This document shows, one piece after another, positions 1 through 64,000 of a DNA stretch of 64,000 bases; positions within the stretch are counted from its first letter, which is position 1, and the number at the start of each line of letters is the position of its first letter. The DNA is from Candidatus Woesearchaeota archaeon (lineage in GTDB: Archaea; Nanobdellota; Nanobdellia; Pacearchaeales; GW2011-AR1), in assembly GCA_964342415.1 (NCBI GenBank), contig CAYFFD010000001.1, positions 4,658 through 68,657 of the forward strand, written 5' to 3'. The position numbers were made by a program, and so were the translations under genes. The notes below the pieces were generated by a model. It was given only the letters and a program-made list of their open reading frames with translations. It did no database searches and was not told the DNA's origin.

Positions 1-2
1 TC

Positions 3-656
3 ATGAGAAGCATCGAAAAATATTTTTCTGTTAGGAAAAGAATTGCTGCCGGGTTGGTTGCAGCATTATCATTAACTGCTTGTGAAACTCCTTTTTTTGA
101 AGCCCCAATTGAAGTTGCGAAAGAAGTTGGGAATATGGCTTATAGAATTGCAACATTGCAATGGTTCTCAGGAGGAGAAGAAGCTTTTGGAAGTGGATGT
201 ATTGAGTCTCCAGATGAAAAAGAAAAATTTTGCAAGTTATATAGGAGAAACAAAATTGACACCAATCCTGATATTTATGAAGAGTATTTTGGAGTCTTAA
301 ACTTAGATTTAGAAAAAAGAGAAGTGGGATTTGTTCTTGGATATTATGATGGTGATCTGGAAGATATGGATGGGAAAAAAGTTTTAACAGTTGTAGAATA
401 CAAAGGGAATAAAAGAGAAGATTTTATCACACCTAGTTTTGGAAAAGTAGGGTATCCTTATATCAAATTTGTAGATTATTTTAAGAGTGTTAAAGTAAAA
501 AAGCTAGATACTAGTGAAAATCCGTTAAAGGAAGCAATGGGCAAGGGTCTAATTGATATAATAAAAATTAATGCATTTCGTGATAAATTACATAAGAGAA
601 TAGGTGAAGGATTAAAATTATTGGATGAAGAATTACAAAAGGAAACTAAAAAATAA
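3..656 (+). CDS. hypothetical lipoprotein (lipobox-like LTAC signal)
   Basis: The ORF runs from an ATG at position 3. The N-terminus MRSIEKYFSVRKRIAAGLVAALSLTAC looks like a signal peptide ending in a lipobox Cys. I recognise no catalytic motif. Local GC looks higher than the window average. Confidence 0.4.
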   Translation: MRSIEKYFSVRKRIAAGLVAALSLTACETPFFEAPIEVAKEVGNMAYRIATLQWFSGGEEAFGSGCIESPDEKEKFCKLYRRNKIDTNPDIYEEYFGVLNLDLEKREVGFVLGYYDGDLEDMDGKKVLTVVEYKGNKREDFITPSFGKVGYPYIKFVDYFKSVKVKKLDTSENPLKEAMGKGLIDIIKINAFRDKLHKRIGEGLKLLDEELQKETKK

Positions 657-741
657 ATTTACAAACTTTACTTAAAATTATAATATAAATTGAGTATAAC
701 AAACTTTATAACATAAGTTTGCTTGACTAAATAGATTAAAA

Positions 742-1170
742 ATGAGAAGATCTTTACTTTCTTTGACAGTTGCATCTGGACTTGCTTTAGGGGCTTGTGG
801 GAGTACTGGCGATAGAGATTTTGGATATGCTGCTAAAGAAACGCTTGGAGCACCTGTTAGTTTTTTGACTGGCGCAGCTAGGCAAGCTGAAAAAAATCCT
901 GCTCAAGCAATATATGATTTAACTGGCCGAGCTGTAAGTGAAGCTGGTAGAGTTATTAATGGTGTTGCTCATATGGCAACAGGACACAAATATGAAGCAG
1001 AATTTGGAAGTGTAAAAATACATCCTATGGCAGATAATGATGTAGTTAAAGCAGCAGGATGGGGAGCAGTATTTGCACCAGTAATACCATTTTTGTCGTA
1101 TGTTGAAAGCACTTTATTATTTGGGACAATAGGTGCTGGCTCTGAATTCTTGAAAAGAAGAAGTGAATAA
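742..1170 (+). CDS. hypothetical lipoprotein
   Basis: N-terminus MRRSLLSLTVASGLALGACGS is lipobox-like. The protein is Gly/Ala-rich and the DNA is GC-richer than its surroundings. Confidence 0.4.
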   Translation: MRRSLLSLTVASGLALGACGSTGDRDFGYAAKETLGAPVSFLTGAARQAEKNPAQAIYDLTGRAVSEAGRVINGVAHMATGHKYEAEFGSVKIHPMADNDVVKAAGWGAVFAPVIPFLSYVESTLLFGTIGAGSEFLKRRSE

Positions 1171-1202
1171 ATAATTTTTATTTTTTGAAATTTTTTTAGT
1201 TA

Positions 1203-1913
1203 TTAACCTAACCATCTGATTTTTCCAGGGCGCGGTTCAAATATAACTCCTTCTTCAAGAAGTTTTTGAATTTCAGAATTTATAATTTCCGAAGATCCAC
1301 CTAAATCTGCAATTAGTTTTTCTGTGTCCACTCCCTCTTGACTTTCAGAATTTTTTATCATTTCAGTAATTTTATCTCTCAAACTTTTTTCTACAGAAGT
1401 TTTTTCTTCTTCAACTTGAACAGGCTTAGGGACAACACTAACATTAGAAGAAAAATCTTGGCTTGCCTCAGAACCAGTTAAATCCTCTTGAGATTTTTCA
1501 AGTTCAATCTTTCTTAAAACAAGATATTTTGGATCTTGCTCTTTTACAATTTCTGGAGAAATATAAATTTCATTGTTGAAATATCTTACATTCCCTATAA
1601 CAATTACTGTCTGTCCATGAGTTACGTTTTTTATTTTTTCAACTTCATCTCCAAAAGATTTCAACTTTATTTGTCCGGTTCCATCATCTAATGTCAAAAA
1701 AGTATAACTACTTTCTCCACTGCTTTCGAATTTATCGACAATACTCCCAATAACATTAACTCTCACGACTTTTTTATTTCTTAATTCCAAAAAACCAAAT
1801 CTCTCTCCCCTCATCACAGGACTTCCGCTTAAAATATCTCCGATTCTGAATTTGTATGCAATATTTCTTTTGAATTGTGGTTCAGGCATTTTATATTTTT
1901 TGAACATAACCAC
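1203..1913 (-). CDS. OB-fold nucleic-acid-binding protein with C-terminal winged helix (RPA32/Stn1-like), coupled to mcm
   Basis: The central segment VNVIGSIVDKFES...YTFLTLDDGTGQIKLKSFGDE...TVIVIGNVRYFNNEIYISPE fits an OB-fold (tRNA_anti-codon type). The C-terminus KLIADLGGSSEIINSEIQKLLEEGVIFEPRPGKIRW looks like a winged helix. Its start overlaps the mcm stop by 23 nt. Confidence 0.45.
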   Translation of the reverse strand: MVMFKKYKMPEPQFKRNIAYKFRIGDILSGSPVMRGERFGFLELRNKKVVRVNVIGSIVDKFESSGESSYTFLTLDDGTGQIKLKSFGDEVEKIKNVTHGQTVIVIGNVRYFNNEIYISPEIVKEQDPKYLVLRKIELEKSQEDLTGSEASQDFSSNVSVVPKPVQVEEEKTSVEKSLRDKITEMIKNSESQEGVDTEKLIADLGGSSEIINSEIQKLLEEGVIFEPRPGKIRWLG

Positions 1914-3909
1914 TTCTTGGTTCGTAGATTATGCTATGTTTAATTAATTCACCTATTGCATCTTCTATTTCCACTTTTGTGAATTTTCCGTCAAGTTCTT
2001 TTTCAATTTCTTCAATAGGAATTAGTTTTCCAAGACGACTTTCAAGTTGAGTTATCAAATCTCTCACTATAAATGCTTTGCTTCTTTTCGACGTTGTCAT
2101 TCCTGAAATTTTGTCTATATCAAAAGTTTTCGTTTCATGATCATAACCAACTTGCATCAGATAATATTTGATTATATCAATTGCCCTTCTTGCATCTTCA
2201 CGAGTCACAGTATTGTTAAGACGTAATTTTGCAGAAGCCTCCGACATTCTTATTAATGCCTCTAATTGCCTGGCCGAAATCGGAATCGGTCTTAACGCGC
2301 TTTCAGAACTTACAGGACGATTCCTCAAGTCAATATAAAATTTTTCAATTTCTTCAACTGCCTCTTCACTCAATGTAGGAACAATTCTTTGCCTTGCATA
2401 AGCTACATACTTCCTAAAAAGATCTCTATCAATAACCATCTCCTTCCCTTCTTTTTTGTGTTCTTGTAAAACATGTCTTGCAATTTTCATATCCTTTTCC
2501 CTATCAGGAATATCTCTTAAAGTAAAAATTACATCAAACCTATTTATTAGTGTAGGAGGTAAATCAATTTGCTGTGCAACTGATTGATGAGGATCAAACC
2601 TTCCGAGCTTTGGATTTGCAGCAGCCAAAACGCTTGTCTCAGCTCTAAGAGTTGCTTGAACATTTGCTTTTGAAATCGTAACTGTCTGTTGTTCCATTGC
2701 TTCATGCATTGAACTCCTATCAGAGGGATCCATTTTTTCAAGTTCATCTATGCAAATTAAACCTTTATTTGACAAGACCATTGCTCCAGCTTCCAAGCTC
2801 CACCCTCTCAAGTATTCATCTCTTATAACAGAAGCAGTTAAACCAGCTCCCGAAGCCGACTTTCCAACAACATATCTTCCTTTTGGTGAAATCTCTGCCA
2901 TGAAATTTAAAGTCACTGATTTTGCAACTCCTGGATCTCCTATCAATAAAATATGGATATCTCCCCTTCTTTTTTGTCCATCAATATGAGTCTTTTTTAC
3001 TCCACTAAACAACTGTAAAACAAGAGACTTTTTTATTTCTTCATAACCCCAAACACTTGGAGTAATGCTTCCTGCAAATTTCTCAAAAATCTCAGGATCT
3101 TTGGAAAGTTCTAAAATCTGTTTTTCATCTTCTTCATTTATATCAAGCTCTTCAAAAGTTTCCTCTAATGGAATTATATTATTTACTTCAATTGCAAGCT
3201 CAAATCTTGTTGATAATCCTCCTGTGCTTAAGGGAACAGGAACTTCTTTCAAGACCCCTATGACTTTGATTTTACTTCCAGGAGTTGTCTTCTCTTCCAT
3301 TCTCGGCTCGACCAAATCCTCCTTAACAAAAACATTAATTCTTTTTGATTGTTCTCCTCCTGAAAGAGATTCAGGAGCTTCCTCAACTACAAGTCTTTGT
3401 GTATCAACCATCTCCTTGCTAAGTAATTTAAAATTTCCCTTTCTTCCGCAACTACATCTAGAGGGTTCTCGGAATTTCTTTTCAATTTGTAACATAGAAA
3501 TAATGGTTCCACATGAAGGGCATTCAAACTTTGCATTTACCACTTGCGGACGGACATCGCTTGCCTGACGAATAATTCCATCAACAACAATAAGCTCACC
3601 CAAATGCCTTGAGCGAATACTCCTTATCTTTAATTGCAAACTCTCCGGAAGACTATAAAGTCTCACTCTTACATTATTGACTAATCCAGATTCCTCAATT
3701 GCTAATTCCATCAAACTCAAAGCTTCCTCTGGATTCGAAATAATCTCCTCTGAAAGTTTTGTTGAAAATTCCGAGAGCTTCAAAAAATCAACATGAATTA
3801 CATTATTACCTTTTCTAATTGATTCTCCAAGTTCTCTTTTATTAAAATCGAAGAAATTTTTTGCCTCAATAACTAAATCCTCTTTCGATTTCAACTCTGC
3901 CATGAGCAA
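1891..3909 (-). CDS. mcm: MCM replicative helicase
   Basis: It has a C4 zinc finger (CPSCG...CSCG), Walker A (GDPGVAKS) and Walker B (CIDELEKM), and an arginine-finger region. Length is 672 aa. Confidence 0.92.
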   Translation of the reverse strand: MLMAELKSKEDLVIEAKNFFDFNKRELGESIRKGNNVIHVDFLKLSEFSTKLSEEIISNPEEALSLMELAIEESGLVNNVRVRLYSLPESLQLKIRSIRSRHLGELIVVDGIIRQASDVRPQVVNAKFECPSCGTIISMLQIEKKFREPSRCSCGRKGNFKLLSKEMVDTQRLVVEEAPESLSGGEQSKRINVFVKEDLVEPRMEEKTTPGSKIKVIGVLKEVPVPLSTGGLSTRFELAIEVNNIIPLEETFEELDINEEDEKQILELSKDPEIFEKFAGSITPSVWGYEEIKKSLVLQLFSGVKKTHIDGQKRRGDIHILLIGDPGVAKSVTLNFMAEISPKGRYVVGKSASGAGLTASVIRDEYLRGWSLEAGAMVLSNKGLICIDELEKMDPSDRSSMHEAMEQQTVTISKANVQATLRAETSVLAAANPKLGRFDPHQSVAQQIDLPPTLINRFDVIFTLRDIPDREKDMKIARHVLQEHKKEGKEMVIDRDLFRKYVAYARQRIVPTLSEEAVEEIEKFYIDLRNRPVSSESALRPIPISARQLEALIRMSEASAKLRLNNTVTREDARRAIDIIKYYLMQVGYDHETKTFDIDKISGMTTSKRSKAFIVRDLITQLESRLGKLIPIEEIEKELDGKFTKVEIEDAIGELIKHSIIYEPRSGYVQKI

Positions 3910-3991
3910 GGAAAAATGGTTTTCTTTTTATAATTTGTTGTTAAAAATAATATATTATGAATTATTCTCAAGGGGTGAAAGTGATTTTAAA

Positions 3992-4729
3992 TTAATAACA
4001 ACCTCTGTTTATAACTGTGGCTGTGCAGGTGTGTCCACCAGCACAAGGTGCACATCCTAATACAGGCCCGCAAACTTGTTCATAATCAACAGTTGTGCAC
4101 TCTTGCTTAATTACACATCCATAAGCATAAATACATGTATCTACCTCAATATTTCCAAACGGATGAGATGGTGTTGTACATGTATTACCGCACTCTCCAC
4201 TCTGACTGTCGCAAGACTTTTGTACTGTTGCAGTCCAATCATTATATGATGTCCATCCACTAGGACAACTAGCTTGAGCAAATTTACACATGAAATTTCC
4301 TGCTCCATCAGGCTCTACAATACCTCCTGCACCAGTACAATCTTGAGATGTATGAGCTCCATTAACTAAAGGAATAATATCTCCACTAGATACACTTGAA
4401 GCACTAACCCCTTTCCATTCGGCACTATCACAAAATTCCATAACTTTATCTGCTGAATTATATCTTAAAGTTCCTTCATCACCTAAACCACATGGAGAAA
4501 TTGTTCCTAATTTTAAACCACCTACAACATCCACATTTCCTTTAAAAACAACATCTCCTTCAACGCCTGCGCTTAAATCAAGTTCTTTGGCACTATGTCC
4601 AAAGGTTGAAGGTGTAGAAGTTCCGAAGGCAAAAACACCAACAGCAATTAGAAGAAAAACTGCAAATGTAATAAAAGTATAAATTGTTCTATTGTTCAAA
4701 GTTATGTTGAACTTCAACTCTTTTTTCAT
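3992..4729 (-). CDS. cysteine-rich secreted/anchored protein
   Basis: There is an N-terminal TM/signal anchor (IYTFITFAVFLLIAVGVFAFG). The rest of the protein carries more than 20 Cys, which suggests an extracellular location. Confidence 0.4.
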   Translation of the reverse strand: MKKELKFNITLNNRTIYTFITFAVFLLIAVGVFAFGTSTPSTFGHSAKELDLSAGVEGDVVFKGNVDVVGGLKLGTISPCGLGDEGTLRYNSADKVMEFCDSAEWKGVSASSVSSGDIIPLVNGAHTSQDCTGAGGIVEPDGAGNFMCKFAQASCPSGWTSYNDWTATVQKSCDSQSGECGNTCTTPSHPFGNIEVDTCIYAYGCVIKQECTTVDYEQVCGPVLGCAPCAGGHTCTATVINRGCY

Positions 4730-4797
4730 GTAATAAATATGATAATAGTATTTTTAAAGATTATTATAAGTTCGAATAATTTCGAAATTCTTAAAAA

Positions 4798-5103
4798 TTG
4801 ATTTATCTTTGTATAAATATGAAATTTCCATGGTTTAGGAAAAATGATGTCTTGGATCTAACCAAAGAACCTCAAAGACAAGAATCATCGCAAAAAGAAG
4901 TTCAAACCCCTTCTCAAAATGTAGATGAAGAAGTTATTGATTTATCTTTTGTTGAAGAAAAAAAGAAAAAACTGGCTAAGCGGCTTTCAGGGATAATTGA
5001 AAAACTTGATGAATTGTCAAATAAAATTTATCATTTAGAACAGAGAACTGAAGTTTTAGAAAAAAAATCTGGTATTAATAATTATCAAGAAAGTGATCGG
5101 TAA
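4798..5103 (+). CDS. hypothetical coiled-coil protein
   Basis: It is a charged, K/E-rich ORF with no recognisable motif. The real start may be the internal MKFPWF. Confidence 0.3.
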   Translation: MIYLCINMKFPWFRKNDVLDLTKEPQRQESSQKEVQTPSQNVDEEVIDLSFVEEKKKKLAKRLSGIIEKLDELSNKIYHLEQRTEVLEKKSGINNYQESDR

Positions 5104-5130
5104 AATTCATCTTTAAGTAGTTTCTTTTAC

Positions 5131-5201
5131 GCGTGGATAGTTTATCGGTAGAATATCTCGTTGCCAACGAGGTGAGCTGGGTTCGATTCCCAGTCCGCGC
5201 A
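5131..5201 (+). tRNA. tRNA-Gly (GCC)
   Basis: The cloverleaf folds by hand. The acceptor pairs GCGTGGA with TCCGCGC. The anticodon loop TTGCCAA gives GCC. The T-arm is CTGGG-TTCGATT-CCCAG. No CCA is encoded. Confidence 0.8.
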
Positions 5202-5288
5202 TTTTAAATCACTTAATTCTCAACATCTTATTTAAGAATAATTTTCTGTTTCATAATCTATTTAAAGAATTCTTTATCCATTCTAATA

Positions 5289-5978
5289 ATGAAAATTGAA
5301 AATGTTCCCAAACATATTGGAATAGTTCTTGATGGGAACAGAAGATTTGCCAAAAGACTAATGCTAAAACCTTGGAAAGGTCATGAATTTGGGGCTGAAA
5401 AAGTAATGAAATTAATCGATTGGAGTATTAAACATAAAATAAAAGAATTAACTCTATACGCATTATCTGTACAAAATTTTCATTCAAGACCTAAAGAGGA
5501 ATTAAACTATTTGATGAATTTATTCAAAAAAGAACTTAAAAGTTTGATGAATGACAAAAGAATTGATAAAAATAAAATAAAAATTAATTTCATAGGAAGA
5601 TTAAATTATTTTGATAACGAATTACAAGAATTAATAAAGAACATTACAGAAAAAACAAAAAATAATAACAACTTAACAATAACCCTTGCGGTTGCTTATG
5701 GTGGTCAAGAAGAAATAATTGATGCTGTTAAAAAAATAATCAAAGAAAAACCAAAAGAAATAAATGAGGAAAATTTTAAAGATTTTTTATACTCAAAAGA
5801 ATCACCTGATTTAATTATTAGAACAGGTAAGGAAAAAAGAACTTCAAATTTTTTAAATTATCAAGCAGGTTATAGTGAATGGATTTTTTTAGATATTCTG
5901 TGGCCAGAGTTTGAAGAAAAAGATTTTGTTGGATGTTTAGAAGAATTCTCAAAAAGAAGAAGAAATTTTGGAAAGTGA
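5289..5978 (+). CDS. uppS: undecaprenyl/di-trans,poly-cis-prenyl diphosphate synthase
   Basis: It has HIGIVLDGNRRFAK and RTSNF...W motifs typical of cis-prenyltransferases. Confidence 0.8.
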   Translation: MKIENVPKHIGIVLDGNRRFAKRLMLKPWKGHEFGAEKVMKLIDWSIKHKIKELTLYALSVQNFHSRPKEELNYLMNLFKKELKSLMNDKRIDKNKIKINFIGRLNYFDNELQELIKNITEKTKNNNNLTITLAVAYGGQEEIIDAVKKIIKEKPKEINEENFKDFLYSKESPDLIIRTGKEKRTSNFLNYQAGYSEWIFLDILWPEFEEKDFVGCLEEFSKRRRNFGK

Positions 5979-5996
5979 GATTTATTTATCTTAGTT

Positions 5997-7610
5997 TCAA
6001 TATTCTCCCATTCCTGGAGGCATTCCCTGCATCCCTCCACCACCTGCACTTCTCCCAGAAGAAGCAATTACATCATCAATTCTTAAAATCATTATAGCCA
6101 CATCAGTCGCAGAATTTATCGCTTGTGTTTTTATTTTCAAAGGCTCAATGATTTTTGCCTCAAGAACGTTTTCTATTTTATTGTTGAATAAATTCAATCC
6201 AGCATTTCTCTCTCCAGAATCGTGCCGTGATTTTAATTCTGTTAAAACATCAATTGGATCAATTCCTGCATTTTCTGCTAAGGTTGTTGGAATAAATTCA
6301 AGAGCAGATGCAAATTCATCTACTGCAAGTTGCTCTCTTCCTGTTAAACCTTGAGAAAATTCCTTAAGTCTTTTAGAAAGCTCAATTTCAATAGCACCTC
6401 CTCCAGGAACAACCAAACCAGATTTTAAAGAGCAAACAACATCTCCCAAGCCATCTTTTAATGCCCTTTCAATTTCATCAATAACATGCTCTGTTCCTCC
6501 ATGAATTAAAATTGTTAATGCTTTTGGATTGCTGCAGCCTTTAACATAAGTTAAGCTATCTTCTCCATGCTTTACTTCTTCTACAACTTGGGCATTTCCC
6601 AACTCATTTAAAGTTAACTCACTTAAATTACTTACAATTCTTCCCCCTGTTGCTTTTGAAAGTTTTTCCATGTCACTTCTTGAAACTCTGCGACAAGCAT
6701 AAATTTTCTCTTTTGAAAGAAGATATTGCGCAAAATCATCAATTCCTTTTTGGCAAAAAATAATGTTTGCTCCTGAAGATTTTATTTTTTCAACCATTTC
6801 CCTTATTTCTTTTTCTTCTTGAGAAAGAAAACTCTGCAATTGTTCTGGAGATGAAATTGAAACTTTTGTATCTATTTCAGGATTTTTCAGTTCCAAAGGA
6901 GAATCAATAAGAGCAATTCTTGCACCATCAATTTTTGAAGGCATATCATGTGAAATTTTTTCCTTGTCCAAAACAATTCCAGAAATTAATTCTGTATCAT
7001 CAATACCATTTCCTTTTGACTTTTCAATCTTAATATCATTCAAGTCAATTTTCCCGTTGTCCTGAATTTGCTTTACAGCTTTAACAATAATCTCTGCAAA
7101 CTTTTCCTTTGAATCTTCAGCGCCTTTCCCAGTCATTGCAGTCATTGCAATTTGTTTCAAAACATCTTCATCATCATGAGTTATTCTCAACGCAATTTCA
7201 TTCAAGATCTCTTGGGATTTCTCAGAAGCAATTCTGTAACCCTTTGTTATAACGGTTGGATGAATTTTCTTATCAAGAAGTTTTTCGGCATTTTCTAAAA
7301 GCTTGCCCGCAATCATCACTGCAGTAGTTGTGCCATCTCCAACTTCTGTTTCCTGAGTTTTCGCAATCTCAACCATCATTTTCGCAGCAGGATGCTCAAT
7401 CTGCATTTCATCAAGAATAGTGACTCCATCATTAGTAACAATAATGTCATTTGTCGGCGAAACAAGCATTTTATCCATCCCCTTTGGCCCAAGAGTCGTC
7501 TTAATTATATCTGAAACCATTTTCGCAGCAGTTATATTATTTCTTTGTGCATCCCTCCCCATAATTCGCTGAATATCTTCAGGCATCAAAACAAGTGGTT
7601 TTTCAGTCAT
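5997..7610 (-). CDS. ths: thermosome subunit (group II chaperonin)
   Basis: It has [16 protein letters not shown] and the ITNDGVTIL signature. The C-terminus is GGM-rich. Length is 537 aa. Confidence 0.92.
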
Positions 7611-7692
7611 ATTACTTTTTAATTATTCTATTTTTTAAATATTATCGTGTTGGATTAAGAGAATTTATAAGATAAGGTTTCTTAAAACTGTT

Positions 7693-8253
7693 ATGAAGAA
7701 CATATTTGTCTCGGATATCATGACACGTGAGATAATTACTGTCAAACCGGATACAAATTTATTTGAATGTTCTAAAATAATGGTAAGAAAGAGAACAAGA
7801 TCTATACCTATTGCTGACAAGAAAAAATTTGTTGGCTTTATTTCTGCAAAAGATATCTTATGGGCAATTGTGAAAAAAACAAAAGAAGATTTGTCAAAGA
7901 TCGATGTGATTGATGTTTCTCCAAAAAAAATAATAACGATAAAACCAAATTCCACAATTGAAGAAGTAATAGAAAAAATGAGAAAGACAAATTTTGACAA
8001 GCTCCCTGTTGTCCAAAAAAATGAATTAGTTGGAATTGTAACTGCTAAAGATATATTAAATTTTCATCCAGAAATTTATCCTGAACTTAAAGAATTTTCA
8101 AAAATAAGAGAACGAGAAGAGAAACTTAGGAAAATAAAAACAAAAAAAGGGGAAATTGTAAATGAAGATTTTTGTGAAAAGTGTGGAGAGAAAAATGTTC
8201 TCAAAAATGTAAATGAAAGAATGATCTGCAGTTCATGCATCAATTTGATGTGA
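7693..8253 (+). CDS. CBS-pair domain protein with C-terminal zinc ribbon
   Basis: Two CBS-like repeats are present (VSDIMTREIITV...; ...LPVVQKNELVGIVTAKDIL). The C-terminus CEKCGE...CSSC is a zinc-ribbon pattern. Confidence 0.6.
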   Translation: MKNIFVSDIMTREIITVKPDTNLFECSKIMVRKRTRSIPIADKKKFVGFISAKDILWAIVKKTKEDLSKIDVIDVSPKKIITIKPNSTIEEVIEKMRKTNFDKLPVVQKNELVGIVTAKDILNFHPEIYPELKEFSKIREREEKLRKIKTKKGEIVNEDFCEKCGEKNVLKNVNERMICSSCINLM

Positions 8254-8291
8254 TTCCAAAAATATTTAAATAAAATTTTATTAAATTATAC

Positions 8292-8795
8292 ATGGTAGAA
8301 AAAGATACAATATTCACAAACACGATTAAGTACAAAGGAATTTTTTCCTTTTCTGATTTTTATAATTTTTGTTATAAATGGCTTACGGAAGAAACAGGAT
8401 TAAATGTTTTTGAAAAAAAATACTCAGAAGAATTAAATGGGGATTCTAAGAAAATTAAAGTTGAATGGGTGGGTATGAAAAGATTTACAGACTATTTTAG
8501 ATTTGAAGGGGAAGTAGTTTTTGATGTTTTAGGATTGACAAAGGTTGAAATTACCCAGAATGGGAAAAAAATCGAGACAAACAAAGGGAGTGTTGAAGTC
8601 AAAATGAAAGGAATAATTGCAAAAGATTATGACGGGAAATTTGAGACAACAGCATTCAAAAAATTTTTAAGAAGCATTTATGAAAAATGGGTTATTCCTT
8701 CAAGAATAGAAGAATTTCAAGGAAAGGTTATCAAAGACTCTGATGAATTTTTATCACAAGCAAAATCTTATTTAGATTTAGAAGGTAAGAGATAA
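8292..8795 (+). CDS. hypothetical protein
   Basis: It is a clean 167-aa ORF with no recognisable motif. Confidence 0.35.
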   Translation: MVEKDTIFTNTIKYKGIFSFSDFYNFCYKWLTEETGLNVFEKKYSEELNGDSKKIKVEWVGMKRFTDYFRFEGEVVFDVLGLTKVEITQNGKKIETNKGSVEVKMKGIIAKDYDGKFETTAFKKFLRSIYEKWVIPSRIEEFQGKVIKDSDEFLSQAKSYLDLEGKR

Positions 8796-8812
8796 CATTC
8801 TTATAGAATTGT

Positions 8813-9151
8813 TCATTCCAATGAAATATTTTCTAAGCAGGCTTTTAAACTGCCATTGCCATTCTTAATTAATTCTTTTAATTTAAATCTACTTTCACCT
8901 GAAAATTTTTTATTTAGGATTATAGAATCATCTTTTTGATCACACTCAAGAAATACTATTTTTGAGTTATCAGTAAAAGCAATAGCTCTAAAATATACTC
9001 CCTGTTTTAAAATCATCTGTGAAGTCACATGAAATATTCTTCCTGTATAGTTATTTGAATTAACTAAGTTTGTCTGGGCAGAGGCATCTAGACTTAAAAT
9101 AACACTTCCTATTAAGGATGCATAAACCATTTTTCTTAGATAAAATGTCAT
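8813..9151 (-). CDS. hypothetical secreted protein
   Basis: It has an N-terminal signal peptide (MVYASLIGSVILSLDASAQT). Confidence 0.35.
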   Translation of the reverse strand: MTFYLRKMVYASLIGSVILSLDASAQTNLVNSNNYTGRIFHVTSQMILKQGVYFRAIAFTDNSKIVFLECDQKDDSIILNKKFSGESRFKLKELIKNGNGSLKACLENISLE

Positions 9152-9301
9152 AATAACTTTTGGAAACTGCTTTTTTAAAAATTACCAATGTATTGGATAA
9201 TACAAAATTAAGTTTTATAAGTATTTTTTAGTTTAGCATATATATCAACTTATAAATTTAACACAACAAAATCTTTAAATAGAAATTTCTTTCATTTTTC
9301 A

Positions 9302-10729
9302 ATGGGACCAAAATCAAGGATTTTAACTAATTCATCTAGATTTTTCCAAAGTAAAAGGATATTTGTATTTGTAGTTGTCTTATTTTTATTGCCATTGGTT
9401 TCTGCAATAAATCTAAACGTAGAACAACGCGATTCAAATGAGATAATGATTCAGGAAATAAATCATCCTGCGACTTTCAATTTCAAAATAACAAATCTTG
9501 GAAGATCAGACAATTTTCAATTCTACAATTTATTAGGCTTTAGCATGTCTCCAAAAGGAAGTGTTCATTTCTCTCAAGGAGAGGCAAAAAGCGTAGATTT
9601 AATGGTTTACCCAAGAGAAAATTTTGATTTCAAAGGATTTTACACTTTCATGTATTTTATAAGAGGAGATAATGGCTCAGAAATTTCACAGGAGCTAAAA
9701 ATAAAGATAATCGATTTGAAAGATGTTTTTGAAATTGGCTCTGGTGAGATAAATCCAGAATCAAACTCATTAGAAATTTATCTAGAGAATAAAGAAAATT
9801 TAAACCTTGAAGAAGTTAATGTAAAATTTGATTCTGTTTTTTTTAAATTTGAAGAAACTTTTTCAATAGAAGCAAATGAAAGAAAAAGTTTTGATGTTGA
9901 ATTAAAAAATGAAGACTTCAAAAAAATAATTGCTGGATTTTATACTTTAAATGCCGAAGTAAATGTTAAGGATGAAAAAATTGATTTAGAGGGAACTATA
10001 AAGTTTGTTGAAAAAGACATCTTAAGAACTACAAAGAAAAATTATGGATTTTTAATAAGCACTCAGATAATAGAAAAAGAAAATGAGGGAAATGTTTTAA
10101 CACCTTCTGAAACAGTGATAAGGAAAAACATTTTCTCGAGATTGTTTACAACCCTGAGCCCTCTTCCTGATTTTGTTGAGAGACAGGGTGTTGATGTTTA
10201 CTATACATGGAGCAATGAAATAAAGCCTGGAGAAAAAGTGGAAATTTCTGTGAGAACCAACTGGTTTTTCCCGTTTTTAATAATTCTTTTTATTATTGTA
10301 ATAGTTATTTTAGCAAAGCAATATTCAAAGACAAACTTGGTTTTAAGAAAAAGGGTTTCTTTTGTAAAAACTAAAGGTGGAGAATTTGCATTAAAAATTT
10401 CTATTTTTGTTAACGCAAAAAAACATGTTGAAAAAATAAGTATCATCGACAGGATTCCTCATTTAGTAAAGGTTTATGAAAAATTTGGAGTAGAAAGACC
10501 AAAAAGAGTAAATGAAAAAACCAAAAGAATTGAATGGGAATTTGATGAATTGGAAGAAGGCGAAACTCGTGTGTTAAGTTATATTGTTTATTCAAAAATA
10601 GGAATTATCGGAAGATTCGCTCTTCCAAAAGCAACAGCGATTTATGAAAAAGATGGAAAGATTCATGAAACGGAATCAAACAAGGCTTTCTTTGTTGCGG
10701 AACAGAGTGGAAAAGAAGCTGAAGAATAA
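9302..10729 (+). CDS. membrane-anchored extracellular protein
   Basis: It has a signal peptide and a central TM segment (WFFPFLIILFIIVIVILA). This is the DUF11-like 'surface protein with late TM' architecture. Confidence 0.45.
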   Translation: MGPKSRILTNSSRFFQSKRIFVFVVVLFLLPLVSAINLNVEQRDSNEIMIQEINHPATFNFKITNLGRSDNFQFYNLLGFSMSPKGSVHFSQGEAKSVDLMVYPRENFDFKGFYTFMYFIRGDNGSEISQELKIKIIDLKDVFEIGSGEINPESNSLEIYLENKENLNLEEVNVKFDSVFFKFEETFSIEANERKSFDVELKNEDFKKIIAGFYTLNAEVNVKDEKIDLEGTIKFVEKDILRTTKKNYGFLISTQIIEKENEGNVLTPSETVIRKNIFSRLFTTLSPLPDFVERQGVDVYYTWSNEIKPGEKVEISVRTNWFFPFLIILFIIVIVILAKQYSKTNLVLRKRVSFVKTKGGEFALKISIFVNAKKHVEKISIIDRIPHLVKVYEKFGVERPKRVNEKTKRIEWEFDELEEGETRVLSYIVYSKIGIIGRFALPKATAIYEKDGKIHETESNKAFFVAEQSGKEAEE

Positions 10730-10734
10730 TGATA

Positions 10735-10974
10735 TCAATCTGATCTTTTAACCAATCTATGCATTTTAATCGGATTCTTTAATCTATGAAAAATCCAAGC
10801 ACCTGATAAACCCAATTCTTCTAGAGACGTAGAATTTCGATCTAAAGCTAAAACTCTAGTTAACTTAAATTCATGATAAGGGTCAGTTTTAAGATTTTCT
10901 AGATTAATATTTTCTAAAAAATCATACATACTTGTATATGCATGTAAAAATTCTCTCTGCATTTCTTTAAACAT
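10735..10974 (-). CDS. hypothetical protein
   Basis: It is a 79-aa ORF with no motif. Confidence 0.2.
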   Translation of the reverse strand: MFKEMQREFLHAYTSMYDFLENINLENLKTDPYHEFKLTRVLALDRNSTSLEELGLSGAWIFHRLKNPIKMHRLVKRSD

Positions 10975-11013
10975 ATTTATAAAATAACAACACAGTTTAA
11001 AAATACAACAGAA

Positions 11014-11026
11014 CTTTTAAAAATAC
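11014..11026 (+). promoter_or_regulatory. putative archaeal TATA box/BRE upstream of tRNA-Tyr
   Basis: The sequence ttttaaaaatac lies about 25-30 nt upstream of tRNA position 1. Confidence 0.3.
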
Positions 11027-11046
11027 TTTTCTTTTACTAGATTAAA

Positions 11047-11185
11047 CCCCCCATAGCTCAGTGGTTAGAGCGCTTGGCTGTAGATTTTATCTAAGGTGGA
11101 GTTTCAATTTTGAAATACTATGAAACCCTAAAAGTCAAGAACAGCAGTACCCGAGAGATCCCCAGTTCGAATCTGGGTGGGGGGA
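11047..11185 (+). tRNA. tRNA-Tyr (GTA) with 66-nt intron (intron ~11084..11149, canonical 37/38 position)
   Basis: Exon 1 is CCCCCCA-TA-GCTC-AGTGGTTA-GAGC-G-CTTGG-CTGTAG. Exon 2 is A-CCGAG-AGATC-CCCAG-TTCGAAT-CTGGG-TGGGGGG-A. C1-G72 is the archaeal/eukaryotic Tyr identity pair. No CCA is encoded. Confidence 0.7.
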
Positions 11186-11364
11186 TTTTTATTGATAAAC
11201 CTTAGTTACATTAGACTATAGAAGAATTTATAAATAAATATTCTATTAAAAGACCAATAATAAAATCTAAAAAGAGGTAAAATGGAAGACGAACTTTCCG
11301 AAAAAAAAGAAGATGATGAAGGAGATTTTGAGGAAAATGTTGACGCCTTAGATCTCGACTAACT

Positions 11365-12294
11365 TTAATTTTTTATTTTTAATTTTATTTCGTTATTATT
11401 TTTTTCTAATTCGGGAAAATTGGAATCTATAAAAAATTTCAATTCCTGAATATTTATTTTTGGAACTAAGACATTGTTTAAAGTAATGGTTGTTCCATAT
11501 CCAATCTTTAAAGAATTAAGTTCAATTTCTTTTACCAGTTTTTCATCAGCGTAAATCATTAATTTAGTTTTTTCAGAATCTTTAAGTCCGTGATTCCTAA
11601 TAGTTATATTTGTATCAAGATATTTTCCATGCATTTCTGCAGAGACATTTTCAAAAGTAAGGTCAGAATAACTTGGAAAAGAATAAAGTTTATTTATTTT
11701 GTCAGTAATGTCTTGCCCGATATCTTGACTGCATTTGCTAACATTGTACATTATGCTACCTGGATTCAGAGAATGATCAAATCCTAAAGCATGTAAAAGT
11801 TCATGTAAACCAATATTTGGTTTTTCACATTTTGAATCTCTGATGAGCAAAATTTCTCCGTGCAGAATAACATTAAAATTATCTGTTCTTGTTATGTTCA
11901 CAGGACCTCCCTCTCCCGCTATAAATAAATTATTTTCAATCTTATTTCTGCTAGAACAAGTTGTAAAAATTTCTTCGTTGTCAACAACTTCATAAAATCC
12001 TAATGAAGTTTTATTGGAAATAATTTCAAACGCGCGCTCCATATCAGATTTTTTCTGTAGGGGGCAATTGGAAATTCTATATGAAATTTCTGAATCAGAA
12101 TACCTCATGTTTTCATAAAACTGCATCTCTAAATTAGAATTGTTTAAACTAAAGTTAAAATTATTTGAAGTATATCCTTGATAAAATTCAAAACTTGTTG
12201 AGGGAATAAACCAATAAAAAACAAGCAATGAAACTGTTATTAAAACAAAAATAAAACTGAAGAATTTTTTCCATAGCATAAGGCGTTCCGCCAA
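11365..12294 (-). CDS. secreted zinc metalloprotease, metzincin family
   Basis: It has an N-terminal TM/signal and the zincin motif HELLHALGFDH (HExxHxxGxxH). Confidence 0.6.
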   Translation of the reverse strand: MAERLMLWKKFFSFIFVLITVSLLVFYWFIPSTSFEFYQGYTSNNFNFSLNNSNLEMQFYENMRYSDSEISYRISNCPLQKKSDMERAFEIISNKTSLGFYEVVDNEEIFTTCSSRNKIENNLFIAGEGGPVNITRTDNFNVILHGEILLIRDSKCEKPNIGLHELLHALGFDHSLNPGSIMYNVSKCSQDIGQDITDKINKLYSFPSYSDLTFENVSAEMHGKYLDTNITIRNHGLKDSEKTKLMIYADEKLVKEIELNSLKIGYGTTITLNNVLVPKINIQELKFFIDSNFPELEKNNNEIKLKIKN

Positions 12295-12381
12295 TTAAAA
12301 TATATAAAACTATTCCCAAACTTTCTTTGTGTTTTGTTCAAAACCAATAAAAAATAAAAAATAAAAGTGTTTTGTTAAACT

Positions 12382-12651
12382 TTATTCACTAGCTTCTTCT
12401 GAAGCTTCTTCGGAAGGTGCTTCACTGCTTTCGCTTGATTCGCCTTCATCACTAGCTTCTTCGGAAGGTGCTTCACTGCTTTCGCTTGATTCGCCTTCAT
12501 CACTAGCTTCTTCGGAAGGTGTTTCTTCAGGAGCTTTTACTTCTTCCTCAACTTCTTGTGTTTGATTTTCTTCGTCCATTATTAAATTTTTGATTTTATT
12601 TTTTCTTTGTAATCTCAGTGCACATTCCTGCTGCAACTGTTTGTCCGGCAT
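12382..12651 (-). CDS. acidic tandem-repeat protein (SEAPSEEASDEGESSES repeats)
   Basis: The ORF overlaps the 3' end of tuf in another frame. It is composed of 17-aa acidic repeats. It may be a real acidic protein or a repeat artefact. Confidence 0.3.
   Translation of the reverse strand: MPDKQLQQECALRLQRKNKIKNLIMDEENQTQEVEEEVKAPEETPSEEASDEGESSESSEAPSEEASDEGESSESSEAPSEEASEEASE
12387..12525. repeat. 51-nt tandem repeat (~2.7 copies)
   Basis: The unit agcttcttcggaaggtgcttcactgctttcgcttgattcgccttcatcact repeats exactly at 12403-12453 and 12454-12504. Partial copies flank it. Confidence 0.75.
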
Positions 12652-13879
12652 CTCTTATTGAGAATCTTGACATTGTTGAATTGTCTTTTTGTGTTTCCAA
12701 AGCAAGATTTCCTTGCGGTTGAACTCTGACTTTAGCCGCGTCACCATTTTTCAAAAAGTCAGGATTTTCCTTGATTACTTCTCCATTGGCTGGATTAATT
12801 TGTGCAATCAATTCTGTAATCTTACATGGAACCTGAGTTGTATGAACATGGAATACAGGTGTATATCCTTTAGCTAAAACACTTGGATGGTTTATAACTG
12901 TTATTGTTGCTACGAATTCCTCAACAATTGGAATTGGGTTTGATGCTTCACAGATTACATCTCCACGAGCAATGTCTTTTTTTCCAACTCCCCTAATATT
13001 AATTCCAACGTTATCTCCTGCTTCAGCTTCGTCAATCATTTCATGATGCATTTCAATTGTCTTTAATTCTCCTTCAATTCCTTTACCCGTTCTACCTGGT
13101 AGGACTATAACTTTACTTCCCTTCTTCATAACTCCTGTTACAATTTTTCCAACAGGGACAGTTCCAATACCTGTGATCTCATAAACATCTTGAACAGGCA
13201 TTCTCATTGGAAGGTTTGTTAATGACTCTGGTGCAGGGAACAAGTCAAATTGTTCTGTGATAGTTGGTCCTTTGTACCAAGACATGTTTTCTGATTTCTT
13301 AACTATATTATCTCCTTTCAATCCTGCGCACGCTATGAATGTTGTTTTTTCAGCGTCAATTCCAACACCCTTCAATAATTTAGAAATATCTTCCTTAACT
13401 TTGTTGAACTTCTCTTCTTTATACTCAACATCGTCCATTTTGTTAACAGCAACGGCAATGTTTTTTACACCAGCTGTTCTTAATAACCATAAATGTTCTG
13501 TGGTTTGTGGCTGAACTCCTGCTGGGGCAGAAATAACCAAGAAAGCAGCGTCTGCTTGACTTGCTCCAGTTATCATATTCTTTACAAAGTCTCTGTGTCC
13601 TGGCGCGTCAATAATTGTGATTTGGAATTTTTGAGTCATAAGTTTCTGATAAGATAAATCAATTGTAACTCCTCTTTCTCTTTCCTCTTTAATATGATCC
13701 ATGACATAAGCAAATTCAAAACCAACTTTACTATGCTTCTCAGCTTCTTGTTTTAACTTTGTCATTTCCTGTTCAGGAACAAGACCAGAATCATACATCA
13801 CTCTTCCAACTATGGTTGACTTTCCAGCGTCAACATGCCCTACAAACACAACATTCATGTTTTGTTTTTCTTTAGCCAT
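12596..13879 (-). CDS. tuf: translation elongation factor EF-1 alpha
   Basis: It has GHVDAGKST, DAPGHRDF and NKMD G-motifs. Length is 427 aa. Confidence 0.93.
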   Translation of the reverse strand: MAKEKQNMNVVFVGHVDAGKSTIVGRVMYDSGLVPEQEMTKLKQEAEKHSKVGFEFAYVMDHIKEERERGVTIDLSYQKLMTQKFQITIIDAPGHRDFVKNMITGASQADAAFLVISAPAGVQPQTTEHLWLLRTAGVKNIAVAVNKMDDVEYKEEKFNKVKEDISKLLKGVGIDAEKTTFIACAGLKGDNIVKKSENMSWYKGPTITEQFDLFPAPESLTNLPMRMPVQDVYEITGIGTVPVGKIVTGVMKKGSKVIVLPGRTGKGIEGELKTIEMHHEMIDEAEAGDNVGINIRGVGKKDIARGDVICEASNPIPIVEEFVATITVINHPSVLAKGYTPVFHVHTTQVPCKITELIAQINPANGEVIKENPDFLKNGDAAKVRVQPQGNLALETQKDNSTMSRFSIRDAGQTVAAGMCTEITKKK

Positions 13880-13959
13880 TGTAATAATTATCTTCTAAAT
13901 AGAAAATTTAATGCAAATTTTAATAAAAAAAATACTTTATAAAGTTTTTGTTATGAAAA

Positions 13960-16125
13960 TTATTGATTTTCTGATAAACCTTTTCTATCACGAATTCTTC
14001 TTATCACATCTAGTTGCATGTTTGAAGGAGCTTTCTCAAACAATTGATCAAGAAGAGATGATGTTCCTCTTCCTTCTGTTGCCGAACGCAAATCATTAGA
14101 CCATCCGAGCATTTCTGCGACAGGAAGCTTTACTTTTACCTCTGCATTTGTACCTTCTTGCGAGACATTAATCATCTGCCCTCTTTTGCCCCCAATAAGC
14201 TTTGTTATTTCTCCTAAAAATTTGTCAGGAATTTCAATAACATGTATCTGTAATGGTTCTAAAATGAAGGCGTTTGCTTTTTTCATTGCTTCAACAATTG
14301 ATTCTCTTATGGCTGGATAAACCTGAGCAGGACCACGATGAATTGCGTCTTCATGAAGTCGTGTGTCAACCAATGAAACTTTTAACTTTGTACATGGCTC
14401 TCTTGCTAAAGGACCTTGGTTCATGACCATTTCAAAAGCGTCTAAAACCATTTCAATAATCTCTTGAATATGAACTTCTCCCCTAGTTTCATCAAGAAAA
14501 ATATTTCCCTTGTAAATATTTCTAATGTTTCTTATTTCGTCTCCACTCCATCCAAGTCCTAAAAGTTTTTCAGACACTTCTTGATTTCTTTTCTTTATTC
14601 TTCCCTCCGGAAGTTCCCCGCTTTTTATTGCTTCATAAACATTATCATCCAAAGGAGCAACCTCTATGAAAAAGCTATTGTGTTTATTTGGACTTCTTCC
14701 CTCTACAGACGGAGATTCCTTACCAACTGTCTCTCTATAAACAACAATTGGAGGAGATGTCTTAACATCAAGTCCTTTTTCTGTCTTAATTCTATTTTCG
14801 ATAATTTCAAGATGCAATTCTCCCATCCCTGAAATCAAAGATTCTCCTGTCTGCTCATTAATTTCAATTTTTATTGAAGGGTCTTCCTTCCCAACTTGCT
14901 TCAAAACCTCAACAAGTTTTGGTAAATCTGCTGCCTTCTTGGCTTCAATTGATTTTGTGATAACAGGTTCGAAAATATGTTTGATTGATTCGAACGGCTC
15001 GATTTCATTTTTACTTACAGTCTCTCCAACAAAAACATTTTTCAATCCGACAATACCAACAATATTTCCTGCAGAAACTTCATCCACAATAAGTCTTTTA
15101 GCTCCTTGATAAACAGAAACTTGTTGGACGCGGGTTTTTCTTTTTGCAAGATTCATGTAAACTTCATCACCTTGTTTAATTGTTCCTGAGAATAATCTTC
15201 CTGCTGCAACTTCTCCTGCGTGCCTGTCAATAACAATTTTAATAGGTGCAAAAGCAGGTTCCCCATTAGGATCACAGTTCATTAAATTTTTTCCCAAGTC
15301 AGATTCGATATCACCGTGCCAAATTTTTGGGATTCTGTATTTTTGAGCGTCAGCAGGATTTGGATGATGCTCAACACTCATCTCCAGGATGACTTCATGT
15401 AAAGGAGCCTTTTCGGCTAACTCTTTATGGTTATCATTTTCATAAGCTTCAATTACATCTTTGAAAGTAATGCCTTTCTTTTTCATGTACGAAAAGCTCA
15501 ACGCCCAATTATGAAAAGCTGAACCGAATGCAACAGTTCCTTCACCGACGCCAACTTTCCATTTTTCCTTATAACCTTCAGGAGCAATGTTTTCAATCAA
15601 CTCATTAACATGGTCAATAATCTTAATGAATTTCTCCTGCATTGCTTCAGGAGTTAATTTGACCTCTTTGATTAATCTGTCAACTTTATTTATGAATAAA
15701 ACAGGTTTAACAAGTTCTTTCAAAGCTTGTCTTACAACTGTTTCTGTCTGAGGCATAACACCTTCGACAGCGCAAGTCAATATGATGCAACCATCAACAG
15801 CCCTCATAGCTCTAGTAACATCTCCTCCGAAATCTACATGCCCAGGAGTGTCAATTAAATTAATCAGGTAATCTTGTCCTGCAACTTCATGAACCATTGA
15901 AACATTTGCAGCATCAATTGTTATTCCTCTTTCAGATTCATCTTCGTGAAAATCCAAGGCCAATTGCTTTCCTGCAAGCTCTTCCGAAATCATTCCTGCT
16001 CCTGCTAAAAGATTATCAGAAAAAGTTGTTTTCCCGTGGTCAATATGCGCTGCAATTGCTATGTTTCTGATTTGGTTTTGCTGCTTCATTAACTTCTGAA
16101 TTTTTTGAGTTTTTTCGTCCGCCAT
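13960..16125 (-). CDS. fusA: translation elongation factor EF-2
   Basis: It has AHIDHGKTT, DTPGHVDF and the diphthamide-region HRGPAQ. The true start is probably MADEK at 16125, because the longest ORF carries a 40-aa extension. Confidence 0.9.
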   Translation of the reverse strand: MADEKTQKIQKLMKQQNQIRNIAIAAHIDHGKTTFSDNLLAGAGMISEELAGKQLALDFHEDESERGITIDAANVSMVHEVAGQDYLINLIDTPGHVDFGGDVTRAMRAVDGCIILTCAVEGVMPQTETVVRQALKELVKPVLFINKVDRLIKEVKLTPEAMQEKFIKIIDHVNELIENIAPEGYKEKWKVGVGEGTVAFGSAFHNWALSFSYMKKKGITFKDVIEAYENDNHKELAEKAPLHEVILEMSVEHHPNPADAQKYRIPKIWHGDIESDLGKNLMNCDPNGEPAFAPIKIVIDRHAGEVAAGRLFSGTIKQGDEVYMNLAKRKTRVQQVSVYQGAKRLIVDEVSAGNIVGIVGLKNVFVGETVSKNEIEPFESIKHIFEPVITKSIEAKKAADLPKLVEVLKQVGKEDPSIKIEINEQTGESLISGMGELHLEIIENRIKTEKGLDVKTSPPIVVYRETVGKESPSVEGRSPNKHNSFFIEVAPLDDNVYEAIKSGELPEGRIKKRNQEVSEKLLGLGWSGDEIRNIRNIYKGNIFLDETRGEVHIQEIIEMVLDAFEMVMNQGPLAREPCTKLKVSLVDTRLHEDAIHRGPAQVYPAIRESIVEAMKKANAFILEPLQIHVIEIPDKFLGEITKLIGGKRGQMINVSQEGTNAEVKVKLPVAEMLGWSNDLRSATEGRGTSSLLDQLFEKAPSNMQLDVIRRIRDRKGLSENQ

Positions 16126-16223
16126 CTTTTTAATAATATAATTTCGGATAATTAGTTTAAAAGTTTTTAGCATTATGATTAAATCAACAACTTTTTTAAG
16201 GAGACTATCTATTGTTTTTCTAA

Positions 16224-16307
16224 GCGGGGGTGCTGGAGTGGTCAAACAGGCAGGACTTAAGATCCTGTAGCTTAGTGCTTACGCAGGTTCGAACCCTGTC
16301 CCCCGCA
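16224..16307 (+). tRNA. tRNA-Leu (TAA)
   Basis: The acceptor pairs GCGGGGG with CCCCCGC and the discriminator is A. The anticodon stem-loop is CAGGA-CTTAAGA-TCCTG. It has a long variable arm. The T-arm is GCAGG-TTCGAAC-CCTGT. Confidence 0.8.
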
Positions 16308-16339
16308 TTTTAATTTTAAATACACACTAAATTAATCTC

Positions 16340-17122
16340 ATGAAAAGAAAAAAACAGATCTTTCTACTTTTATTTTTGATTTTGTTCTTTTTTATAATAA
16401 ATTACTCTTTTCTTGATAAAGCACTTGAAAACTTTTTAATTGATTCCGAAACCGTAAGGGTTGAAAGGATTATCGACGGAGACACAATAATAATTAATCA
16501 AACTTCTGTAAGGCTTCTTGGAATTAACTCTCCTGAAAGAGGCGAGACATATTATCCAGAGGCAAAAGAATTTTTGGAAGAATTAATTTTAAATAAAACA
16601 GTTAAACTAGAATTCGGAAGGGAAAAATACGACAAATACAAAAGAATTCTTGCTTATGTTTTTATCAGCAATGAAAATATAAATTTAAAATTAGTTGAAG
16701 AAGGGTTTGCCAACTTTTACTTTCCTTCTGGAAAAGATTTTTATTATAATGATTTTGAATCCTCATGGAAAAAATGTGTTGAAAATAATAAAAATTTATG
16801 TGAAAAATCAAAAAATGTATGTTTAGAATGCATTGAATTGAAAAACTTTGATGTTAAAAATCAGGAAATAATTTTTCACAATTCGTGCAATTTCAACTGC
16901 GATTTAAGCAAATGGGAAATTAAAGATGAAGGAAGAAAAAGTTTTATTTTTCCTGATTTTGTATTGGAAAGTAAAAACGGGGTTAAAATCATTGTGGAAG
17001 AAGGAAATAACAATGAAGAAAATTTATTTTGGAAAAATGAAGAATATGTTTGGACAAAATCAGGAGACACTTTATTTTTAAGAGATGACAAAGGAAGATT
17101 AGTTTTGTGGGAAAATTACTAA
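16340..17122 (+). CDS. secreted staphylococcal-nuclease (SNase/thermonuclease)-like nuclease with extra C-terminal Cys-containing domain
   Basis: It has a signal/TM segment. The SNase-like core is VERIIDGDTII...VRLLGINSPE...YGRILAYVF. Confidence 0.6.
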   Translation: MKRKKQIFLLLFLILFFFIINYSFLDKALENFLIDSETVRVERIIDGDTIIINQTSVRLLGINSPERGETYYPEAKEFLEELILNKTVKLEFGREKYDKYKRILAYVFISNENINLKLVEEGFANFYFPSGKDFYYNDFESSWKKCVENNKNLCEKSKNVCLECIELKNFDVKNQEIIFHNSCNFNCDLSKWEIKDEGRKSFIFPDFVLESKNGVKIIVEEGNNNEENLFWKNEEYVWTKSGDTLFLRDDKGRLVLWENY

Positions 17123-17203
17123 TTTCACCAATTAAAAGTAATCATAATAAAGGTATTTTTCAACGACAATAATCCTTAAATAAAGAAAATCAATGATGTT
17201 TTA

Positions 17204-20200
17204 ATGGAAAGGGGAAAGTCACTTGCATTATTGAGCATTATATCTTTAATATTATTTTCAAGCTTTATTTTTGCGACACATGTTATTACAACTTCCAGCG
17301 GGGCTTCTTCTTATAGTGTTAATGAGGATGTGAGTTTTAATTATAACATAACTGTAAATAACACTGATTTAGGACAGACAGCAAATATAACTCAAGTCGA
17401 CATAACTCTTCCAAGCTCATTCTCTTTTTTAGCAAATTCAAATGACACGGATTCTCCTAGCACAATATTCACAAATACAAGCGCAGTATTAAGCTGGACA
17501 AACTCAACAAACTTTGTTGTTAATGAAAGTGATGTTAGGAATTTCTGGTTTAATGCAACCGCTTCCACACCTGGAAATTTCAATTTAACTATTACTACAA
17601 CAAATTCAACAGGCAGTTTTTCTTCAAATATCTCTGTTACTATCAATGACACAACAATTCCTTCATCAATAAGTTTTGTTAGTCCTACTTCAAGTAATAA
17701 TTCAAACACTTCACAATCTTACATTCCGATAAATATAACTGCTATAGATAATGGAGTCATCAGCACAATCATAATAAAATTATTCAACTCAACAAACGAC
17801 CAAATAAATTCTTCGAGCAACTCTTCATCACCTTCCCAATTCCTTGCAAACTTTACAGGATTAAGTGATGGAGTTTATTATTTTAACTCAACAGTAAATG
17901 ATACTTTTGGAAATTCTAATTCAACAAGCACAAGAAAAATAACTCTTGACGCATTAGCTCCAAACGTTTTTGGATTCAACAATCCTGTAAGCAATGCAAA
18001 TTTGTCAGGCACGCAAGTTATTAATGCAACAGCAAATGATACAACCCTAACAATAAGCAGTGTGTTTTTCAATATTACAAATTCCAGTGGGCAAATTAGT
18101 TTTTTAGCCACTTCTCAAACAGGGGACAATTGGAACGCAACACTAAACACTTCAGCTTTAACAGATGGAAACTATAACATAACTGTTTACGCAAATGACA
18201 CTGTTGGAAATTTGAATAATTCTGAAAAAATCAGTGTAACCATAGACAACACTTTTCCAACATTAACTTCCTTGTCAGTTTCAGGTGTTTTCAATAATGG
18301 AACAATTAATATCTCGTCGCCGGCAAATCAAGACGGATTGTATGACAACTTAACAATTGACTTGGCATACTCTGAAACAGTGAGCGCCAGCATATTTGTA
18401 ATAAATAGCACAGGAAGTGTTGTCAAGACAATATATTCAATCTCTTCTGTGCAGAATCCTACTGCAAAGGGTTGGGACGGAACCCTAACAGGAGGTGCTA
18501 ATGCATCTGACGGGTTTTACACAATAAATACAACATTTACAGACGAGGCAAACAACACAAACACAACACAGGTTGCAAGCGTCTATGTTGACAACACTGC
18601 TCCTTCTGTCACAATCACTTCACCAAAATCAAATGAGAATTTCACAAAAGATCAATCAGTGCTTTTACTCGGAGCTGTCAGTGATTTAAATGTCGCACAG
18701 TCACTTGTCTTCAATGTATCAAATTCAACTTTCTCTTCAACCTATACAACTGAGAAAAATTTATGGTTCAATAATTCATTTGACATTACAAAACTTGCAG
18801 ATGGTTTTTACAATGTGACTGCAATTGCAAACGATACTTTAGGGAATTTAAACAAAACTGAAAAAGTTCTGATTTTAGTTGATAGCACAGATCCAACAAT
18901 CACAAATTTGAACATAGCGCCTAGCACAATTAACAATGACAATAATGTAACATTAAACGCCACAATCAATGACTCATTTTCAGGAATCTCGAGAGTATGG
19001 GTTTCTTCAAACTTTACAGGAAGTTTTGTGAATTACACAATTTCTGGAAGTGGTCAGAATTATTCTTTCTTGATTAAAAGCGGGAATTTCTCAAATCAAG
19101 AAGTTGTAGGATATCAATGGTTTACGAATGATACTTTAGGAAATGAAGTTAATAGTTCTTTACAAAAATTCAACATCAGCAACAGAGTTCCTGTTTTTGT
19201 AAGCACAGCTATAACAAATGCAACAGAAGATAAAGTTTATACTTATCAAGTCAATACAACAGATAGTGACGGAGATTCTTTGACATATTCATTGACAACT
19301 TCTCCAACAGGAATGGGAATTACTTCAAGTACAGGATTGATTGTTTGGCTTCCTGACAACAGCCAAGTTGGAAACAGCACTGTGTCTGTTTTGGTAAATG
19401 ACAGCAAAGGTGGAACTGCAACGCAGACATTTGCAGTGAATGTGACAAATGCAAATGATATTCCAACAACACCTTCGCTAACCTCTCCATCAAATCAATC
19501 AACTTTGTTAAAGAATTCAACAACATTAAAATGGAATGTATCAACAGATGATGACAATAATACAATAACTTATTATGTATTTTTCTCAAATGAAACAAGC
19601 CCTTCTATTAATGCTACAACAACAAACCCTAATTTAACAGTAAGTGGTCTTGAAGACAACGAAACATATTATTGGAATGTAATCGCAAGCGATGGGATTG
19701 GAAATTCAAGTACAACAGCAACATTGCAATTTAATATTAGTCTTAATAATGCTCCAAATATAACTGCCCACGCACCTTTGCTAAATAAAACAATCTCAGA
19801 AAATCAGACATTGATGTTTAATGCAACAATCTTCGACGTAGATGGAGACAACATAATTTACAATTGGACAATTGACAACGTTCAAAACTCAAGTGCAACA
19901 ACTTCAACAAGCAATGAAACAATATTTTTTAACTACACGCCTTCATTTAGTGATTCGGGAACACATACAATTAAGCTATCTATCAAAGATACTAACAACA
20001 ACTCTGGGACAGCAAAGTCATGGTTAGTAACAGTTTCGAACGACAACAGAGATCCAACACTTAACACAATAATCGATTACTCTGTTAATGAAGATTCAAC
20101 ACTTACATTTGACATAACAGGTTCTGATCCTGATGAAGGAGACACATTAACATATGATTCAAATCTTAGTTCTATTTCTATAACAAAAGTAAATAACACT

Positions 20201-21961
20201 TTAGCTAGAGTTTCGTGGACTCCTACAAACAGCGATGTCGGCGCTAATGCAGTTAATTTCACGTTGAGTGATGGAACTAAAACAGTTTCACAAGTTGCAA
20301 CAATTACAATAGTTAATACAAACGACGCTCCAACGATAACAAGCAGTTCTCCTTCATCTGACCCAATAGTAAAAAACAAAACTGCCCAAACATTTTCTGT
20401 TAGTACTAGCGACGCTGATAGTGATTCATTAAGTATAACATGGTATGTCAATGGAAGCTCAAATGGAACTGGAAGCAGTTTTAGTTTAACAAAAACAATT
20501 TCAGAAAACTCAGAGGTATTCAATATCACTGTTTTTGTGTCAGATGGAACAGAAACAGATTCAAAAGAATGGAAATTAATTGTGACAAGCATCCCTGTTA
20601 CAAGTTCATTCACAGGAAGTGGGACAACAGATTTCTCAACAATCCCTGACTTAAGTTCCGCAACAGATATTGTTCTCGCGGAAAGCGACGGGAAAATTGA
20701 CTTTGGAAATGAAATTCTAGACTTGAGCAACGTTCTTGACTTAGACAATAATATCAAAATTCTTGAAGGAATCGTAGCTATAAATTCTTCAAGATATCCT
20801 CAGTTAAACAAACCAGCGACAATAACTTTAACAGGATTATCTTATAGCACAGCTCCAAAGGTTTTTTCCAATAGCGATTTCACAACAAGCTCAAGCGAAA
20901 TAACAAGTGAATGCAGTTTCTGTAAAATTACTAATTTCACTAAAGCTCCGACAAGCAGTGGAACAGTTATTTTTGAAGTGGAACATTTCAGCTCTTTCAA
21001 GGTTGCAGCAAGTGGAAATAAATTAGACTTGAATTCATTTGACGACTTAGATTTATGTGAAGAAGGAATTATTGGAGATTTAGAATTAGAAATTAAAGAC
21101 CCAGATGAAAGAGATGACTTCAAAATAGGAGACCTAATAAAAATAAAAGTGGATGTTGAAAACAGTGCTGACGAAGACCAAGACGTTATTGTTGAGGCGT
21201 CATTATACAACATTGATGAAGATGATGAAATGGAAAATGATGAAAGCAATGACGAAGAAATAAATGAAGATGATAACGAAATATTTAATCTTGAAATCGA
21301 AGTTCCTGATGACTTTGATGATGGCGACGATTATTTGATATATGTAAAGGCTTACGAAGAGAAGAATGAAGATGAACAATGTGATGAGAAGATAGTTGAA
21401 ATAAAATTAGAAAGAGAAAAACATGATGTTATAATTAAAGATATGGAGATTACACCTTTAACAATTCGTTCTGGAAAAAACCTCAACGTGTTTGTTGATA
21501 TAGAAAACATTGGAAGCAGTGATGAAGATGTTTATGTAACTTTGAAAAATGATGCTCTTGAAATTTTTGAAAAAAGCGAAACTTTTGAACTCGAAGAGCA
21601 AGGTGAAGATGATTTCTTTACTCAAGGATTTTTTGTAAGAATTCCTGACAACACATTAGAGGGAGAATATTCACTTATAATAGAGGCAGTGTTTGATGGT
21701 GAAGAAGACACAAGGACAGAAACAATTTCTGTCTTAAGATCATTGTCTTTAATCAGTACAGATTTTGACGGAGAAATTATTAACCTCAAATATGGAGAAA
21801 AGACAGAAACAATAAAAATAGAAAAAGAAGGTTATTTGAAAAAAGTCAGTTCATCGTCAAAAGAGAAAGATTATTTATTTGTCGTCGCGCTTGCACTTGG
21901 AATATTGATTCTTCTTCTATTAATAGCCGTTATACTAAGTTCAAGAAGAATATTCAGATAA
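17204..21961 (+). CDS. giant surface protein with repeated beta-sandwich domains, many N-glycosylation sequons, acidic linker and C-terminal TM anchor
   Basis: It has a signal peptide and dozens of N-x-S/T sites. Domains of ~100 aa repeat. An acidic block (EDDEMENDESNDEEINEDDNE) is present. The C-terminus has a TM followed by RRIFR. Length is 1585 aa. Confidence 0.6.
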   Translation: MERGKSLALLSIISLILFSSFIFATHVITTSSGASSYSVNEDVSFNYNITVNNTDLGQTANITQVDITLPSSFSFLANSNDTDSPSTIFTNTSAVLSWTNSTNFVVNESDVRNFWFNATASTPGNFNLTITTTNSTGSFSSNISVTINDTTIPSSISFVSPTSSNNSNTSQSYIPINITAIDNGVISTIIIKLFNSTNDQINSSSNSSSPSQFLANFTGLSDGVYYFNSTVNDTFGNSNSTSTRKITLDALAPNVFGFNNPVSNANLSGTQVINATANDTTLTISSVFFNITNSSGQISFLATSQTGDNWNATLNTSALTDGNYNITVYANDTVGNLNNSEKISVTIDNTFPTLTSLSVSGVFNNGTINISSPANQDGLYDNLTIDLAYSETVSASIFVINSTGSVVKTIYSISSVQNPTAKGWDGTLTGGANASDGFYTINTTFTDEANNTNTTQVASVYVDNTAPSVTITSPKSNENFTKDQSVLLLGAVSDLNVAQSLVFNVSNSTFSSTYTTEKNLWFNNSFDITKLADGFYNVTAIANDTLGNLNKTEKVLILVDSTDPTITNLNIAPSTINNDNNVTLNATINDSFSGISRVWVSSNFTGSFVNYTISGSGQNYSFLIKSGNFSNQEVVGYQWFTNDTLGNEVNSSLQKFNISNRVPVFVSTAITNATEDKVYTYQVNTTDSDGDSLTYSLTTSPTGMGITSSTGLIVWLPDNSQVGNSTVSVLVNDSKGGTATQTFAVNVTNANDIPTTPSLTSPSNQSTLLKNSTTLKWNVSTDDDNNTITYYVFFSNETSPSINATTTNPNLTVSGLEDNETYYWNVIASDGIGNSSTTATLQFNISLNNAPNITAHAPLLNKTISENQTLMFNATIFDVDGDNIIYNWTIDNVQNSSATTSTSNETIFFNYTPSFSDSGTHTIKLSIKDTNNNSGTAKSWLVTVSNDNRDPTLNTIIDYSVNEDSTLTFDITGSDPDEGDTLTYDSNLSSISITKVNNTLARVSWTPTNSDVGANAVNFTLSDGTKTVSQVATITIVNTNDAPTITSSSPSSDPIVKNKTAQTFSVSTSDADSDSLSITWYVNGSSNGTGSSFSLTKTISENSEVFNITVFVSDGTETDSKEWKLIVTSIPVTSSFTGSGTTDFSTIPDLSSATDIVLAESDGKIDFGNEILDLSNVLDLDNNIKILEGIVAINSSRYPQLNKPATITLTGLSYSTAPKVFSNSDFTTSSSEITSECSFCKITNFTKAPTSSGTVIFEVEHFSSFKVAASGNKLDLNSFDDLDLCEEGIIGDLELEIKDPDERDDFKIGDLIKIKVDVENSADEDQDVIVEASLYNIDEDDEMENDESNDEEINEDDNEIFNLEIEVPDDFDDGDDYLIYVKAYEEKNEDEQCDEKIVEIKLEREKHDVIIKDMEITPLTIRSGKNLNVFVDIENIGSSDEDVYVTLKNDALEIFEKSETFELEEQGEDDFFTQGFFVRIPDNTLEGEYSLIIEAVFDGEEDTRTETISVLRSLSLISTDFDGEIINLKYGEKTETIKIEKEGYLKKVSSSSKEKDYLFVVALALGILILLLLIAVILSSRRIFR

Positions 21962-22021
21962 AGGGGATACAGAAAAGTTTATAAATAGTTTTCAAATGTT
22001 ACTACTAAAGAATTTAGAGAG

Positions 22022-22846
22022 GTGATAGGAAATGAAATGGATTACGAAAAAAAAGGAAAAGAAGAAGGGAATTATGCTCAAGAAAGAGGGATCTCAAGAA
22101 GAAAATTTTTAATAGGTTCAGCTGCAACAGCTCTTGTTGCAGGTGCTACTTCACCTTTTTTAATACCGGGAAAAGCTTCAGCTGGGTTTTTAGAGGATAT
22201 CTTAAGTTCAGCAGGTTTGCCTGTAGAATATGATAAAACGCTTGCAATTCCTGACCCAACTATAACTCATATAATAGAACATGGAAGACTTCCAGATAAT
22301 TTTGAACTTTATAGAGAAACTATTTCAAAAGATCCTTTTATCCAGTTTTTAACGGAAATAAGAGAACTTCCAAAAGAAGGTTTTAGATATTATATGAGTA
22401 CTACTGCAGATGCTACAGGCAAGAAGCCAAATGCTATAGTTTTCCAACCAGAAAATTTCTCCACTCAATTTAATCCTAGAGAAGATTTTGTTGAAGTTTC
22501 TCGTGAAGAAGGTTTAAGTTATTTCCCTTCAATGATTAATGGAACTAAAGGAAATCGCTTCTCTCAAAAAAATTTTGTTCAAAGATTAGGGTACTATGAT
22601 GAAGAAGGAAGAGAAGTTGTATATGCAATAGGCATTCAAACTAGTGGTGAAGATAATGGTAAAACCCTAGGTTATAGAAATGCTATGATTCTTAATAAAT
22701 CAAAATTTAGTTTATACTCATCTACTAGTGATGGAGATGGTGGAGGTGGAGGAATTGGTGCTGGCCCTAGTGGAGAAGCTGGTGGTGGGCCTACCGGAGA
22801 TGCTACTGGTGGTGGAGGTCAAGCTGGAGGAGACGGAGCAAAATAA
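22022..22846 (+). CDS. secreted protein with twin-arginine signal and Gly-rich C-terminus
   Basis: SRRKFLIGSAATALVAGA is a Tat-like signal. The tail is GGGGIGAGPSGEAGGG. Confidence 0.45.
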   Translation: MIGNEMDYEKKGKEEGNYAQERGISRRKFLIGSAATALVAGATSPFLIPGKASAGFLEDILSSAGLPVEYDKTLAIPDPTITHIIEHGRLPDNFELYRETISKDPFIQFLTEIRELPKEGFRYYMSTTADATGKKPNAIVFQPENFSTQFNPREDFVEVSREEGLSYFPSMINGTKGNRFSQKNFVQRLGYYDEEGREVVYAIGIQTSGEDNGKTLGYRNAMILNKSKFSLYSSTSDGDGGGGGIGAGPSGEAGGGPTGDATGGGGQAGGDGAK

Positions 22847-22853
22847 AAATAAA

Positions 22854-24506
22854 ATGAATTTAAAAAATATTCAACTTAAAAAAAAGAATTTGATTTTTGG
22901 ACTTGTTGCAATGTTATTTGTAATTCCCTTTGTTCTTGCTGTAACAGGAATAATTCAAATAGATAGTTTTTTCGATAGTTCAACAGGACAACCATTAAAT
23001 GGTGTTGAGATCTTGCTATTTTCTTGTGGAGATACTTCATGTAACAACATTGGCTCGCAAATTTTTAATTTAAATTCAGGAGCAACTAATCAAATAACAT
23101 TTGAATATCCTTACAATCCTTCTTCAACAGAAGGCAATCAAGATTATTTTGCACATTATTTTTTCAAAGAAGATTACCTTCCTAAAGAATATGTTGAACA
23201 TGTTTGGGGATTTGGTGCAACACTTGAATACGATTATAATTTCAACAAGGCGCAATCATGCCATTCACCAATTGATTCTTTCAGTATTACAAATTCAAAT
23301 TATGTAAATGAACCAGTTGTTGTAAGTGTAGAAGCAATTCTTGAAGCAGATGCACACAGCGCTTTCACAAATCTTCTCTTGGATTTTATTCCTTCAGGAT
23401 TTGAAGACTATTATTCTGCTGAAACAGAAATAACAGTTGAGATACTTGATGAAAATGATAATGTTGTAAATACAGAAAGCAAGACATATGAAATTCTTGC
23501 AGACACTTCGCAGAACGTTGTGTTCACATGGACTCCAAGCCAAGAAGGAAATTATAGTGCAAGAGTAAAGACAGATGTTATTGATTCTCAATGCCAAAGC
23601 AGCTTTGAGCAATTCTCTGAAAAGCAGTTTCTTGTTTGGGAAGAAAGACCTCAAAACCAGTGTTACACAATAATAAATGACTTGGAAGCAACACCTGAAT
23701 TTGCAAAACAAGGAGATTTAGTAACAGTAAGATTCAACAAGATAAGCAATTTCGCGGATGATAATTTTTCAAAAACGCCAATTCAAACAAGAGCAACATA
23801 TGAAATAACAGACAGCCAGAATAATGTTGTTTTCTCTGACAATCTTTTGTTAAATGCCAATGCAAATGATACTGATTATCAAGAAATTACTTTCACATGG
23901 ACTCCAAACTTCGGAGAAAATTTTAACGTAAAGGTTACAGGTATTGGAGAAGATTCTTTGTGTGATGGAAAAACAAATCCTCTAGACGCAGCGATTTTAG
24001 GTTTTTTCGTGGAATCCGCAGAAACATATGATGTTTTATTTGTTGTTTCTGATTCTGAAACAGACGTAAATCTAAATGAGGCAAATGTTGTCTTTGAAAG
24101 CCAAAATGGAAAAACAAATTCTGCAGGAAAAGTTACTTTCACTTCAAATCCAGGAAGTTTTAATTGGATTGTGTCCTCAACAGGATATGAATCAAAAACA
24201 GGAACAGCAGATATCACAGGAGATGTTACAATAAATGTGGCTCTTGATAGAATTCTAATTGTTGAAGATGACGATGATGACGATAGCAGCAGTGGAGGTG
24301 GGAGTAGTGGAAGTAGAACAAGGCAAATTAATTTCCCTGTTTTAAGCGCTTCTCCAAGCGGAATTCCTGCACAAATATCTACTATAGATTTAAGTGAAGG
24401 AGATGAAAAGCCTGAATCAAATGCATTGGTATGGTTTTTAATAATTGCTGAATTAATAGTTGTTCTAGGAATTGTCTTGTTTTTAGTAAGAAAAAGATTT
24501 AGTTAA
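22854..24506 (+). CDS. surface protein with C-terminal TM anchor
   Basis: The likely start is MNLKNIQLKK at 22854, because the longer ORF overlaps the upstream gene. It has a signal peptide. The C-terminus runs DDDDDDSSSGGGSSGS...WFLIIAELIVVLGIVLFLVRKRFS. Confidence 0.5.
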   Translation: MNLKNIQLKKKNLIFGLVAMLFVIPFVLAVTGIIQIDSFFDSSTGQPLNGVEILLFSCGDTSCNNIGSQIFNLNSGATNQITFEYPYNPSSTEGNQDYFAHYFFKEDYLPKEYVEHVWGFGATLEYDYNFNKAQSCHSPIDSFSITNSNYVNEPVVVSVEAILEADAHSAFTNLLLDFIPSGFEDYYSAETEITVEILDENDNVVNTESKTYEILADTSQNVVFTWTPSQEGNYSARVKTDVIDSQCQSSFEQFSEKQFLVWEERPQNQCYTIINDLEATPEFAKQGDLVTVRFNKISNFADDNFSKTPIQTRATYEITDSQNNVVFSDNLLLNANANDTDYQEITFTWTPNFGENFNVKVTGIGEDSLCDGKTNPLDAAILGFFVESAETYDVLFVVSDSETDVNLNEANVVFESQNGKTNSAGKVTFTSNPGSFNWIVSSTGYESKTGTADITGDVTINVALDRILIVEDDDDDDSSSGGGSSGSRTRQINFPVLSASPSGIPAQISTIDLSEGDEKPESNALVWFLIIAELIVVLGIVLFLVRKRFS

Positions 24507-24741
24507 AGTTTCTTTTTCTTGATTTTACCTTTCATTAATTCTTTTTGATTTAGAAACATTAAAATTGCTGCTGGAACTATGAAAATCCAATCAACTAAAA
24601 AAGTTAAAACAAGAAAACAAAGAGCGATTACCGAGTATGCTACAACCTTAGGATTTTTCATGTTAATTTCTGTTTTCTTATCTTTATAATTTATATGATA
24701 TAATGTATAAAGATTTTTAAGCTAACTCTCTTGTATGATTT

Positions 24742-25920
24742 ATGGGATTATTTGATTTTTTTAAGAAAATAATTAAGAAGAATATTGAAGAGCCAAAAGT
24801 AGAGCAAGAGAAAATTGCTTTCTTTGAGATTGGAGATTGGATTGAAAGAAAGGGGAATGAAATCGAAATTAGAGAAAAAGAAATTGTTGTTTTAGTTCAA
24901 GGAAAAATTAAGGTTTTTGAAAATGAACTTAGGGAAAAAATAAAGGTTGTAGAAAATTTTGATGTTGAGTCTAAAAAAGTTGAAGACCAAATTAAATTTA
25001 TTGTAAATGAAGGCAGAAAAAAGTACATTGAATCTTTGAAAGATTTTGTGGAAAAATTGGAGAAATTAGAAATAGAAAACCTTGAAAAATTTATTGATGT
25101 TGTAAACAAGATTTTTTTAGATTTTAATAAAAGCTCGCATATGAGTTATGAAAGAACCACTGTTTTAATTGGGAAAGAAATGAAGGAAATAAAAGAAAGT
25201 TTAAAATTATTTTCTAGAAATTTGATAAAAGTGTTTGATGAAAATAAAGAAATCGTAGATTCATCTAAAACGATTTCTCTTATTAAATTAAAATCAAACT
25301 ATGTTACAAAGAGTGAATCAATTCTTGAGAAAATTAATGAAACAGTTAATGATTTAGATGAAAAAATAATTGAGGAAGAAGAAAAGGAAAAAAATATTCT
25401 TGAGGAAATTGAAATAATTAAGGAAAGCGATGAATATAAGGAAAACCTTGAGAGAAGGGAAAAAATTAAATTATCTGATGAAGAATTAAAAAAAGATCTT
25501 CTAAGCTTAAAGCAACTTATTGATTTTAAAGGCTTGGCTAATTTTTTCCATATTTTTAAAGATCAAATGAATATTGTAAAAGCTCATAGAGAGAATTTTC
25601 AAACAAGTTTTAGAAAAGACGATGGAGAGAGCATTACTAACTTGTTAGATAAATCTAATTTGAATAATGAGACAATTTCTGGAAAGATAAAAGAAGTTAA
25701 TGATAAAAAAGAAGAAATGATAAAACTGAAACAAGAAATTAAGAAAGATAAAACAGAAGAACTAAGCTCTGAGAAAACAAAAACAATTCTTGAAATTGAA
25801 AACTTAAAGAATGAAAAAATCAGAGAAGAAAAAAGATATGCAAAACTTAAAGAAGGTAAAGAAAATTTAGTCAAGGAAGTAAAAGAAAAAATTAAAGAGA
25901 TGGGTGTAGAGGTTGATTAA
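24742..25920 (+). CDS. K/E-rich coiled-coil protein
   Basis: It is 392 aa and highly charged, with heptad-like periodicity. No enzymatic motif is present. Confidence 0.4.
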   Translation: MGLFDFFKKIIKKNIEEPKVEQEKIAFFEIGDWIERKGNEIEIREKEIVVLVQGKIKVFENELREKIKVVENFDVESKKVEDQIKFIVNEGRKKYIESLKDFVEKLEKLEIENLEKFIDVVNKIFLDFNKSSHMSYERTTVLIGKEMKEIKESLKLFSRNLIKVFDENKEIVDSSKTISLIKLKSNYVTKSESILEKINETVNDLDEKIIEEEEKEKNILEEIEIIKESDEYKENLERREKIKLSDEELKKDLLSLKQLIDFKGLANFFHIFKDQMNIVKAHRENFQTSFRKDDGESITNLLDKSNLNNETISGKIKEVNDKKEEMIKLKQEIKKDKTEELSSEKTKTILEIENLKNEKIREEKRYAKLKEGKENLVKEVKEKIKEMGVEVD

Positions 25921-26316
25921 GAGTTCAGAAAATGCTCAAAAAAATATGGAAATTCCTAAAGAGAATTGTGTGGGGTAAAGATTTAGTAGTTTATGAATTG
26001 AGAAAATTTTTAAGAACATTATATGAGGGTTATCCCACTCACGCCTTTTTTGATTATGAATTAAAAGGAAAAGAGAGATTAGAAGTTGGTACAACCTTCT
26101 TTTAGCAGATAAAATAATGAGTAAGGTTTGGATAGAAAAAGAAAAGAAATATGGTTATATTTTGAGAGTTGAAGGATTAAGATTAGTGGAACTTTGGAAT
26201 ACTGAAAGAATAACATTATGGATAGTTTTACTCACTTTGGTTAGTATATTTTTTATTATAAATGTAAGATAACCCTCTAACAAAACTCTTAAAAACCTTA
26301 ATTCTTATGTTTTTTT

Positions 26317-26577
26317 GTAGACTAGGTTGGCGGGTTAGCCCTCCGCTGCTTGCAAACGGGCTTTATGGCAGACTGTAAGAGGGGGCGTGACAAGAAAGTT
26401 GGGAGGTCCTTTGTTCCAACGTTGAAGTTTTGTCCGTTTTGATCTTGCAGATGCGAATTGGGTCAGGCCTTGATCGGAGCAGCCCTAAACATTTGTTAAG
26501 GTGCTTGACGGGTCGCAAGGCCGAGGAAGAACAAGGGTTAGCTTTTCAGCAATCTTTGAGCAAACTCTCGAGTCTAC
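26317..26577 (+). ncRNA. signal recognition particle RNA (SRP/7S RNA), candidate
   Basis: It is a GC-rich island in an AT-rich genome with no long ORF. The terminal helix pairs GTAGACT at 26317-26323 with AGTCTAC at 26571-26577. An internal GGGTCAGGCC...GATCGGAGCAGCC resembles the domain IV/helix 8 consensus GGUCAGGUCCGGAAGGAAGCAGCC. Confidence 0.55.
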
Positions 26578-26586
26578 TTAAAAAAA

Positions 26587-26775
26587 ATGAAATATTGGGT
26601 CTTCGTTAAATCTTTTTTTCAAACATTTTTATTACTAGTAACTATTTTTTTAAGTGCATATGTGGCGACAAATTATAATCAACCTCTTGGTTTTTTAGGT
26701 TGGTTTGCTGTAACAATGATGGTTATAACAGTATTCTCAATAGCATTTATTGATTATTATCTAAGTAAAAATTAA
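26587..26775 (+). CDS. small membrane protein (2 TM)
   Basis: It is 62 aa with two hydrophobic segments. Confidence 0.3.
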   Translation: MKYWVFVKSFFQTFLLLVTIFLSAYVATNYNQPLGFLGWFAVTMMVITVFSIAFIDYYLSKN

Positions 26776-27326
26776 ACCAAACTTGCCTTGATTATTTTTA
26801 CTTCTTCTATTGGCCTATCGCTTCCATCTTTTTCAACAGCCGCGATTTTGTCAACAACATCCATTCCTTCCACGACTTTTCCAAAGACAGGATGTTTGTC
26901 ATCAAGAAAATTATTGTCTACAAGATTTATAAAAAATTGACTGCTTCCAGTGTTTGGTCCTGAATTGGCCATTGAAATTGTTCCGCGATCGTTTTTGTTT
27001 CCACCTGCGTGCGTGAATTCATCTTGAATGTTTGGTATTTTTGGATCTCCAAATCCAGTTCCTGTAGGATCACCGCCTTGAATCATAAAACTCGGAATGA
27101 CTCTATGAAAAATAACTCCATCATAAGTTCCTTGATTTACTAAATTCTCAAAATTGCCCGCAGTGATCGGCATATCAGAATACAATTCAATTACAATATT
27201 TCCTTGATTTGTTTCCAGTTGAACTTTTTTGTTATTTGAATTTCCCATTGTGTATATAATTACAGAACCTAAGATTAAAAGAACAATTATAAAGATTGCG
27301 ATTTTGTTTTCTAATAATTTTTTCAT
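26772..27326 (-). CDS. peptidyl-prolyl cis-trans isomerase, cyclophilin type, membrane-anchored
   Basis: It has FHRVIPSFMIQGGDPTGTG and GTISMANSGPNTGSSQFFI motifs plus an N-terminal TM. Confidence 0.8.
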   Translation of the reverse strand: MKKLLENKIAIFIIVLLILGSVIIYTMGNSNNKKVQLETNQGNIVIELYSDMPITAGNFENLVNQGTYDGVIFHRVIPSFMIQGGDPTGTGFGDPKIPNIQDEFTHAGGNKNDRGTISMANSGPNTGSSQFFINLVDNNFLDDKHPVFGKVVEGMDVVDKIAAVEKDGSDRPIEEVKIIKASLV

Positions 27327-27401
27327 TTATCAAAATAAATTTTACAGTATATAAATTTTTCAAAACATCAATTTAATAAATTCAATTTCCTTTTTTTATC
27401 T

Positions 27402-28100
27402 ATGAAAAAGAGTGATAGAAGAGGGCAATTTTATCTGTTTGTGACAATAATACTTCTTTCAGTAATTGTTGGAATTGCGACCTTGTCGAATTTTTCTCAA
27501 AAGCAAACAAACGTTAACTTTCAATATGTAAAGGACGAGTTGAATATAGAAAGTGAAAAAGTTTTAGACTATGGATTAAAAAACAACAAAGACACAAAAG
27601 TACTTTTAACAGATTTTACAAAAACATATTCAAACTATTCTGACGCTGACAATTTTTATTATGTTTTCGGAGACAAGGGGGAAATTACAATTTCAGGATA
27701 CAAGAAATTTTCTTCTGGGACAGTTTTGTTTGACTTAGGAAATGGAAGCCAAGAATGGAACATAAACGAAGGAGTTTATGCCTCGCAAAGTTTTTCCAAT
27801 CCTAAAAGAAACATCAACCTTACTATTGATGAAATTATTTATGACTTCACGCTAAGGCGCGGAGAGAATTTCTACTTCATACTTTCAAAAGAAACAAACG
27901 GAGAAGTTTATATTTTAAGCAATAGCTATTATGATGAAAATCTTGGGGAATGGGGTGCTTGTGGAAATGGAGTTATAGAAAGTGGAGAAACATGTGACGA
28001 TGGTAACACAAATAGTGGTGATGGTTGTTCAAGTTCTTGCCAGATAGAAGATATTGGAGGCGGTGGAGGTGAAGGTGGTGGAGATGGTGAAGCACAATAA
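27402..28100 (+). CDS. pilin-like protein with class III (type IV pilin) signal and C-terminal cysteine-rich repeat
   Basis: The N-terminus is MKKSDRRGQ followed by FYLFVTIILLSVIVGIA. The C-terminus CGNGVIESGETCDDGNTNSGDGCSSSCQ matches the Myxococcus-type Cys-rich repeat. Confidence 0.55.
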   Translation: MKKSDRRGQFYLFVTIILLSVIVGIATLSNFSQKQTNVNFQYVKDELNIESEKVLDYGLKNNKDTKVLLTDFTKTYSNYSDADNFYYVFGDKGEITISGYKKFSSGTVLFDLGNGSQEWNINEGVYASQSFSNPKRNINLTIDEIIYDFTLRRGENFYFILSKETNGEVYILSNSYYDENLGEWGACGNGVIESGETCDDGNTNSGDGCSSSCQIEDIGGGGGEGGGDGEAQ

Positions 28101-28257
28101 AAATAAAATCAATTCAGAAATTATTTTCTATTAAGATTAACATTGAGATCATATCCTGAAATTTTTAAAGAATCACATCCATTAGAAAAATTTCCTAAAG
28201 AAGAAGTCCATCCATTTAAAGAATGATAAACTTCTAATTTTTCAAAGTTATCCATTT

Positions 28258-28539
28258 TCAATTTACCCTGATAGTTTTTTGTCCCTTTAGAACATAAATT
28301 CCCCCTTTTGTTTTTCTCCCTGAAAAAGAACCATCTTTTGTTTGTGTAAATTCAACTTCTTGCTCATACCCTGAATACTCAGCATCCCAATCTCCAGATA
28401 TATCACAAACTCTCTCTCCGCTAGGAAGAACTACTGAATTTGGGGTATTAGCATCTAATGGGGTTAGTGGTTTTGGTGGTTCTGCAGTAGCACACGCTAC
28501 TTCCAAAGCTCCTATTCCTAAAGCCCCTACAACTGCCAT
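28258..28539 (-). CDS. hypothetical small protein, GC-richer than context
   Basis: It is 93 aa. ALGIGALEVACATAEPP looks like a signal or lipobox. It runs antisense to the pilus-locus orientation. Confidence 0.2.
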   Translation of the reverse strand: MAVVGALGIGALEVACATAEPPKPLTPLDANTPNSVVLPSGERVCDISGDWDAEYSGYEQEVEFTQTKDGSFSGRKTKGGIYVLKGQKTIRVN

Positions 28540-28682
28540 GTTCTTCTAATATCTTGATATCTTGATTTCATTTTAATTCCTTATATTTGAAGATTGGAGC
28601 GATTATTTATTTATAAGGATTGTTGTAATAAGGAAATTATCGAAATCTAAAAATTAATAAATAATAAAATGGTGACATAACT

Positions 28683-29384
28683 ATGAAAAAAGAGGCTTGG
28701 AAAAATCAATTTTTCTTTCTAAGAGATCGCAGAGGAATAAGCGTCATGATTGGTTATGTTCTTTTGGTAACAATTACAATAATAATAAGCACAATAATGT
28801 ATCAATGGCTTAACACTTACATTCCAACAGAGTCTTTGGATTGTCCTGATGGTGTTTCGGTTTTTGTAGAAGAGACAAGATACAACTGCACAGAAAAAAT
28901 TCTTGACTTCACGATAAAAAACAACGGAAGGTTTGACATTGCAGGTTACTTCATACACGGAACGAATTCCTCAAGCCAAGGACTTGCAACAATAGCATTA
29001 TCTCAGTACAGTAATCTGAGTGCAGAAGGAGAAATCATCTTTGATGCAGACAATAATTTTCTAAAGCCAAACAATAAATTAGACAACATATTCGATCTTA
29101 GCAATACTTCTTTCGGGCAAATTCAATCGCTTGAAATAATTCCAATAAGATATCAGCCAGTCAACAACAAAAATAGAATTGTCAGTTGCAGTGATTCAAA
29201 AATAAGAGAAGTAATTAGCTGTTATACAGGAAGTGTTCCATGTATCCCTGAAGATGTCTCTGTGACTTGTGGAACATGGGTTTGTGGTTCTAAAACAAAT
29301 AATTGTGGTGATGCGGTATCATGCCTACCAGGATGTACTTTACCGGAAACCTGTAATGCAAACGGGCAATGTACACAAGGGTAA
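28683..29384 (+). CDS. pilin-like protein with class III signal and Cys-rich C-terminus
   Basis: The N-terminus is ...LRDRRG followed by ISVMIGYVLLVTITIIISTIMY. The C-terminus is CGTWVCGSKTNNCGDAVSCLPGCTLPETCNANGQC. Confidence 0.55.
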   Translation: MKKEAWKNQFFFLRDRRGISVMIGYVLLVTITIIISTIMYQWLNTYIPTESLDCPDGVSVFVEETRYNCTEKILDFTIKNNGRFDIAGYFIHGTNSSSQGLATIALSQYSNLSAEGEIIFDADNNFLKPNNKLDNIFDLSNTSFGQIQSLEIIPIRYQPVNNKNRIVSCSDSKIREVISCYTGSVPCIPEDVSVTCGTWVCGSKTNNCGDAVSCLPGCTLPETCNANGQCTQG

Positions 29385-29842
29385 CACAAATTGATTTCTC
29401 AGGCTTTGAATCAGGAACACAAGGATGGACTTTTGGTGGATCAGATGGTGACAGAAGCAATAAAAGAAGTAATGTCGATGATTCAGGAGTTTTAGGAGGA
29501 ACATGGTCAGCACACTTACAAGATGATTCATCAACTTCAGAATTCTTAAAAAATTTTGACTTTGCCGGAGGCTATAGCCATGTTAACATATCATTTGGTT
29601 ATTATCCTAAAAGTATTGATAATAATGAGTATGTTCAACTTCTTTGCGATGGTGTTGAAGTTTGGAGGTTTACAAAGGGTGCTCATGGACAAAATGCATG
29701 GTTTTCTACAAAAGTTAAAGTCGAGATAACAGATTGTAATTTTGATTCTTCAGTTGAAATAAAGTTTGAAGGAAATCCAGGATTGTCAGGAAATTCAGAT
29801 GACATTTGGGTGGATGGTATAAATATAACAGGAATATTATAA
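29369..29842 (+). CDS. hypothetical protein, possibly a C-terminal extension of the upstream pilin-like gene
   Basis: It overlaps the upstream stop by 16 nt in the +2 frame and has no signal of its own. It is rich in G, S, D and W. Confidence 0.3.
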   Translation: MYTRVTQIDFSGFESGTQGWTFGGSDGDRSNKRSNVDDSGVLGGTWSAHLQDDSSTSEFLKNFDFAGGYSHVNISFGYYPKSIDNNEYVQLLCDGVEVWRFTKGAHGQNAWFSTKVKVEITDCNFDSSVEIKFEGNPGLSGNSDDIWVDGINITGIL

Positions 29843-29901
29843 TTAAAAATTATAACGTTAAAATTTATAAACTTAAAATATTTAAATGAAAAAACATAAC
29901 A

Positions 29902-30441
29902 ATGAAGATGATTAATTTTAATCTCCTTTCAAAAAACAATAAAGTAAATCAAAGATTTCCATTTGTCCGAATTTTTCCAAATTCAAACAAAGGGGTTTCA
30001 CCCATGATTGCAACTGTCCTTCTAATAGGAATGGTTGTTGTTATTGCCTTAATTATTTTTTTATGGTTCAAAGGATTCTCACAAGAAGCAATAGTAAAAT
30101 TCGACAAAAATGTAGAACTCGTGTGTGATGAAGTCAAGTTTGAAGCAAGCTATTCAGGAGATACGTTGGCTGTATCAAATATTGGGAATGTTCCTGTTTA
30201 TAACATCAAAGTAAAAATCTTGGAAAATGGTAATTTTGAAACAAAAGATTTAAATGACCTATCTTCAAATTGGAAGAACGCTGGATTAAATCCAGGAAGG
30301 GTTTTTTCAGATGACATAAGCTCCAGCATTGGAAGTGCAGACAGCGTAACTTTGACTCCTGTTTTAGTAGGAAGCTCTGAAAAAGGAGAAAGAACTTTTA
30401 CATGCAATGAAGCAAGATATGGTCACACAATTAATTTATAA
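29902..30441 (+). CDS. archaeal type IV pilin (class III signal peptide)
   Basis: It has NKG followed by VSPMIATVLLIGMVVVIALIIF. This is the conserved archaeal adhesion-pilin (PilA-type) H-domain. Confidence 0.6.
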   Translation: MKMINFNLLSKNNKVNQRFPFVRIFPNSNKGVSPMIATVLLIGMVVVIALIIFLWFKGFSQEAIVKFDKNVELVCDEVKFEASYSGDTLAVSNIGNVPVYNIKVKILENGNFETKDLNDLSSNWKNAGLNPGRVFSDDISSSIGSADSVTLTPVLVGSSEKGERTFTCNEARYGHTINL

Positions 30442-30952
30442 AGTGATTTTTAAAAAAAACAAAAAAGGGGTTTCTGGGATTATTGCAACGGTAATCATGA
30501 TTGGGTTAGTTATTGCAATCGCTGCGATTTTATGGAGTGTTGTAAATAATTTAATAGGAGAACAAGTTAGTTCAAGCGAATCCTGTTTTGGAAATTTCGG
30601 AAAAGTCACATTAAACAAGCAATACGTATGTAAAGATTCTATTGCAAACGAAATTCAATTTGCAATAAATATAGGGGACATAGATGTTGATAGTGCCTTA
30701 GTCTCTGTTTCAGGGCAATCAGGAACAAAAAGTTTCGAAATAAAAAATAGCACAACATATAGTTATGTCAAAATGTTTGGTGGAAGTTATGGAGGAGCAT
30801 TGCAGCTTCCTGGAGAAAATGCTGGATTAACTTATGTTGTTGGTTTAACGACTCTTGGGATCACAGACGCAACATCAATAAAAATCGCTCCAGTGTTAAA
30901 TGGAAACCAATGCGAAGTTTCTGATTCTATAACATCAATTGGTAGTTGCTGA
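30407..30952 (+). CDS. archaeal type IV pilin (class III signal peptide)
   Basis: It has KKG followed by VSGIIATVIMIGLVIAIAAIL. Confidence 0.6.
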   Translation: MKQDMVTQLIYKVIFKKNKKGVSGIIATVIMIGLVIAIAAILWSVVNNLIGEQVSSSESCFGNFGKVTLNKQYVCKDSIANEIQFAINIGDIDVDSALVSVSGQSGTKSFEIKNSTTYSYVKMFGGSYGGALQLPGENAGLTYVVGLTTLGITDATSIKIAPVLNGNQCEVSDSITSIGSC

Positions 30953-30993
30953 TTTTTCTTTAACATTAACTATTTAAATTTAATCTTATTTAA

Positions 30994-31515
30994 TTGTTCA
31001 TGAAAAAAAGAGGGCAGATTTGGATAGAGGTAGTTATTTACACCTTAATTGCATTGAGTTTAATCGGGGCTGTTCTCGCTTTTATAACTCCAAAGATAGG
31101 GGAAATTCAGGACAAAGCAATTATCGAACAAAGCATTACGATGATGCAAAACATAGACACAGTTATTTCATCAGTTGCTATTGGAGGTCCTGGAAATAAA
31201 AGAATAATTGACTTAGGAATAAAAAAAGGAGCACTAACAATAGATGCACAAAAAGATGAGTTTGTTTTTGAAATGGAAAGTGAATATGAATATAGTCAAC
31301 TAGGAGAGGAAATAAACATTGGCGATATAATTGCGCTGACAGAAGAAATAGGAAGTTTAAACAAAATAACACTAAAGATGAATTATAGTGAATATGATTT
31401 AACCTACAATGGAAAAAATGAAACAAAATTAATCACAAAAGCTTCAACACCTTACAAATTGTCAATTGAAAACAAAGGGGGAACAAAGACAATAATCGAA
31501 ATTATTGTTAGTTAA
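30994..31515 (+). CDS. pilin-like protein (class III signal, RGQ type)
   Basis: It has MFMKKRGQ followed by IWIEVVIYTLIALSLIGAVLAF. Confidence 0.5.
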   Translation: MFMKKRGQIWIEVVIYTLIALSLIGAVLAFITPKIGEIQDKAIIEQSITMMQNIDTVISSVAIGGPGNKRIIDLGIKKGALTIDAQKDEFVFEMESEYEYSQLGEEINIGDIIALTEEIGSLNKITLKMNYSEYDLTYNGKNETKLITKASTPYKLSIENKGGTKTIIEIIVS

Positions 31516-31545
31516 TTTTAAAAGAATTAATTGTATTAAATAAAA

Positions 31546-33108
31546 ATGGAAGTTATCAAAAAAAAGAGGGGAATACAGGATTATCCAAAAGTCTTGATAA
31601 ATTTTTCTCCAAAAATTCCTCCTCTAAAAAAACTCTCTGACAAAACAAAAGTCAACATAAGGTATTCATTGATTCATCCTTTCGCATTTGCACATATTTA
31701 TTGGGATCCAAAAATTTACGAATTAGTATATGAAGTGGAAGAGCCATATTTAAATGAAACAGAAAAAAAACACAGGGAAGAAATAGTCTCTGCAATGGAA
31801 AATATGATTAATCTTGGAGATATTGTAGATAAAAAAAGAGAAGTTGTCTTAGAATATATTGACAGAATGTTCAAAATTTTAGTGATAGAGCTTGGAATAG
31901 AACTCTCATATCAAAGCTACAAAAAAATATTTTATTATCTTAGTAGAGATTTTATTGGTTTCAACAAAATAGAACCCTTGCTAAGAGATTATTTTGTTGA
32001 AGATATAGAATGCAACGGACTTGATACTCCTATTTATGTTGTGCATCGGGCTTATCGAAACATGAAAACAAATATTAAATTCAATGACTTGGACAAGCTT
32101 TCAAATTTTGTTGAGAAACTTGCTCAAAAAACTGGAAAATATGTTTCCTATGCAAATCCAATTCTCGATGGAAGCCTACCTGATGGAAGCAGAGTTAATG
32201 CAACTTACACTAAAGACATAACAAGCAAGGGTCCAACATTCACGATAAGAAAATTTACAAAAACTCCATGGACCCCTCCTCAGCTTATAAAATTCAATAC
32301 ATTAAGCCCTGAGATGGTTGCTTATTTGTGGATATTAATTGAGCATAAAATGAATATTTTACTCACAGGAGGAACTTCTTCCGGAAAAACAACTTTGCTT
32401 AATGCAATCGCGTTTTTCATTCCTCCAGAGGCAAGAGTTGTTAGTATTGAAGACACTCGTGAATTAAACCTTCCAAGAGAGAACTGGCTTCCAAGCGTTG
32501 CAAGAAATTCAACAGGTGTTGGAAACATCGGAGAAATTGATTTATTCACTTTGCTAAGAAGCTCTTTCAGGCAGAATCCTGATTATGTAATTGTCGGAGA
32601 AGTCAGGGGAAAAGAAGCGTCTGTTTTATTTCAAGGAATGGCTTCAGGACATTCTTCACTAAGCACAATGCACGCCGACTCCGTGGACACTGTAATAAAA
32701 AGACTTGAAACTCCTCCTATCGAACTTTCACCAACATTGTTGAATGTTCTTGACTGTGTTTGCATCATGACTCATGCAATTGTAAAAAAGCAAGAGACAA
32801 GAAAATTAAAAGAAATTGTGGAAATAATAAACGTAAATCCAAATGGAATCGCCTTAACAAACACACCTTTTTTATGGAATCCTTCAGATGATAGCTTTTA
32901 CTTTAAAAAAAACAGCAAGATATTTGAAAAAATTTCAAGAAGAAGCGGATTAAAAATTGAAGAACTTGAATTAGAATTCAGAAAAAGAGCGCAATTGATT
33001 CATAAAATATCTCAAGAGAAAATTTTCGAATTTGAAAAATTTCAGGGAATAGTAAATGAATATTACAAAAAACCTGAAGAAGTTCTAAAAAAATTTGGAA
33101 TTATGTAA
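31546..33108 (+). CDS. type IV pilus/secretion ATPase (PilB/FlaI/TadA, VirB11 superfamily)
   Basis: It has Walker A LLTGGTSSGKTTLLNA and Walker B/Asp box IVGEVRGKEA. The His box is present. Length is 520 aa. Confidence 0.85.
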   Translation: MEVIKKKRGIQDYPKVLINFSPKIPPLKKLSDKTKVNIRYSLIHPFAFAHIYWDPKIYELVYEVEEPYLNETEKKHREEIVSAMENMINLGDIVDKKREVVLEYIDRMFKILVIELGIELSYQSYKKIFYYLSRDFIGFNKIEPLLRDYFVEDIECNGLDTPIYVVHRAYRNMKTNIKFNDLDKLSNFVEKLAQKTGKYVSYANPILDGSLPDGSRVNATYTKDITSKGPTFTIRKFTKTPWTPPQLIKFNTLSPEMVAYLWILIEHKMNILLTGGTSSGKTTLLNAIAFFIPPEARVVSIEDTRELNLPRENWLPSVARNSTGVGNIGEIDLFTLLRSSFRQNPDYVIVGEVRGKEASVLFQGMASGHSSLSTMHADSVDTVIKRLETPPIELSPTLLNVLDCVCIMTHAIVKKQETRKLKEIVEIINVNPNGIALTNTPFLWNPSDDSFYFKKNSKIFEKISRRSGLKIEELELEFRKRAQLIHKISQEKIFEFEKFQGIVNEYYKKPEEVLKKFGIM

Positions 33109-33144
33109 GCAAATATTTAATAATACAAAATCCTTTTTCATGAC

Positions 33145-33330
33145 ATGAAAGATGGTGATAAATTTTTAACAAAAGAAGAGATTTCTTTTCTTAATCAACT
33201 TATAAAATCTCTCGAAGAATCAAACAAAAAGCTTGAAGAGTATTATATAAAAAAAGATTACAAGAATTTCAAGAATGTTAAAAAATTCATGTTGGAAATT
33301 CAAAAAAAAATTTCTAAAGCGATAAAATGA
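33145..33330 (+). CDS. small coiled-coil protein
   Basis: It is 61 aa and translationally coupled to the ATPase and platform genes. Confidence 0.3.
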   Translation: MKDGDKFLTKEEISFLNQLIKSLEESNKKLEEYYIKKDYKNFKNVKKFMLEIQKKISKAIK

Positions 33331-34700
33331 TTCATGAAGGAAAATTTTTTCAAGAGTTAAAAAATAGTATTTCAAGAGAAGTGGAAATAATTAAAGAAAT
33401 GAATTCTTTTTTTAATAATTTAGAAAGCCATGATCAAGAAGAAAAGGATATGGTTTTTTCACAAACAAGTTCTTTAAAAAAATTATTAAAAAAGGAGAAT
33501 GATAATATTTTGATAGCATTGAATAAAATATCTCTTGTAAAGCCACTCCAGAATTCACAAATTCATTCTAAATTGCCAAGAAGCCAAATCAGAACATTAT
33601 TACTTAAAGACCAAAGTAAAACCTCTAATGAAAATTTTTTAATGCCTCAAACTAAAAAGAAAAAAAATTTCATTGAAAAAATTTCTCAAAAAAGATCTCT
33701 TTACAAAAAATTTTCCTTGAAAAAATTTGAAAAAGATACTCTTAAAAGAATTGGGAAAAAAGAAAAAGAAATCGTTGGCAAAAAAACAAAAAAGCCAAGC
33801 ACATATGTTAGTTTAGCTAATAGGCTTTTTTCAAACGTTTCATCTTCCTTAATTGAAAAAGGAATGTTCAAAAACTTAAACGAGAATCTCTCAAGAACAA
33901 ATAGGGAATTTCTTCTTAAAGGTTATGTCTCGATAATTCTTTTTACAACACTACTCTCTGTAATTGCGGGAATTTTTACTTTCACGTTTTTCCTATTTTT
34001 CAATATCCAAATTGCCTTTCCTTTCATAACAATGACTAGTGATTTATTTATGACAAGATTCTTGAAAGTGTTCTGGATTTTGTTTGCAGTTCCAATTGCG
34101 ACTTTCTCATTTGCATATTTTTATCCTGCACTCGAAAAAGACTCTCTTGAAAAAAGAATTAATCAGGAACTTCCTTTTGCAACAATAAACATGGCAGCTA
34201 TTTCGGGCTCAATGATTAATCCAACAGAAATATTCAGTATAATTGTCTCGACAAAAGAATATCCAATCCTTGAAAAAGAATTTATAAAAATAATAAACGG
34301 CATGAATGTCCTTGGATATGATTTGATTACCGTATTAAGAAACAGTGCCTTCCACAGCCCGAGTAAAAAACTCGCTGATTTGCTAAATGGAATTGCGACC
34401 ACTGTAAACTCTGGCGGAGATCTAGGAAAATTCTTTGATGAAAGAGCGAAGAACCTTCTTTTCGAATATGATCTTGAAAAAGAAAAAAGCACAAGAGCTG
34501 CAGAAACCTTCATGGATATCTACATCAGCGTTGTTATCGCAACCCCTATGATTTTGATGCTTTTGTTAATCATGATGCAAATCAGTGGTTTAGGGATATC
34601 CTTAAGCACAGGAATGATTACCTTAATAATGGTTTTAGGAGTCACTGCAATAAACATTGTCTTCTTATCATTTTTGCACATAAAACAATCAAACGAATAA
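33327..34700 (+). CDS. pilus platform membrane protein, TadC/PilC/FlaJ-like (T2SSF domain), N-terminal half with K-rich extension
   Basis: It has a ~170-aa charged N-terminus followed by TM helices. The layout of cytoplasmic domain plus TM pairs is typical of a T2SSF domain. Confidence 0.55.
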   Translation: MIHEGKFFQELKNSISREVEIIKEMNSFFNNLESHDQEEKDMVFSQTSSLKKLLKKENDNILIALNKISLVKPLQNSQIHSKLPRSQIRTLLLKDQSKTSNENFLMPQTKKKKNFIEKISQKRSLYKKFSLKKFEKDTLKRIGKKEKEIVGKKTKKPSTYVSLANRLFSNVSSSLIEKGMFKNLNENLSRTNREFLLKGYVSIILFTTLLSVIAGIFTFTFFLFFNIQIAFPFITMTSDLFMTRFLKVFWILFAVPIATFSFAYFYPALEKDSLEKRINQELPFATINMAAISGSMINPTEIFSIIVSTKEYPILEKEFIKIINGMNVLGYDLITVLRNSAFHSPSKKLADLLNGIATTVNSGGDLGKFFDERAKNLLFEYDLEKEKSTRAAETFMDIYISVVIATPMILMLLLIMMQISGLGISLSTGMITLIMVLGVTAINIVFLSFLHIKQSNE

Positions 34701-34701
34701 A

Positions 34702-35532
34702 ATGGAAATTAAAAAAACTCATTGGATTGGAATAGTTGTATCAGGATTGGTTATGCTATCTTCATTGTTTTTCATAGAAACAAGGTGGTTTTTCATTTTT
34801 ATAGGAACAGGGATTATAATTGGAGTTCTTCCTTTTGTGTTCTCAACAATACGCGAAACAAAGGTTGAAAATGAAAAAGAAGAAATGTTCCTTGAATTTG
34901 CAAGAAATTTGGCGGAAAGCGGAAAAACAGGAATTCCAATAAGCAAAAGTATAATCAATGTCAAGGACAGGGCTTATGGAGTTTTAAGCAGGCATATTAA
35001 AAAATTAGCAAACCAAATTTATTTAGGAATTCCTTTGGGAAGTGCATTAAAAGTATTTTCAAGAGATGTAAATAACAAAACAATTTCTAGAGCAATAACT
35101 CTTATAGGACAAGCAGAAAAATCAGGAGGAGATATTGCAGAAATTCTAGAATCTGTTGCAGGAGCCGTAAACACTTCTGATAAGTTAAAGAAAGAAAGAA
35201 AAGCAGTAATATCCACGTTAGTTGTTCAAGGATATATAATTTTTGTTATCTTTATAGTAATAATTCTTGTTTTGCAATTCAAGATAATTCCAATGATTGA
35301 AGGAGTAGGAAGCTTAGGACTAGGAGAAACAGCAGGAACAGTTCCTAGCGATGCAGGTGGTACTGATGTGTCAAGTGTTTTTTTCTATTTGCTTATAATC
35401 CAAGGACTTTTTAGCGGTCTAACAATAGGAAAGCTAGCAGAGAAAAACTTCAAGGCAGGAATAAAACACTCATTCACTTTGATGTTCCTTGCATTCATAG
35501 TTTCTTCAGCAGCCAATATCTTTTTTGGTTAA
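34702..35532 (+). CDS. pilus platform membrane protein, second T2SSF-like domain (TadB/TadC-like)
   Basis: It starts 2 nt after the previous stop. It has TM-loop-TM topology with a cytoplasmic helical domain (EFARNLAESGKTGIPISKSI...). Confidence 0.5.
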   Translation: MEIKKTHWIGIVVSGLVMLSSLFFIETRWFFIFIGTGIIIGVLPFVFSTIRETKVENEKEEMFLEFARNLAESGKTGIPISKSIINVKDRAYGVLSRHIKKLANQIYLGIPLGSALKVFSRDVNNKTISRAITLIGQAEKSGGDIAEILESVAGAVNTSDKLKKERKAVISTLVVQGYIIFVIFIVIILVLQFKIIPMIEGVGSLGLGETAGTVPSDAGGTDVSSVFFYLLIIQGLFSGLTIGKLAEKNFKAGIKHSFTLMFLAFIVSSAANIFFG

Positions 35533-35556
35533 TTTAATTAAAATTAAAAACTCATT

Positions 35557-36282
35557 TTGGCTATTTATTTAATGAAAAAGAAAAGAGGAGGCACTCATGT
35601 AGGATTTATGCTCTCATTTGTGATATTTGTGGTTTTTCTAATTTTTATTTATTCAATTCTCATAGAGCCAACAATAACTCAAAGTGATAAAAAGTCTGCT
35701 TTAGAAAATTTAAAAATAAGATTAATTGAAAAAGTTTCTGAAGACTTAACTTCAACAGCGGTAAATCTAAAAATTTCTAATCCAAGTGAAAATTGTATTG
35801 AACTAAAAAATTTTATATCTCAAGCAGAGATAAGCCCAAATATTATCTCTAAAAATAATAACAATGTTTTACAATCATACGTTTCCTCAAACAATCTAAA
35901 AATAGAAAGATGGAGTAGTGAAATCTTTTTTAAGATATATTATTCAAAAGAATTTGAAGCATTAAGTTCAGGAGGATCAAATTGCAAGAGAGTTAATGAA
36001 AACCAATACGCTATTGGTTTAATAAAAGTTGAAGAGTATGTTTTTGAAAATAAAATTATTGATTTGATTAACAGCTATAAAGTAGATTATGAACAGCTTA
36101 AAGAAGAATTAAAAATCCCTTTTGGAAGCGATTTCGGCTTTGGCTTTACATATGGTAATGGAACATTAATAACAACAGAAAAAAATGTGTCTACAAATGT
36201 CTATGCTTCCGAAATTCCTGTTCAATATGTCAATAAAAACGCAGAGGTTCTGTTAGGTTTTATAAATATAAAAACATGGTGA
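35557..36282 (+). CDS. pilin-like protein (possible class III signal)
   Basis: It has KKKRGG followed by THVGFMLSFVIFVVFLIFIYSIL. Confidence 0.4.
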   Translation: MAIYLMKKKRGGTHVGFMLSFVIFVVFLIFIYSILIEPTITQSDKKSALENLKIRLIEKVSEDLTSTAVNLKISNPSENCIELKNFISQAEISPNIISKNNNNVLQSYVSSNNLKIERWSSEIFFKIYYSKEFEALSSGGSNCKRVNENQYAIGLIKVEEYVFENKIIDLINSYKVDYEQLKEELKIPFGSDFGFGFTYGNGTLITTEKNVSTNVYASEIPVQYVNKNAEVLLGFINIKTW

Positions 36283-36719
36283 TAAAAATGTTAAAAAAAA
36301 GAGGATGGCTAAGAATTGTTGAGGCGTTTGTTATGATATTATTAATAACAGGAGTTTTATTAATAGTTTTAGACAAAGGATCTCTCCTAAAAAATAATGA
36401 TTCTAAAAAGATTTATGAAGACGAACAAGGAATTTTAAGAAAAATTCAGCTGAATAATTCATTGAGAGATGTTGTCTTAAGTTTTCCTTTAAGTGAATTA
36501 CCAATTGAATGGGTAGATTTTTCTTTAGACATTAAAAACAAAATAATTTCAAAAACACCTTCTTACTTAAATTGTGAGGCAAAAATCTGTAATGTAAATG
36601 GAATTTGTGTTTTAAGCCAAGCCAATGAAAAAAGTGTTTATGTGCAATCAACAATTTTTACTTCAACTTTGGACAAAAATGATCCAAGACAGTTAAAATT
36701 ATTTTGCTGGAAAAAATAA
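36276..36719 (+). CDS. pilin-like protein (class III signal)
   Basis: It has KKRG followed by WLRIVEAFVMILLITGVLLIVL, with a Glu near +5/+6 of the mature end. Confidence 0.45.
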   Translation: MVIKMLKKRGWLRIVEAFVMILLITGVLLIVLDKGSLLKNNDSKKIYEDEQGILRKIQLNNSLRDVVLSFPLSELPIEWVDFSLDIKNKIISKTPSYLNCEAKICNVNGICVLSQANEKSVYVQSTIFTSTLDKNDPRQLKLFCWKK

Positions 36720-36823
36720 AAAATCATAAATTAATTGTTAAATTTTAGCTTGGGGTGAATCTGTAAAAAGTGTTATCTCCATAACTAGGACTGTTTCCGG
36801 TACCGAAAGCAAAATTATTCCCA

Positions 36824-37096
36824 TTATGCTGGACTGCTGTTGTACCATCTAATTGCAGAACTTTTTTCTTTAAAATTAAAACCATTATCTGAAGAATCCT
36901 CTTCGTCCGTAGAACCTTCATTTTCTTGTTCTTCTTGTTGATAAAGAAACTCGCCAATCTTATCCTCTTTGTCTAAATCAAAAATATTGCTCAAACCACC
37001 ATAAGTAAATTGAACATAAAGATTTAAAGATACGAAAATTAAAATAAAAATTACTAGAATCAAAATTAAAAAACCAATTCCTTTTTTAGATTTCAT
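36824..37096 (-). CDS. small membrane protein with acidic tail
   Basis: It has an N-terminal TM and a D/E-rich segment. It overlaps a 70-aa ORF in another frame (36745..36957). Confidence 0.3.
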   Translation of the reverse strand: MKSKKGIGFLILILVIFILIFVSLNLYVQFTYGGLSNIFDLDKEDKIGEFLYQQEEQENEGSTDEEDSSDNGFNFKEKSSAIRWYNSSPA

Positions 37097-37200
37097 TTAT
37101 ATAACTATATTCTTACATATAAATATTTTTATATCAAGAAAAACAACATTAATTTAGTAAATCCAAAAAATTATAAAAACTCTTTCTATCTTTTTAGATT

Positions 37201-38403
37201 ATGAAATCCGAAAAAAAAGTATACAATTATGGAATAGACATTGATGAAAAAACTCTCGAACAATTTAAAGATTGTTATTCAGAGAATTTTGTGGTTGCTG
37301 CAGCGTTAATGCCTGATGCCCATTTAGGTTATGCTGCGCCGATAGGGGCTGTCCTAAAAACAAAAGATTTCGTTGTTCCAGCATGGGTGGGTTTTGATAT
37401 TGGATGTGGACTCGTAGCACTTAGAATAAAAGGTAAAGATTTAGTTAAAAAAATAAGAAATAACAAAGATAAAATTTACAAAAAGGTAATAAAAAAAATT
37501 CCAATGGGTGTTGGAAAATATAATAGAGAAAAAGATATAACAGAAAAAACAAAGAAAGAATTTAAATCTCTTTTAGAAAAATTTCAAAAAAAATCATACA
37601 ACAAAGAAATTTTGAATTATCTAAAAACAACGGCAATAAAACATCTGGGAACTCTTGGGGCAGGAAACCATTTCATTGAGATTGGCTACGATTCTAAAAC
37701 AGAAAAAGAATTATGGCTGATAATTCACTCAGGGAGCAGAGGGATAGGACATAGTGTTGCTAAAAAATATATGATAAAGGCTTCAAAGTTCTTCACAGGC
37801 TCAGACGTTTCCAGACGAAACTTAGGAAAAAGCAAAGAAAAAAATAAATATGAAAAAACGTTTCCTCTTGACACAAAATCTGAAGTTGGAAAAGAATATC
37901 TAAATGTTCTTGAATTCGGGCTTGAATACGCGCTCCTTAACAGGATTGAAATGGCATACAAGGTAATCGAAGCACTTAACGAAGTCCTCACAGAAAACCT
38001 AAAATATGAATTATGGGTGAACAAAAACCACAATCATGCTATCTACGAAAAAGGTTATTTTATTCATAGAAAGGGTGCGACACCAGCAAAAAAAGGTGAA
38101 AGAGGAATCATTCCAGGAAACATGAGAGATGGTTCTTTTCTTGTGGAAGGAAAGGGGAATTCAAAATTCTTAAACAGCTCATCCCATGGAGCTGGAAGAA
38201 GCATGAGCAGAAAAGAGGCAAAGAAAAAATATACGATGCATCAATTTGAGGAATCTATGAAGGGAATAACTGGAAACATATCTAAAGAAACGCTTGATGA
38301 GTTACCAATGGCATACAAAAATGTTTTCAAAGTTATGGAATCACAAAAAGATTCTGTGAGTTTTGTGAAACACATAAAACCAATAATTAATTGGAAGGGT
38401 TAA
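37201..38403 (+). CDS. rtcB: RtcB-family RNA ligase (tRNA-splicing ligase), short form
   Basis: It has GAGNHFIE and SSSHGAGRSMSR motifs. It is 400 aa, which is shorter than the typical ~480 aa. Confidence 0.7.
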   Translation: MKSEKKVYNYGIDIDEKTLEQFKDCYSENFVVAAALMPDAHLGYAAPIGAVLKTKDFVVPAWVGFDIGCGLVALRIKGKDLVKKIRNNKDKIYKKVIKKIPMGVGKYNREKDITEKTKKEFKSLLEKFQKKSYNKEILNYLKTTAIKHLGTLGAGNHFIEIGYDSKTEKELWLIIHSGSRGIGHSVAKKYMIKASKFFTGSDVSRRNLGKSKEKNKYEKTFPLDTKSEVGKEYLNVLEFGLEYALLNRIEMAYKVIEALNEVLTENLKYELWVNKNHNHAIYEKGYFIHRKGATPAKKGERGIIPGNMRDGSFLVEGKGNSKFLNSSSHGAGRSMSRKEAKKKYTMHQFEESMKGITGNISKETLDELPMAYKNVFKVMESQKDSVSFVKHIKPIINWKG

Positions 38404-38473
38404 TTTTCTCTTTTTTAATCTTATTTAACTGCAAAAGAATAATGTTTATAAAATAGATTTAGTTAAAGAGGAT

Positions 38474-39757
38474 ATGGAAAAGAGGTTTGTTGAATTAATG
38501 TTAATGTCTGCATTAATTATCTTCTTATCTACAGGAGTTTTTGCGTTAGGTGAATCTTGTTTTATAACAGATAGGGCAACATGTGAAGCATCTGGAACTA
38601 TTGTAATGGGTTTATCTGGCATTACAAATGCCCATGGTGAATTAGCAAGCGAAGGAAATTATGGTAGTGTTTTGTGTTGTAATTTTGTAGGAAGCCTGAC
38701 TTGTGATAGTAGTAATTCAAATAAGATCATAAGATTATCTTCAAGCACTAATGCTCATGCAGAAATCCCTGATCAAACAACTTACACAACAAATGTTTGC
38801 TATGAAAATTTAAACTGCATAAGCACATCTCAAAATTGTGGAGATATAACAGAATCTCCTTACACACCTATTTTTTCTTTGTCAAATTTTACAAATGCAC
38901 ATATTGGAGGGATAAATGATTACCCTAATATAAGAATTTGTTGTACTTCTCCAAGTTTTGTTGTTTCTTCTTCAAATGTTTTTTGGAGCAGTAATGAAAC
39001 TATTGAAATTTCACAACTAGATGTGATACCAGAAACAACAAGTGTTAAAATGGTTTTAGAAACATCTGGATTGTCACAAGGCACAGAAGTTAGTTTTAAT
39101 ATTTTGGAAGAAGATTTCTTTTTAAATGCAGATGATAAAATAAGACATGTTGATAATGGAAATGCAATAACTGCAACAATTGATGCTAACGGAGACGCGA
39201 TTGCAAACTGGACAATCACTTTAGAAGATTTAGAAAAAACAGCATCAAATGATTATGATGAATTTTATTTTGAAGTTAATAATGAGATAAGTAATTATTT
39301 AACATTAAACATTTTAAATATTTCAGTTTGTGAAGACATAGTCATTTGTGGGAATTATGAAAATGAAGTTTCATGTGGGAATGATATCTGCCAAGTTGCA
39401 GGAACCGATGCCCCTACAAATGTGACTTGTGATGACCCTACAATAAACTGCCAATGTTCATGGACTGATCAGTGTAATTTTGAATTTGAATCCCAAGAAG
39501 TAAATGGAACAGTAATTGGAACTTGTACTTTTGTTGAAAACACTGAAGACGATTGTTCTGACGGACTTTTAAGTTATTCATGGATAACAACATGGACAGA
39601 GGATTTAGGAGATAAGCCTTTGGAGTGCAGTGATGGAAGCAGAGTTCTTGAATGTCCTGCGCAAATCCAACTTCCATTCTTTGGATTTTATAATTTAATT
39701 GTCGCAGTATTACTTATTGCAATAATTTACTTTATAATTCTAAGAAGAAAAGATTAA
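38474..39757 (+). CDS. cysteine-rich surface protein with C-terminal TM anchor
   Basis: It has a signal peptide and many Cys. The C-terminus is FYNLIVAVLLIAIIYFIILRRKD. Confidence 0.45.
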   Translation: MEKRFVELMLMSALIIFLSTGVFALGESCFITDRATCEASGTIVMGLSGITNAHGELASEGNYGSVLCCNFVGSLTCDSSNSNKIIRLSSSTNAHAEIPDQTTYTTNVCYENLNCISTSQNCGDITESPYTPIFSLSNFTNAHIGGINDYPNIRICCTSPSFVVSSSNVFWSSNETIEISQLDVIPETTSVKMVLETSGLSQGTEVSFNILEEDFFLNADDKIRHVDNGNAITATIDANGDAIANWTITLEDLEKTASNDYDEFYFEVNNEISNYLTLNILNISVCEDIVICGNYENEVSCGNDICQVAGTDAPTNVTCDDPTINCQCSWTDQCNFEFESQEVNGTVIGTCTFVENTEDDCSDGLLSYSWITTWTEDLGDKPLECSDGSRVLECPAQIQLPFFGFYNLIVAVLLIAIIYFIILRRKD

Positions 39758-39793
39758 GAGAAAATTTATAAAATAAAATTCCCATTATCTTTA

Positions 39794-42451
39794 ATGAAAA
39801 GAGGGGTGATAATTGTTTTTTTGGCATTAGTGTTAGTTTCAAGTTTTATTTATGCAGTTCTCGAAATCGGAACTCAAAGCCATGAAATTGAAACAAGATA
39901 TGCGCAAAACGATTCCATAAGAGGATGGATAAACATCAGTCTTGAAAACGAGCCTGCAAATTCATTGTTTGAAGATTCTTACGAAAATTCAATAACATTA
40001 ATTGATTTATTAAAACTGAATAATAATTCAGATTATGATTGCTTGCCTGCTGACTGCGAAAGTGATTATTCTGCAAACAACCAAGAGGCCTCAAAAACAT
40101 TCACCTTAAACAAAAACCAACAAAAAACACTTGGATTCAAATTTACAGGAGCTAGTTTTGAAAGTGTTTCCTCCTTCTCTGTAAATGTTTTAAGTACTTC
40201 ATCGGAAGGAACATCAAAGCAATTATTTATAGATATTTTGAATAATGATGAAATTGAATGGCAATCCTACAATCCTTCAGATAATTTTTACGGTGAAGAT
40301 TATGGCTGCTATGAATCACCAAACGAAGAAGTGTTAATTCACAATGAAGTGTATTGCGAGAAAATCAATCTTCCTGTCTCTCCAAATGTAGAGATTGGAG
40401 CTTATGTTATTGAAGCCAATCAAACAGGAGAAAGCGCCGTCTTTGTCTTAAGCTTAGAAGGGGAAGGTAACAGTGATTCATGTGAAACAACTGCAACCTC
40501 AAGCGGAAGAATATCATGTGTTCTTGATTCTGGAACAAATAAAAAACAGGATTATTTCATATGCATGAGAACAAAAAACTCTGCCGACAATTTCAAATAT
40601 AAAATTAATTCTGAAACAAATGCACCTTGTGGTTACGCAGGAACTGAAGAAAATGAAAGAGATTTTGAAATCTTTGTAAAGCCTGGAAAATTTTCATCTG
40701 TTGGGAACTTTGCATTAACAAGTGATGAAGCAAAAAATTCAGGAAGTAGCACAAATATCGAAGCAGATATAATTGATTATATTGGAAGATATAACAATGA
40801 CTGCTCGCAGGAATGCATCATCCCAATAAAGTTTATTTCAGAAGAGGATGATCAACAGATAACAATTTCAGATGTAAGCATTTTCCATACTGTAAGTGGA
40901 ACTCCTAAAGAGACAAATGAAATTTATGATTTAACAGAATCTCCTGCAATAATAAATTCAGAATTCCAGAAATTAGACTTAGATAATGCAGGTTTAACCA
41001 TCTCTGGAGAATTTGACAAACAAGGAACGTATTCTTTAAGCCTAGACAGCAATGAAATTTTTTCTGAAGAGATTTCATTTGAAAAAGCTCCACAGATAAA
41101 ATCATTGAATCCAAAAACAGCAATAGCTGCATATCCAACTGAATTCACTTTGGAAGTGGAAGGCTCTGAATCTAATATATTAAGCTATGAATGGGATTTT
41201 GGAAATGGCGACAAGAAAACAACAGTAGAAAACAAAGTAACCAATACTTACAGTTCTGTAGGATTATTTGAATTGAAAATTAAAATAACAGACTCAAACA
41301 ACTTCAGTTTATCAAAAACATATAACATAAACGTCAAAACACCAAAAGATGCAATAAATTTCGTATTAAAAAATAAATTCGATGATTTAAACAATGTTCT
41401 TGAAAAAATTCAAACTATCCCTGAATTTTATCAAAGTTCATTAAATAAAATTCTAAACATAACAGAAATCGAAGACGAGATAACAAGTATTCAGCAAAAA
41501 AATTCAATAGCACAAACCGACAATGATTATGTGAAAATCATGGCTGATCTTGTAAAACTTGATGTTCCTAAATCTGTTTTTGAAAGCAAGAGCGCGGATT
41601 CAATAAAATTTCTATCAGATGAAAAAAACATAGATCTTGAAATATTAAAAGAAGTTGGAAAGGGTGAATATCAAGAAGACAAAAAAGACCAATATACTGA
41701 TTCAATAATATTGTGGAACATTGAGAACATTGATGCAGCAGTAACTTTCAAAGAATTTTCTGTTGAATATGACGACTTTTCAGAGAGAGTTTTAAATGTT
41801 TTTGAATTAAAGATAAACGAAAAATTGGAACGAGAGGATTTTTTCTTTATCATAAAAGATATTGAAGATTTGGAATTCAAAGAAAATTATGGACAAAGGA
41901 AAGTATTAGGATATAATTATATAAAGTTAGGTGTCGAAGAAGAAACAATTGAATTTCTAACAACAGAAGATGTTGATTTTAAAAATTTACCAGTATTTAT
42001 TTCTCCAGAAATAAAAGGGCTGTCAATAGTCAAAACAGGACTTTCACTGCTTGAAGAAAATCTTCCAAGCTGGAGTTTGTTAATTTTAATTTTTTTATTT
42101 ATTTTATTTATAGGAATAATTGCATATGTGGTGTTACAAGAATGGTACAAAAGAAAATATGAAGATTATTTGTTCAAAGATAAAAATAGTCTTTACAATT
42201 TAATTTCATATATAGAAGGTGTAAAAAAGAAAGGAATTAAAGGTGATGAAATAGAGAAAAAATTAAAAAAAACAGGATGGAATTCTGAACAAGTCACTTA
42301 CATCATGAGAAAATATGTGGGAAAAAGAACAGGTATGTTTGAGATTCCTATTGAATGGATTTTAAAGATCTTCAAAAAAAGGCGTGGGCAAAATATTCAA
42401 CAGAAAAAAGGAAATCTTCAAAACCAGTCACGTGAAAAAAGAATTAAATGA
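39794..42451 (+). CDS. large surface protein with PKD domain and C-terminal TM plus cytoplasmic tail
   Basis: It has a signal peptide. The PKD-like segment is YEWDFGNGDKKTT...YSSVGLFELKIKITDSNN. The TM is SLLILIFLFILFIGIIAYVVL and an ~80-aa basic tail follows. Confidence 0.55.
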   Translation: MKRGVIIVFLALVLVSSFIYAVLEIGTQSHEIETRYAQNDSIRGWINISLENEPANSLFEDSYENSITLIDLLKLNNNSDYDCLPADCESDYSANNQEASKTFTLNKNQQKTLGFKFTGASFESVSSFSVNVLSTSSEGTSKQLFIDILNNDEIEWQSYNPSDNFYGEDYGCYESPNEEVLIHNEVYCEKINLPVSPNVEIGAYVIEANQTGESAVFVLSLEGEGNSDSCETTATSSGRISCVLDSGTNKKQDYFICMRTKNSADNFKYKINSETNAPCGYAGTEENERDFEIFVKPGKFSSVGNFALTSDEAKNSGSSTNIEADIIDYIGRYNNDCSQECIIPIKFISEEDDQQITISDVSIFHTVSGTPKETNEIYDLTESPAIINSEFQKLDLDNAGLTISGEFDKQGTYSLSLDSNEIFSEEISFEKAPQIKSLNPKTAIAAYPTEFTLEVEGSESNILSYEWDFGNGDKKTTVENKVTNTYSSVGLFELKIKITDSNNFSLSKTYNINVKTPKDAINFVLKNKFDDLNNVLEKIQTIPEFYQSSLNKILNITEIEDEITSIQQKNSIAQTDNDYVKIMADLVKLDVPKSVFESKSADSIKFLSDEKNIDLEILKEVGKGEYQEDKKDQYTDSIILWNIENIDAAVTFKEFSVEYDDFSERVLNVFELKINEKLEREDFFFIIKDIEDLEFKENYGQRKVLGYNYIKLGVEEETIEFLTTEDVDFKNLPVFISPEIKGLSIVKTGLSLLEENLPSWSLLILIFLFILFIGIIAYVVLQEWYKRKYEDYLFKDKNSLYNLISYIEGVKKKGIKGDEIEKKLKKTGWNSEQVTYIMRKYVGKRTGMFEIPIEWILKIFKKRRGQNIQQKKGNLQNQSREKRIK

Positions 42452-42493
42452 AAGTTTATAAACTTTGATGATAAGTTAACATAAACTCACAAA

Positions 42494-43129
42494 ATGAAAA
42501 AAGGTTTAAAAAATTTCTTTGGAAAAATTTTCGGAATTTTTGGAATGAGGAAACCAATTAAACTTGGCTTTTACGGTCCTCCAAACGCAGGAAAAACAAG
42601 TCTTGCGAATAGAATTTGTAAGGATTTTACAGGAGAAGAAATGGGAAAAGTCAGCAAGGTTCCTCATGAAACACGAAATGTGCAATTCAAGGAAAAGGTT
42701 GAGATAAGCTACAAAAAAAAGAAAATGATTTTTAAGATGGTGGATACTCCAGGGATTGCAACAAAAATAGATTATGAAGATTTTTTGAAATATAAGATTA
42801 AAAAGAAAGATGCAAAAAAAAGAGCTAAAGAAGCAACCCAAGGTGTTATTGAATCAATAAAATGGCTTGATGATATGGATGTTGTCGTGGTTGTTTTAGA
42901 TGCAACTAAAAACCCTTACGACCAGGTCAATATTACAATTGTGGGAAATTTAGCTGCAAGAAAAATTCCAGTGCTTATAGTAGCGAACAAAACAGATTTG
43001 AAAAGAGCGAGTATAAGAAAAATAGAGTCAGCGTTTCCAGAATATAAAGTTGTAGGGATTAGCGCAAGATATGGGAAAAACATAGATAAATTTTACGAAG
43101 AAGTTTTTAAAATATCTAAAAAAGCTTAA
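42494..43129 (+). CDS. small GTP-binding protein (Era/TrmE-like TRAFAC G domain)
   Basis: The G motifs are G1 GPPNAGKTS, G2 T in HETRN, G3 DTPGI, G4 NKTD and G5 SAR. Confidence 0.7.
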   Translation: MKKGLKNFFGKIFGIFGMRKPIKLGFYGPPNAGKTSLANRICKDFTGEEMGKVSKVPHETRNVQFKEKVEISYKKKKMIFKMVDTPGIATKIDYEDFLKYKIKKKDAKKRAKEATQGVIESIKWLDDMDVVVVVLDATKNPYDQVNITIVGNLAARKIPVLIVANKTDLKRASIRKIESAFPEYKVVGISARYGKNIDKFYEEVFKISKKA

Positions 43130-43135
43130 AACAAA

Positions 43136-43534
43136 ATGAAAAAAAGAGTGAAAAAAATAAAAGGTTTTACAATACAATTCATGCCTTATTCTGAAATAAG
43201 GGATTTGAATAGTAGTGAAAGAATAAAAAAAATATTGAAAATTGTTTTAGGTAATCATATTTTACTTTTACAGGGGAAATTAAAATCAGAAGAAGAAACA
43301 AGGTTGATAGAGGATACAATGGTAATGGTAGGTCATGTAAAAAATTTCAAGGGAATTGAACTTGCAGTTATATCTGATAATGGAAATGATAATTTATTTG
43401 GGAGATTCAGAAAAGGAATTGTAAATACATTACTTAAGGGAGATTTAGGTGCAATAACAATAATAGGTCCTGCGACAATTGTCAAAGAAATAAAAAGGAA
43501 TCCAAAAAAGATTGAACTTCTCCTGAATAAATAA
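43136..43534 (+). CDS. hypothetical protein coupled to the GTPase
   Basis: It is 132 aa and starts 7 nt after the GTPase stop. Confidence 0.35.
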   Translation: MKKRVKKIKGFTIQFMPYSEIRDLNSSERIKKILKIVLGNHILLLQGKLKSEEETRLIEDTMVMVGHVKNFKGIELAVISDNGNDNLFGRFRKGIVNTLLKGDLGAITIIGPATIVKEIKRNPKKIELLLNK

Positions 43535-43782
43535 TGAAAGAAAAATTTTCCATTACAAGAGTTGTAACGAGAGATGTTATCACTGATTTTTTTCAAATAA
43601 TAAGGAATCTTTTTGGGATGAGATTAAAAGGATATGAAGAAATAATAAGCACAAATATAAAAGAGCTAATAAAAGGTGGAGAGAAAAAATACAAAATAGA
43701 TTGGTGGAGATTATCTATTAATCCATTAACACACAGTTCTATAATGATTACATTCTATGGGGAAGGAACGAAAAAGAAATAA
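43534..43782 (+). CDS. hypothetical small protein
   Basis: It is 82 aa. Its start overlaps the upstream stop. Confidence 0.3.
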   Translation: MKEKFSITRVVTRDVITDFFQIIRNLFGMRLKGYEEIISTNIKELIKGGEKKYKIDWWRLSINPLTHSSIMITFYGEGTKKK

Positions 43783-43845
43783 TTTTTGATTAATAAAATT
43801 TTTAATTATGGAAAAAATTAAATAGTATCTTTTATTTTAAAAAAG

Positions 43846-44229
43846 ATGCCATACCAATGTGTCAAGTGTTCGAGAATTATTCCTATAGGAAATAAAGAAT
43901 TGATAGAAGGGTGTGGAGATTGTAAGGGTCATTTTTTCTTTTATATTAGGGATGAACAATTGAAAAAAATAAAAGAAAGGCCGATTGAAATCCCAAACGA
44001 AGAGAAAAAGGAAGTTGAGAAAAATATAAGGGAAATGGCAGGAATTCCTGATGAAAACGCACCGGTGATTCTTGATATAGAGTCTGTAAGAGTTCTCAGT
44101 GATGGGAAATTTGAAATTGATGTTGTAAGTTTATTCGAAAAGAAAAAGCCCTTAGTCTACAAACTAGAAGAAGGAAAGTATATAATTGATCTGACTTTTA
44201 TGGGAGAAAGAAAAGATGAAGAAAATTAA
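43846..44229 (+). CDS. zinc-ribbon protein
   Basis: CVKCSR...CGDCKG forms a Cys4 ribbon at the N-terminus. Confidence 0.4.
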   Translation: MPYQCVKCSRIIPIGNKELIEGCGDCKGHFFFYIRDEQLKKIKERPIEIPNEEKKEVEKNIREMAGIPDENAPVILDIESVRVLSDGKFEIDVVSLFEKKKPLVYKLEEGKYIIDLTFMGERKDEEN

Positions 44230-45484
44230 TTCTATCTTAGATGAAGTATTAAAAGAAATAAAACCAAGCAAAAAAGAAATTGAAGAGATTAATGTTCTTC
44301 TAAAAAAATTCTTACAAAATTTTAAGAAAAAAATTAAAAGTTCTAGATTAGATGCTGAGATTTTTATTGGTGGAAGTTTTGCAAAAAAAACAATGGTAAA
44401 AAGAAAGGCATATGATGTTGATATTTTTATAAGGTTTAATAAAAAATATAAAAATATTTCAGAGTTAGCTGAAAAGATTTTAAGAGGATTTCAAAAAACA
44501 AAGATACATGGTTCAAGAGATTATTTTATGATAAAAGTCAATCCAAAATTTATTTTGGAAGTAATTCCTGTAGCAAAAATAAAAAATCCAAAAGAAGCAG
44601 AAAACATAACAGATTTGTCTTATTCACATGTTAGCTATATCAAAAAGAAGTTATCTAAAAAAATTCTGGATGAAATAATGATTGCAAAGGCTTTTTGTCA
44701 TGCAAAAAACTGCTATGGAGCAGAATCATACATTAAAGGATTTTCTGGATATGGTCTAGAATTATTGATTTACCATCATAAAGGTTTTTTAAAATTCTTA
44801 AAAGAAATGGTTAAAATAAAAAAAGAAGAAAAAATTATAATTGATTTTGAAAAAAAATTCAAAAACAAACAAGAAGTTTTGATGAATCTTAATAGTTCAA
44901 AACTGCAATCACCAATAATTCTAATTGACCCAACTTACAGGCAAAGAAATGTTCTTGCTGCACTGTCTAAAGAAACCCTTGAAAAATTTCAAAAAGAATG
45001 TAAAAGGTTTCTGAAAAATCCTTCCTTAAAACATTTCGAAGAAGAAAAAATAGATTTTGAAAAAAGGAAAAAAAGCGCTAAAAAAAGCGAACATGAATTT
45101 ATTTCAATTGAGACTAAAACAAATAAACAAAAAGGAGATATTGCAGGTAGCAAATTATTGAAATTTAATAAATATTTAAACAAAGGAATTGAAAAATCTT
45201 TTCACATAAAAAACAAAGGTTTCCAATATAATGAAAACAAAACCGCGCTGCAGTTTTTCGCTGTTAAAAGCAAAAAGGAAATTTTATTCAAAGGTCCAAA
45301 AGAAAAGGATAAAAAAAATGTTAAAGCATTTAAGAAAAAACATAAAAAAACTTTTATTAAGTCAGGAAGGATTTATGCGAAAGAAAAAATTAATTTTACT
45401 TTAAGAAAATTTTTGGAAAATTGGAAAAAGAAAAGCAAAAAAGTAATGAGAGAAATGTCAATGAGTGAGTTGAATATTAAATAA
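44216..45484 (+). CDS. cca: tRNA CCA-adding enzyme (class I archaeal nucleotidyltransferase)
   Basis: FIGGSFAKKTMVKRKAYDVDIFIRF matches the GS...D.D nucleotidyltransferase motif. Length is 422 aa. Confidence 0.7.
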   Translation: MKKINSILDEVLKEIKPSKKEIEEINVLLKKFLQNFKKKIKSSRLDAEIFIGGSFAKKTMVKRKAYDVDIFIRFNKKYKNISELAEKILRGFQKTKIHGSRDYFMIKVNPKFILEVIPVAKIKNPKEAENITDLSYSHVSYIKKKLSKKILDEIMIAKAFCHAKNCYGAESYIKGFSGYGLELLIYHHKGFLKFLKEMVKIKKEEKIIIDFEKKFKNKQEVLMNLNSSKLQSPIILIDPTYRQRNVLAALSKETLEKFQKECKRFLKNPSLKHFEEEKIDFEKRKKSAKKSEHEFISIETKTNKQKGDIAGSKLLKFNKYLNKGIEKSFHIKNKGFQYNENKTALQFFAVKSKKEILFKGPKEKDKKNVKAFKKKHKKTFIKSGRIYAKEKINFTLRKFLENWKKKSKKVMREMSMSELNIK

Positions 45485-45868
45485 CTAATCTCTTAAATAT
45501 GGTTTTTCAAGAAGTGAGACCCAATCAGCATAAAATTCAAATCCAGGAAAATTCTTTAACTCATTGGTAATATCTTCTTTTCCAAAATAAAGTTTCAAAT
45601 CTTTTCTCAACTGATAAATGTGGTCGCCTAACCTTAATCCCACATTTGGGATGGTAATTCCTCCAAAATTAATCGGAGGTCTTAAATAATGAGGGCTAAT
45701 AATTTTTAACCCTCTCGTTTTAATTCCTCCAAAAACACCAAAACTTACTTTTGGATCTCCTTTATGAGATTTAACTAACATAACAAGTTCACCTTCTTCA
45801 ACTTCTACACTTCTTTTTTCAACTATAGTTTTTTGCTCTTCAAAATTTATTGTATGTTTTTTAACCAT
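45485..45868 (-). CDS. hypothetical protein
   Basis: It is a 127-aa ORF. I cannot assign a family. Confidence 0.3.
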   Translation of the reverse strand: MVKKHTINFEEQKTIVEKRSVEVEEGELVMLVKSHKGDPKVSFGVFGGIKTRGLKIISPHYLRPPINFGGITIPNVGLRLGDHIYQLRKDLKLYFGKEDITNELKNFPGFEFYADWVSLLEKPYLRD

Positions 45869-45873
45869 TTGAA

Positions 45874-46656
45874 TTATTTCAAACTTCCAACAGCTTTTTC
45901 AAAAAGAGACGCAAACGCTTGTGAAAAAAATTCTGAATTAAGCCAGATTGCAACGTCTTCTTTTTCAAGATTTTTTGACAAGTAAAATAAAATTTCTCTT
46001 CTATCTATAATAAAGAATTTTGCATCAACATTTATTTTTTTTAATTTTGTATTAAATTTCTCTGAAACTTGCTTTATTAATTTCTCGTTTCCTGACAATG
46101 CAATTTTTAATTTTACATCTGATTTGTTAAGAACATCAAAAGTTTGCTGAAAAAGTTTTGACTTTAAAGCCATTTCTTCAACATTTGTACAAATTATAAC
46201 TTCCTCTTTTGCATTTTTTATAAGCTCTTTTATTTGGCTTGAAATATTAGATTTACCTTTTAGTGCAACTGAAATGTCCTCTTTTTTCACAGGCTCTATT
46301 CCGACATTGTATAAAGATTCAAGTGTGCCAAATTCATCAGTGGTTTTTATTTTTGAAAGTTCAACCATTTTTTCTTCGGCATTCTTACGAACATTGTTTT
46401 TTAATTTCTCAAGGATCATTCTTGGCTTGACTCCAATATATTTCACAGGTTTTCCAATCTGCACAATTGCAAATCCTCTCTTCTCTAAACTTTCTAAAAC
46501 ATCATAAGTTCTACTTCTTGGCACTCCTGAAATTGAAGCAACTTCTCCGGCAGAAGCAATACCTTTTCTAAGCAAAGCTAGCCAAACTTTTGCCTCGTAA
46601 ATATTCATTCCAAAGTAATCTCTTACTTTCTTTATGAGTTCGTGTTTTACTAACAT
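45874..46656 (-). CDS. TrmB-family transcriptional regulator
   Basis: The N-terminal wHTH is LLRKGIASAGEVASISGVPRSRTYDVLESLEKRGFA. The C-terminal domain is TrmB-like. Confidence 0.7.
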   Translation of the reverse strand: MLVKHELIKKVRDYFGMNIYEAKVWLALLRKGIASAGEVASISGVPRSRTYDVLESLEKRGFAIVQIGKPVKYIGVKPRMILEKLKNNVRKNAEEKMVELSKIKTTDEFGTLESLYNVGIEPVKKEDISVALKGKSNISSQIKELIKNAKEEVIICTNVEEMALKSKLFQQTFDVLNKSDVKLKIALSGNEKLIKQVSEKFNTKLKKINVDAKFFIIDRREILFYLSKNLEKEDVAIWLNSEFFSQAFASLFEKAVGSLK

Positions 46657-46759
46657 AAACCCTCTAAAAAAATCTATTATATAAACCTTTCTGTCTGTTA
46701 CTTTTTTCTAGTAGGAACATAAACAGAGGTTTTAAATAAGGTTAAATTTAAAGAACATC

Positions 46760-47122
46760 ATGACAAAAAGATTCGAAGAAAGTGAAATAAAAAAGATAGA
46801 ACCTCCTTTTGATAGATATGTTGGAGATTATATAATAATAACAAATATTAATGGAAGATCTAAAATGGGGAAATTGGTGGGTTTTTCTAGTGGTAATGTA
46901 TTATTAAGTCCTTTTTTAGGTATGGACTATACTCCAAAGATGCCTACAAGAAAATTAATGGAAGATACAGAAATGGTTAATATGCAATCATATGATGAAT
47001 TAGAGCCTACAACAAGAAAAAATATAGAAAGATATTGTGACCACCAAAATGAAGAATATCAAAAAGATATGGAAGCTAAAGAAAAACAAAGAAAAAATTC
47101 TTCTAAAAAACCAAATAACTAA
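46760..47122 (+). CDS. Sm-like (LSm) fold protein, candidate
   Basis: DYIIITNINGRSKMGKLVGFSSGNVLLS resembles Sm1/Sm2 motifs. It has a long charged C-terminal tail. Confidence 0.3.
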   Translation: MTKRFEESEIKKIEPPFDRYVGDYIIITNINGRSKMGKLVGFSSGNVLLSPFLGMDYTPKMPTRKLMEDTEMVNMQSYDELEPTTRKNIERYCDHQNEEYQKDMEAKEKQRKNSSKKPNN

Positions 47123-48059
47123 TCAAAATTCCTGCGAAAATTCCTGCTGTGATGAATGGCATTGCAGGATAGAATTTCTTTTTTTCTGCGAAAAACATTA
47201 AATAGCTCAAACCAAGAGTTGCCCCTGCAACAACAAAAATTGCAGAAGCCAAACCAAGAGTTTTTAGCATAACTCCTGCAGCAATTATTGGGAAAACAAC
47301 ATCTCCTCCCCCTAAAATTGCCAAATTAACTCTAATCTTTTTTTTCTTTAAATCTGATTTTTTCATTTTCTTTAATTTTTGCCTTAATTGTTTTGAAACA
47401 TATGGTACAAAAAATCCTGAGAAAATATTCAGTTTCTTAATTTGATACTTTGCCATTTTTTGCATAATCCCTGAATGCCAAACAGCCCAAGCATCATAAA
47501 CAGAAATTAAAATCAAAAGCCCTACAACTGTATAAATGTTTAAGATTGGGACAAAAACTGCTGCAATTCCTGGATAAATAAAAAGTTCTGTAGAGTTATG
47601 AATAAAAAAATCTCTTTTGTAAATTTTGATAAATGCAAATGGCAAGACCACAGCTAAAGCAACAAGCCATGAAATGGGAATTAATGAAGAAAAGAATTTA
47701 ATTTCTGAGGAAAGTATTCCAAGCAAAAAAGCATTAAGAGAAATTCCTAATGCAATTATAACCACTATGAAAAACCAGAGCTTTATGAAAAATTCTATGT
47801 TAAACTTGCTTAGCAAAAGTAACAATGAAATTGCAATTATAAAAGCGAAAATAATTGATACAAAGACGTAGTTGAATTCTTTATTCTCTTTTAACTCAGG
47901 AGTTTCAAGTCCAAAAGGTAAAGCTGGAGAATCTACTTCAACAACGTTTCCTTGAACAACTTGAACAGGAGAATAAAAATCCACAATATAAATTCCAATA
48001 AATTGAGTTACAATAAACATTGCTAACAAAATAAATGTAACTTTCAAATTATGTTTCAT
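47103..48059 (-). CDS. presenilin/signal-peptide-peptidase-like intramembrane aspartyl protease
   Basis: It is polytopic and carries YD, LGGGDVVFP (GxGD) and a PAMP (PAL-like) motif in that order. Confidence 0.6.
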   Translation of the reverse strand: MKHNLKVTFILLAMFIVTQFIGIYIVDFYSPVQVVQGNVVEVDSPALPFGLETPELKENKEFNYVFVSIIFAFIIAISLLLLLSKFNIEFFIKLWFFIVVIIALGISLNAFLLGILSSEIKFFSSLIPISWLVALAVVLPFAFIKIYKRDFFIHNSTELFIYPGIAAVFVPILNIYTVVGLLILISVYDAWAVWHSGIMQKMAKYQIKKLNIFSGFFVPYVSKQLRQKLKKMKKSDLKKKKIRVNLAILGGGDVVFPIIAAGVMLKTLGLASAIFVVAGATLGLSYLMFFAEKKKFYPAMPFITAGIFAGILISYLVF

Positions 48060-48090
48060 ATTAAAATAAAAGGAAAATTAGTTTTTAAGT

Positions 48091-49974
48091 TTATTTCAGC
48101 TTTATAGTTTCTAGAATTCTTGGAACAATTGTTTCAATCCGGTTAATCTTGTAAATCGAAGAAGCTAGATCAAGTGACTTTGAAACTTCACCGTGAACAA
48201 TAATTACCTTTTTTGGTTTAGGACTTATTTTTCTAAAAAAATTCATTAACTCGTTTCTCCCAGCATGCGAAGTCATTCCCTTAGCTGTATGAACTTCCAT
48301 ATTTATCTTCACTCTTTCCTCCTTTCCGTTAACAGACATTTTTACTTCATCTAAACCATCTTGAACTTGTCTTCCCAAAGTTCCTGAACCTTGATAACAA
48401 ACGAAAATTAATGAATTTTTTTCATTAGATGAAAACTCTTTCAAATATTCTACAGACGCTCCTCCAACAAGCATTCCTGAAGTTGCGAGAACAACACAAG
48501 GACCTCCTTCAACAACTTTCTTTCTTTCTTCTGGCGAGCCAACACGTGAAAAAGTTTCAGATGTAAATGGATTTTTATCCTGAAAAGTTAATAATTTAAG
48601 ACTGTTGTTCAAAAAATCAGGATAAGCTGTGTGAATCGAATTAATATCCCAAATCATTCCATCAATATAAACAGGAATTTTTTTCATTTTCCCAGTTTTC
48701 ATTGCATCTTCAATAATTAGCATTGTCTCTTGGGCACGTCCAAGACCAAGCTCTGGGATCAAAACCTTACCCCCTCTTTCAATTGTTTTATTTATTAATC
48801 TAATTACATTTTCTTCTACTTCTCTTCTCGGAGGCAATACATCTTCTTTTGCCCCATAAGTTGATTCCGTAATCACAGATTCTAATCTGGGAAAATTTGT
48901 TACTGAAGGCTCTAAAAGTCTTGTTCTCGAATATTTATAATCACCTGTGTAAAGCAAATTATGCGCGCCGTTTCCAATATTGATGTGAATCATTGCACTT
49001 CCAAGAACATGCCCTGCATTATAAAAAGTAATCCTTATGTCTGGAGTGATGTCAGTAACTTCGTTGTAATTAAGGCAAATACTGTGTTTTACCATTTCTT
49101 TTATATCAGGTGAGCTGAACAATGGCTGTGCTGCCTGTTTGTATGCAACGCCGATAAAATCCAATGCAAGCAAAGAAGAAATGTCCCTTGTAGGTGCGGT
49201 CATGTATACTGGACCCTTGTAGCCCATTTTATATAAGTAAGGAACAAGTCCTGAATGGTCAATATGGGCATGGCTTATAATAACTGCATCTAACTGAGCC
49301 ACGTCAAATTCAGGAATGTTAAAATAAGGAAATTTCTCCTCGCCATGGGAAGAAACATCAACTCCACAATCAAGAAGAATTTTTGAATTTGGCGTTTGTA
49401 AAAGAAAGCAGCTTCTACCAACTTGCCTTGCAGCTCCTAAAAATGTTATTCTTGCCCATTCATTTGTCTTTTCAGGATTCCACTCCTTGTAAATTTTCTT
49501 TCCAATTGAATTTAAAAATCTTCTCCGGTAATTGTTATTTGCATAAAGAACTTCCCTTATGTTTTCAACAATCTGACTTTTTATTGCCGGCGACCTTTGA
49601 ACCTGCGGAACCCAAAGAGTTGTTTTCTTAATTTCATTAAGAATACTCCCTTGCTTTCCTATGACCATTCCAGGCTTTTCTGCTTCAATTATTACAATGC
49701 TTCGATGATTATCAAAAATAACTTTTACTATTTCAGCCTCTTTAGGAACTATTTCTTTTATTCTTGCTTCTGTTTTCTCTGTGCCAAGCAAAATTTTTGA
49801 ATCTGCCCTAAGCTCAATTCTTTTTTTTATTTCATTTACAATCTCTTTTATTTTTCCTTCCCCTTCTTTGAAAAACTTCTCGTTATCTGTGTAAAGCACT
49901 ATGTTCGCGCCTTCAAAACCAGCCTCTGTGATTTTACTCTCAAGCTTTTCTTTTATGTTTTTCAAAATATCCAT
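48091..49974 (-). CDS. aCPSF1/FttA: KH domains plus metallo-beta-lactamase/beta-CASP ribonuclease
   Basis: It has N-terminal KH-like regions, HAHIDHSG and beta-CASP motifs. Length is 627 aa. Confidence 0.85.
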   Translation of the reverse strand: MDILKNIKEKLESKITEAGFEGANIVLYTDNEKFFKEGEGKIKEIVNEIKKRIELRADSKILLGTEKTEARIKEIVPKEAEIVKVIFDNHRSIVIIEAEKPGMVIGKQGSILNEIKKTTLWVPQVQRSPAIKSQIVENIREVLYANNNYRRRFLNSIGKKIYKEWNPEKTNEWARITFLGAARQVGRSCFLLQTPNSKILLDCGVDVSSHGEEKFPYFNIPEFDVAQLDAVIISHAHIDHSGLVPYLYKMGYKGPVYMTAPTRDISSLLALDFIGVAYKQAAQPLFSSPDIKEMVKHSICLNYNEVTDITPDIRITFYNAGHVLGSAMIHINIGNGAHNLLYTGDYKYSRTRLLEPSVTNFPRLESVITESTYGAKEDVLPPRREVEENVIRLINKTIERGGKVLIPELGLGRAQETMLIIEDAMKTGKMKKIPVYIDGMIWDINSIHTAYPDFLNNSLKLLTFQDKNPFTSETFSRVGSPEERKKVVEGGPCVVLATSGMLVGGASVEYLKEFSSNEKNSLIFVCYQGSGTLGRQVQDGLDEVKMSVNGKEERVKINMEVHTAKGMTSHAGRNELMNFFRKISPKPKKVIIVHGEVSKSLDLASSIYKINRIETIVPRILETIKLK

Positions 49975-50037
49975 TTTTTTAGAACTCTTTTTTGTAAAAT
50001 TTATTAATTAAAAATATTTATAAGATTATAAGCAAAA

Positions 50038-50697
50038 TTATTTATCTTGATATTCTGACTTAATCTCTTGGTTTACAACTTTTTTGATTCCAGATTTTGT
50101 TATAGCAAAAACATCAATCCCATAACCGCTTCCAGTATCTCTTTGTGTTGAAGATTTTAAAGCTTCTTTTGCTAATTCAACTCCTTCATCAATACTCATT
50201 CCTTTTTTGTATTGTCTTTCCAATAAACCTAAAACATAAGGCATTCCACTTCCAAAATTTGCATCGTATTCTTCTACTTTATATACTCCTCCTGCAGGCT
50301 CTACAGTATAAAGTTCTATCGTTCCGTCTTCATTAAAACCCCCTACAAGAGAACCAACGATACTAGGAATCATTGAAGGTTGTCTTATATTTGAAAAAGT
50401 TATGGCCCCTATAAGATTAGCTGCCTGTTTTATACTTGATCTTGAACGTGATTTAAGTTCTTTAAGTTTCAATTCAGCTGTAATCAATTTTCCCAATCTT
50501 TGAGCATCTGCTGCTCCACCTGTCCATGAACTCACAAGATAATCATTAATTTGAACAACTTTAGGAGTGTTTTTGTTCATAACAATATTTCCAGCAGTAA
50601 CCTGTTTGTCAGCAGCCATTACAACTCCATCCTTGCAAACAATTCCAAGAATTGTTGTTCCTGTTTTCAAAATTGAATTTTTTAATTCAGCGTCCAT
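50038..50697 (-). CDS. psmB: proteasome beta subunit
   Basis: A propeptide precedes TTILGIVCKDGVVMAADKQ (Thr1) and GSG motifs. Confidence 0.9.
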   Translation of the reverse strand: MDAELKNSILKTGTTILGIVCKDGVVMAADKQVTAGNIVMNKNTPKVVQINDYLVSSWTGGAADAQRLGKLITAELKLKELKSRSRSSIKQAANLIGAITFSNIRQPSMIPSIVGSLVGGFNEDGTIELYTVEPAGGVYKVEEYDANFGSGMPYVLGLLERQYKKGMSIDEGVELAKEALKSSTQRDTGSGYGIDVFAITKSGIKKVVNQEIKSEYQDK

Positions 50698-50770
50698 TTT
50701 TTAATATTAAGTAATTAACTAGAACAAATTTTATTACAAAACTAAGAGGATTCGTGTTTTATAAAGTTTT

Positions 50771-52819
50771 CTATAAATCAATTCTTGTAATCCTGTTTTC
50801 TTTCTTAAACTTTATTACATTTTCAACAAAGCCCTCTATTTTTTGTTCATGGCTCACAATTATAAGTTGATTTACATTTAACTGGCTTAAAACATCACGC
50901 ATCTTGTCCAATTGCTGTGATGAAAAACCGTCCGTCGGCTCATCAAGAATAATAATGTCTTTTGTTTTAATATTACTCAGTAAAGAATTGATAACTTGAA
51001 TCAATGCGAGCCTGTATGCAAGGGCAATTGCTGTTCTTTCTCCTCCCGAAAGATATGAATAATCAACCTCATAATCCTGCTGCCCTATTGCAGGTGTGAA
51101 ATCATCATTAATTCTTACTTCAAAAGTATCTGAGACAAGCATTGAAAACCATTCTGAAAAGAAATTTGAAAATTCTGATTTAAGCTTAACCATGATGTTT
51201 TTCTCAATAAAAGAAATCAAAAACATGAATTTTCCTGAAAGCCAAGATTCGAGTTCAATAATATAAAGAAGTTGTTTTTTCATTTCTTCGGCCTTACCTA
51301 TTCTTTCCTTCAATTCTTCAATTTGTTTTGAAAAAACTTGAATTTCCTTTTTTAGTTCAGCGACTTTTATTTCTACAACTCTCTCTTGTTTTAAAGCCTC
51401 TTCAAAAGCAATTTTCTTTTCTTCAGAAATATCATCAAATTTCTTTAAGTCATCAAGAAATCTATTAAAATTTTCAATTTGAAGATTTAATGTTTCTATT
51501 TCTCTACGAAAAATAAGATTAAATTTTTCAATTTCTCCTATTTGAATTTTCTTTTCTTCAATTCCTTGGAATTTTATTTTTAAAATATTTAATTCCTGAA
51601 GTTTTTTTTCCAAAATTAAAATTTCGTTATTAATGTTTTTCGTTTTTCCTAAAAAATTTTCTTTTTCTAAACTCCAAGATTTAATTTTTTTCATATTTTC
51701 AGAGATTTCAAATTCAATCTTACTAAAAATATTATTTTTATAAGAAGCATCAACTTTTTGAAGACAAGTTGGACAATTTTCAATATGGTTTATTCTATTT
51801 TTTATATCTTCACCTTCAACATTTTTCACATTCAATGAATTTATTTGGATTGAAATTTTTAAAAGATTCTCGTTAATATTTTCTCTTTCATCTTTTTTGA
51901 AAGAAATCTCTTCTTCAAGTTTTAAAATATCCGTTTCATCAAATTTCAAATTGCTTAATTCTCTGATTTGAATTTTTATTTGTTCTATGTTCTTAAGATT
52001 ATTTGAGTTTAATTCATGTTTATTTAAAATCATTATTTTTGTTTTTTCAATTTCTTGTTTGATTTTTGTTTTTTCTTCAATTTTCTCAGAGATTTTCTCT
52101 TTTTCTTCCTGAATTTTCTTTCTATCTTCTGTTCTCAAAAAAAATTCTTTTTCAACAGATAATAAATTATAATTTTTTTCTTCAAGTTCACTTTCTTTCG
52201 AAAGAAGATTTATTTTGTCTTCTTCCAAACCATAAATAATTCCTTCCTTAATTCTCCGCTCTTCTCTAAGTTTTGACGCTAAAAGTGAAGTATTCTCTAT
52301 TATTTTTTTGTATTTGTCTATCCCAAAAATGTGTCTCAAAGTATTCATTCTTGTCTCAGAGTCTTGCAAAATTATCTGCTTCATTTCTTCTTGAGGTGTG
52401 TAAACAGTAAATTTATACAATGTATTTTGTCTTTTTGAGAATTCTTTTGGATAATTTAAAAGTTCGAGGACAATATTTTTAAGCTCCATAACAGAAATTT
52501 CTCTTTTTTCCCCATCAATGAATATAGAACAATAGTCCTGAGAAACACTTTTCCCTCTTTTCAAGGTTCTTTCAACAATTATCTCCTTTCCGTCAATTTC
52601 AAAATTTAACACAACACCTCCAGAATTTTTTCCGTTTCTCAATAAAGAAGAACCTTTTTGTCCTGGCTGCAAACCAAATAAAGCAAATTCAACTCCTAAA
52701 AGAACAGAAGTCTTTCCAGAGCCAATATCCCCTGAAAGCAGTGTTGGGCCATCTGGAAATTCTATTTCTTGTTTTTCATAACTTCTAATATTATTTAAAA
52801 TTATTTTCTTTAATTTCAT
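50771..52819 (-). CDS. rad50: Rad50 ATPase (short coiled coil)
   Basis: It has Walker A GDIGSGKTS, a CPTC zinc hook, the LSGGE signature and Walker B IIILDEPT. Length is 682 aa. Confidence 0.85.
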   Translation of the reverse strand: MKLKKIILNNIRSYEKQEIEFPDGPTLLSGDIGSGKTSVLLGVEFALFGLQPGQKGSSLLRNGKNSGGVVLNFEIDGKEIIVERTLKRGKSVSQDYCSIFIDGEKREISVMELKNIVLELLNYPKEFSKRQNTLYKFTVYTPQEEMKQIILQDSETRMNTLRHIFGIDKYKKIIENTSLLASKLREERRIKEGIIYGLEEDKINLLSKESELEEKNYNLLSVEKEFFLRTEDRKKIQEEKEKISEKIEEKTKIKQEIEKTKIMILNKHELNSNNLKNIEQIKIQIRELSNLKFDETDILKLEEEISFKKDERENINENLLKISIQINSLNVKNVEGEDIKNRINHIENCPTCLQKVDASYKNNIFSKIEFEISENMKKIKSWSLEKENFLGKTKNINNEILILEKKLQELNILKIKFQGIEEKKIQIGEIEKFNLIFRREIETLNLQIENFNRFLDDLKKFDDISEEKKIAFEEALKQERVVEIKVAELKKEIQVFSKQIEELKERIGKAEEMKKQLLYIIELESWLSGKFMFLISFIEKNIMVKLKSEFSNFFSEWFSMLVSDTFEVRINDDFTPAIGQQDYEVDYSYLSGGERTAIALAYRLALIQVINSLLSNIKTKDIIILDEPTDGFSSQQLDKMRDVLSQLNVNQLIIVSHEQKIEGFVENVIKFKKENRITRIDL

Positions 52820-52878
52820 TTTAACTTTATATGAATAGAATTTTCTGGAAAGTATATAAAAATAATTGTGATGAGAAT

Positions 52879-53163
52879 TTAAGAAATATTAACTTCTTTA
52901 TCTAAATCCCTTAAGTATTTCTTTAATTTTTTGAGATATTGTGAACGAAGTTTTTTGTCTTTAGTTGGTTTCAATCTATATTTTAAAGTATCGTGAATTA
53001 TATGATTTTTGTTTTTAATAGATTTAGTTAATAACCCCCAAGAATGAGGAACAGTTTTTCCCAAAGATCTTTGTTCAAATTCTACAAGCCAAAATACTTG
53101 CTTAACGACTTCTGAGAATTTCATTTTCTTTTTCTTATAATTTGGTAAAAATAGATTTCTCAA
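52879..53163 (-). CDS. small basic protein between mre11 and rad50
   Basis: It is 94 aa and K/R-rich. Its stop overlaps the mre11 stop region. Confidence 0.3.
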   Translation of the reverse strand: MRNLFLPNYKKKKMKFSEVVKQVFWLVEFEQRSLGKTVPHSWGLLTKSIKNKNHIIHDTLKYRLKPTKDKKLRSQYLKKLKKYLRDLDKEVNIS

Positions 53164-54335
53164 AACTTCAAAATTTTTTTAGATTCTTCAAGAATTCTTT
53201 TTGTAAAATTTTCAGAAGTTTCTCCTTCTTGTTTCTCAATTGAAAGTGAATTTATTAACTGCAGAATTAAATTATTAAAATCAGAAGGATTTTGCTCTGA
53301 ATAATTTTTTATTGTCTCTTCCTCTATGTTTTCTGTTTTTTCAATTTCAAATTCAAAATCAGGTTCTCTTGTCTTTAAATCATGAGTATTTCTCAATATA
53401 AAATAAGCTCCCTTATTTTTTACAAATTCTGCGATTTGCTGAAAATTTATATCTGAACTTTTTCCATTATCTAATTCTCCATTTATTCTTAAAAGTATAA
53501 TCTTATCATCAAGATCTTTTTTTTCAAGTTCTGAAATGATTTCTTCTGTCGCAGTTAAAGCATCTTTTAATTCAATTGAAATAAGCTCTACTTTCTTTAA
53601 AGGAATTTTAATTCTTTTAATTTCTTCAGGGTTATTTGTGTCAGCAATCACGAAATGTCCATGAGACAATTCCTCGAGTTCTTTGAAATTGTTTGGGAAT
53701 ATTGGTCCAGGATAAACAAACCTATCCTTATCATACAAAACATGGATATGCCCAAGCGCATAATAATCTGCTTTTGGTAATTTGCTTGAATCAACATATT
53801 CTATAGGCAAATCTCCAACTACCCTATCAAGAGTTGTATGAAGCATTAAAATTTTGAATAAAGGTGAACCATTTAATTTTATTTTTTTCAAATCCTTAAC
53901 TTCCAAGCCTGACTTTTTTCCAGGATATCCATAAATTGCAATTTCCTCATGGATTGTTGGATTTAATATTATCTCATCGTCTTTTTCCTCGAAATTTGCC
54001 ACATTTTTGCAAAATCCTGCCTTCTCTAAAACATCTAAAAAAGTTTTTCCAGAAACAGAATAATCATGGCTTCCTGAAATTAAGAAGCAAGAAATTCCTG
54101 CATCTTTTAATTTTTTTAATTCTGAAAAAGTTTCTTTTAAAACTTCAATTGAAGGGTATGGAAAATCAAACAAGTCTCCAGAAATTAAAACAAAATTAAC
54201 TTTTTCCAAAATGCAGATCTCAATTGCCTTTTGGAATGATTTCGAATTCAAGTCTTGTAACGGTTGCTGTTTCCACCCTCCGAGATGAACATCTGCAATG
54301 TGTGCGAATTTAACCATAAGATATACCTTTTGCAA
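53160..54335 (-). CDS. mre11: Mre11 nuclease
   Basis: It has FAHIADVHLG, GDLFD and GSHD phosphoesterase motifs. Confidence 0.85.
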   Translation of the reverse strand: MQKVYLMVKFAHIADVHLGGWKQQPLQDLNSKSFQKAIEICILEKVNFVLISGDLFDFPYPSIEVLKETFSELKKLKDAGISCFLISGSHDYSVSGKTFLDVLEKAGFCKNVANFEEKDDEIILNPTIHEEIAIYGYPGKKSGLEVKDLKKIKLNGSPLFKILMLHTTLDRVVGDLPIEYVDSSKLPKADYYALGHIHVLYDKDRFVYPGPIFPNNFKELEELSHGHFVIADTNNPEEIKRIKIPLKKVELISIELKDALTATEEIISELEKKDLDDKIILLRINGELDNGKSSDINFQQIAEFVKNKGAYFILRNTHDLKTREPDFEFEIEKTENIEEETIKNYSEQNPSDFNNLILQLINSLSIEKQEGETSENFTKRILEESKKILKF

Positions 54336-54372
54336 TAGTATTTAAAAATAATTATAATAAGATTGATGATTA

Positions 54373-54936
54373 TTATTTAGTGACAATTTTTAATTCCCAA
54401 ACGAATAACTCTTCAAAAAATAATTTTTTCTTTGCAAGAATTTTTTTCTTATAGTCTAAAAAATTAATTCCTCCTGAAAGCGAACTTGTAAGAAGAAAGA
54501 TTTTCCCATTTTTATTTAAGTAATCTCTTGCCTGTTTTAAAAATTTATTTATTATTTCACTTCCTTTTTCCCCACCTGTTGTTGAAATTCTTGAATCTTC
54601 TGGCTCTAATGGGTCTTTAGGTAAATAAGGAGGATTAAAAATTATCAAATCAAAGCGAAGTCGGAAATTTTTTATGTTTTCAAACAAATCTGAATTAACA
54701 CAATTAAATCCAAGTTTTTTGCAATGTTTAACTGCAAAAGGATTTATATCACAGCAAAAAATATTCTGTTTCTTTATTCCTGACTTTAAAGCAGTTTCAA
54801 GATGAATTCCACTCCCACTTCCAATTTCTAAAAAAATTAAATTAGGATTTTCTTTTAAAAGTTTAAGAATTTGTTCCTCAAGAACTTTAGATAAAAGATA
54901 AGAATCTTCTCTTGGAAGATAAATTTCAGGTTTCAT
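54373..54936 (-). CDS. HemK/Mtq2-type SAM-dependent methyltransferase
   Basis: It has LEIGSGSG and NPPY motifs. Length is 187 aa. Confidence 0.7.
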   Translation of the reverse strand: MKPEIYLPREDSYLLSKVLEEQILKLLKENPNLIFLEIGSGSGIHLETALKSGIKKQNIFCCDINPFAVKHCKKLGFNCVNSDLFENIKNFRLRFDLIIFNPPYLPKDPLEPEDSRISTTGGEKGSEIINKFLKQARDYLNKNGKIFLLTSSLSGGINFLDYKKKILAKKKLFFEELFVWELKIVTK

Positions 54937-54937
54937 T

Positions 54938-55336
54938 TTATCTACTAAGGATACTCTTAAAAAATTCTAACAAATTTTCCCTAAAGAAAAAAATTCCTGC
55001 CAAAATAGCAAGAACAGCGACCAATAAGATTCCAACAAGCACTATCATTTTTTTTCTTGGATTTTTTTCCTGTTCATAATTTGAAATTTTCTGCGTTGCT
55101 TTTGGAGTTTGTAATTTCTGTCCAGAAGTTTTAACAGGATTTATATTTTTGTCCAAAGGTTTTACTAATTTTGGTTTTTGTATTTGTTCCTGATGAATCT
55201 GATACTGCAACGCTTTTGCAGCTTCTTCTATTTCCTCTTTACCATAGCCGGCATTATAAAAACTTTCCATTGCTTGCTGTAACGTTTCGCCTTTCGACAT
55301 TGCAACTTTTAATCCTTCTAAAATACTTTCATCCAT
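54938..55336 (-). CDS. tail-anchored membrane protein
   Basis: It has a C-terminal TM (MIVLVGILLVAVLAILAGIFFF). Confidence 0.3.
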   Translation of the reverse strand: MDESILEGLKVAMSKGETLQQAMESFYNAGYGKEEIEEAAKALQYQIHQEQIQKPKLVKPLDKNINPVKTSGQKLQTPKATQKISNYEQEKNPRKKMIVLVGILLVAVLAILAGIFFFRENLLEFFKSILSR

Positions 55337-55351
55337 TTTGTTATATAAAAT

Positions 55352-56698
55352 TCAAAACTTTAAAACCTTGCCATCTGAAGACAAGTGAGAGGTCTCCCCA
55401 AACGTATATCCAAACTCTTTTGAAAGTTCAATCATTGGAGAGGTTATTTTAATTGGGCCATGAGATGGAATTATATGTTCAGGTTTTAGCATTTCAATCA
55501 AGACTCTTAGGTCTTCTCTGCTTCCGTGTCCATGCACATGAACATCAGTCTGCAGTTTAACCCCTATTCTTCTTAGTTTTTTGTCCATCCTCTCACGAGC
55601 AAGAATGTTTACAGGAACAGGAATAACACTCGATGAAAATATTAAATTATCTCCTGGCTTAAAATTAAACTGAGTTTTTCCATTGGCAATTCTATCTAAA
55701 ATAGATCCTGACTCTGCTTGATGCCCTGTACAAACAACCAAGTATTTCCCCCTATTTTTTTCGACTTCTTTCAAAACAGAATTAATTTGATTTCTGTATT
55801 TAACAAGTCTTATATTATTTTTAAAGGGAGCCTGTTTAACACTAATGGCACAACTTACATACTTGTTCAAACTCCTTCCTAAAAAAATTATTTTTCTGTT
55901 TGTCCTTTTGCCAAAATCAACTATACTGTTTAATCGTTCTATGTGGGATGAAAAAGTTGTGACAAATAATGCGGAGTTTTTGTCCCGAACCTGGGAAAAT
56001 GCCTCTTCTAGCAAATTCCTTGCAATCCTCTCCCCTCCTGGCTTTGTTTCTCTTCCTGAATAAAGAGCGTCGGCAATTAAAACTTTTATTCCTTTTTTCC
56101 CAAGCTCTTTCATTTTTTTATAATTTGGTGGTTTTCCGAGAGTTGGATAATTGTCAAATTTAAAGTCAAGTCCATAAAAGAAAATTCCATCTTTAGTATG
56201 CATTGCGACAAACACGCACTGAAGTGTTGAATGAGTAGTGTGGACAAAATCCAATTTATAATTTCCAGATTTTCCCTTAACTATGTAAGTAGAATTGCTC
56301 TTTACAACCTTCCTTTTATTTTTCAAATAAATTTTCTCATCTCTTAAAATTGATTCCAATACAGCTAGGGTAAATTGCGTGGCAAGTATTTCTGCATTAG
56401 GATATCTGTTTGCAATATAAGGCACAGCTCCAACATGATCCAAATGAGCATGACCAAGAACTATTGCTCGAACCTTGTTTGTCCATCCTAATTTGTCTAA
56501 AACGAGGTCATTTGGAAGCGCGCCGACAGATCTCAACTGTTTCTCGCTGCGAGTTTTTTGCTGAACTTCTTCTTCCTGAAGATCAATAACTGCAGGCAAG
56601 TAAATTCCTGCATCAAAAATAATAACATCTTCTCCAATTTTTACAGCAGTCATATTTTTCCCTACTTCATCAAATCCTCCAATAGTACATACTTCCAT
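55352..56698 (-). CDS. beta-CASP metallo-beta-lactamase ribonuclease (aRNase J / aCPSF2-like)
   Basis: It has LGHAHLDHVGAVPY and beta-CASP motifs. Length is 448 aa and there are no KH domains. Confidence 0.75.
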   Translation of the reverse strand: MEVCTIGGFDEVGKNMTAVKIGEDVIIFDAGIYLPAVIDLQEEEVQQKTRSEKQLRSVGALPNDLVLDKLGWTNKVRAIVLGHAHLDHVGAVPYIANRYPNAEILATQFTLAVLESILRDEKIYLKNKRKVVKSNSTYIVKGKSGNYKLDFVHTTHSTLQCVFVAMHTKDGIFFYGLDFKFDNYPTLGKPPNYKKMKELGKKGIKVLIADALYSGRETKPGGERIARNLLEEAFSQVRDKNSALFVTTFSSHIERLNSIVDFGKRTNRKIIFLGRSLNKYVSCAISVKQAPFKNNIRLVKYRNQINSVLKEVEKNRGKYLVVCTGHQAESGSILDRIANGKTQFNFKPGDNLIFSSSVIPVPVNILARERMDKKLRRIGVKLQTDVHVHGHGSREDLRVLIEMLKPEHIIPSHGPIKITSPMIELSKEFGYTFGETSHLSSDGKVLKF

Positions 56699-56820
56699 CG
56701 TGTTTTTTTGTAAAAAATGCGGCTAAAATTCTCAAGAATTCTTGCTCGTTTTTATTTAAATATGAAAAATAGTTTAAAAATGCTTTTAGTAATTAAAAAT
56801 ATAAACCTCTCTTTGTTCTT

Positions 56821-57111
56821 TTGATCATGCCATTAAAATCTTTAAAGCCTTCACAAAGGGAAAATAAAAGATATCTTCTTGTCAAAGGTAGAAACTTAAA
56901 AGGAAATATTGAAAAATCAATTTTAGACTTTGTTGGAATATTGGGAATGTCCAAAACAGGCTTATCTTGGATTAAGACAAGAAAAGACTTTGTTATTATC
57001 TCTGTAAATAGGGAAGCAGTTAATGAAGTTCGCGCGAGTTTTGCTGTTTGGCCTGAGAAAATCAGTGTTGAAAAAGTAAGTGGAACTTTGAAAGGTTTAG
57101 GAAAGAAGTGA
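56821..57111 (+). CDS. RNase P protein subunit Pop5 (Rnp2), candidate
   Basis: It is 96 aa. The N-terminus LKPSQRENKRYLLV is Pop5-like. It sits at the head of the conserved exosome/proteasome superoperon. Confidence 0.5.
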   Translation: MIMPLKSLKPSQRENKRYLLVKGRNLKGNIEKSILDFVGILGMSKTGLSWIKTRKDFVIISVNREAVNEVRASFAVWPEKISVEKVSGTLKGLGKK

Positions 57112-57262
57112 ATTTTGTACCAAAAAACTTTTAAATGAGAACTATTTCTAGAATTCGCATAGAGAAAGGAAAAATTTAAATTTATTATAAAATTCTCTTA
57201 AAATAATACAATAAAACGATTGAAGCTAAGAAATGCGTGCATTTTTTGTTTCGTAAAATAAG

Positions 57263-57988
57263 ATGGAAATACCTGTAGATACACAACATCAAGCAATGGG
57301 TTACGACAGAACAGCAACAATGTTTTCCCCAGATGGACATCTAATCCAAGTTGAATATGCTGAAAAGGCAGTCAGACTTGGGGGTGCAAGTATTGGAATG
57401 CTTTGCTCTGACGGCGTGTTCATAATGGCCGACAAAAGAATGGATGAAAAATTAATAATTGCAAAATCAGCAAATAAAATTTACGAAATCGACTCGCATA
57501 TAATTTCAAGCATTGCTGGAATTGTCTCTGACGCGAGAGTGCTTATTGAAAAATCCCAAATTTTGGCGCAACAGCACAGAATAACTTATGACTCTCCAAT
57601 AGAATTAGAAGCAATAATGAAGGAAATTTCAAACATAAAACAGCAATATACACAATACGGAGGCGCAAGACCTTTTGGAGTTTCTCTAATGATTGCCGGA
57701 ATAAGCAACAAAAAGCCAGAACTTCTTACAAGCAGTGTAACTGGAAATTACTTTTCATATCATGCAAATGCAATCGGTGAAAATGACGAGAAAATAAAGG
57801 AAAAGCTAAGAGAAAAATATACAGAGGATTTGACAATAAAAAAAGGAGTCAAAGTTGCATTAAACATATTCAAGGAAATTCAAGGAAACGCATTTAACTT
57901 AAATAAATTTGAAGTTTCATATATTAAAAAAGACGATGCAAAAATAGTTAGATTAGAAGAGGAAGAATTAAAGAATTTTGCAAAATAA
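57263..57988 (+). CDS. psmA: proteasome alpha subunit
   Basis: It has the YDRTATMFSPDGHLIQVEYA signature. Confidence 0.9.
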   Translation: MEIPVDTQHQAMGYDRTATMFSPDGHLIQVEYAEKAVRLGGASIGMLCSDGVFIMADKRMDEKLIIAKSANKIYEIDSHIISSIAGIVSDARVLIEKSQILAQQHRITYDSPIELEAIMKEISNIKQQYTQYGGARPFGVSLMIAGISNKKPELLTSSVTGNYFSYHANAIGENDEKIKEKLREKYTEDLTIKKGVKVALNIFKEIQGNAFNLNKFEVSYIKKDDAKIVRLEEEELKNFAK

Positions 57989-57993
57989 TTAGA

Positions 57994-58668
57994 ATGACAC
58001 AAACATTAGCAAGAATAAAACAAAGTGGGAAAAATTTCGAGATTATGGTTGACTTGGATAAGGCGTTGGATTTTAAAAAAAATAATGGTTCTGTAGATTT
58101 TTTAGAAGCAGAGAAAATTTTCACAGATTCAAAAAAGGGCTTTGCAGCTTCTGGTTCCGATTTAAAAGACGCTTTTGGAACTGAAGATATTCATGAGGTT
58201 GCAGGAAAAATAGTCAAATCAGGAGAAGTTCTTTTAACTAAAGAACACAGAGATGATGAAAAAGAAAATAAATTCAAGCAAGTCGTCGACTTTCTAGCAA
58301 ATAATTCAATGGATCCTCAAACAGGAAACCCTATAACACCAGAAAGAATAAAATCTGCTTTAGAACAGGCGCATGTTAACATAAAAAATGTTCCAGTAGA
58401 AAACCAAGTTAATGAAATTGTTCAAGAGATAAGTAAAATAATCCCTATAAAAATTGAAACAAAAAAAATTAAGATAACCATTCCAGCAATTCACACTGGA
58501 AAAGTTTACGGCCTGATAAATCAATACAAGGAAAATGAAAACTGGCTTTCAAATGGGGATTTAGAAGTTACAGTGAATATCCCATCAGGGATAATTATAG
58601 ATTTTTATGATAAATTAAATTCAGTGACGCACGGAAGTGCTTTGACAGAGGAAATGAAAGATGAGTGA
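57994..58668 (+). CDS. SBDS (Shwachman-Bodian-Diamond) family ribosome maturation protein
   Basis: The N-terminus is ARIKQSGKNFEIMVD. The length and its position in the superoperon also fit. Confidence 0.75.
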   Translation: MTQTLARIKQSGKNFEIMVDLDKALDFKKNNGSVDFLEAEKIFTDSKKGFAASGSDLKDAFGTEDIHEVAGKIVKSGEVLLTKEHRDDEKENKFKQVVDFLANNSMDPQTGNPITPERIKSALEQAHVNIKNVPVENQVNEIVQEISKIIPIKIETKKIKITIPAIHTGKVYGLINQYKENENWLSNGDLEVTVNIPSGIIIDFYDKLNSVTHGSALTEEMKDE

Positions 58669-59326
58669 AAGAAAAATAGTAATTCCAGGAGAAGTTATTG
58701 TTAGTGGAGATAAATACCTTCCTGGAGAAGGAACAGAAAAAAATGGCAATGATATTGTTGCAATAAAATATGGTCTTTCTGATGAAGAAAACAAGCTTGT
58801 AAAAGTGATTTCATTGTCAGGAGTTTATCATCCACGAAGAGGAAATGTCATTATAGGAAAAGTGGAAAATATTACATTCAACGGATGGATCATAGATATT
58901 ACCGCCCCTGATAACGCATTTTTATCATTAACAGAAGTTCCTAGGTATGTAAACAAAGATGGATTGGAAGAAGTTATGGAAATCGGAGACATGGTTGTTG
59001 CAAAAATATGGAACATTAACAAAAGAGGAATAGATTTAAGCATCAAAGGAAAAGAATTTGGAAGGATAGATGAAGGAATAATCATGGAAATAAATCCAAA
59101 CAAAGTTCCAAGAGTAATTGGAAAAGAAGGAAGCATGGTAAACTTAATAAAAAACGAAACAGGGTGTAACATCACTATCGGGCAAAACGGATTAATCTCA
59201 ATATCTGGAAGTAAAATAGAAGATGAATTGTTGGCTAAAAAAGCAGTGCTTTTTGTTACTGAAAAATCTTTTATTGAAGGTCTTACAGATGAAGTAAAAA
59301 AATGGTTTGTAAAGGAGAAAAAATAA
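58661..59326 (+). CDS. rrp4: exosome RNA-binding subunit Rrp4 (S1 plus KH)
   Basis: It has an N-terminal domain, an S1 and a KH (GKEGSMVNLIKNETG). Confidence 0.8.
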   Translation: MSERKIVIPGEVIVSGDKYLPGEGTEKNGNDIVAIKYGLSDEENKLVKVISLSGVYHPRRGNVIIGKVENITFNGWIIDITAPDNAFLSLTEVPRYVNKDGLEEVMEIGDMVVAKIWNINKRGIDLSIKGKEFGRIDEGIIMEINPNKVPRVIGKEGSMVNLIKNETGCNITIGQNGLISISGSKIEDELLAKKAVLFVTEKSFIEGLTDEVKKWFVKEKK

Positions 59327-59327
59327 A

Positions 59328-59543
59328 ATGTTTTGGTTAGATAATATTTTAGGCATTAGTGCAATTAAGGTAAAAACAAGAAAAGTTAATGGAGAATCTG
59401 TTTATGAGGTTAAAAAAACAAGAAAATATAGAGGGGGTGAAGAAGATATCGAAGGCTACAAAAAAGTAGCAAATAGTACTTTAGATCATCTCCCACTAGA
59501 CTTACAAGAAATAGGTGTTATTGTAGGAGGGAGATCATGGTAA
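59328..59543 (+). CDS. hypothetical small protein inserted in exosome operon
   Basis: It is 71 aa with no motif. Confidence 0.25.
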   Translation: MFWLDNILGISAIKVKTRKVNGESVYEVKKTRKYRGGEEDIEGYKKVANSTLDHLPLDLQEIGVIVGGRSW

Positions 59544-59719
59544 ATGTATATGATGGAAGATCAGAAGACGAAGGTAGAGGTGATAGAAACAGATCTAGAA
59601 TAGGTTTTTATGGAGATGATAATGTTGATTTTTATGGCGCATTAGAAAGAATAAGTGTTGTAATTAAAGAATCTAATGCTGAAATAATAGCTCGAGAAAA
59701 ATTAGAGGGTCGTGAATAA
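59537..59719 (+). CDS. hypothetical small protein inserted in exosome operon
   Basis: It is 60 aa and R/D/E-rich. It overlaps the previous ORF by 7 nt. Confidence 0.25.
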   Translation: MVNVYDGRSEDEGRGDRNRSRIGFYGDDNVDFYGALERISVVIKESNAEIIAREKLEGRE

Positions 59720-59721
59720 AA

Positions 59722-60420
59722 ATGACAAAAGAATTTAAGAGAGAAGATGGAAGAAAGTTTGACGAAGTTAGAGAGATGAGTGCAAAAGTCGGAGTTGTAC
59801 CAAATGCAGATGGAAGTGCAATGTTTTCTTTTGGAGACACAATTGCAATTGCAGCAGTTTACGGTCCGAAAAAAATGCATCCACAGCACTTGCAAGATTC
59901 TAAAAAAGGAACTTTAAGATACAGTTACAACATGCTTAGCTTTTCTGTAACAGACAGAATTCGTCCAGGGCCAAGCAGAAGAAGCATGGAAATCAGCAAA
60001 GTATCTGAATGGGCCATAGATCCCGTTGTTATGATTGACAATTATCCAAAAACCGTTGTTGATGTTCATGTAAGTATTCTTCAAGCAAATGCTTCAACAA
60101 GGTGCGCCGGAATAAATGCAGCCGCGCTCGCGCTTGCACATGCAGGAATTCCAATGAAGAATCTAGTTTCAAGTGTTTCGATTGGAAAACTGGACAAAGA
60201 ATTAGTTGTTGATGTTTCAAAAGAAGAAGAAGATTATGAAGAAGGTGAAGGTGCAACAGATATTCCAATAACATTTACAGGAGATGGAAAACTAACTCAT
60301 ATTCAACTGGATGGAAAAATTGGAACAAGTCAATTAAAAGAAGCTATCAAACTTGCGAAAAAATCTTGCGAGGAAATTTATGAAGTGCAAAAAAAAGCAT
60401 TAAAAGAATCTATAAAATAA
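59722..60420 (+). CDS. rrp41: exosome RNase PH subunit Rrp41
   Basis: It has REDGRKFDEVR and NADGSA RNase PH motifs. Confidence 0.85.
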   Translation: MTKEFKREDGRKFDEVREMSAKVGVVPNADGSAMFSFGDTIAIAAVYGPKKMHPQHLQDSKKGTLRYSYNMLSFSVTDRIRPGPSRRSMEISKVSEWAIDPVVMIDNYPKTVVDVHVSILQANASTRCAGINAAALALAHAGIPMKNLVSSVSIGKLDKELVVDVSKEEEDYEEGEGATDIPITFTGDGKLTHIQLDGKIGTSQLKEAIKLAKKSCEEIYEVQKKALKESIK

Positions 60421-60421
60421 A

Positions 60422-61219
60422 ATGAAAACATCAATAATAACAGGAAATAGAATTAAGGAATATTTGTCATTGGGAAAAAGATTTGACAATAGAAAACTTG
60501 ATGAATTTAGAGAAATAACAATTGAAACAGGAGTTTCAAAAAATGCTGAAGGTTCTGCAAGAGTGAAACTAGGCAAAACAGAAGTTTTGGTTGGTGTTAA
60601 AATGGGTGTTTCAGAGCCTTACCCAGATTCTCCGGACAAAGGAAACTTAATGGTAACTTCTGAATTACTTCCTTTAAGTTCTAGCAGATTTGAATCAGGT
60701 CCGCCAAAAATAGAATCAGTTGAACTTGCAAGAGTTCTTGACAGAGCTGTAAGAGAAAGCAAATTTATTGATCTTGAAAAACTTTGCATAAAAAAAGGAG
60801 AAAAAGTTTGGACTGTTTTCATAGATATTTATTCAATAAACGCCGATGGAAATTTGTTGGATGCTGCAGGAATAGGTGTAATTGCCGCATTAAAAAACTC
60901 AAAAATTCCAAAATACGATGAAAAAAATGAAAAAGTTCTTCATGGAGAATTATCAAACAGCAAATTGCCGTTGAAAAAAGAAGTTCCTCTTTCAATAACA
61001 GTCTACAAGGTAGGGAAAAATTTAATTATAGATCCGACACTTGAAGAAGAAGATGTTAGCAACACAAGAGTCACAATCGGAAGCCATAATGGGGTAATTT
61101 CTTCGATGCAAAAAGGAAAACCAGAGGCATTGAGTGAAGAAGAAATGTATAAGGTCTTAGACATTATTGAAAAAGTTTGGAAAAAATTATTTTCAAACAT
61201 AGAGAAATATTTAAAATAA
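60422..61219 (+). CDS. rrp42: exosome subunit Rrp42
   Basis: It has RNase PH-like domain 2 and is adjacent to Rrp41. Confidence 0.8.
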   Translation: MKTSIITGNRIKEYLSLGKRFDNRKLDEFREITIETGVSKNAEGSARVKLGKTEVLVGVKMGVSEPYPDSPDKGNLMVTSELLPLSSSRFESGPPKIESVELARVLDRAVRESKFIDLEKLCIKKGEKVWTVFIDIYSINADGNLLDAAGIGVIAALKNSKIPKYDEKNEKVLHGELSNSKLPLKKEVPLSITVYKVGKNLIIDPTLEEEDVSNTRVTIGSHNGVISSMQKGKPEALSEEEMYKVLDIIEKVWKKLFSNIEKYLK

Positions 61220-61220
61220 A

Positions 61221-61592
61221 ATGCTTGAATTAAATTTTACTAAATATGAGAAAGCAAGAATTCTTGGAGCAAGGGCTTTACAAATAACAATGAACGCTCC
61301 TCTTTTGGTTAATCTAAGTGAAGAAGATTTAGAAAAAATAAATTATGACGCGTTAAAAATTGCTGAAATTGAATTAGAGTCCAAAATCCTTCCAATATCT
61401 GTTAAAAGACCATTACCTCAAAAAAAAGAAGAAGAACTAAAGAGGGTAAAAGAAGCAAAAATTTCTGATCAGCAAGTTGAAGAAAAAGAAATTAAAGAGG
61501 AAGAAGAGATTGCAAAAGAAGGGGAAATCATGGAACTTGCAAATCCTGAAGATGAAGCTGAAGAACCTACTGAACAAAAAGCAGAAGAGTGA
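61221..61592 (+). CDS. rpoK: RNA polymerase subunit Rpo6 (RpoK)
   Basis: It has TKYEKARILGARALQITMNAPLLV, with an acidic C-terminal tail. Confidence 0.75.
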   Translation: MLELNFTKYEKARILGARALQITMNAPLLVNLSEEDLEKINYDALKIAEIELESKILPISVKRPLPQKKEEELKRVKEAKISDQQVEEKEIKEEEEIAKEGEIMELANPEDEAEEPTEQKAEE

Positions 61593-61627
61593 AGAAAATT
61601 TATAAATCAAATTTCTTTCTTTAATAG

Positions 61628-62797
61628 ATGGTTGTAATAAAAAGTGTTTCTGCCAATGCTATTTCTGATTCTCGAAAAGAAAAAACAATTCTTATTTCAA
61701 TAAAAACAAATGTTGGAAATTTTTCTGCAAGTTCCCCTAACGGAAAATCAACAGGAAAATATGCTGCGAAAATTTACAAAAAAAACCTTGAAGAAGATAT
61801 TAAGACAATAAAAAAGTTCAGTGAATATTTTTCCGAAGAAGTAATAGAAAGTTTTGATGATTTAAGAAGAATTGAAGATATTGTAAATGATTTTATAGGC
61901 GCAAATACTTTATTTGCGTTTGAATCAGCTGTCTTAAAAGCAATTGCAAAAGAACAAAATAAACAAGTGTGGGAATTGGTAAATAATAAAATTAAAGCTC
62001 CAAAATTTCCACGACTTTTAGGGAATTGTATTGGAGGAGGAAAACATTCAAAAATGTCTTCTGAAAAAAAACCAGACTTTCAAGAATTTTTACTAATCCC
62101 AAAAGCAAAATCTGTCAAAGAATCTTTTGAGATAAATAAAAAAACAAAAAATGAAGTTCAAAAAATTCTAGAGAAAAATGATAAAAATTTCAAAAATAAA
62201 AAAAACGACGAAGATGCATTGATAACTTCATTAAATGAAAAAGAGGTTTTAGAAATTCTTAAAAAAGTGAATATTTCAATAGGAGTTGATATTGCAGCCT
62301 CAACATTTTACAAAAGAAAAAAATATCATTATGAGAACCCTATGCTTAAAAGAGATATTGAAGAACAGTTAACATACATTGGCAACCTTATAAAAAATTT
62401 TGATTTGTCCTATATTGAAGATCCTTTTGATGAAAATGATTTTGAAAGTTTTTCAAAACTCTTAAAAAAATTCTCAAGCAAGCTCATTGTTGGTGATGAC
62501 CTTACTGTAACAAATCATGAAAGACTGAAAAAAGCAATTGAAAAGAAAAGCATTAATGGGATTATTGTAAAACCAAATCAAATTGGTTCTTTACTTGAAG
62601 TGAAAAATGTCTGCGACTTGGCCAGAAAAAATAATATCAAAATAATTTTTTCTCATAGAAGCAGGGAAACTGAGGAAAGTATCTTAGCAGATCTAGCTTT
62701 CGGCTTTCAAGCAGATTTTTTTAAATCAGGAATTACTGGAAAAGAAAGAGAAGTTAAGATAAAAAGGTTAATCGAAATTGAAAAGAGTTTCAAATAA
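61628..62797 (+). CDS. eno: enolase, divergent
   Basis: It has ISDSRKE, QEFLLIP, YIEDPFDEND, VGDDLTVTN, VKPNQIGS and SHRSRETEES. The GDEGG loop is not conserved. Confidence 0.75.
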   Translation: MVVIKSVSANAISDSRKEKTILISIKTNVGNFSASSPNGKSTGKYAAKIYKKNLEEDIKTIKKFSEYFSEEVIESFDDLRRIEDIVNDFIGANTLFAFESAVLKAIAKEQNKQVWELVNNKIKAPKFPRLLGNCIGGGKHSKMSSEKKPDFQEFLLIPKAKSVKESFEINKKTKNEVQKILEKNDKNFKNKKNDEDALITSLNEKEVLEILKKVNISIGVDIAASTFYKRKKYHYENPMLKRDIEEQLTYIGNLIKNFDLSYIEDPFDENDFESFSKLLKKFSSKLIVGDDLTVTNHERLKKAIEKKSINGIIVKPNQIGSLLEVKNVCDLARKNNIKIIFSHRSRETEESILADLAFGFQADFFKSGITGKEREVKIKRLIEIEKSFK

Positions 62798-62841
62798 ATT
62801 TTAACAGAAACTCTTAAAAATGTATTTCTCCCTGAATTCGT

Positions 62842-63651
62842 ATGAAAGCTATTGAGAAAACTGAAAAAGCAAAAACAGAAAAGCAGGATTCTGCTGATTT
62901 GGAAAAAGCTGCAGAAGAAGAATCTTTAGAAACAGAAAAAAAGCCAAAAAAAGAAAAGTCCATCGCTGAAAAGAAAAAGGAACTTTTGGAAAAGGCGAAA
63001 AAACTTTCTAAGAAAATTTCCGAGGTAAAAACAGAAGATCTAAAGGAAAAAGTAAAGATTAAAAGAAAGACCGACATGCTTATTCTTCTTGAAGATTACG
63101 TTAAATCAGGAATTTACATAGGGACAAAAGTTGTTACGCCGAGCATGAAGCCTTTTGTTTATAGAAGGCGTGCAGACGGCTTAGCGATTTTTAACACTCT
63201 TTTAATTGATGAAAAATTAAAAGAAGGAATTGAATATCTATCAAAATTTAATCCAGAAGATGTTATTTTAGTTTGCAAAAGACAAGTTGGGTGGAAAGTT
63301 GCAGAAAAATTTTCAGAGCTGACAGGGATAAGAGTTTTCACAAAAAAATATCCTGCAGGAATTTTAACAAATACAACTCTTCCTGATTTTTTTGAAAGTG
63401 AATTAACAATAGTAACTGATTCATGGTTAGACAAAAACGCGCTTAATGACACTCTAAAAGTTGGGAAAAAAGTTTTAATGATTTGTGACACAAACAATTT
63501 TCCAAAAGGAGCTGACAAAGTCATAATTGGAAACAATAAAAATGCAAGAAGCTTAGGAGTGATATTTTATCTATTGACAAGAGGATACTGCAAGGTAAAA
63601 AAAATAGATGCAAAAATCCCTGACTTAGAATGGTGGACAGGCGAAGAATAA
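62842..63651 (+). CDS. rps2: ribosomal protein S2 (uS2) with K/E-rich N-terminal extension
   Basis: The S2 core starts at LLEDYVKSGIYIGTK...YRRRADGLAIFN. An alternative start is the ATG at 63076. Confidence 0.8.
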   Translation: MKAIEKTEKAKTEKQDSADLEKAAEEESLETEKKPKKEKSIAEKKKELLEKAKKLSKKISEVKTEDLKEKVKIKRKTDMLILLEDYVKSGIYIGTKVVTPSMKPFVYRRRADGLAIFNTLLIDEKLKEGIEYLSKFNPEDVILVCKRQVGWKVAEKFSELTGIRVFTKKYPAGILTNTTLPDFFESELTIVTDSWLDKNALNDTLKVGKKVLMICDTNNFPKGADKVIIGNNKNARSLGVIFYLLTRGYCKVKKIDAKIPDLEWWTGEE

Positions 63652-63681
63652 ATTTTTATATTCTATTTCTAAAGTAATGTA

Positions 63682-64000
63682 ATGGACCTAACAATAATTC
63701 TCTTAGCTGTTGTTTTTTTATTTGGATTAATAATTGCATATCTTGCAGGACAGAAAATTGGAACAATTAGAAGAGACAAGCATTGGGAAACCGAGATTCC
63801 AAGCCATAGAAAAGAAGCGGTTTTGAAATCGCGTGCTGTCTTAAGTGGAATGTTCTCTGAGCAACTTGCACCTTACTTGCCTGATTTTAATTTTAAGCCA
63901 ACAGAGGTAAGATTTTTAGGAAAGCCAGTTGATTTTATTGTGTTCAAAGGAATTGATGGTAAAGAAATAAATGAAATTGTTTTTGTAGAGGTGAAAAGTG
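63682..64000 (+). CDS. membrane-anchored protein with PD-(D/E)xK nuclease-like C-terminal motif (partial, runs off window)
   Basis: It has an N-terminal TM. VDFIVF...EIVFVEVKS resembles the restriction-endonuclease-fold core. Confidence 0.3.
   Translation, partial: MDLTIILLAVVFLFGLIIAYLAGQKIGTIRRDKHWETEIPSHRKEAVLKSRAVLSGMFSEQLAPYLPDFNFKPTEVRFLGKPVDFIVFKGIDGKEINEIVFVEVKS

Follow-up and report, generated by a model that had tools for sequence, protein, structure and literature searches.

The window analyzed here is a 64-kb stretch of DNA from a low-GC DPANN archaeon of the Pacearchaeota/Woesearchaeota type with a small genome. On its minus strand it encodes the replicative helicase MCM and, directly behind it, a gene that we call rpa2. 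The longest MCM ORF has 672 codons (1891-3909, minus strand); since the gene callers give a product of 670 aa, its start is more probably ATG 3903 than TTG 3909, placing mcm at 1891-3903. The encoded helicase carries an N-terminal domain and an OB with a Zn finger, together with an AAA+ P-loop, a lid, and, C-terminally, a winged helix (WH). It is canonical by Pfam (MCM_N, MCM_OB at 1e-23, the MCM P-loop at E=2e-88, MCM_lid at 5e-26, and a weak match to MCM_WH_arc), and NCBIfam minchrom_main_MCM scores 688 bits on it. Read from the sequence, the element AAATTATAAAAA (3925-3936, minus strand) is a putative archaeal BRE/TATA promoter of the mcm-rpa2 unit; it ends ~22 nt upstream of the mcm ATG at 3903 and resembles the motif 'AAAAACTTATAAA', found ~22-37 nt upstream of rpa2 in relatives. 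Beyond the 3′ end of rpa2 lies an A/T-rich flank (1150-1202, minus strand) whose transcribed strand contains oligo-T runs (TTATTTATT, TTCTTCTTTT). Judged by sequence, this flank may be an archaeal terminator preceding the convergent gene at 742-1170. A scan for hairpin-type terminators found none at 1150-1202, using bacterial sigma-70/hairpin models that are uninformative for an archaeon. An origin in the OapB-OapC gap was also considered and rejected; an 82-codon ORF lies in this gap, and its repeats are weak.

As the earlier note described, an ORF lies directly downstream of mcm; it has 236 codons (1203-1913, minus strand). This ORF is a real gene: 1954 homologs pass E<=1e-3, and 1551 representatives of clusters at 50% identity were found. 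The 23-nt overlap with mcm that had been described for it is artefactual, since the longest ORF simply opens at the first GTG that follows a stop codon upstream. Aligning 22 homologs shows the Met at codon 9, ATG 1889-1887 ('MPEEQFKRN...'), to be the near-invariant start, and on the basis of the homolog alignment GTG 1913 and ATG 1907 were discarded in its favor. In the few homologs that are N-terminally extended, the extension reads 'VMFKKY/IYKKY', the conserved C-terminus of MCM in another frame. Starting from ATG 1889, rpa2 encodes 228 aa plus the stop codon (1203-1889, minus strand) and does not overlap mcm: the MCM stop TAA (1893-1891) is followed by one spacer base and then the ATG. Sequence and conserved start Met together define this TAA-A-ATG junction (1887-1893, minus strand). 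The junction leaves no room for a promoter, from which we infer co-transcription and coupling of a reinitiation type.

The rpa2 product consists of one OB fold followed by a C-terminal WH, as had been proposed, and both Pfam domains score above their gathering cut-offs. In the numbering of the 236-codon ORF, used for all domain residues here, the OB matches PF01336 at residues 52-119 (36.1 bits, cut-off 27) and the WH matches PF08784 RPA_C at residues 169-225 (24.1 bits, cut-off 22.6). An AlphaFold2 model with a mean pLDDT of 77.6 places a beta-barrel at 31-125, a helix at 129-146, disorder at 146-171, and three helices with a beta-hairpin at 172-234. Ahead of the barrel is a conserved N-terminal segment 'MPEPQFKRNIAYKFRIGDILSG' (1824-1889, minus strand), in which F14, K15, R16, A19, K21, and I24 are invariant in one of our alignments (A1) and whose counterpart in P. 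abyssi Rpa2 (PabRpa2) is 'KRMPATRLYIKDILEG'. The OB fold itself (residues 31-125; 1539-1823, minus strand), with strands modeled at pLDDT ~90, is equivalent to Rpa2 OB-3 and eukaryotic DBD-D according to PF01336, the model, and the PabRpa2 alignment. It is followed by a conserved alpha-helix ('PKYLVLRKIELEK...'; 1476-1529, minus strand; the modeled helix 129-146), equivalent to the RPA trimerization helix, with P128, Y130, L131, R134, K135, and E137 invariant in A1 and R/E/L still invariant in a second alignment spanning 28-73% identity (A2). This helix aligns with PabRpa2 'PNMWILHRYETL' and, by analogy with the P. abyssi protein (PMC10122647), would form an interface. A Ser/Glu-rich linker (1401-1475, minus strand) follows; it is predicted to be disordered (pLDDT <50 at 146-171), is rich in indels in A1, and varies in length among homologs. 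The WH (1206-1400, minus strand; pLDDT 82-88), recognized by PF08784, the family profile, and the model, comprises three helices and a beta-hairpin wing that terminates in 'GVIFEPRPGKIRWLG'. The N-terminal 'KRxxAxxxxIxDIL' and the post-OB 'W/Y-L-x-x-R-K/Y-x-E-L', both of which are common to PabRpa2, rank among the best-conserved positions in the family.

The earlier note had read this protein as RPA32/Stn1-like and proposed two checks, a structure search and a survey of MCM pairing in relatives; both came out in favor of that reading. In a Foldseek search of the PDB the first match is human STN1 (6w6w_C, E=1.7e-10), followed by P. abyssi RPA32 (8aaj_B, 3.8e-10), human RPA32 (9pd4_O, 9mj5_B), and then Stn1-Ten1 and RPA14/32 entries. 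The opposite outcome that had been envisaged, an unrelated OB such as the anticodon-binding domain of an aminoacyl-tRNA synthetase, did not materialize: Lys-tRNA synthetase chains appear only from rank 37 onward, with query-normalized TM-scores of 0.27-0.32, and cover the OB alone. By sequence, phmmer against the PDB returned Rpa2/Rfa2 chains only, P. abyssi RPA32 matching at E=5e-9 over residues 15-185. Positions 1-226 of the family profile align to PabRpa2 residues 1-268 with E=5.5e-33, and the profile also matches yeast Rfa2 (7e-12), STN1 (3e-9), human RPA32 (1e-5), the NMR structure of the isolated PabRpa2 WH (9f27_A, 2.5e-9), and human RPA32C (1dpu/4ou0). By these sequence relationships, the gene downstream of mcm is the Rpa2 (RPA32) subunit ortholog of archaeal replication protein A, COG3390. 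The architecture is not new for Archaea, the product being an ortholog of the already solved Thermococcales Rpa2/RPA32.

Several other identities were rejected. An aminoacyl-tRNA synthetase-type OB was discarded on the higher rank of RPA32/STN1 chains and the presence of the WH. A bacterial or crenarchaeal-type SSB does not fit the C-terminus, which is a folded WH as opposed to a disordered acidic tail, and no SSB chain occurs among the PDB sequence matches. STN1 itself was set aside on account of the single WH (172-234), as STN1 aligns only over its OB and the first of its WHs. GINS23 has only the gene position in common with rpa2, there being no GINS family among the Pfam/NCBIfam matches.

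We found that mcm lies upstream of rpa2 on the same strand in all 78 testable GTDB species representatives. Of the deeper lineages that could be tested, 6 of 7 have the same order, as do 56 of the 69 testable metagenome loci from a distant subfamily. The pairing survives at 47-59% MCM identity. It forms part of a conserved block in the order ligase-TBP-MCM-Rpa2-aIF2beta-DUF424-aIF1A-KH, of which MCM-Rpa2 is the most invariant junction (78/78), compared with aIF2beta on the same strand in 69/80 loci and TBP detected in about half. Where flanks are rearranged, as in the window and one further locus ordered aIF2beta...MCM-Rpa2, the pair stays together. Some lineages have no mcm in the block and read TBP-Rpa2-aIF2beta (L172) or Rpa2-aIF2beta (P0211). 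Elsewhere, rpa2 is clustered with rpa1/rpa3 in Thermococcales and Methanococcales or with an RPA41-type gene in other euryarchaea (PMC2643942, PMC3914693). Neither arrangement was found here, the upstream neighbor being mcm and the downstream one usually aIF2beta; such clustering describes where the gene lies and is no defining trait of the Rpa2 family. Our literature searches found no published report of MCM-RPA2 linkage in DPANN. What is new is the gene context of rpa2 behind mcm; the type of protein is ordinary and already known.

The spacing within the pair ranges from -8 to about 4000 nt, and unrelated genes are inserted between mcm and rpa2 in 24 of the 78 loci. In the window's own clade most spacers are 21-100 nt (31/78) or longer, with a conserved TATA-like motif before rpa2, so that coupled expression cannot be called the conserved state. 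The translational coupling to MCM that had been proposed is probable in the window, where the one-base junction points to it, and does not carry over to the family: tight spacing is not universal, and many relatives have 30-100 nt spacers and a TATA-like promoter of their own. Nor was the idea of a dedicated MCM partner borne out. The pair belongs to a longer conserved block with TBP, aIF2beta, DUF424, and aIF1A, translation genes among them, so adjacency alone is no proof of a specific functional link. The conserved order of the whole block, the variable spacing, the insertions, and the separate rpa2 promoter motif in many genomes could all be explained if mcm and rpa2 are neighbors through inherited synteny that carries no particular functional meaning, rpa2 being an ordinary RPA subunit gene in a slowly rearranging information-processing block. 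We regard this explanation as rather doubtful, as the MCM-Rpa2 junction is more constant than its neighbors and persists between distant MCMs, and 38 of the 56 pairs in the distant subfamily are spaced by <=16 nt, 7 of them overlapping, which is typical of operons under selection.

Alternatively, the rpa2 product could be an MCM-specific accessory factor instead of a general SSB, occupying the slot between mcm and aIF2beta that Gins23 fills in Thermococcales. Through its WH, related to the C-terminal WH of MCM, it would dock on MCM or compete with it and so regulate helicase loading or activity. The Rpa2 profile indeed picks up the WH at the C-terminus of neighboring MCMs (E 1e-3 to 1e-8, small database) and solved archaeal MCM WH domains (8x7t_D, 4.8e-4; 2ma3_A, 6e-4; 2m45_A, 4e-3), and an 'IYEPRxG' wing motif is common to Rpa2 and MCM. 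The persistence of the pair in rearranged loci and the parallel between the known MCM-Gins23-aIF2beta cluster (PMC2643942) and MCM-Rpa2-aIF2beta point the same way. However, the full-length orthology to Rpa2 is far stronger than this WH-only similarity, WH domains often resemble one another, similarity to GINS is absent, and some lineages keep rpa2-aIF2beta without mcm, all of which make an accessory factor very improbable.

The partners of a canonical Rpa2 are Rpa1 and Rpa3. Pfam scans of the 52 ORFs of the window found neither, as did a CxxC scan of those window ORFs without a Pfam match, and in about 170 related loci the 5-6 kb flanking rpa2 on each side contained no Rpa1 or Rpa3. When all ORFs in ~1.5 Mb of related loci were searched with the family profile (hmmsearch), Rpa2 orthologs and MCM WH matches alone came back, and phmmer with an approximate S. 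solfataricus SSB sequence gave no match. A heterotrimer is therefore unsupported in the window and the rpa2 flanks. Additionally, the helix-turn-helix that follows the trimerization helix of PabRpa2 and extends Rpa2-Rpa3 contacts seems to be absent from the window protein, which is 40 aa shorter, the corresponding stretch being predicted disordered.

These observations would suit a minimal stand-alone SSB, the sole RPA-type protein of reduced genomes, acting as a monomer or homo-oligomer without Rpa1/Rpa3 to coat the strand extruded by MCM while its WH brings in primase or polymerase. PabRpa2 alone binds ssDNA (PMC10122647), and Nanoarchaeum equitans, as a possible parallel, reportedly has a single ssb-like gene encoding a monomeric one-OB protein of 243 aa (PMC4431734). 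The tight linkage of rpa2 to mcm, as opposed to rpa1, also differs from the Thermococcales and Methanococcales clusters and the euryarchaeal COG3390-RPA41 tandems (PMC2643942, PMC3914693). Nevertheless, the search for Rpa1/Rpa3 covered the window and the rpa2 flanks, a single OB binds few nucleotides with low affinity, and the helix of the trimerization bundle, being one of the best-conserved elements in the family, speaks for an obligate protein partner; on these grounds a stand-alone SSB is unlikely. A broader proposal holds that Nanoarchaeota of the Woesearchaeales/Pacearchaeales type possess no RPA/SSB-type protein other than the OB-WH Rpa2, which would have evolved as a helicase-coupled module with a WH paralogous to the C-terminal WH of MCM, making mcm-rpa2(-aIF2beta) the ancient DPANN counterpart of mcm-gins23(-aIF2beta). 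We consider this speculative and distinctly improbable.

The best explanation as a whole, which we hold with reasonable though limited confidence, is that the gene encodes an Rpa2 subunit that binds ssDNA, recruits replication proteins through its WH, and is co-transcribed with mcm. Of this picture, the domain architecture, the homology to Rpa2, and the conservation of gene order are shown directly. By analogy with the P. abyssi protein, the single OB would bind ssDNA, and the post-barrel helix would mediate oligomerization in a helix bundle with partner OB subunits, as PabRpa2 trimerizes through its post-OB helix (PMC10122647). These partners may be Rpa1/Rpa3-type proteins encoded elsewhere or possibly Rpa2 itself. 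The flexible acidic linker would tether the WH, which may serve as bait to recruit primase and PolD to RPA-coated DNA; the PabRpa2 WH binds PriS and the PolD subunit DP2 and stimulates primase (PMC11686378). Given a start one base past the mcm stop, rpa2 most probably shares a transcript with mcm that begins from the TATA-like element in front of mcm. Its translation probably relies on termination-reinitiation, so that the output of an ssDNA binder would be linked to that of the helicase producing the ssDNA.

The structure of archaeal Rpa2 and the recruitment of primase and PolD by its WH being already known, the rpa2 product adds a divergent DPANN member to the family and no new principle. 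The gene order has wider reach: rpa2 lies behind mcm in hundreds of Nanoarchaeota-type genomes, often overlapping or a few bases apart, and not with rpa1/rpa3. This context is a testable hint of co-regulation or contact between MCM and RPA in minimal replisomes and a lead on whether reduced DPANN genomes use a simplified RPA. The assignment also provides a clean annotation for a family now labeled 'hypothetical', 'K09746 uncharacterized', or wrongly 'Pol III alpha' or 'RecG-like'. JGI labels the DPANN homologs 'RPA family protein', which we take to be the product name of COG3390.

Compared with known systems, the window protein shares with STN1 of the CST complex, its best Foldseek match, an OB followed by a WH; however, STN1 has two tandem WHs and a telomeric role with CTC1/TEN1, whereas here there is one WH and there are no telomeres. 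Eukaryotic RPA32 and yeast Rfa2, found by both Foldseek and profile, likewise combine an OB (DBD-D) with a C-terminal WH, from which the window protein differs in having no N-terminal phosphorylation domain, an identity of only 15-19%, and a prokaryotic origin. The NeqSSB-like protein NEQ199 of Nanoarchaeum equitans, compared by description, belongs to the same phylum, is similar in size (243 aa), likewise has one OB fold, and is the product of the only ssb-like gene reported there (PMC4431734), but it reportedly has a conserved OB Trp, W108, that the window family lacks. The published definition of COG3390 is that of an OB protein with a distant relationship to the RPA32 of Thermococcales (PMC2643942). 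The haloarchaeal RPA-associated proteins (RPAP/Rpe) and COG3390 members of euryarchaea are encoded in tandem with an RPA41-type gene, whereas the window gene sits behind mcm with no rpa1 nearby. The RPA32 of P. abyssi and P. furiosus (PDB 8AAJ, 8OEJ, 9F26, 9F27) has the same order of elements (N-terminal segment, OB, helix, acidic linker, WH); P. abyssi Rpa2 has 268 aa against 228 aa, is only ~23% identical, and is encoded in an rpa1-rpa3-rpa2 operon (PMC2643942, PMC3914693), in contrast to the window gene beside mcm and aIF2beta. In gene order, the ligase-TBP-MCM-Rpa2-aIF2beta block extends the replication-translation clusters described in 2008. The MCM-Gins23-aIF2beta cluster (Berthon et al. 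2008, PMC2643942) has the same flanks as the window family, mcm upstream and aIF2beta downstream, but its middle gene encodes a GINS subunit, whereas here it encodes an OB-WH Rpa2, and the two are not homologous.

Directly 3′ of the mcm gene, on the same strand, the window (G+C ~31%) encodes a protein that is an ortholog of archaeal Rpa2, beyond fold likeness alone. The window's nearest relatives are known from metagenome-assembled genomes, which carry the labels Pacearchaeota, Woesearchaeota or Nanoarchaeota. Its mcm is a canonical archaeal MCM gene with a longest ORF at 1891-3909 (-) (672 codons) and a probable start at ATG 3903, preceded by a BRE/TATA-like element, AAATTATAAAAA, at 3936-3925 (-). 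The product matches the Pfam MCM_N, MCM_OB, MCM P-loop (E=2e-88) and MCM_lid domains, MCM_WH_arc weakly, and NCBIfam minchrom_main_MCM at 688 bits. The earlier note was right to place an ORF directly downstream (1203-1913 (-), 236 codons at its longest); however, the 23-nt overlap with mcm that it described requires the first GTG past the upstream stop, and an alignment of 22 homologs favours the Met at codon 9 ('MPEEQFKRN'), a nearly invariant N-terminus. Because of this Met, and because the occasional upstream extensions of homologs ('VMFKKY/IYKKY') are the conserved MCM C-terminus 'GYVQKI*' in a different frame, we take the true rpa2 to be 1203-1889 (-), encoding 228 aa. The junction in the window is TAA-A-ATG, with one spacer base; the two genes are as close as they can be short of overlap, and the space is too small for a promoter.

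The proposed architecture of one OB fold and a C-terminal winged helix (WH) was confirmed by Pfam, with OB PF01336 at residues 52-119 (numbered on the 236-codon ORF) and RPA_C WH PF08784 at 169-225, both above gathering cut-offs, and by an AlphaFold2 model (mean pLDDT 77.6, barrel ~90). In the model, residues 31-125 form a beta-barrel and 129-146 a helix; a disordered Ser/Glu-rich linker (146-171) then leads to a C-terminal part (172-234) of three helices and a beta-hairpin. Its likeness to RPA32 and Stn1 was likewise upheld by Foldseek against the PDB, where the best matches were human STN1 (1.7e-10), Pyrococcus abyssi RPA32 (3.8e-10) and human RPA32, with numerous Stn1-Ten1 and RPA14/32 entries ranking next; an aaRS OB domain, the other identity considered, first appeared at rank 37. 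A single-sequence PDB search retrieved Rpa2/Rfa2 chains only (P. abyssi RPA32, E=5e-9). The family profile, made from 40 members 28-73% identical to the window protein, matched P. abyssi Rpa2 (PabRpa2) over its whole length (1-226 on chain 1-268, E=5.5e-33). Further matches were yeast Rfa2 (7e-12), the isolated PabRpa2 WH (2.5e-9), STN1 (3e-9) and human RPA32 (1e-5), with weak ones to PabRpa1 and PabRpa3. Shared with PabRpa2 are an N-terminal 'KR..A....I.DIL' motif and a post-OB helix 'W/Y-L-x-x-R-K/Y-x-E-L', which are among the best-conserved positions in the family. The window protein adds a divergent member to a known, structurally characterised family, for which the searches gave 1954 homologs and 1551 representatives of 50%-identity clusters. 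Database names for its members are inconsistent: JGI uses 'RPA family protein', presumably the product name of COG3390, NCBI uses 'hypothetical protein' or 'OB-fold nucleic acid binding domain-containing protein', KEGG lists the family as K09746, uncharacterised, and some members are misnamed 'DNA polymerase III alpha subunit' or 'RecG-like helicase'.

The suggested pairing with MCM proved to be conserved in related genomes. Among 80 loci from GTDB species representatives, 78 had upstream sequence long enough for the test, and mcm lies upstream on the same strand in all 78. The order TBP-MCM-Rpa2(-aIF2beta) is kept in 6 of 7 testable deeper lineages, whose Rpa2 and MCM are 28-38% and 47-59% identical to those of the window; in the remaining one, mcm is gone from its position and aIF2beta is still downstream of rpa2. 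A metagenome scan of a distant subfamily found mcm upstream in 56 of 69 testable loci, with a spacing of ≤16 nt in 38 of the 56 pairs (7 of these overlap), and one metagenome locus has TBP-Rpa2-aIF2beta without mcm. Spacing is looser in the window's own clade, with one overlap (-1) and gaps of 1-20 nt (n=5), 21-100 nt (n=31), 101-300 nt (n=17) and >300 nt (n=24). The longer gaps often hold inserted small genes; one, for a ~175-aa P-loop protein ('MKIALIGTHGTGKTT...'), lies between mcm and rpa2 on the same strand in at least 8 genomes (related loci L007, L009, L017, L021, L041, L053, L066, L084). The mcm of several relatives spans ~3.3 kb (L010, L023, L027, L028, L032, L049, L066, L070, L086-L088) and, where annotated, contains an intein with a LAGLIDADG domain within the P-loop domain; the window's MCM has none. 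Locus L001 (ERZ907987 contig, 14.8 kb) carries two MCM-Rpa2 pairs ~8 kb apart, whose Rpa2 proteins measure 217 and 234 aa, with similar genes downstream of both; it is probably a two-strain chimeric assembly, but could be a duplication.

In spacers of 30-70 nt, 'CAtAAAAACTTATAAA' or 'AAATCTTTAAAAA' recurs as a conserved motif ~22-37 nt ahead of the rpa2 ATG (L013, L014, L016, L024, L032, L037, L039, L050, L059 and others) and resembles the element 5′ of the window mcm. This TATA-like motif suggests that many relatives probably transcribe rpa2 from a separate promoter. In the window's lineage, the compaction of the junction to one base points to co-transcription of mcm and rpa2 with coupling of a reinitiation type. 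The BRE/TATA-like motif ends ~21-24 nt before the ATG, both at rpa2 of relatives and at the window mcm (3925-3936), suggesting leaderless or very short-leader mRNAs in the clade.

In P. abyssi, Rpa2 binds ssDNA via its single OB fold (OB-3) and joins Rpa1 and Rpa3 via a three-helix bundle (PMC10122647), and its tethered WH binds PriS and PolD DP2 and stimulates primase (PMC11686378). Since the window protein retains the OB, bundle helix, acidic linker and WH, we consider it fairly probable, by analogy, that it has the same roles. Its OB would bind ssDNA, its bundle helix would pair with Rpa1 and Rpa3, its tethered WH would bind PriS and PolD DP2, the protein would stimulate primase, and its expression would be coupled to that of the helicase. 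The heterotrimer part of this reading is weakened on two counts: PabRpa2 has a helix-turn-helix extending its contacts with Rpa3 that is seemingly absent here, and searches of the window and of the flanks of ~170 related loci turned up neither Rpa1 nor Rpa3. The main rival is that Rpa2 is a minimal stand-alone SSB, with a possible parallel in Nanoarchaeum equitans, whose NeqSSB-like protein is monomeric and has a single OB (PMC4431734). A second rival, an MCM-specific accessory factor, draws on the similarity in sequence between the Rpa2 WH (1206-1400, -) and the adjacent MCM C-terminal WH (1894-2100, -), also seen at loci L005-L177. Both have the wing motif '(I/V)(Y/F)EPRxG', and the Rpa2-family profile matches the WH of neighbouring and solved archaeal MCMs (8x7t_D, 2ma3_A, 2m45_A); this likeness could be paralogy or generic WH similarity. 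A third view takes the mcm-rpa2 adjacency as inherited synteny only. The case would gain interest if the clade proved to lack Rpa1/Rpa3 or if Rpa2 and MCM were shown to touch physically.

Elsewhere, the window encodes the 'origin-associated proteins' OapB (43136-43534) and OapC (43846-44229), with an unannotated 82-codon ORF (43535-43783) between them and no Orc1/Cdc6 seen nearby. The cumulative GC skew has its maximum at ~44-46 kb, which is also where the genes change orientation. Rad50-like (50771-52819, -) and Mre11-like (53160-54335, -) genes are separated by a 94-codon ORF. In a type IV pilus/archaellum-like cluster (28683-36719), the gene for a T2SSE ATPase (31546-33108) is accompanied by those for two T2SSF membrane proteins (33327-35532) and for a run of small proteins with hydrophobic N-terminal segments and without a Pfam match. 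Very large or secreted surface-type proteins, typical for DPANN episymbionts, are encoded at 17204-21961 (1585 aa), 39794-42451 (885 aa, PKD domain) and 9302-10729 (475 aa); few or no family matches could be assigned to them.

The pair belongs to a conserved block (loci L005-L084) ordered DNA ligase, TBP, MCM, Rpa2, aIF2beta, DUF424, aIF1A, KH protein and nitroreductase, with a membrane-protein gene on the opposite strand between Rpa2 and aIF2beta; MCM-Rpa2 is its most invariant junction. In the window the flanks are remodelled and the pair is intact: a Cys-rich secreted protein (3992-4729) upstream of mcm stands in TBP's place, lineage-specific small genes (742-1170, 3-656) lie downstream of rpa2 and before aIF2beta, and aIF2beta itself is beyond the window edge, as indicated by loci L001-L004. 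In the literature searched, no paper describes MCM-Rpa2 linkage in DPANN, and this conserved gene context is apparently unreported. In Thermococcales the RPA41/14/32 genes make up one operon, and in other euryarchaea COG3390 genes adjoin RPA41 homologs (PMC2643942; see also PMC3914693); in contrast to these operons and tandems, Rpa2 here adjoins no rpa1. The gene orders given by Berthon et al. 2008 are MCM-Gins23-aIF2beta for Thermococcales and MCM-aIF2beta for two methanogens (PMC2643942), whereas here it is Rpa2 that fills the slot between mcm and aIF2beta.

Follow-up and report, generated by a model that had tools for sequence, protein, structure and literature searches.

What do seven pilin-like genes, an assembly ATPase and two membrane genes build together in a small archaeon: an attachment pilus, a swimming organelle, an uptake or secretion device, or nothing that still works? 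The genes lie at positions 27402–36719 of the window, the whole 64 kb stretch of DNA that was analysed. They comprise seven ORFs whose N-termini are of class III (prepilin), an ATPase of the FlaI/GspE type, two membrane genes with a single T2SSF domain each, a conserved helical ORF of 61 aa and an ORF of 157 aa. An earlier note on this DNA had placed the ORFs on one strand, and each was found on the plus strand at the coordinates below (a slash marks the predicted cleavage position).

27402–28100, plus strand: pil1, pilin-like protein of 232 aa with a class III-like site (RRG/QFYLF)
28683–29384, plus strand: pil2, modular pilin of 233 aa (DRRG/ISVMIGYVLLV), pilin core and Cys-rich linker
29369–29842, plus strand: orf157, 157 aa, detached C-terminal β-rich module of pil2 with no signal peptide of its own
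29902–30441, plus strand: pil3, candidate major pilin of 179 aa (NKG/VSPMIATVLLI)
30407–30952, plus strand: pil4, second PilA-type pilin of 181 aa (KKG/VSGIIATV), overlapping the end of pil3
30994–31515, plus strand: pil5, putative minor pilin with a bacterial/Epd-style N-terminus (KRG/QIWIEVVIY), likely start ATG 31000
31546–33108, plus strand: assembly ATPase of the FlaI/GspE2/PilB3 type, 520 aa
33145–33330, plus strand: orf61, small helical (coiled-coil-like) cytoplasmic protein of 61 aa, overlapping the start of platN by 4 nt
33327–34700, plus strand: platN, N-terminal half of the platform, 457 aa, with a Lys-rich cytoplasmic extension of approximately 190 aa followed by one T2SSF domain
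34702–35532, plus strand: platC, C-terminal half of the platform, 276 aa, one T2SSF domain
35557–36282, plus strand: pil6, large putative minor pilin of 241 aa (KRG/GTHVGFML) from an unannotated family, likely start ATG 35572
36276–36719, plus strand: pil7, putative minor pilin of 147 aa (KRG/WLRIVEAFV), likely start ATG 36288

The gene order is pil1-pil2-pil3-pil4-pil5-ATPase-orf61-platN-platC-pil6-pil7 (11 genes), and the twelfth ORF, at 29369–29842, is the detached piece of pil2. Translational coupling, as claimed earlier, is seen at several junctions: besides the 4 nt overlap of orf61 and platN, 1 nt lies between platN and platC, and pil3/pil4 and pil6/pil7 overlap. The same 11-gene order recurs in around 80 species representatives of Pacearchaeota, Woesearchaeota and Nanoarchaeota. 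The locus is a real, intact type IV pilus gene cluster; such pili are thin fibres on the cell surface that serve for attachment.

In the 131 ORFs of the window with at least 60 aa, we looked for N-termini in which a hydrophobic run of 20 aa or more comes after [KR][GA]. Eight ORFs matched, seven of them within 27402–36719, which agrees with the earlier count of seven pilin-like genes with class III signals; such a concentration (at least seven of eight matches in 14.6% of the window) would arise by chance with a probability of approximately 1e-5. The eighth, an 885-aa PKD protein (39794–42451), probably carries an ordinary Sec signal, judging by the homologue in a related locus (L024), which reads MKRGILFLFF...ASVYA/A. 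The conserved signature around the [KR]G cleavage site differs from one pilin family to the next.

The most conserved pilin is pil3 (49%), which is present in all 52 related loci. It matches TIGR02537 (4.4e-8) and the UpsA model (9e-11), and 68 of 102 members of its family match Pfam Pilin_N. The AF2 model (pLDDT 88) shows a helix (residues 34–59) with an Ig-like β-sandwich, and the structure that it matches best is 8FK7, a type IV pilus of Pyrobaculum. We infer pil3 to be the best candidate for the major pilin, a choice made on conservation and fold only. Like pil3, pil4 is found in 52 of 52 related loci and matches TIGR02537 (4.3e-8), and its likeness to pil3 is limited to the leader and the N-terminal helix. 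The leader peptides of both are unusually long. The UpsA-model scores of pil2, pil3 and pil4 are 22–42 bits, far under the 130-bit cut-off.

The pil5 family, present in 52 of 52 related loci, has the signature RG/QVWVETVIYTL (Q+1, W+3, E+5 and Y+9, each 88%), and searches of Pfam and the PDB gave no relative. The structure model of pil6 has a long N-terminal helix and a globular domain, for which no structural relative was found among solved pilins. The pil7 family (KKG/WI[KR]IVEAF; W+1 97%, E+6 100%) has conserved Cys pairs and was found by phmmer in 33 of 55 related loci.

The earlier note had named a FlaI/PilB/TadA-type ATPase and two T2SSF-like membrane genes, and profile searches bear this out. 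The ATPase matches Pfam T2SSE with 116 bits (cut-off 24.9; 1.8e-33) and PilB3_C weakly. Its best NCBIfam model is FlaI, matched over the full length with 398 bits, under the equivalog cut-off of 550, followed by the bindosome ATPase BasE (214 bits). In the PDB, A. fulgidus GspE (2OAP) scores 366 bits over the full length, ahead of FlaI (285) and CpaF (168). The gene is intact, and the Walker A motif GGTSSGKTT can be read directly in it. A single T2SSF domain is found in platN (1.5e-11) and in platC (6.6e-15); the two cover positions 25–242 and 271–547, respectively, of the 555 in the ArlJ/FlaJ model. TM segments are predicted in platN, which occurs in 47 of 55 related loci. The platform is split in every relative of the clade, the N-half gene preceding the C-half gene, with platC as its own ORF at a modal gap of 1 nt. 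Where relatives have a fused platform (585–876 aa), platC aligns to the C-terminal half, and a fused platform protein of Halobacteria is among its relatives. At the same position in 45 of 55 related loci is orf61, with the conserved motif LnqL..Lee..kLEeaY; a family search with it gave no significant match.

Automatic annotation of the homologues (FlaI, FlaJ, 'flagellin-like protein') implies an archaellum, a swimming organelle. JGI uses these labels, FlaI is the best NCBIfam model of the ATPase, the platform halves match ArlJ/FlaJ, the best structural match of pil3 is called a 'flagellar-like' pilus, and a comparative study of DPANN took such Woesearchaeota genes as evidence of motility (PMC8407392). 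We nevertheless consider an archaellum very improbable. 8FK7 is itself a non-supercoiling pilus, the FlaI score is under its cut-off with Archaeoglobus GspE matching better, and just one of the 102 pil3 homologues matches Arch_flagellin. The N-terminal helix of the pil3 model, at approximately 26 residues, is pilin-like and shorter than that of archaellins (PMC10334743). The ATPase and the platform of the archaellum (FlaB/FlaI/FlaJ) are homologous to those of the locus, and TIGR02537, the class III N-terminal domain, occurs in both, but the platform is split here and the pilins combine the short helix with small Ig-like domains. FlaH, FlaF, FlaG, FlaX and FlaCDE were found neither in the window nor in the conserved module of around 80 loci, and a Pfam scan of essentially all plausible window ORFs of at least 110 aa gave no match to FlaH/KaiC, FlaF/G or Arch_flagellin. 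Thus, the earlier statement that FlaH, FlaF and FlaG are missing was correct, whereas 'no flagellin-type N-terminus' was imprecise, because pil3 and pil4 match TIGR02537, which is common to archaellins and pilins. Domain matches, the structure model, the missing archaellum-specific genes and the taxonomy of the homologues all agree with a pilus in a small-genome archaeon. The archaeon is a marine, small-genome DPANN member of the Pacearchaeota/Woesearchaeota type.

The locus had been called Tad-like, which is right only in a loose sense: as in bacterial Tad/Flp systems (type IVc; tadA-tadB-tadC-(tadD)-tadE-tadF), two single-domain platform genes come after the ATPase and two pilin-like genes come after these, and in neither is there a separate retraction ATPase. 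The order of the halves, the gene set and the CpaF score do not fit. TadB is the C-half and TadC the N-half (Denise 2019), so the halves here stand in the order opposite to tadB-tadC, and the locus is without a secretin, TadZ, TadD, TadV or a short Flp pilin. The label Aap-like finds no support, given the split platform, the different gene set and the lack of an AapX-type gene. Sulfolobus Aap and Ups are adhesive archaeal type IV pili that likewise have an ATPase, a platform and PilA-like pilins, the last in keeping with the weak UpsA matches, but they have a single platform gene, AapX/UpsX accessory genes were not detected here, and the gene set is much larger here.

Epd-like pili (archaeal 'System 1 / clade 1', known from Methanococcus maripaludis and also in DPANN) have two adjacent single-T2SSF platform genes, one ATPase and many class III proteins, as here (PMC4858521; PMC6668835; 10.64898/2026.04.22.720090). 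Gln at +1 together with Glu at +5, seen in some of their pilins, also occurs in pil5; pil1 has Q+1. An adhesion role would also be common to both. In contrast, their ATPase comes after the platform genes, whereas here it precedes them, and the locus is without an EppA peptidase, a FlaH/MinD-type second ATPase or a major pilin of approximately 70 aa devoid of a globular domain; pil2, pil3 and pil4 are PilA/Pilin_N-type. Euryarchaeal 'clade 2' (the Haloferax PilB3/PilB4-PilA adhesion pili and the Archaeoglobus fulgidus GspE) is close through the ATPase match to 2OAP, the weak PilB3_C match and the PilA-type pilins with Pilin_N. Some nanoarchaea belong to this clade, in which two tadC-like genes are frequent (Makarova 2016). 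The locus differs from it in that the platform is always split, seven pilin families stand in cis in a fixed order, there is no MinD-like ATPase, and for pil5, pil6 and pil7 no relatives can be detected in curated families.

The first two pilins are modular. In this lineage, pil1, whose orthologous family (K[RK]G/QFYL) is found in 48 of 52 related loci, ends in a Cys-rich DUF4215/myxo_disulf repeat (DUF4215 5.8e-7; TIGR02232 1.5e-12) and a Gly/Glu-rich tail. The pil2 family, with weak matches to Pilin_N and UpsA, comes in short (170–200 aa) and long (350–534 aa) forms, and the long ones bear DUF4215 or ConA-like/LamG modules. Here, pil2 is cut off by a frameshift at GGG 29379–29381; one G added there gives a 390-aa pil2-orf157 fusion, which aligns end to end with a 454-aa pil2 of a related locus (L018; E 5.6e-64). 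By itself, orf157 matches the same protein (3.5e-14), and the nearest relative (L084) is without it. One could take the frameshift, the insert of 582 nt that separates pil1 from pil2 (it contains antisense ORFs and is missing in the nearest relative), and the long leaders of pil3 and pil4 as signs of a decaying or non-functional remnant. Against this, the truncated pil2 keeps its whole pilin core, all other genes are intact with the ATPase motifs kept, several Tara samples yielded the identical sequence, and the module is strongly conserved across the clade; we give decay hardly any credence. The swappable Cys-rich or lectin-like C-terminal modules suggest that pil2 (and, here, pil1) are tip adhesins. 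A pilin module with a grafted C-terminal adhesion module is also the architecture of the modular tip pilins PilB and PilC of Streptococcus sanguinis, and a ConA-like lectin module is carried by PilC as well as by one pil2 homologue (L073; PMC9934059). This likeness is functional and architectural only: domain of life and pilin fold differ, and the proteins are not known to be homologous in sequence.

The same machinery might instead serve mainly for DNA or nutrient uptake, or for protein secretion or display, in the form of a type IV filament or a short pseudopilus; parallels are competence pili, the pseudopili of type II secretion and the Sulfolobus bindosome. A device of this kind would suit an auxotrophic DPANN cell, and a 2026 survey proposes that 'functionalised' type IV machineries for substrate scavenging are widespread. 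Numerous conserved minor pilins are a trait that the locus shares with T2SS and Com systems; BasE ranks second among the models of the ATPase; and a secreted SNase+LTD nuclease is encoded 10 kb upstream. The very strong constraint on the ATPase, whose median identity across relatives is 74% where the neighbouring RtcB of these genomes has 49%, points to an essential function. However, Pfam and NCBIfam show no solute-binding domain in any of the seven pilin-like proteins, neither the locus nor the rest of the window yielded a ComEC/ComEA-type gene, relatives show no synteny of the nuclease with the locus, and the variable modules of pil1 and pil2 fit adhesion better. A main job other than adhesion is thus unlikely, though less so than an archaellum or a remnant.

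The operon-like 11-gene module most probably builds an archaeal type IV pilus in this marine Pacearchaeota-type DPANN archaeon, with attachment as its likely role. The seven prepilins would insert into the membrane and be cut after the conserved [KR]-G by a class III signal peptidase encoded elsewhere. Such a peptidase (Peptidase_A24, PibD/FlaK/EppA) is absent from the 64 kb window and unlinked to the locus in around 80 related loci, so that the earlier description of a 'complete' pilus locus was overstated. A hexameric FlaI/GspE-type ATPase may dock on the two-piece platform of platN and platC, possibly by means of orf61 and of the long N-terminus that platN extends into the cytoplasm, and would pull pilins from the membrane and add them to the growing fibre. 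The shaft would be pil3, possibly with pil4, the mature pil3 being a short hydrophobic helix with an Ig-like domain. A conserved priming or tip complex could be formed by pil5, pil6 and pil7; an invariant Glu is found at +5 in pil5 and at +6 in pil7. As putative adhesins, pil1 and pil2 would display their exchangeable modules.

The same 11-gene layout recurs across around 80 related species, and the system is therefore important but already recognised in kind: a pair of platform genes has been noted before in archaeal type IV pili of DPANN, and such systems and 'dark-matter' pilin islands are on record (10.64898/2026.04.22.720090; PMC6393860). A groundwater study stated that DPANN genomes are without type IV pilus components (10.1101/2020.05.14.094862), which appears to rest on bacterial-type markers. 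For the archaeon itself, attachment to a host cell or surface is the likely role of the pilus, and host attachment is a reasonable reading because the pilins carry modular lectin-like or Cys-rich extensions.

The locus is an archaeal type IV pilus gene cluster, an ordinary kind of system for archaea, and comprises twelve ORFs on the + strand between positions 27402 and 36719. The whole window was scanned for class III (prepilin) signals, using the pattern [KR][GA] with a hydrophobic run of 20 or more residues after it on all ORFs of at least 60 aa (n=131). Eight ORFs matched, and seven of the eight are the pilin-like genes of the locus; the probability of such clustering arising by chance is approximately 1e-5. 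The eighth match, a PKD-domain protein (39794-42451), was rejected, as comparison with its homologue in a related locus (L024) makes the N-terminus look like an ordinary Sec signal. With the clustering established and the eighth match discounted as Sec-like, the earlier observation of seven pilin-like ORFs is confirmed.

Genes of the locus, with the motif of each pilin family around the predicted cleavage site (arrow):
27402-28100, + strand: pil1, pilin-like, K[RK]G↓QFYL
28683-29384, + strand: pil2, pilin-like, KKG↓[VI]S.MIGYVLL
29369-29842, + strand: orf157, pil2 fragment
29902-30441, + strand: pil3, pilin-like, K[KR]G↓VSPVIATVLLI
30407-30952, + strand: pil4, pilin-like, KKG↓LS.VI.TV
30994-31515, + strand: pil5, pilin-like, RG↓QVWVETVIYTL
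31546-33108, + strand: ATPase
33145-33330, + strand: orf61, small helical ORF
33327-34700, + strand: platN, N-half platform gene
34702-35532, + strand: platC, C-half platform gene
35557-36282, + strand: pil6, pilin-like, KKG↓SHVG..LSF
36276-36719, + strand: pil7, pilin-like, KKG↓WI[KR]IVEAF

The motif is kept within each family, and the models of pil3 and pil6 show an N-terminal helix and a globular domain. With a motif of its own for each family, the seven pilins are distinct subunits of old standing and not recent duplicates. Counting from the residue after the predicted cleavage site, Glu is near-invariant at +5 in pil5 and invariant at +6 in pil7. Both pil3 and pil4 score above the cut-off of TIGR02537 (archaellin/pilin N-terminal domain), and pil2, pil3 and pil4 give sub-threshold matches to Pilin_N and the UpsA model. 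Among 102 pil3 homologues, Pilin_N is found in 68 and Arch_flagellin in one. The AlphaFold2 model of pil3 (102 sequences, pLDDT 88) consists of an N-terminal helix of approximately 26 residues followed by an Ig-like β-sandwich. Its top match by both sequence and structure is the type IV pilus of Pyrobaculum calidifontis (8FK7), a non-supercoiling filament classed as a pilus (PMC10334743). The pil6 model (pLDDT 90.7) has a 48-residue N-terminal helix and an α/β domain with no significant relative among solved structures, and the family has no Pfam model. Sequence searches of the PDB with pil4 and pil5 returned nothing useful. In this lineage the leaders of pil3 (approximately 31 aa; 29902-30000) and pil4 (approximately 21 aa; 30407-30470) are unusually long, the median in relatives being 8-10. 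They are alike (K..V.Q..F/Y..IF...KG), and that of pil3 holds no alternative start codon. TATA-like AT-rich boxes were seen by eye upstream of pil1, pil2 and pil3; such boxes are ubiquitous in this 31% GC DNA. A sigma-70 promoter/terminator scan gave fewer matches than shuffled sequence, and its consensus is bacterial and uninformative for an archaeon.

The ATPase matches Pfam T2SSE with 116 bits (cut-off 24.9) and aligns over its full length to the NCBI FlaI model NF058587 with 398.5 bits, under the equivalog cut-off of 550. The TadA-family model gives 151 bits against a cut-off of 373. A weak C-terminal match to PilB3_C (24.7 bits) falls below its cut-off of 27, and this domain is recorded in many close homologues. 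The closest solved structure is GspE of Archaeoglobus fulgidus (2OAP; 366 bits, residues 37-516), followed by FlaI (285 bits) and the Tad ATPase CpaF (168 bits). The protein is a secretion-superfamily ATPase (PilB/FlaI/GspE family), as found in type IV filament systems. Tara Oceans contigs and the MAG GCA_977368645.1 contain an identical sequence, and homologues that are 69-85% identical to it are found in MAGs bearing the labels Pacearchaeota, Woesearchaeota or Nanoarchaeota.

Each of the two platform genes encodes a single T2SSF domain (platN 44.7 bits, platC 55.6 bits; cut-off 25.2). The FlaI/PilB/TadA-type ATPase and the two T2SSF-like membrane genes of the earlier note are both borne out by these matches. 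In the ArlJ/FlaJ model of 555 positions, platN covers 25-242 and platC 271-547, so that jointly they span both halves, N and C, of the FlaJ/UpsF models and supply the platform of a type IV filament. Given these complementary halves and a mutual identity of only 25%, we take platN and platC to be two ancient halves of one platform protein. They are colinear and separated by a single base. A sequencing frameshift was considered as the cause of the split and rejected, since two ORFs are present in every related locus, with the 1-nt gap the commonest arrangement; the split is thus not an assembly artefact. PDB sequence searches with platN and platC gave nothing useful, and a cluster look-up of platC relatives yielded almost no taxonomy. 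Tad and Epd platforms were also born of gene fission, with TadC as the N-half and TadB as the C-half (Denise et al., PMC6668835). The fission seen here is possibly independent of, or ancestral to, that event, and its colinear arrangement bears on how the Tad/Epd fission came about.

We fetched 80 species-representative loci and mapped the window proteins onto them by phmmer. The usual order in relatives is pil1-pil2-pil3-pil4-pil5-ATPase-orf61-platN-platC-pil6-pil7. Of these loci, 52 extend far enough upstream; every one of them has pil3, pil4 and pil5, 48 have pil1 and 47 have pil2. In the 55 loci that extend far enough downstream, the counts are 45 for orf61, 47 for platN, 46 for platC, 37 for pil6 and 33 for pil7. 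Compared with the window proteins, the relatives show median identities of 74% (ATPase), 62% (platC), 49% (platN and pil5) and 48% (pil3), with 34-44% for the other pilins. In 27 genomes in which RtcB adjoins the locus, this 74% compares with 49% for RtcB. New in detail are a layout of 11 genes in fixed order, seven families of orthologous pilins, a modular pil2 and an unusually constrained ATPase.

The dedicated class III signal peptidase of a type IV filament system was not found in the window. No Peptidase_A24 (PibD/FlaK/EppA) was found when window ORFs of 110 aa or longer were searched, and a GxGD regex with a census of multi-TM ORFs, run on the window and on approximately 80 related loci, gave no recurrent candidate. 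The description of the locus as complete is therefore overstated. The sole GxGD protease in the window is the following:
47103-48059, - strand: presenilin/SPP-type GxGD aspartyl protease, 8 TM (PF06550 3.6e-14; YD, GGGD and PAM-P motifs)
We did not count it as a prepilin peptidase, as its motifs are of the presenilin/SPP type; no evidence ties it to pilin processing. Two nanoarchaeal genomes with secretion ATPases were reported to have no identifiable prepilin peptidase (Makarova et al., PMC4858521), and FlaK annotations have been reported in Woesearchaeota (PMC8407392). FlaH, FlaF, FlaG, MinD/TadZ, a secretin and a short Flp/EpdE-like pilin are also absent from the window. One 90-aa ORF (36824-37096, - strand; MKSKKG↓IGFLILILV), convergent with pil7 and with an acidic tail, was tried as a short Flp/EpdE-like major pilin and rejected on its absence from the 80 related loci; being conserved only within this population, it was left out of the system.

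The locus is not an archaellum. The ATPase scores below the FlaI equivalog cut-off, and FlaH, FlaF, FlaG, FlaX/FlaCDE and Arch_flagellin have no Pfam match in the window; the accessory genes are likewise absent from the conserved module of relatives. The earlier note's preference for a pilus over an archaellum, made on the lack of FlaH, FlaF and FlaG, is upheld. Of its label "Tad/Aap-like", the Aap part finds no support and the Tad part fits only in a loose sense. The locus is not a bacterial Tad system: the window holds no RcpA secretin, TadZ, TadD, TadV or Flp pilin, the Tad ATPase family scores low (TadA model and CpaF), and the platform order (ATPase, N-half, C-half) differs from that of both Tad and Epd. 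By gene content, no specific feature of the Aap system of Sulfolobales was found either: Aap, whose pilins are AapA/AapB, has AapX and a single AapF platform gene, in contrast to a split platform and no accessory gene beyond orf61. The Epd-like System 1 shares the two single-T2SSF platform genes (PMC6668835, 10.64898/2026.04.22.720090). However, its EppA, its major pilin of approximately 70 aa without a globular domain and its secondary FlaH/MinD-type ATPase were not found in the window, and its platform genes precede the ATPase instead of following it. The marks of clade 2/PilB3-type systems, PilB3_C and Pilin_N/DUF1628, are below cut-off in the window proteins but recorded in many homologues. 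Two platform genes have been described for archaeal type IV systems of clade 1/System 1 (Epd-like) and for many clade 2 loci (PMC4858521). A 2026 survey places System 1 in DPANN (10.64898/2026.04.22.720090), and DPANN pilus islands rich in unannotated pilins have already been noted (Makarova et al. 2019, PMC6393860). Affinity to clade 2 (PilB3/afGspE) is suggested by the ATPase and the PilA-type pilins, but the split platform and a pilin with Q at +1 and E at +5 suggest affinity to Epd. Since these features conflict, we give the locus no subtype.

The end of the locus with pil2 and its neighbor pil1 is variable. In relatives, pil2 is either short (170-200 aa) or long (350-534 aa), and some genomes carry both. 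The long forms have a Cys-rich DUF4215 linker, and one of them (L073) also bears a lectin domain of the Concanavalin A-like/LamG kind (5.5e-18). In the window, pil2 stops at a TAA directly after GGG at 29379-29381, and orf157 runs on in a different frame. With one G added, the two join into a 390-aa protein, and this aligns over its whole length with the 454-aa pil2 of a related locus (L018; E 5.6e-64), end to end. This identifies orf157 as the C-terminal module of a long-form pil2, now detached. The window pil1 bears a DUF4215/myxo-type Cys-rich repeat. In the nearest relative (L084; ATPase identity 85%), pil2 is short, and both orf157 and the 582-nt insert between pil1 and pil2 are missing. 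This spacer (28100-28683) contains minus-strand ORFs (28258-28539), including a 93-aa Ala/Gly/Pro-rich antisense ORF, with GC up to 0.41. The antisense ORF was found in no other locus and the L084 spacer measures only approximately 80 nt; the spacer is probably a lineage-specific insertion. In Streptococcus sanguinis, pilins with grafted lectin modules are tip adhesins (PMC9934059), and this analogy, not homology, supports a putative adhesin role for the pil2 and pil1 modules. The C-terminus of pil1 (28050-28100) and an exported protein with a twin-arginine-like N-terminus, RRKFLIGSAA (22022-22846, + strand), have similar Gly-rich acidic tails (...DIGGGGGEGGGDGEAQ and ...GDGGGGGIGAGPSGEAGGGPTGDATGGGGQAGGDGAK), possibly a motif for sorting or anchoring that is specific to this lineage.

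The gene content of the window is archaeal, with MCM, thermosome, aEF-1α, aEF-2, proteasome, exosome, RtcB and OapB/C. Downstream of RtcB come the genes of two large surface proteins: one of 427 aa that is rich in Cys and carries a C-terminal TM anchor (38474-39757, + strand), and the 885-aa PKD-domain protein (39794-42451, + strand). Both occupy the same position in the nearest relatives, L084 and L024, but do not keep it clade-wide. Approximately 10 kb upstream of the pilus locus are a staphylococcal-type nuclease, predicted to be secreted and fused to a lamin-tail domain (16340-17122, + strand), and a 1585-aa protein with many Ig-like domains (17204-21961, + strand), which could serve scavenging and adhesion. 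Two small Ala-rich ORFs (3-656 and 742-1170, + strand) have bacterial-style lipoboxes (LTAC, LGAC) and no Pfam match, and are unusual in this AT-rich archaeal genome. A GC-rich, ORF-free island (26315-26579, + strand; 0.45-0.47 against approximately 0.31 in the window) matches the archaeal SRP RNA model RF01857 (80.6 bits, E 2.5e-18); the gathering score is 96.5, and the match therefore escaped the default Rfam scan. A 139-nt Rfam tRNA match (11047-11185, + strand), unreported by ARAGORN, is consistent with an intron-containing archaeal tRNA. The genes of the origin-associated proteins OapB and OapC (43136-44229, + strand, and approximately 44000-46000) lie at the peak of cumulative GC skew, where the coding strand flips from + to -, and a replication origin may be near 43.5-46 kb.

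From the gene content, folds, synteny and modularity observed, we infer the roles of the components as follows. An unlinked peptidase would cleave the prepilins after [KR]G, and an ATPase hexamer on a heterodimer of platN and platC would drive assembly. The small orf61 and the Lys-rich cytoplasmic N-terminus of platN possibly join the contact between ATPase and platform. The shaft would be built from pil3, with or without pil4; pil5, pil6 and pil7 would form a priming or tip complex, and pil1 and pil2 would display the variable modules. As a reading of the whole, that the module is an essential host-capture organelle of the Pacearchaeota/Woesearchaeota radiation rather than an accessory adhesin is a tentative idea that we judge rather unlikely. 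A pilus of seven subunits would here have a core of pil3, pil5, pil6, pil7, ATPase and split platform that does not vary and is under more constraint than a housekeeping enzyme. Host or ligand specificity would be set by exchangeable modules, lectin-like or Cys-rich, on pil2 and pil1, and the pil2 frameshift would be on/off or module switching.

Both Pacearchaeota and Woesearchaeota are archaea that are abundant, uncultured and small in genome. More than 1% of a genome of this kind is spent on the pilus module with its 11 genes. The presence of the module contradicts a published statement that DPANN lack type IV pili (10.1101/2020.05.14.094862), as well as the reading of these FlaI/FlaJ-like genes as archaellar motility (PMC8407392). 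The fixed module, with an ATPase more conserved than the tRNA ligase RtcB, is a concrete candidate for an attachment device. Its parts list is useful for the study of DPANN-host contact: a candidate for the shaft, three putative minor pilins that are conserved, and two putative adhesin pilins of modular build.

Follow-up and report, generated by a model that had tools for sequence, protein, structure and literature searches.

Modular type IV pilins have been described in Streptococcus sanguinis, with a vWA module on PilB and a lectin module on PilC (Raynaud et al. 2021, PMC8179133), and such bacterial modular pilins act as adhesins (PMC8179133). The published survey of these proteins is bacterial (IPR012902), and the word 'archaea' is absent from the paper (PMC8179133). 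The type IVb minor pilins CofB and TcpB, from ETEC and Vibrio cholerae, are located at the pilus tip and initiate assembly or mediate adhesion (PMC8179133). On the archaeal side, TFF 'system 1' or split-platform systems have been reported in DPANN (bioRxiv 10.64898/2026.04.22.720090).

We analysed a window of 64,000 nucleotides (the whole stretch of DNA under study) from a Candidatus Woesearchaeota archaeon. The window belongs to the chromosome of a low-GC marine DPANN archaeon and carries a pilus operon, while the remainder of it encodes core archaeal genes. An original prediction had described two genes of the operon as pilin-like proteins fused to C-terminal cysteine-rich modules of the Myxococcus type. 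Both ORFs were found where stated: gene A (ORF1, 232 aa) at 27402..28100 and gene B (ORF2, 233 aa) at 28683..29384 (coordinates are those of the window, and features lie on the plus strand unless stated otherwise). Gene A is pilin-like with a C-terminal DUF4215 add-on, and gene B is an archaeal type IV pilin with a C-terminal 8-Cys module. We consider it probable that A and B are archaeal modular pilins that display adhesive modules, where adhesion, and a location at the pilus tip, are what we infer.

The operon begins with five pilin-like genes (A-B-C-D-E), followed by a FlaI-like ATPase gene, two TadC-like platform genes and two more pilin-like genes, which brings the pilin-like genes to seven. 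Pilin C (179 aa, 29902..30441) and pilin D (181 aa, 30407..30952) each match TIGR02537 with 32.5 bits (cut-off 20), and C also matches UpsA (E 9e-11). Pilin-like E (171 aa, 31000..31515) was recognized in the sequence by its N-terminus, MKKRG/QIWIEVV... (the slash marks the putative processing site here and below); its sole Pfam match is a sub-threshold one to TIP49 (17.2 bits, cut-off 23.8), and it has no NCBIfam match. The positions of C and E are both kept in related loci. The ATPase (31546..33108) is of the FlaI/PilB secretion type, with a match to PF00437 T2SSE at E 1.8e-33 and one to the FlaI model NF058587 at 398.5 bits, which is under the cut-off of 550. The TadC/FlaJ-like platform genes (33327-34700 and 34702-35532) each match PF00482 T2SSF. 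The last two genes, F (35557-36282, ..KKKRG/GTHVGFMLSFVIFVV) and G (36276-36719, ..KKRG/WLRIVEAFVMILLITG), were seen in the sequence to encode pilin-like proteins with class III-like N-termini, and their homologues flank a cassette of a DUF4215-tailed A gene in two related loci, L114 and L115.

The 71 related loci stem from MAGs that represent species, and almost all of these carry the names Nanoarchaeota, Woesearchaeota or Pacearchaeota. The operon order is kept across independent loci, in Nanoarchaeota genomes of the Woese-/Pacearchaeota type, and the arrangement of A and B alongside a T2SSE ATPase and two T2SSF genes is repeated there. No pair is better conserved than A and B, which open the pilin cluster, and in almost every related locus an A gene lies immediately 5' of B. 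The platform split in two genes and the many pilins, some with Gln at +1, are features shared with TFF 'system 1' (the Epd pilus of Methanococcus maripaludis). Unlike Epd-type systems, the window holds no EpdA-type peptidase gene, and cysteine-repeat tails are undescribed for Epd-type pili; a prepilin peptidase gene of the A24 family was likewise not found among the window ORFs scanned.

The predicted structures of A and B both have a long N-terminal helix. In gene A, the basic leader MKKSDRRG (27402..27425) is directly followed by the hydrophobic stretch QFYLFVTIILLSVIVGIATL, and the predicted prepilin-peptidase site is G8/Q9. The 18-aa leader of gene B, MKKEAWKNQFFFLRDRRG (28683..28736), places its RRG directly before the hydrophobic ISVMIGYVLLVTITIIISTIMY, with predicted cleavage at G18/I19. 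In the AF2 model of A, a beta domain of nine strands comes after a long helix (aa 5-60), and the core is modelled at pLDDT 80-90. The model of B is confident (pLDDT 90.1) and has a lollipop topology, in which a helix at residues 16-45 is followed by a beta sandwich. A homology search returned 55 homologues of B, and two B homologues, P0135 and P0144, carry PF07790 in precomputed data. ORF2 itself matches two pilin HMMs under their cut-offs, NF046073 UpsA (31.8 bits against 130, E 1.3e-7) and Pilin_N (15.6 bits against 25.2), and Foldseek pairs its model with the Sulfolobus solfataricus pilus (6w8x_A) at probability 1.0 and E 2.3e-3, a weak match with a low TM. ORF1 matched no curated pilin family among the Pfam and NCBIfam HMMs, and the structures matched by its model were generic beta sandwiches at E > 3e-3, with no solved pilin among them. 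Searches of PDB sequences with the A and B profiles gave insignificant matches only, and no relationship between the cores of A and B was detectable. The original description of both genes as pilin-like agrees with the class III N-termini found throughout both families, the pilus operon around them, and the helix-plus-beta-sandwich model of ORF2.

These observations also bear on whether A and/or B could be pilin-like proteins that remain unpolymerised, anchored in the membrane by the N-terminal helix, with their cysteine modules held at the cell surface or S-layer. FlaF and FlaG of the archaellum and the class III-signal sugar-binding proteins of the Sulfolobus bindosome are models for such an arrangement. 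The failure of gene A to match a curated pilin family or a solved pilin structure is compatible with it, and some of the seven pilin-like genes of the operon need not encode filament subunits. The operon ATPase also matches the bindosome BasE model (213.9 bits, far under the cut-off), and class III signals are known on surface proteins other than pilins, a theme mentioned in PMC4858521. Against this stand the place of A and B as the most conserved pair heading the pilin cluster, the canonical archaeal pilin N-terminus and predicted pilin-like fold of B, and the absence of anything like substrate-binding proteins or transporters encoded nearby. Like the substrate-binding proteins of the bindosome, A and B would use a class III signal to display a binding domain at the cell surface; unlike them, the carrier here is a full pilin core in a pilin operon with no transporter genes nearby. 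We regard membrane-anchored, unpolymerised proteins as an unlikely explanation of the locus, and turn to the C-terminal modules that A and B would display as modular pilins.

In both genes the modules lie beyond the end of the pilin core. The core of A ends at aa ~174 and that of B at aa 180, and most orthologues of either gene end right after the core (e.g. at 172 aa in both families). These tail-less orthologues, of 165-200 aa, lack the cysteine-rich add-ons, so the tails of A and B are true fusions. Judged from the sequences of the two families, the tails are accessory and have been shuffled. A tail of at least 40 aa is present on B in 29/70 species genomes (41%), with cysteine-rich tails in 25, DUF4215 in 5 and an ORF3-type domain (described below) in 4. 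Among about 66 species genomes none has a tailed A, of which only two other examples were found. The fusion recurs in related genomes, and the original view of the architecture as unusual is fair for A and overstated for B, since tailed B genes occur in 29 of the 70 species genomes.

The tail of gene A contains a single TIGR02232/DUF4215 repeat (aa 187-213, 27960..28040). ORF1 residues 186-217 match TIGR02232 with 47.1 bits (cut-off 20.8, E 1.5e-12) and PF13948 with 30.2 bits (cut-off 27), in agreement with the Myxococcus-type assignment first given to this module. All four cysteines of the whole protein fall within aa 187-213 (binomial P 1e-4 for 4 Cys in 27 residues, given a background of 0.9% Cys in the window's long ORFs). 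Hhalign relates the repeat to the DUF4215 modules in tails of the B family with a probability of 97.6%; one and the same module is thus found on two unrelated pilin cores, A and B. The AF2 model places this tail at a pLDDT of only ~31. In the TIGR02232/PF13948 'Myxococcus cysteine-rich repeat' proteins the repeats form long tandem arrays on large secreted proteins, whereas ORF1 has a single copy on a pilin; DUF4215 repeats are also found in a diatom adhesive-trail protein. Gene A ends in a Gly/acidic C-terminal tail, GGGGGEGGGDGEAQ (28056..28097), seen in the sequence and not conserved in P0002 or P0003.

The surroundings of the tailed A gene are also atypical. Genes A and B are separated by a long spacer of 582 nt (28101..28682) with convergent small ORFs; the A-B gap in related loci has a median of -17 nt and is <=121 nt in 49/51 of them. 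Tblastn with 310 collected proteins found no degraded remnants of pilin tails in the spacer (every match E > 0.01), and no tandem or dispersed DNA repeat that would explain the region was detected, the comparison of the spacer with the remainder of the window yielding one 35-nt match at chance level. The spacer contains, on the minus strand, a convergent 93-aa ORF (28258..28539) with a lipobox-like N-terminus and no Pfam or NCBIfam match. Over 90 aa it shares 46% identity (tblastn E 2.6e-17) with an ORF of L114, likewise convergent, that adjoins P0002, another A gene with a DUF4215 module, which occupies a different place in the L114 pilus locus. From this shared neighbourhood, the 93-aa ORF is genetically linked to the DUF4215-tailed A gene.

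The module of gene B belongs to a different family. Both cysteine-rich strings on which the original prediction relied are present, with 4 Cys in ORF1 aa 187-213 and 8 Cys in ORF2 aa 187-230, a density well beyond chance expectation, and each cysteine spacing matches a repeat family; the assignment of both to the Myxococcus type holds for ORF1 and fails for ORF2. The B module, labelled module 'A' (CIPEDVSVTCGTWVCGSKTNNCGDAVSCLPGCTLPETCNANGQC, 29241..29372), has 8 aligned Cys in its family alignment. Its 8 Cys in 44 residues have a binomial P of 5.7e-9 against the same 0.9% background, and AF2 models it at a pLDDT of ~95. ORF2 has no match to TIGR02232 or PF13948 even at E <= 1, and homology of its module to DUF4215 was rejected, the hhalign probability between the module families being 1.4%. 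The module has no sequence match in Pfam, NCBIfam or PDB, and a profile search of 5.8 billion proteins with the 44-aa module alignment gave nothing at E <= 1e-3, with a query too short for a database of that size. Members of the 8-Cys family follow the pattern C-x-PE-x-x-S-x-TC-G-x-W-VCG-x3-NNCG-x2-V-x-C...C...C...GQC, and an alignment of 22 instances has seven invariant Cys columns and an eighth that is split by the alignment. Many archaeal pilins carry the module: one or two copies occur on 23 B-type ORFs, and copies are also found on other class III proteins. Tandem arrays of 4-10 copies occur in proteins of 418-909 aa on contigs of 65-72% GC, and these high-GC contigs look bacterial. In relatives, the 8-Cys module is a spacer before a galactose-binding-like domain of ~150 aa.

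In the window, that terminal domain is encoded separately. ORF3 (157 aa, 29369..29842) encodes a putative galactose-binding-domain-like/MAM-like beta-sandwich domain that is the detached C-terminal module of gene B. At the frame junction (29357..29384), the -1 frame opens at 29357 and the ORF2 stop codon lies at 29382-29384; one extra base inserted behind the codon for C230 would bring ORF2 and ORF3 into a single frame. The fusion repaired in this way aligns end to end with single-ORF relatives (for P0179, aa 13-384 against 4-356, E 1e-106). A search of 1.84 billion representatives with ORF3 returned 135 homologues, and all but a few are domains within larger proteins; 12 of the homologues retrieved are B-type pilins with the domain at the C-terminus of a single ORF, and a D-type relative, P0215, also bears an ORF3-like domain. 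The window's own ORF3 has no Pfam match. Among 19 members of its family, eight match Reelin_subrepeat-B (best 7.9e-6), one MAM (1.1e-6), two Mann_GBD_bact and one CBM_4_9, and PDB profiles give weak matches to CBM22 and CBM27 (E 0.007-0.1). The terminal domain has been cut off from B by a 1-nt frameshift, and B is therefore truncated and ends in a cysteine knot: in its present state, ORF2 encodes a shortened version of a longer modular pilin. The original description of ORF2 as ending in a cysteine module does not really hold, given the domain that stands behind this module in relatives, and its 3' boundary was drawn too short, as the tail continues in the -1 frame (29369-29842).

The junction is identical, with no indels, in seven assemblies from several samples. 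An assembly error was ruled out, as these assemblies derive from different samples and pipelines and are 99.9-100% identical without gaps. ORF2 and ORF3 might be joined by functional recoding, in which a programmed -1 frameshift or coupled re-initiation would yield a short Cys-knot pilin together with a rare long lectin-like one. The identity of the 28-nt overlap in all seven assemblies fits this idea, as do the intact 157-codon frame of ORF3 in an AT-rich genome, its 58-64% identity to relatives, and the full colinearity of the repaired product with single-ORF relatives. The junction itself argues otherwise: there is no slippery heptamer (X XXY YYZ) or homopolymer tract in 29357-29384, and the RNA downstream of it folds no better than shuffled sequences (z +1.47), which leaves programmed frameshifting unsupported for lack of a slippery site and of downstream structure. 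ORF3 alone has no signal peptide, and no second clean split of this kind was found among ~100 loci examined. In one locus, L061, an ORF3-type domain lies in a separate overlapping ORF, in a stretch that contains masked bases. We judge recoding to be highly improbable; a recent fixed frameshift is the simpler account of the ORF2/ORF3 data, and because of this frameshift, part of the pilus system may be decaying in this lineage.

That the N-termini of A and B are class III signals is supported by conservation across the two families. Both window proteins have, as originally noted, RRG followed by a hydrophobic helix, which fits a short basic leader ending in [KR]-[GA] with at least 20 hydrophobic residues directly behind it; this class III motif is retained in 40/47 homologues of A and 72/85 of B, with the family logos K-[RK]-G/Q-F-Y-L-x-A-A-I-I-I and K-[KR]-[GA]/[VIL]-S-x-M-I-G-Y-V-L-L, respectively. 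G8-Q9-F10 is invariant in an alignment of 15 full-length members of the A family. In both families the motif sits exactly at the border between basic leader and hydrophobic helix, and the N-termini are not of the signal peptidase I type. That A and B are cysteine-rich proteins exported in the ordinary way, by secretion or Tat, and processed by signal peptidase I, with 'RRG' as a twin-arginine motif, is barely credible: both leaders in the window do contain RR, and cysteine-rich repeats also occur on secreted non-pilin proteins with ordinary signal peptides, but the conserved motif precedes rather than trails the hydrophobic stretch, the genes lie inside a pilus operon, the predicted N-terminal helices of 30-55 residues are continuous with the globular domain, and a Tat signal was rejected because the Arg pair is unconserved in either family, both having K-[RK]-G instead.

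We propose that A and B are made with class III signal peptides, which a prepilin peptidase would remove by cleavage behind the conserved Gly, and that the hydrophobic N-terminal helix would then serve as polymerisation and anchor element. Onto the C-terminus of each complete pilin core, a small extracellular module, presumably disulfide-stabilised, has been grafted via a short linker, consisting of one DUF4215/TIGR02232 repeat on A and one copy of the uncurated 8-Cys module on B. In relatives, the 8-Cys module would be a rigid spacer, either by itself or in a row with further cysteine modules, before the lectin-like beta-sandwich; in the present population this lectin-like terminal domain has been split from B by the 1-nt frameshift and is now encoded by ORF3. 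Once in the filament, the modules would face outwards, from the pilus tip or from its shaft, and their most likely role would be to bring about or adjust attachment to host cells or particles.

This arrangement resembles that of the bacterial modular pilins, in which a complete pilin module also bears a C-terminal graft via a short linker and the modules are diverse, shuffled and in some cases of lectin type. Adhesion is the proposed role in both cases (PMC8179133), for A and B by analogy and from the lectin-like character of the ORF3-type domain. Unlike in bacteria, the scaffold and the class III motifs are archaeal, and what is grafted is a small putative disulfide knot, either DUF4215 or the uncurated 8-Cys repeat, with frequently several in a row. 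CofB and TcpB likewise combine a pilin module, a linker and beta-rich C-terminal domains; they have no sequence or fold relation to A and B, for which a place at the tip would be an analogy with the bacterial modular pilins.

The modules shared between loci invite a further, tentative and rather doubtful hypothesis. The add-ons of A and B could be host- or surface-specificity determinants of Woese-/Pacearchaeota-type DPANN pili, diversified by a shuffling kit (DUF4215, the 8-Cys repeat, a terminal 'CCC' module and the lectin-like domain) that is shared with cysteine-repeat proteins on bacterial-looking high-GC contigs. Such parts might be exchanged as cassettes, for example as a tailed A gene with its convergent small lipoprotein-like gene, and the frameshift in B might represent a recent switch in pilus binding.

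Should the interpretation of A and B as modular pilins prove wrong, the annotation is still useful, as it identifies ORF2 as a truncated gene with a tail other than a Myxococcus-type repeat. Two building blocks deserve curation, the 8-Cys repeat and the widespread galactose-binding-like domain of ~150 aa that goes unrecognised by Pfam in ORF3. The locus extends the idea of the modular pilin from bacteria to archaea. Pili are prime suspects for how ultra-small DPANN archaea find and hold hosts or particles, and B, as a hot-spot pilin gene with interchangeable disulfide-knotted and lectin-like outer modules, is a place where specificity could reside.

ORF1 (gene A; 27402-28100, +; 232 aa) and ORF2 (gene B; 28683-29384, +; 233 aa) are both present as the original prediction described; it had read them as pilin-like proteins with class III signals and Myxococcus-type cysteine-rich tails. 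Their products begin MKKSDRRG-QFYLFVTIILLSVIVGIATL and MKKEAWKNQFFFLRDRRG-ISVMIGYVLLVTITIIISTIMY, respectively. All four cysteines of ORF1 lie within residues 187-213 (CGNGVIESGETCDDGNTNSGDGCSSSC), followed by a Gly/acidic tail, and ORF2 contains 12, four in the core and eight within residues 187-230 (CIPEDVSVTCGTWVCGSKTNNCGDAVSCLPGCTLPETCNANGQC). Because cysteine makes up only 0.9% of the window's long ORFs, both clusters are far above chance (binomial P 1e-4 for ORF1 and 6e-9 for ORF2).

The two genes belong to a pilus operon. They are followed by pilins C (29902-30441) and D (30407-30952), both of which pass TIGR02537, the class III-like gene E (31000-31515; start MKKRG-QIWIE...), a FlaI/PilB-type ATPase (31546-33108), two T2SSF/TadC-like platform genes (33327-34700 and 34702-35532), and the class III-like genes F (35557-36282) and G (36276-36719). 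The order A-B-C-D-E-ATPase(-TadC x2) is kept across independent loci. A two-gene platform of this sort has also been reported for archaeal TFF "system 1" and some DPANN systems (bioRxiv 10.64898/2026.04.22.720090). No A24-family prepilin peptidase turned up among the window ORFs scanned; the signal-peptide peptidase at 47103-48059 (-), of presenilin type (PF06550), is a GxGD aspartyl protease, not an A24 enzyme.

ORF2 gives sub-threshold matches to UpsA and Pilin_N, and its AlphaFold model (mean pLDDT 90.1, tail ~95) has a helix at residues 16-45 followed by a beta sandwich, for which Foldseek returns the S. solfataricus pilus subunit 6w8x_A with a probability of 1.0, but with an E-value of 2e-3 and a low TM score. 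The ORF1 model starts with an N-terminal helix of 56 residues, adds one more helix and has nine strands in its beta domain (core pLDDT 80-90). HMM, structure and PDB profile searches with ORF1 matched no curated pilin family and no solved pilin. The pilin evidence is therefore thinner for ORF1 than for ORF2, and rests on its N-terminal motif, its topology and its fixed place beside B. This leaves some room for A and B being pilin-like proteins that are held in the membrane and not polymerised, in the manner of FlaF/FlaG or the bindosome, a reading that we consider unlikely overall and most plausible for A.

The cysteine-rich tails are of two kinds. Residues 186-217 of ORF1 pass both TIGR02232 (47.1 bits against a cut-off of 20.8, E 1.5e-12) and PF13948 (DUF4215; 30.2 bits against a cut-off of 27), and the Myxococcus-type assignment stands for this gene. 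It fails for ORF2, which matches neither model. As a DUF4215 relative, the ORF2 module was rejected by hhalign (22 module instances against 279 DUF4215 units; probability 1.4%). This module has eight aligned cysteines and conserved CG motifs, with no counterpart in Pfam, NCBIfam or PDB sequences. It occurs in one or two copies on 23 B-type ORFs and also on proteins that have class III signals and differ greatly in their cores (L088, 979 aa; L101, 830 aa; L093, 428 aa). Secreted proteins encoded on bacterial-looking contigs of 65-72% GC (L102-L110, L112) carry it as tandem arrays of 4-10 copies, with up to 95 cysteines in one protein. The module is thus a true repeat family, and the cysteine spacing of ORF2 fits a repeat family as originally proposed, although not the one that was named. 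A module kit appears to be common to DPANN pilins and bacterial Cys-repeat proteins.

ORF2 is also incomplete. ORF3 (29369-29842, +; 157 aa), which lacks a signal peptide, lies in the -1 frame and overlaps the end of ORF2 by 16 nt. A search of 1.84 billion representatives returned 135 ORF3 homologues, almost all of them domains inside larger proteins. Of those fetched, 12 are B-type pilins in which one ORF encodes both the core and this domain, the latter C-terminal. Cys modules, DUF4215 among them in some cases, or else a Ser/Gly linker lie between the two; the domain is present on D-type and other pilins as well. Adding one base after the C230 codon gives ...CNANGQC-x-TRVTQIDFSGFESGTQGW... 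and an end-to-end alignment with the homologous proteins P0179, P0184 and P0197 (E 1e-106 to 1e-100). ORF2 is the 5' part of a modular pilin gene that has been split, with its continuation in ORF3. Thus, the original prediction saw a real feature, but misassigned the second module and missed the split. The frameshift is real in the population, since seven assemblies from different samples and pipelines agree over 2.6 kb at 99.9-100% identity without gaps. Programmed frameshifting of B is very improbable: no slippery heptamer or homopolymer occurs at the overlap (29357-29384), and the RNA downstream of the junction folds no better than shuffles (z +1.47). We therefore read the frameshift as recent and fixed, in a split or decaying gene, in preference to recoding. 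Members of the ORF3 family match Reelin_subrepeat-B (8 of 19 members), MAM (1.1e-6), a mannanase galactose-binding domain and CBM_4_9, and the family profile weakly matches CBM22 and CBM27 chains. The family looks galactose-binding-domain-like or MAM-like, which is a family-level hint and not proof for the window's copy.

Across relatives, the tails are accessory and shuffled. Most orthologues are tail-less and end directly after the core (for example, A and B of 172 aa each in L008-L011). Among 70 species-representative genomes whose B core is complete, B tails of at least 40 aa occur in 29 and are Cys-rich in 25 of those 29, with up to 48 cysteines in 319 aa; DUF4215 is found among B tails in five genomes, an ORF3-type domain within the same ORF as B in four, and a pair of long and short B paralogues in eight (L018, L022, L026, L030, L031, L050, L055, L069). 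In most of these pairs the tail-less copy directly follows the long-tailed one. Long B tails are modular. Besides the 8-Cys module they contain another 8-Cys variant (CTDTC...), a DUF4215 or other unit, and a terminal module with CCCxP at its end. This terminal module is conserved in many long B tails and belongs to no curated family. No tailed A occurs in the 70 genomes, and tailed A is known only from the window and the homologues P0002 and P0003; the predicted fusion is thus found in related genomes for both genes. The DUF4215 unit of A aligns with those of B tails (hhalign 97.6%) whereas the A and B cores do not align, so that one and the same module has been grafted onto two scaffolds. 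In the MAG carrying P0003 (L113, 4581-6734), DUF4215 occurs in the tails of both A (300 aa) and its neighbour B (399 aa), the only locus seen where the two genes bear the same module type.

The unusually long A-B spacer of the window holds a convergent 93-aa ORF (28258-28539, -) with a lipobox-like N-terminus (..GALEVAC) and no Pfam or NCBIfam match, accompanied by a 44-aa ORF (28121-28255, -). A counterpart of the 93-aa ORF in L114 (1676-1924, -; 46% identity over 90 aa, E 2.6e-17) adjoins the only other DUF4215-tailed A gene with downstream flanking sequence, there located between pilin-like genes F and G and not upstream of B. Because the small gene is kept beside tailed A at a different place, the pair looks like a movable two-gene unit.

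The window (GC ~31%) carries archaeal core genes, namely MCM, thermosome, EF1A/EF2, proteasome alpha and beta subunits and exosome subunits, together with Rad50/Mre11-like, FttA, RtcB and TrmB genes. A 139-nt tRNA match (11047-11185, +; Rfam 52.8 bits, no ARAGORN call) would fit an archaeal tRNA with an intron. The locus recurs, exactly or nearly so, in Tara Oceans assemblies and in one NCBI MAG, and ORF2 has relatives in 71 species-representative MAGs, nearly all labeled Nanoarchaeota, Woesearchaeota or Pacearchaeota. Large predicted surface proteins flank the operon on both sides: a 1585-aa protein rich in Ig-like, PKD and cadherin-like domains (17204-21961, +), a 592-aa protein anchored in the membrane by its C-terminus (22728-24506, +), a Cys-rich 427-aa protein that repeats TNAH motifs and is also anchored C-terminally (38474-39757, +), and an 885-aa PKD protein (39794-42451, +). 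An Ig-rich protein of ~1900 aa also lies upstream of the pilin genes in L008-L011. A predicted secreted nuclease (SNase and lamin-tail domains; 16340-17122, +) and a CARDB-containing, matrixin/astacin-like metalloprotease (11365-12294, -) are encoded as well; such extracellular degradative enzymes are typical of host-dependent ultra-small archaea.

Both families keep an N-terminal motif, K-[RK]-G|Q-F-Y-L-x-A-A-I-I-I in 40 of 47 A members (G-Q-F being invariant in the family A alignment) and K-[KR]-[GA]|[VIL]-S-x-M-I-G-Y-V-L-L in 72 of 85 B members. In each, it sits exactly at the border between basic leader and hydrophobic stretch, a hallmark of class III signals and not of SPase I signals, in agreement with the signal type first proposed. 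Ordinary Sec or Tat secretion of A and B is hardly credible given this motif position, and the twin arginines of the window proteins are not kept across the families, which speaks against Tat export.

The closest concept to tailed A and B is that of bacterial modular pilins (S. sanguinis PilB/PilC; CofB/TcpB), established for bacteria only (PMC8179133); a related idea already in the literature is a pilin of Pyrobaculum whose C-terminus bears an additional, disulfide-bonded domain. The searchable literature yielded no account of pilins with Cys-repeat tails, in DPANN or in other archaea. We propose that Sec inserts A and B and that a prepilin peptidase would then cleave A at G8|Q9 and B at G18|I19, after which both would join a pilus assembled by the neighbouring ATPase and platform proteins. 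Because the window's tails are small (53-58 aa), tip and shaft placement of the tailed subunits are both sterically conceivable. Cross-linked by disulfides outside the cell and exposed on the filament, the C-terminal modules may act in attachment; they would do so directly or, in relatives, by serving as rigid spacers for a lectin-like domain.
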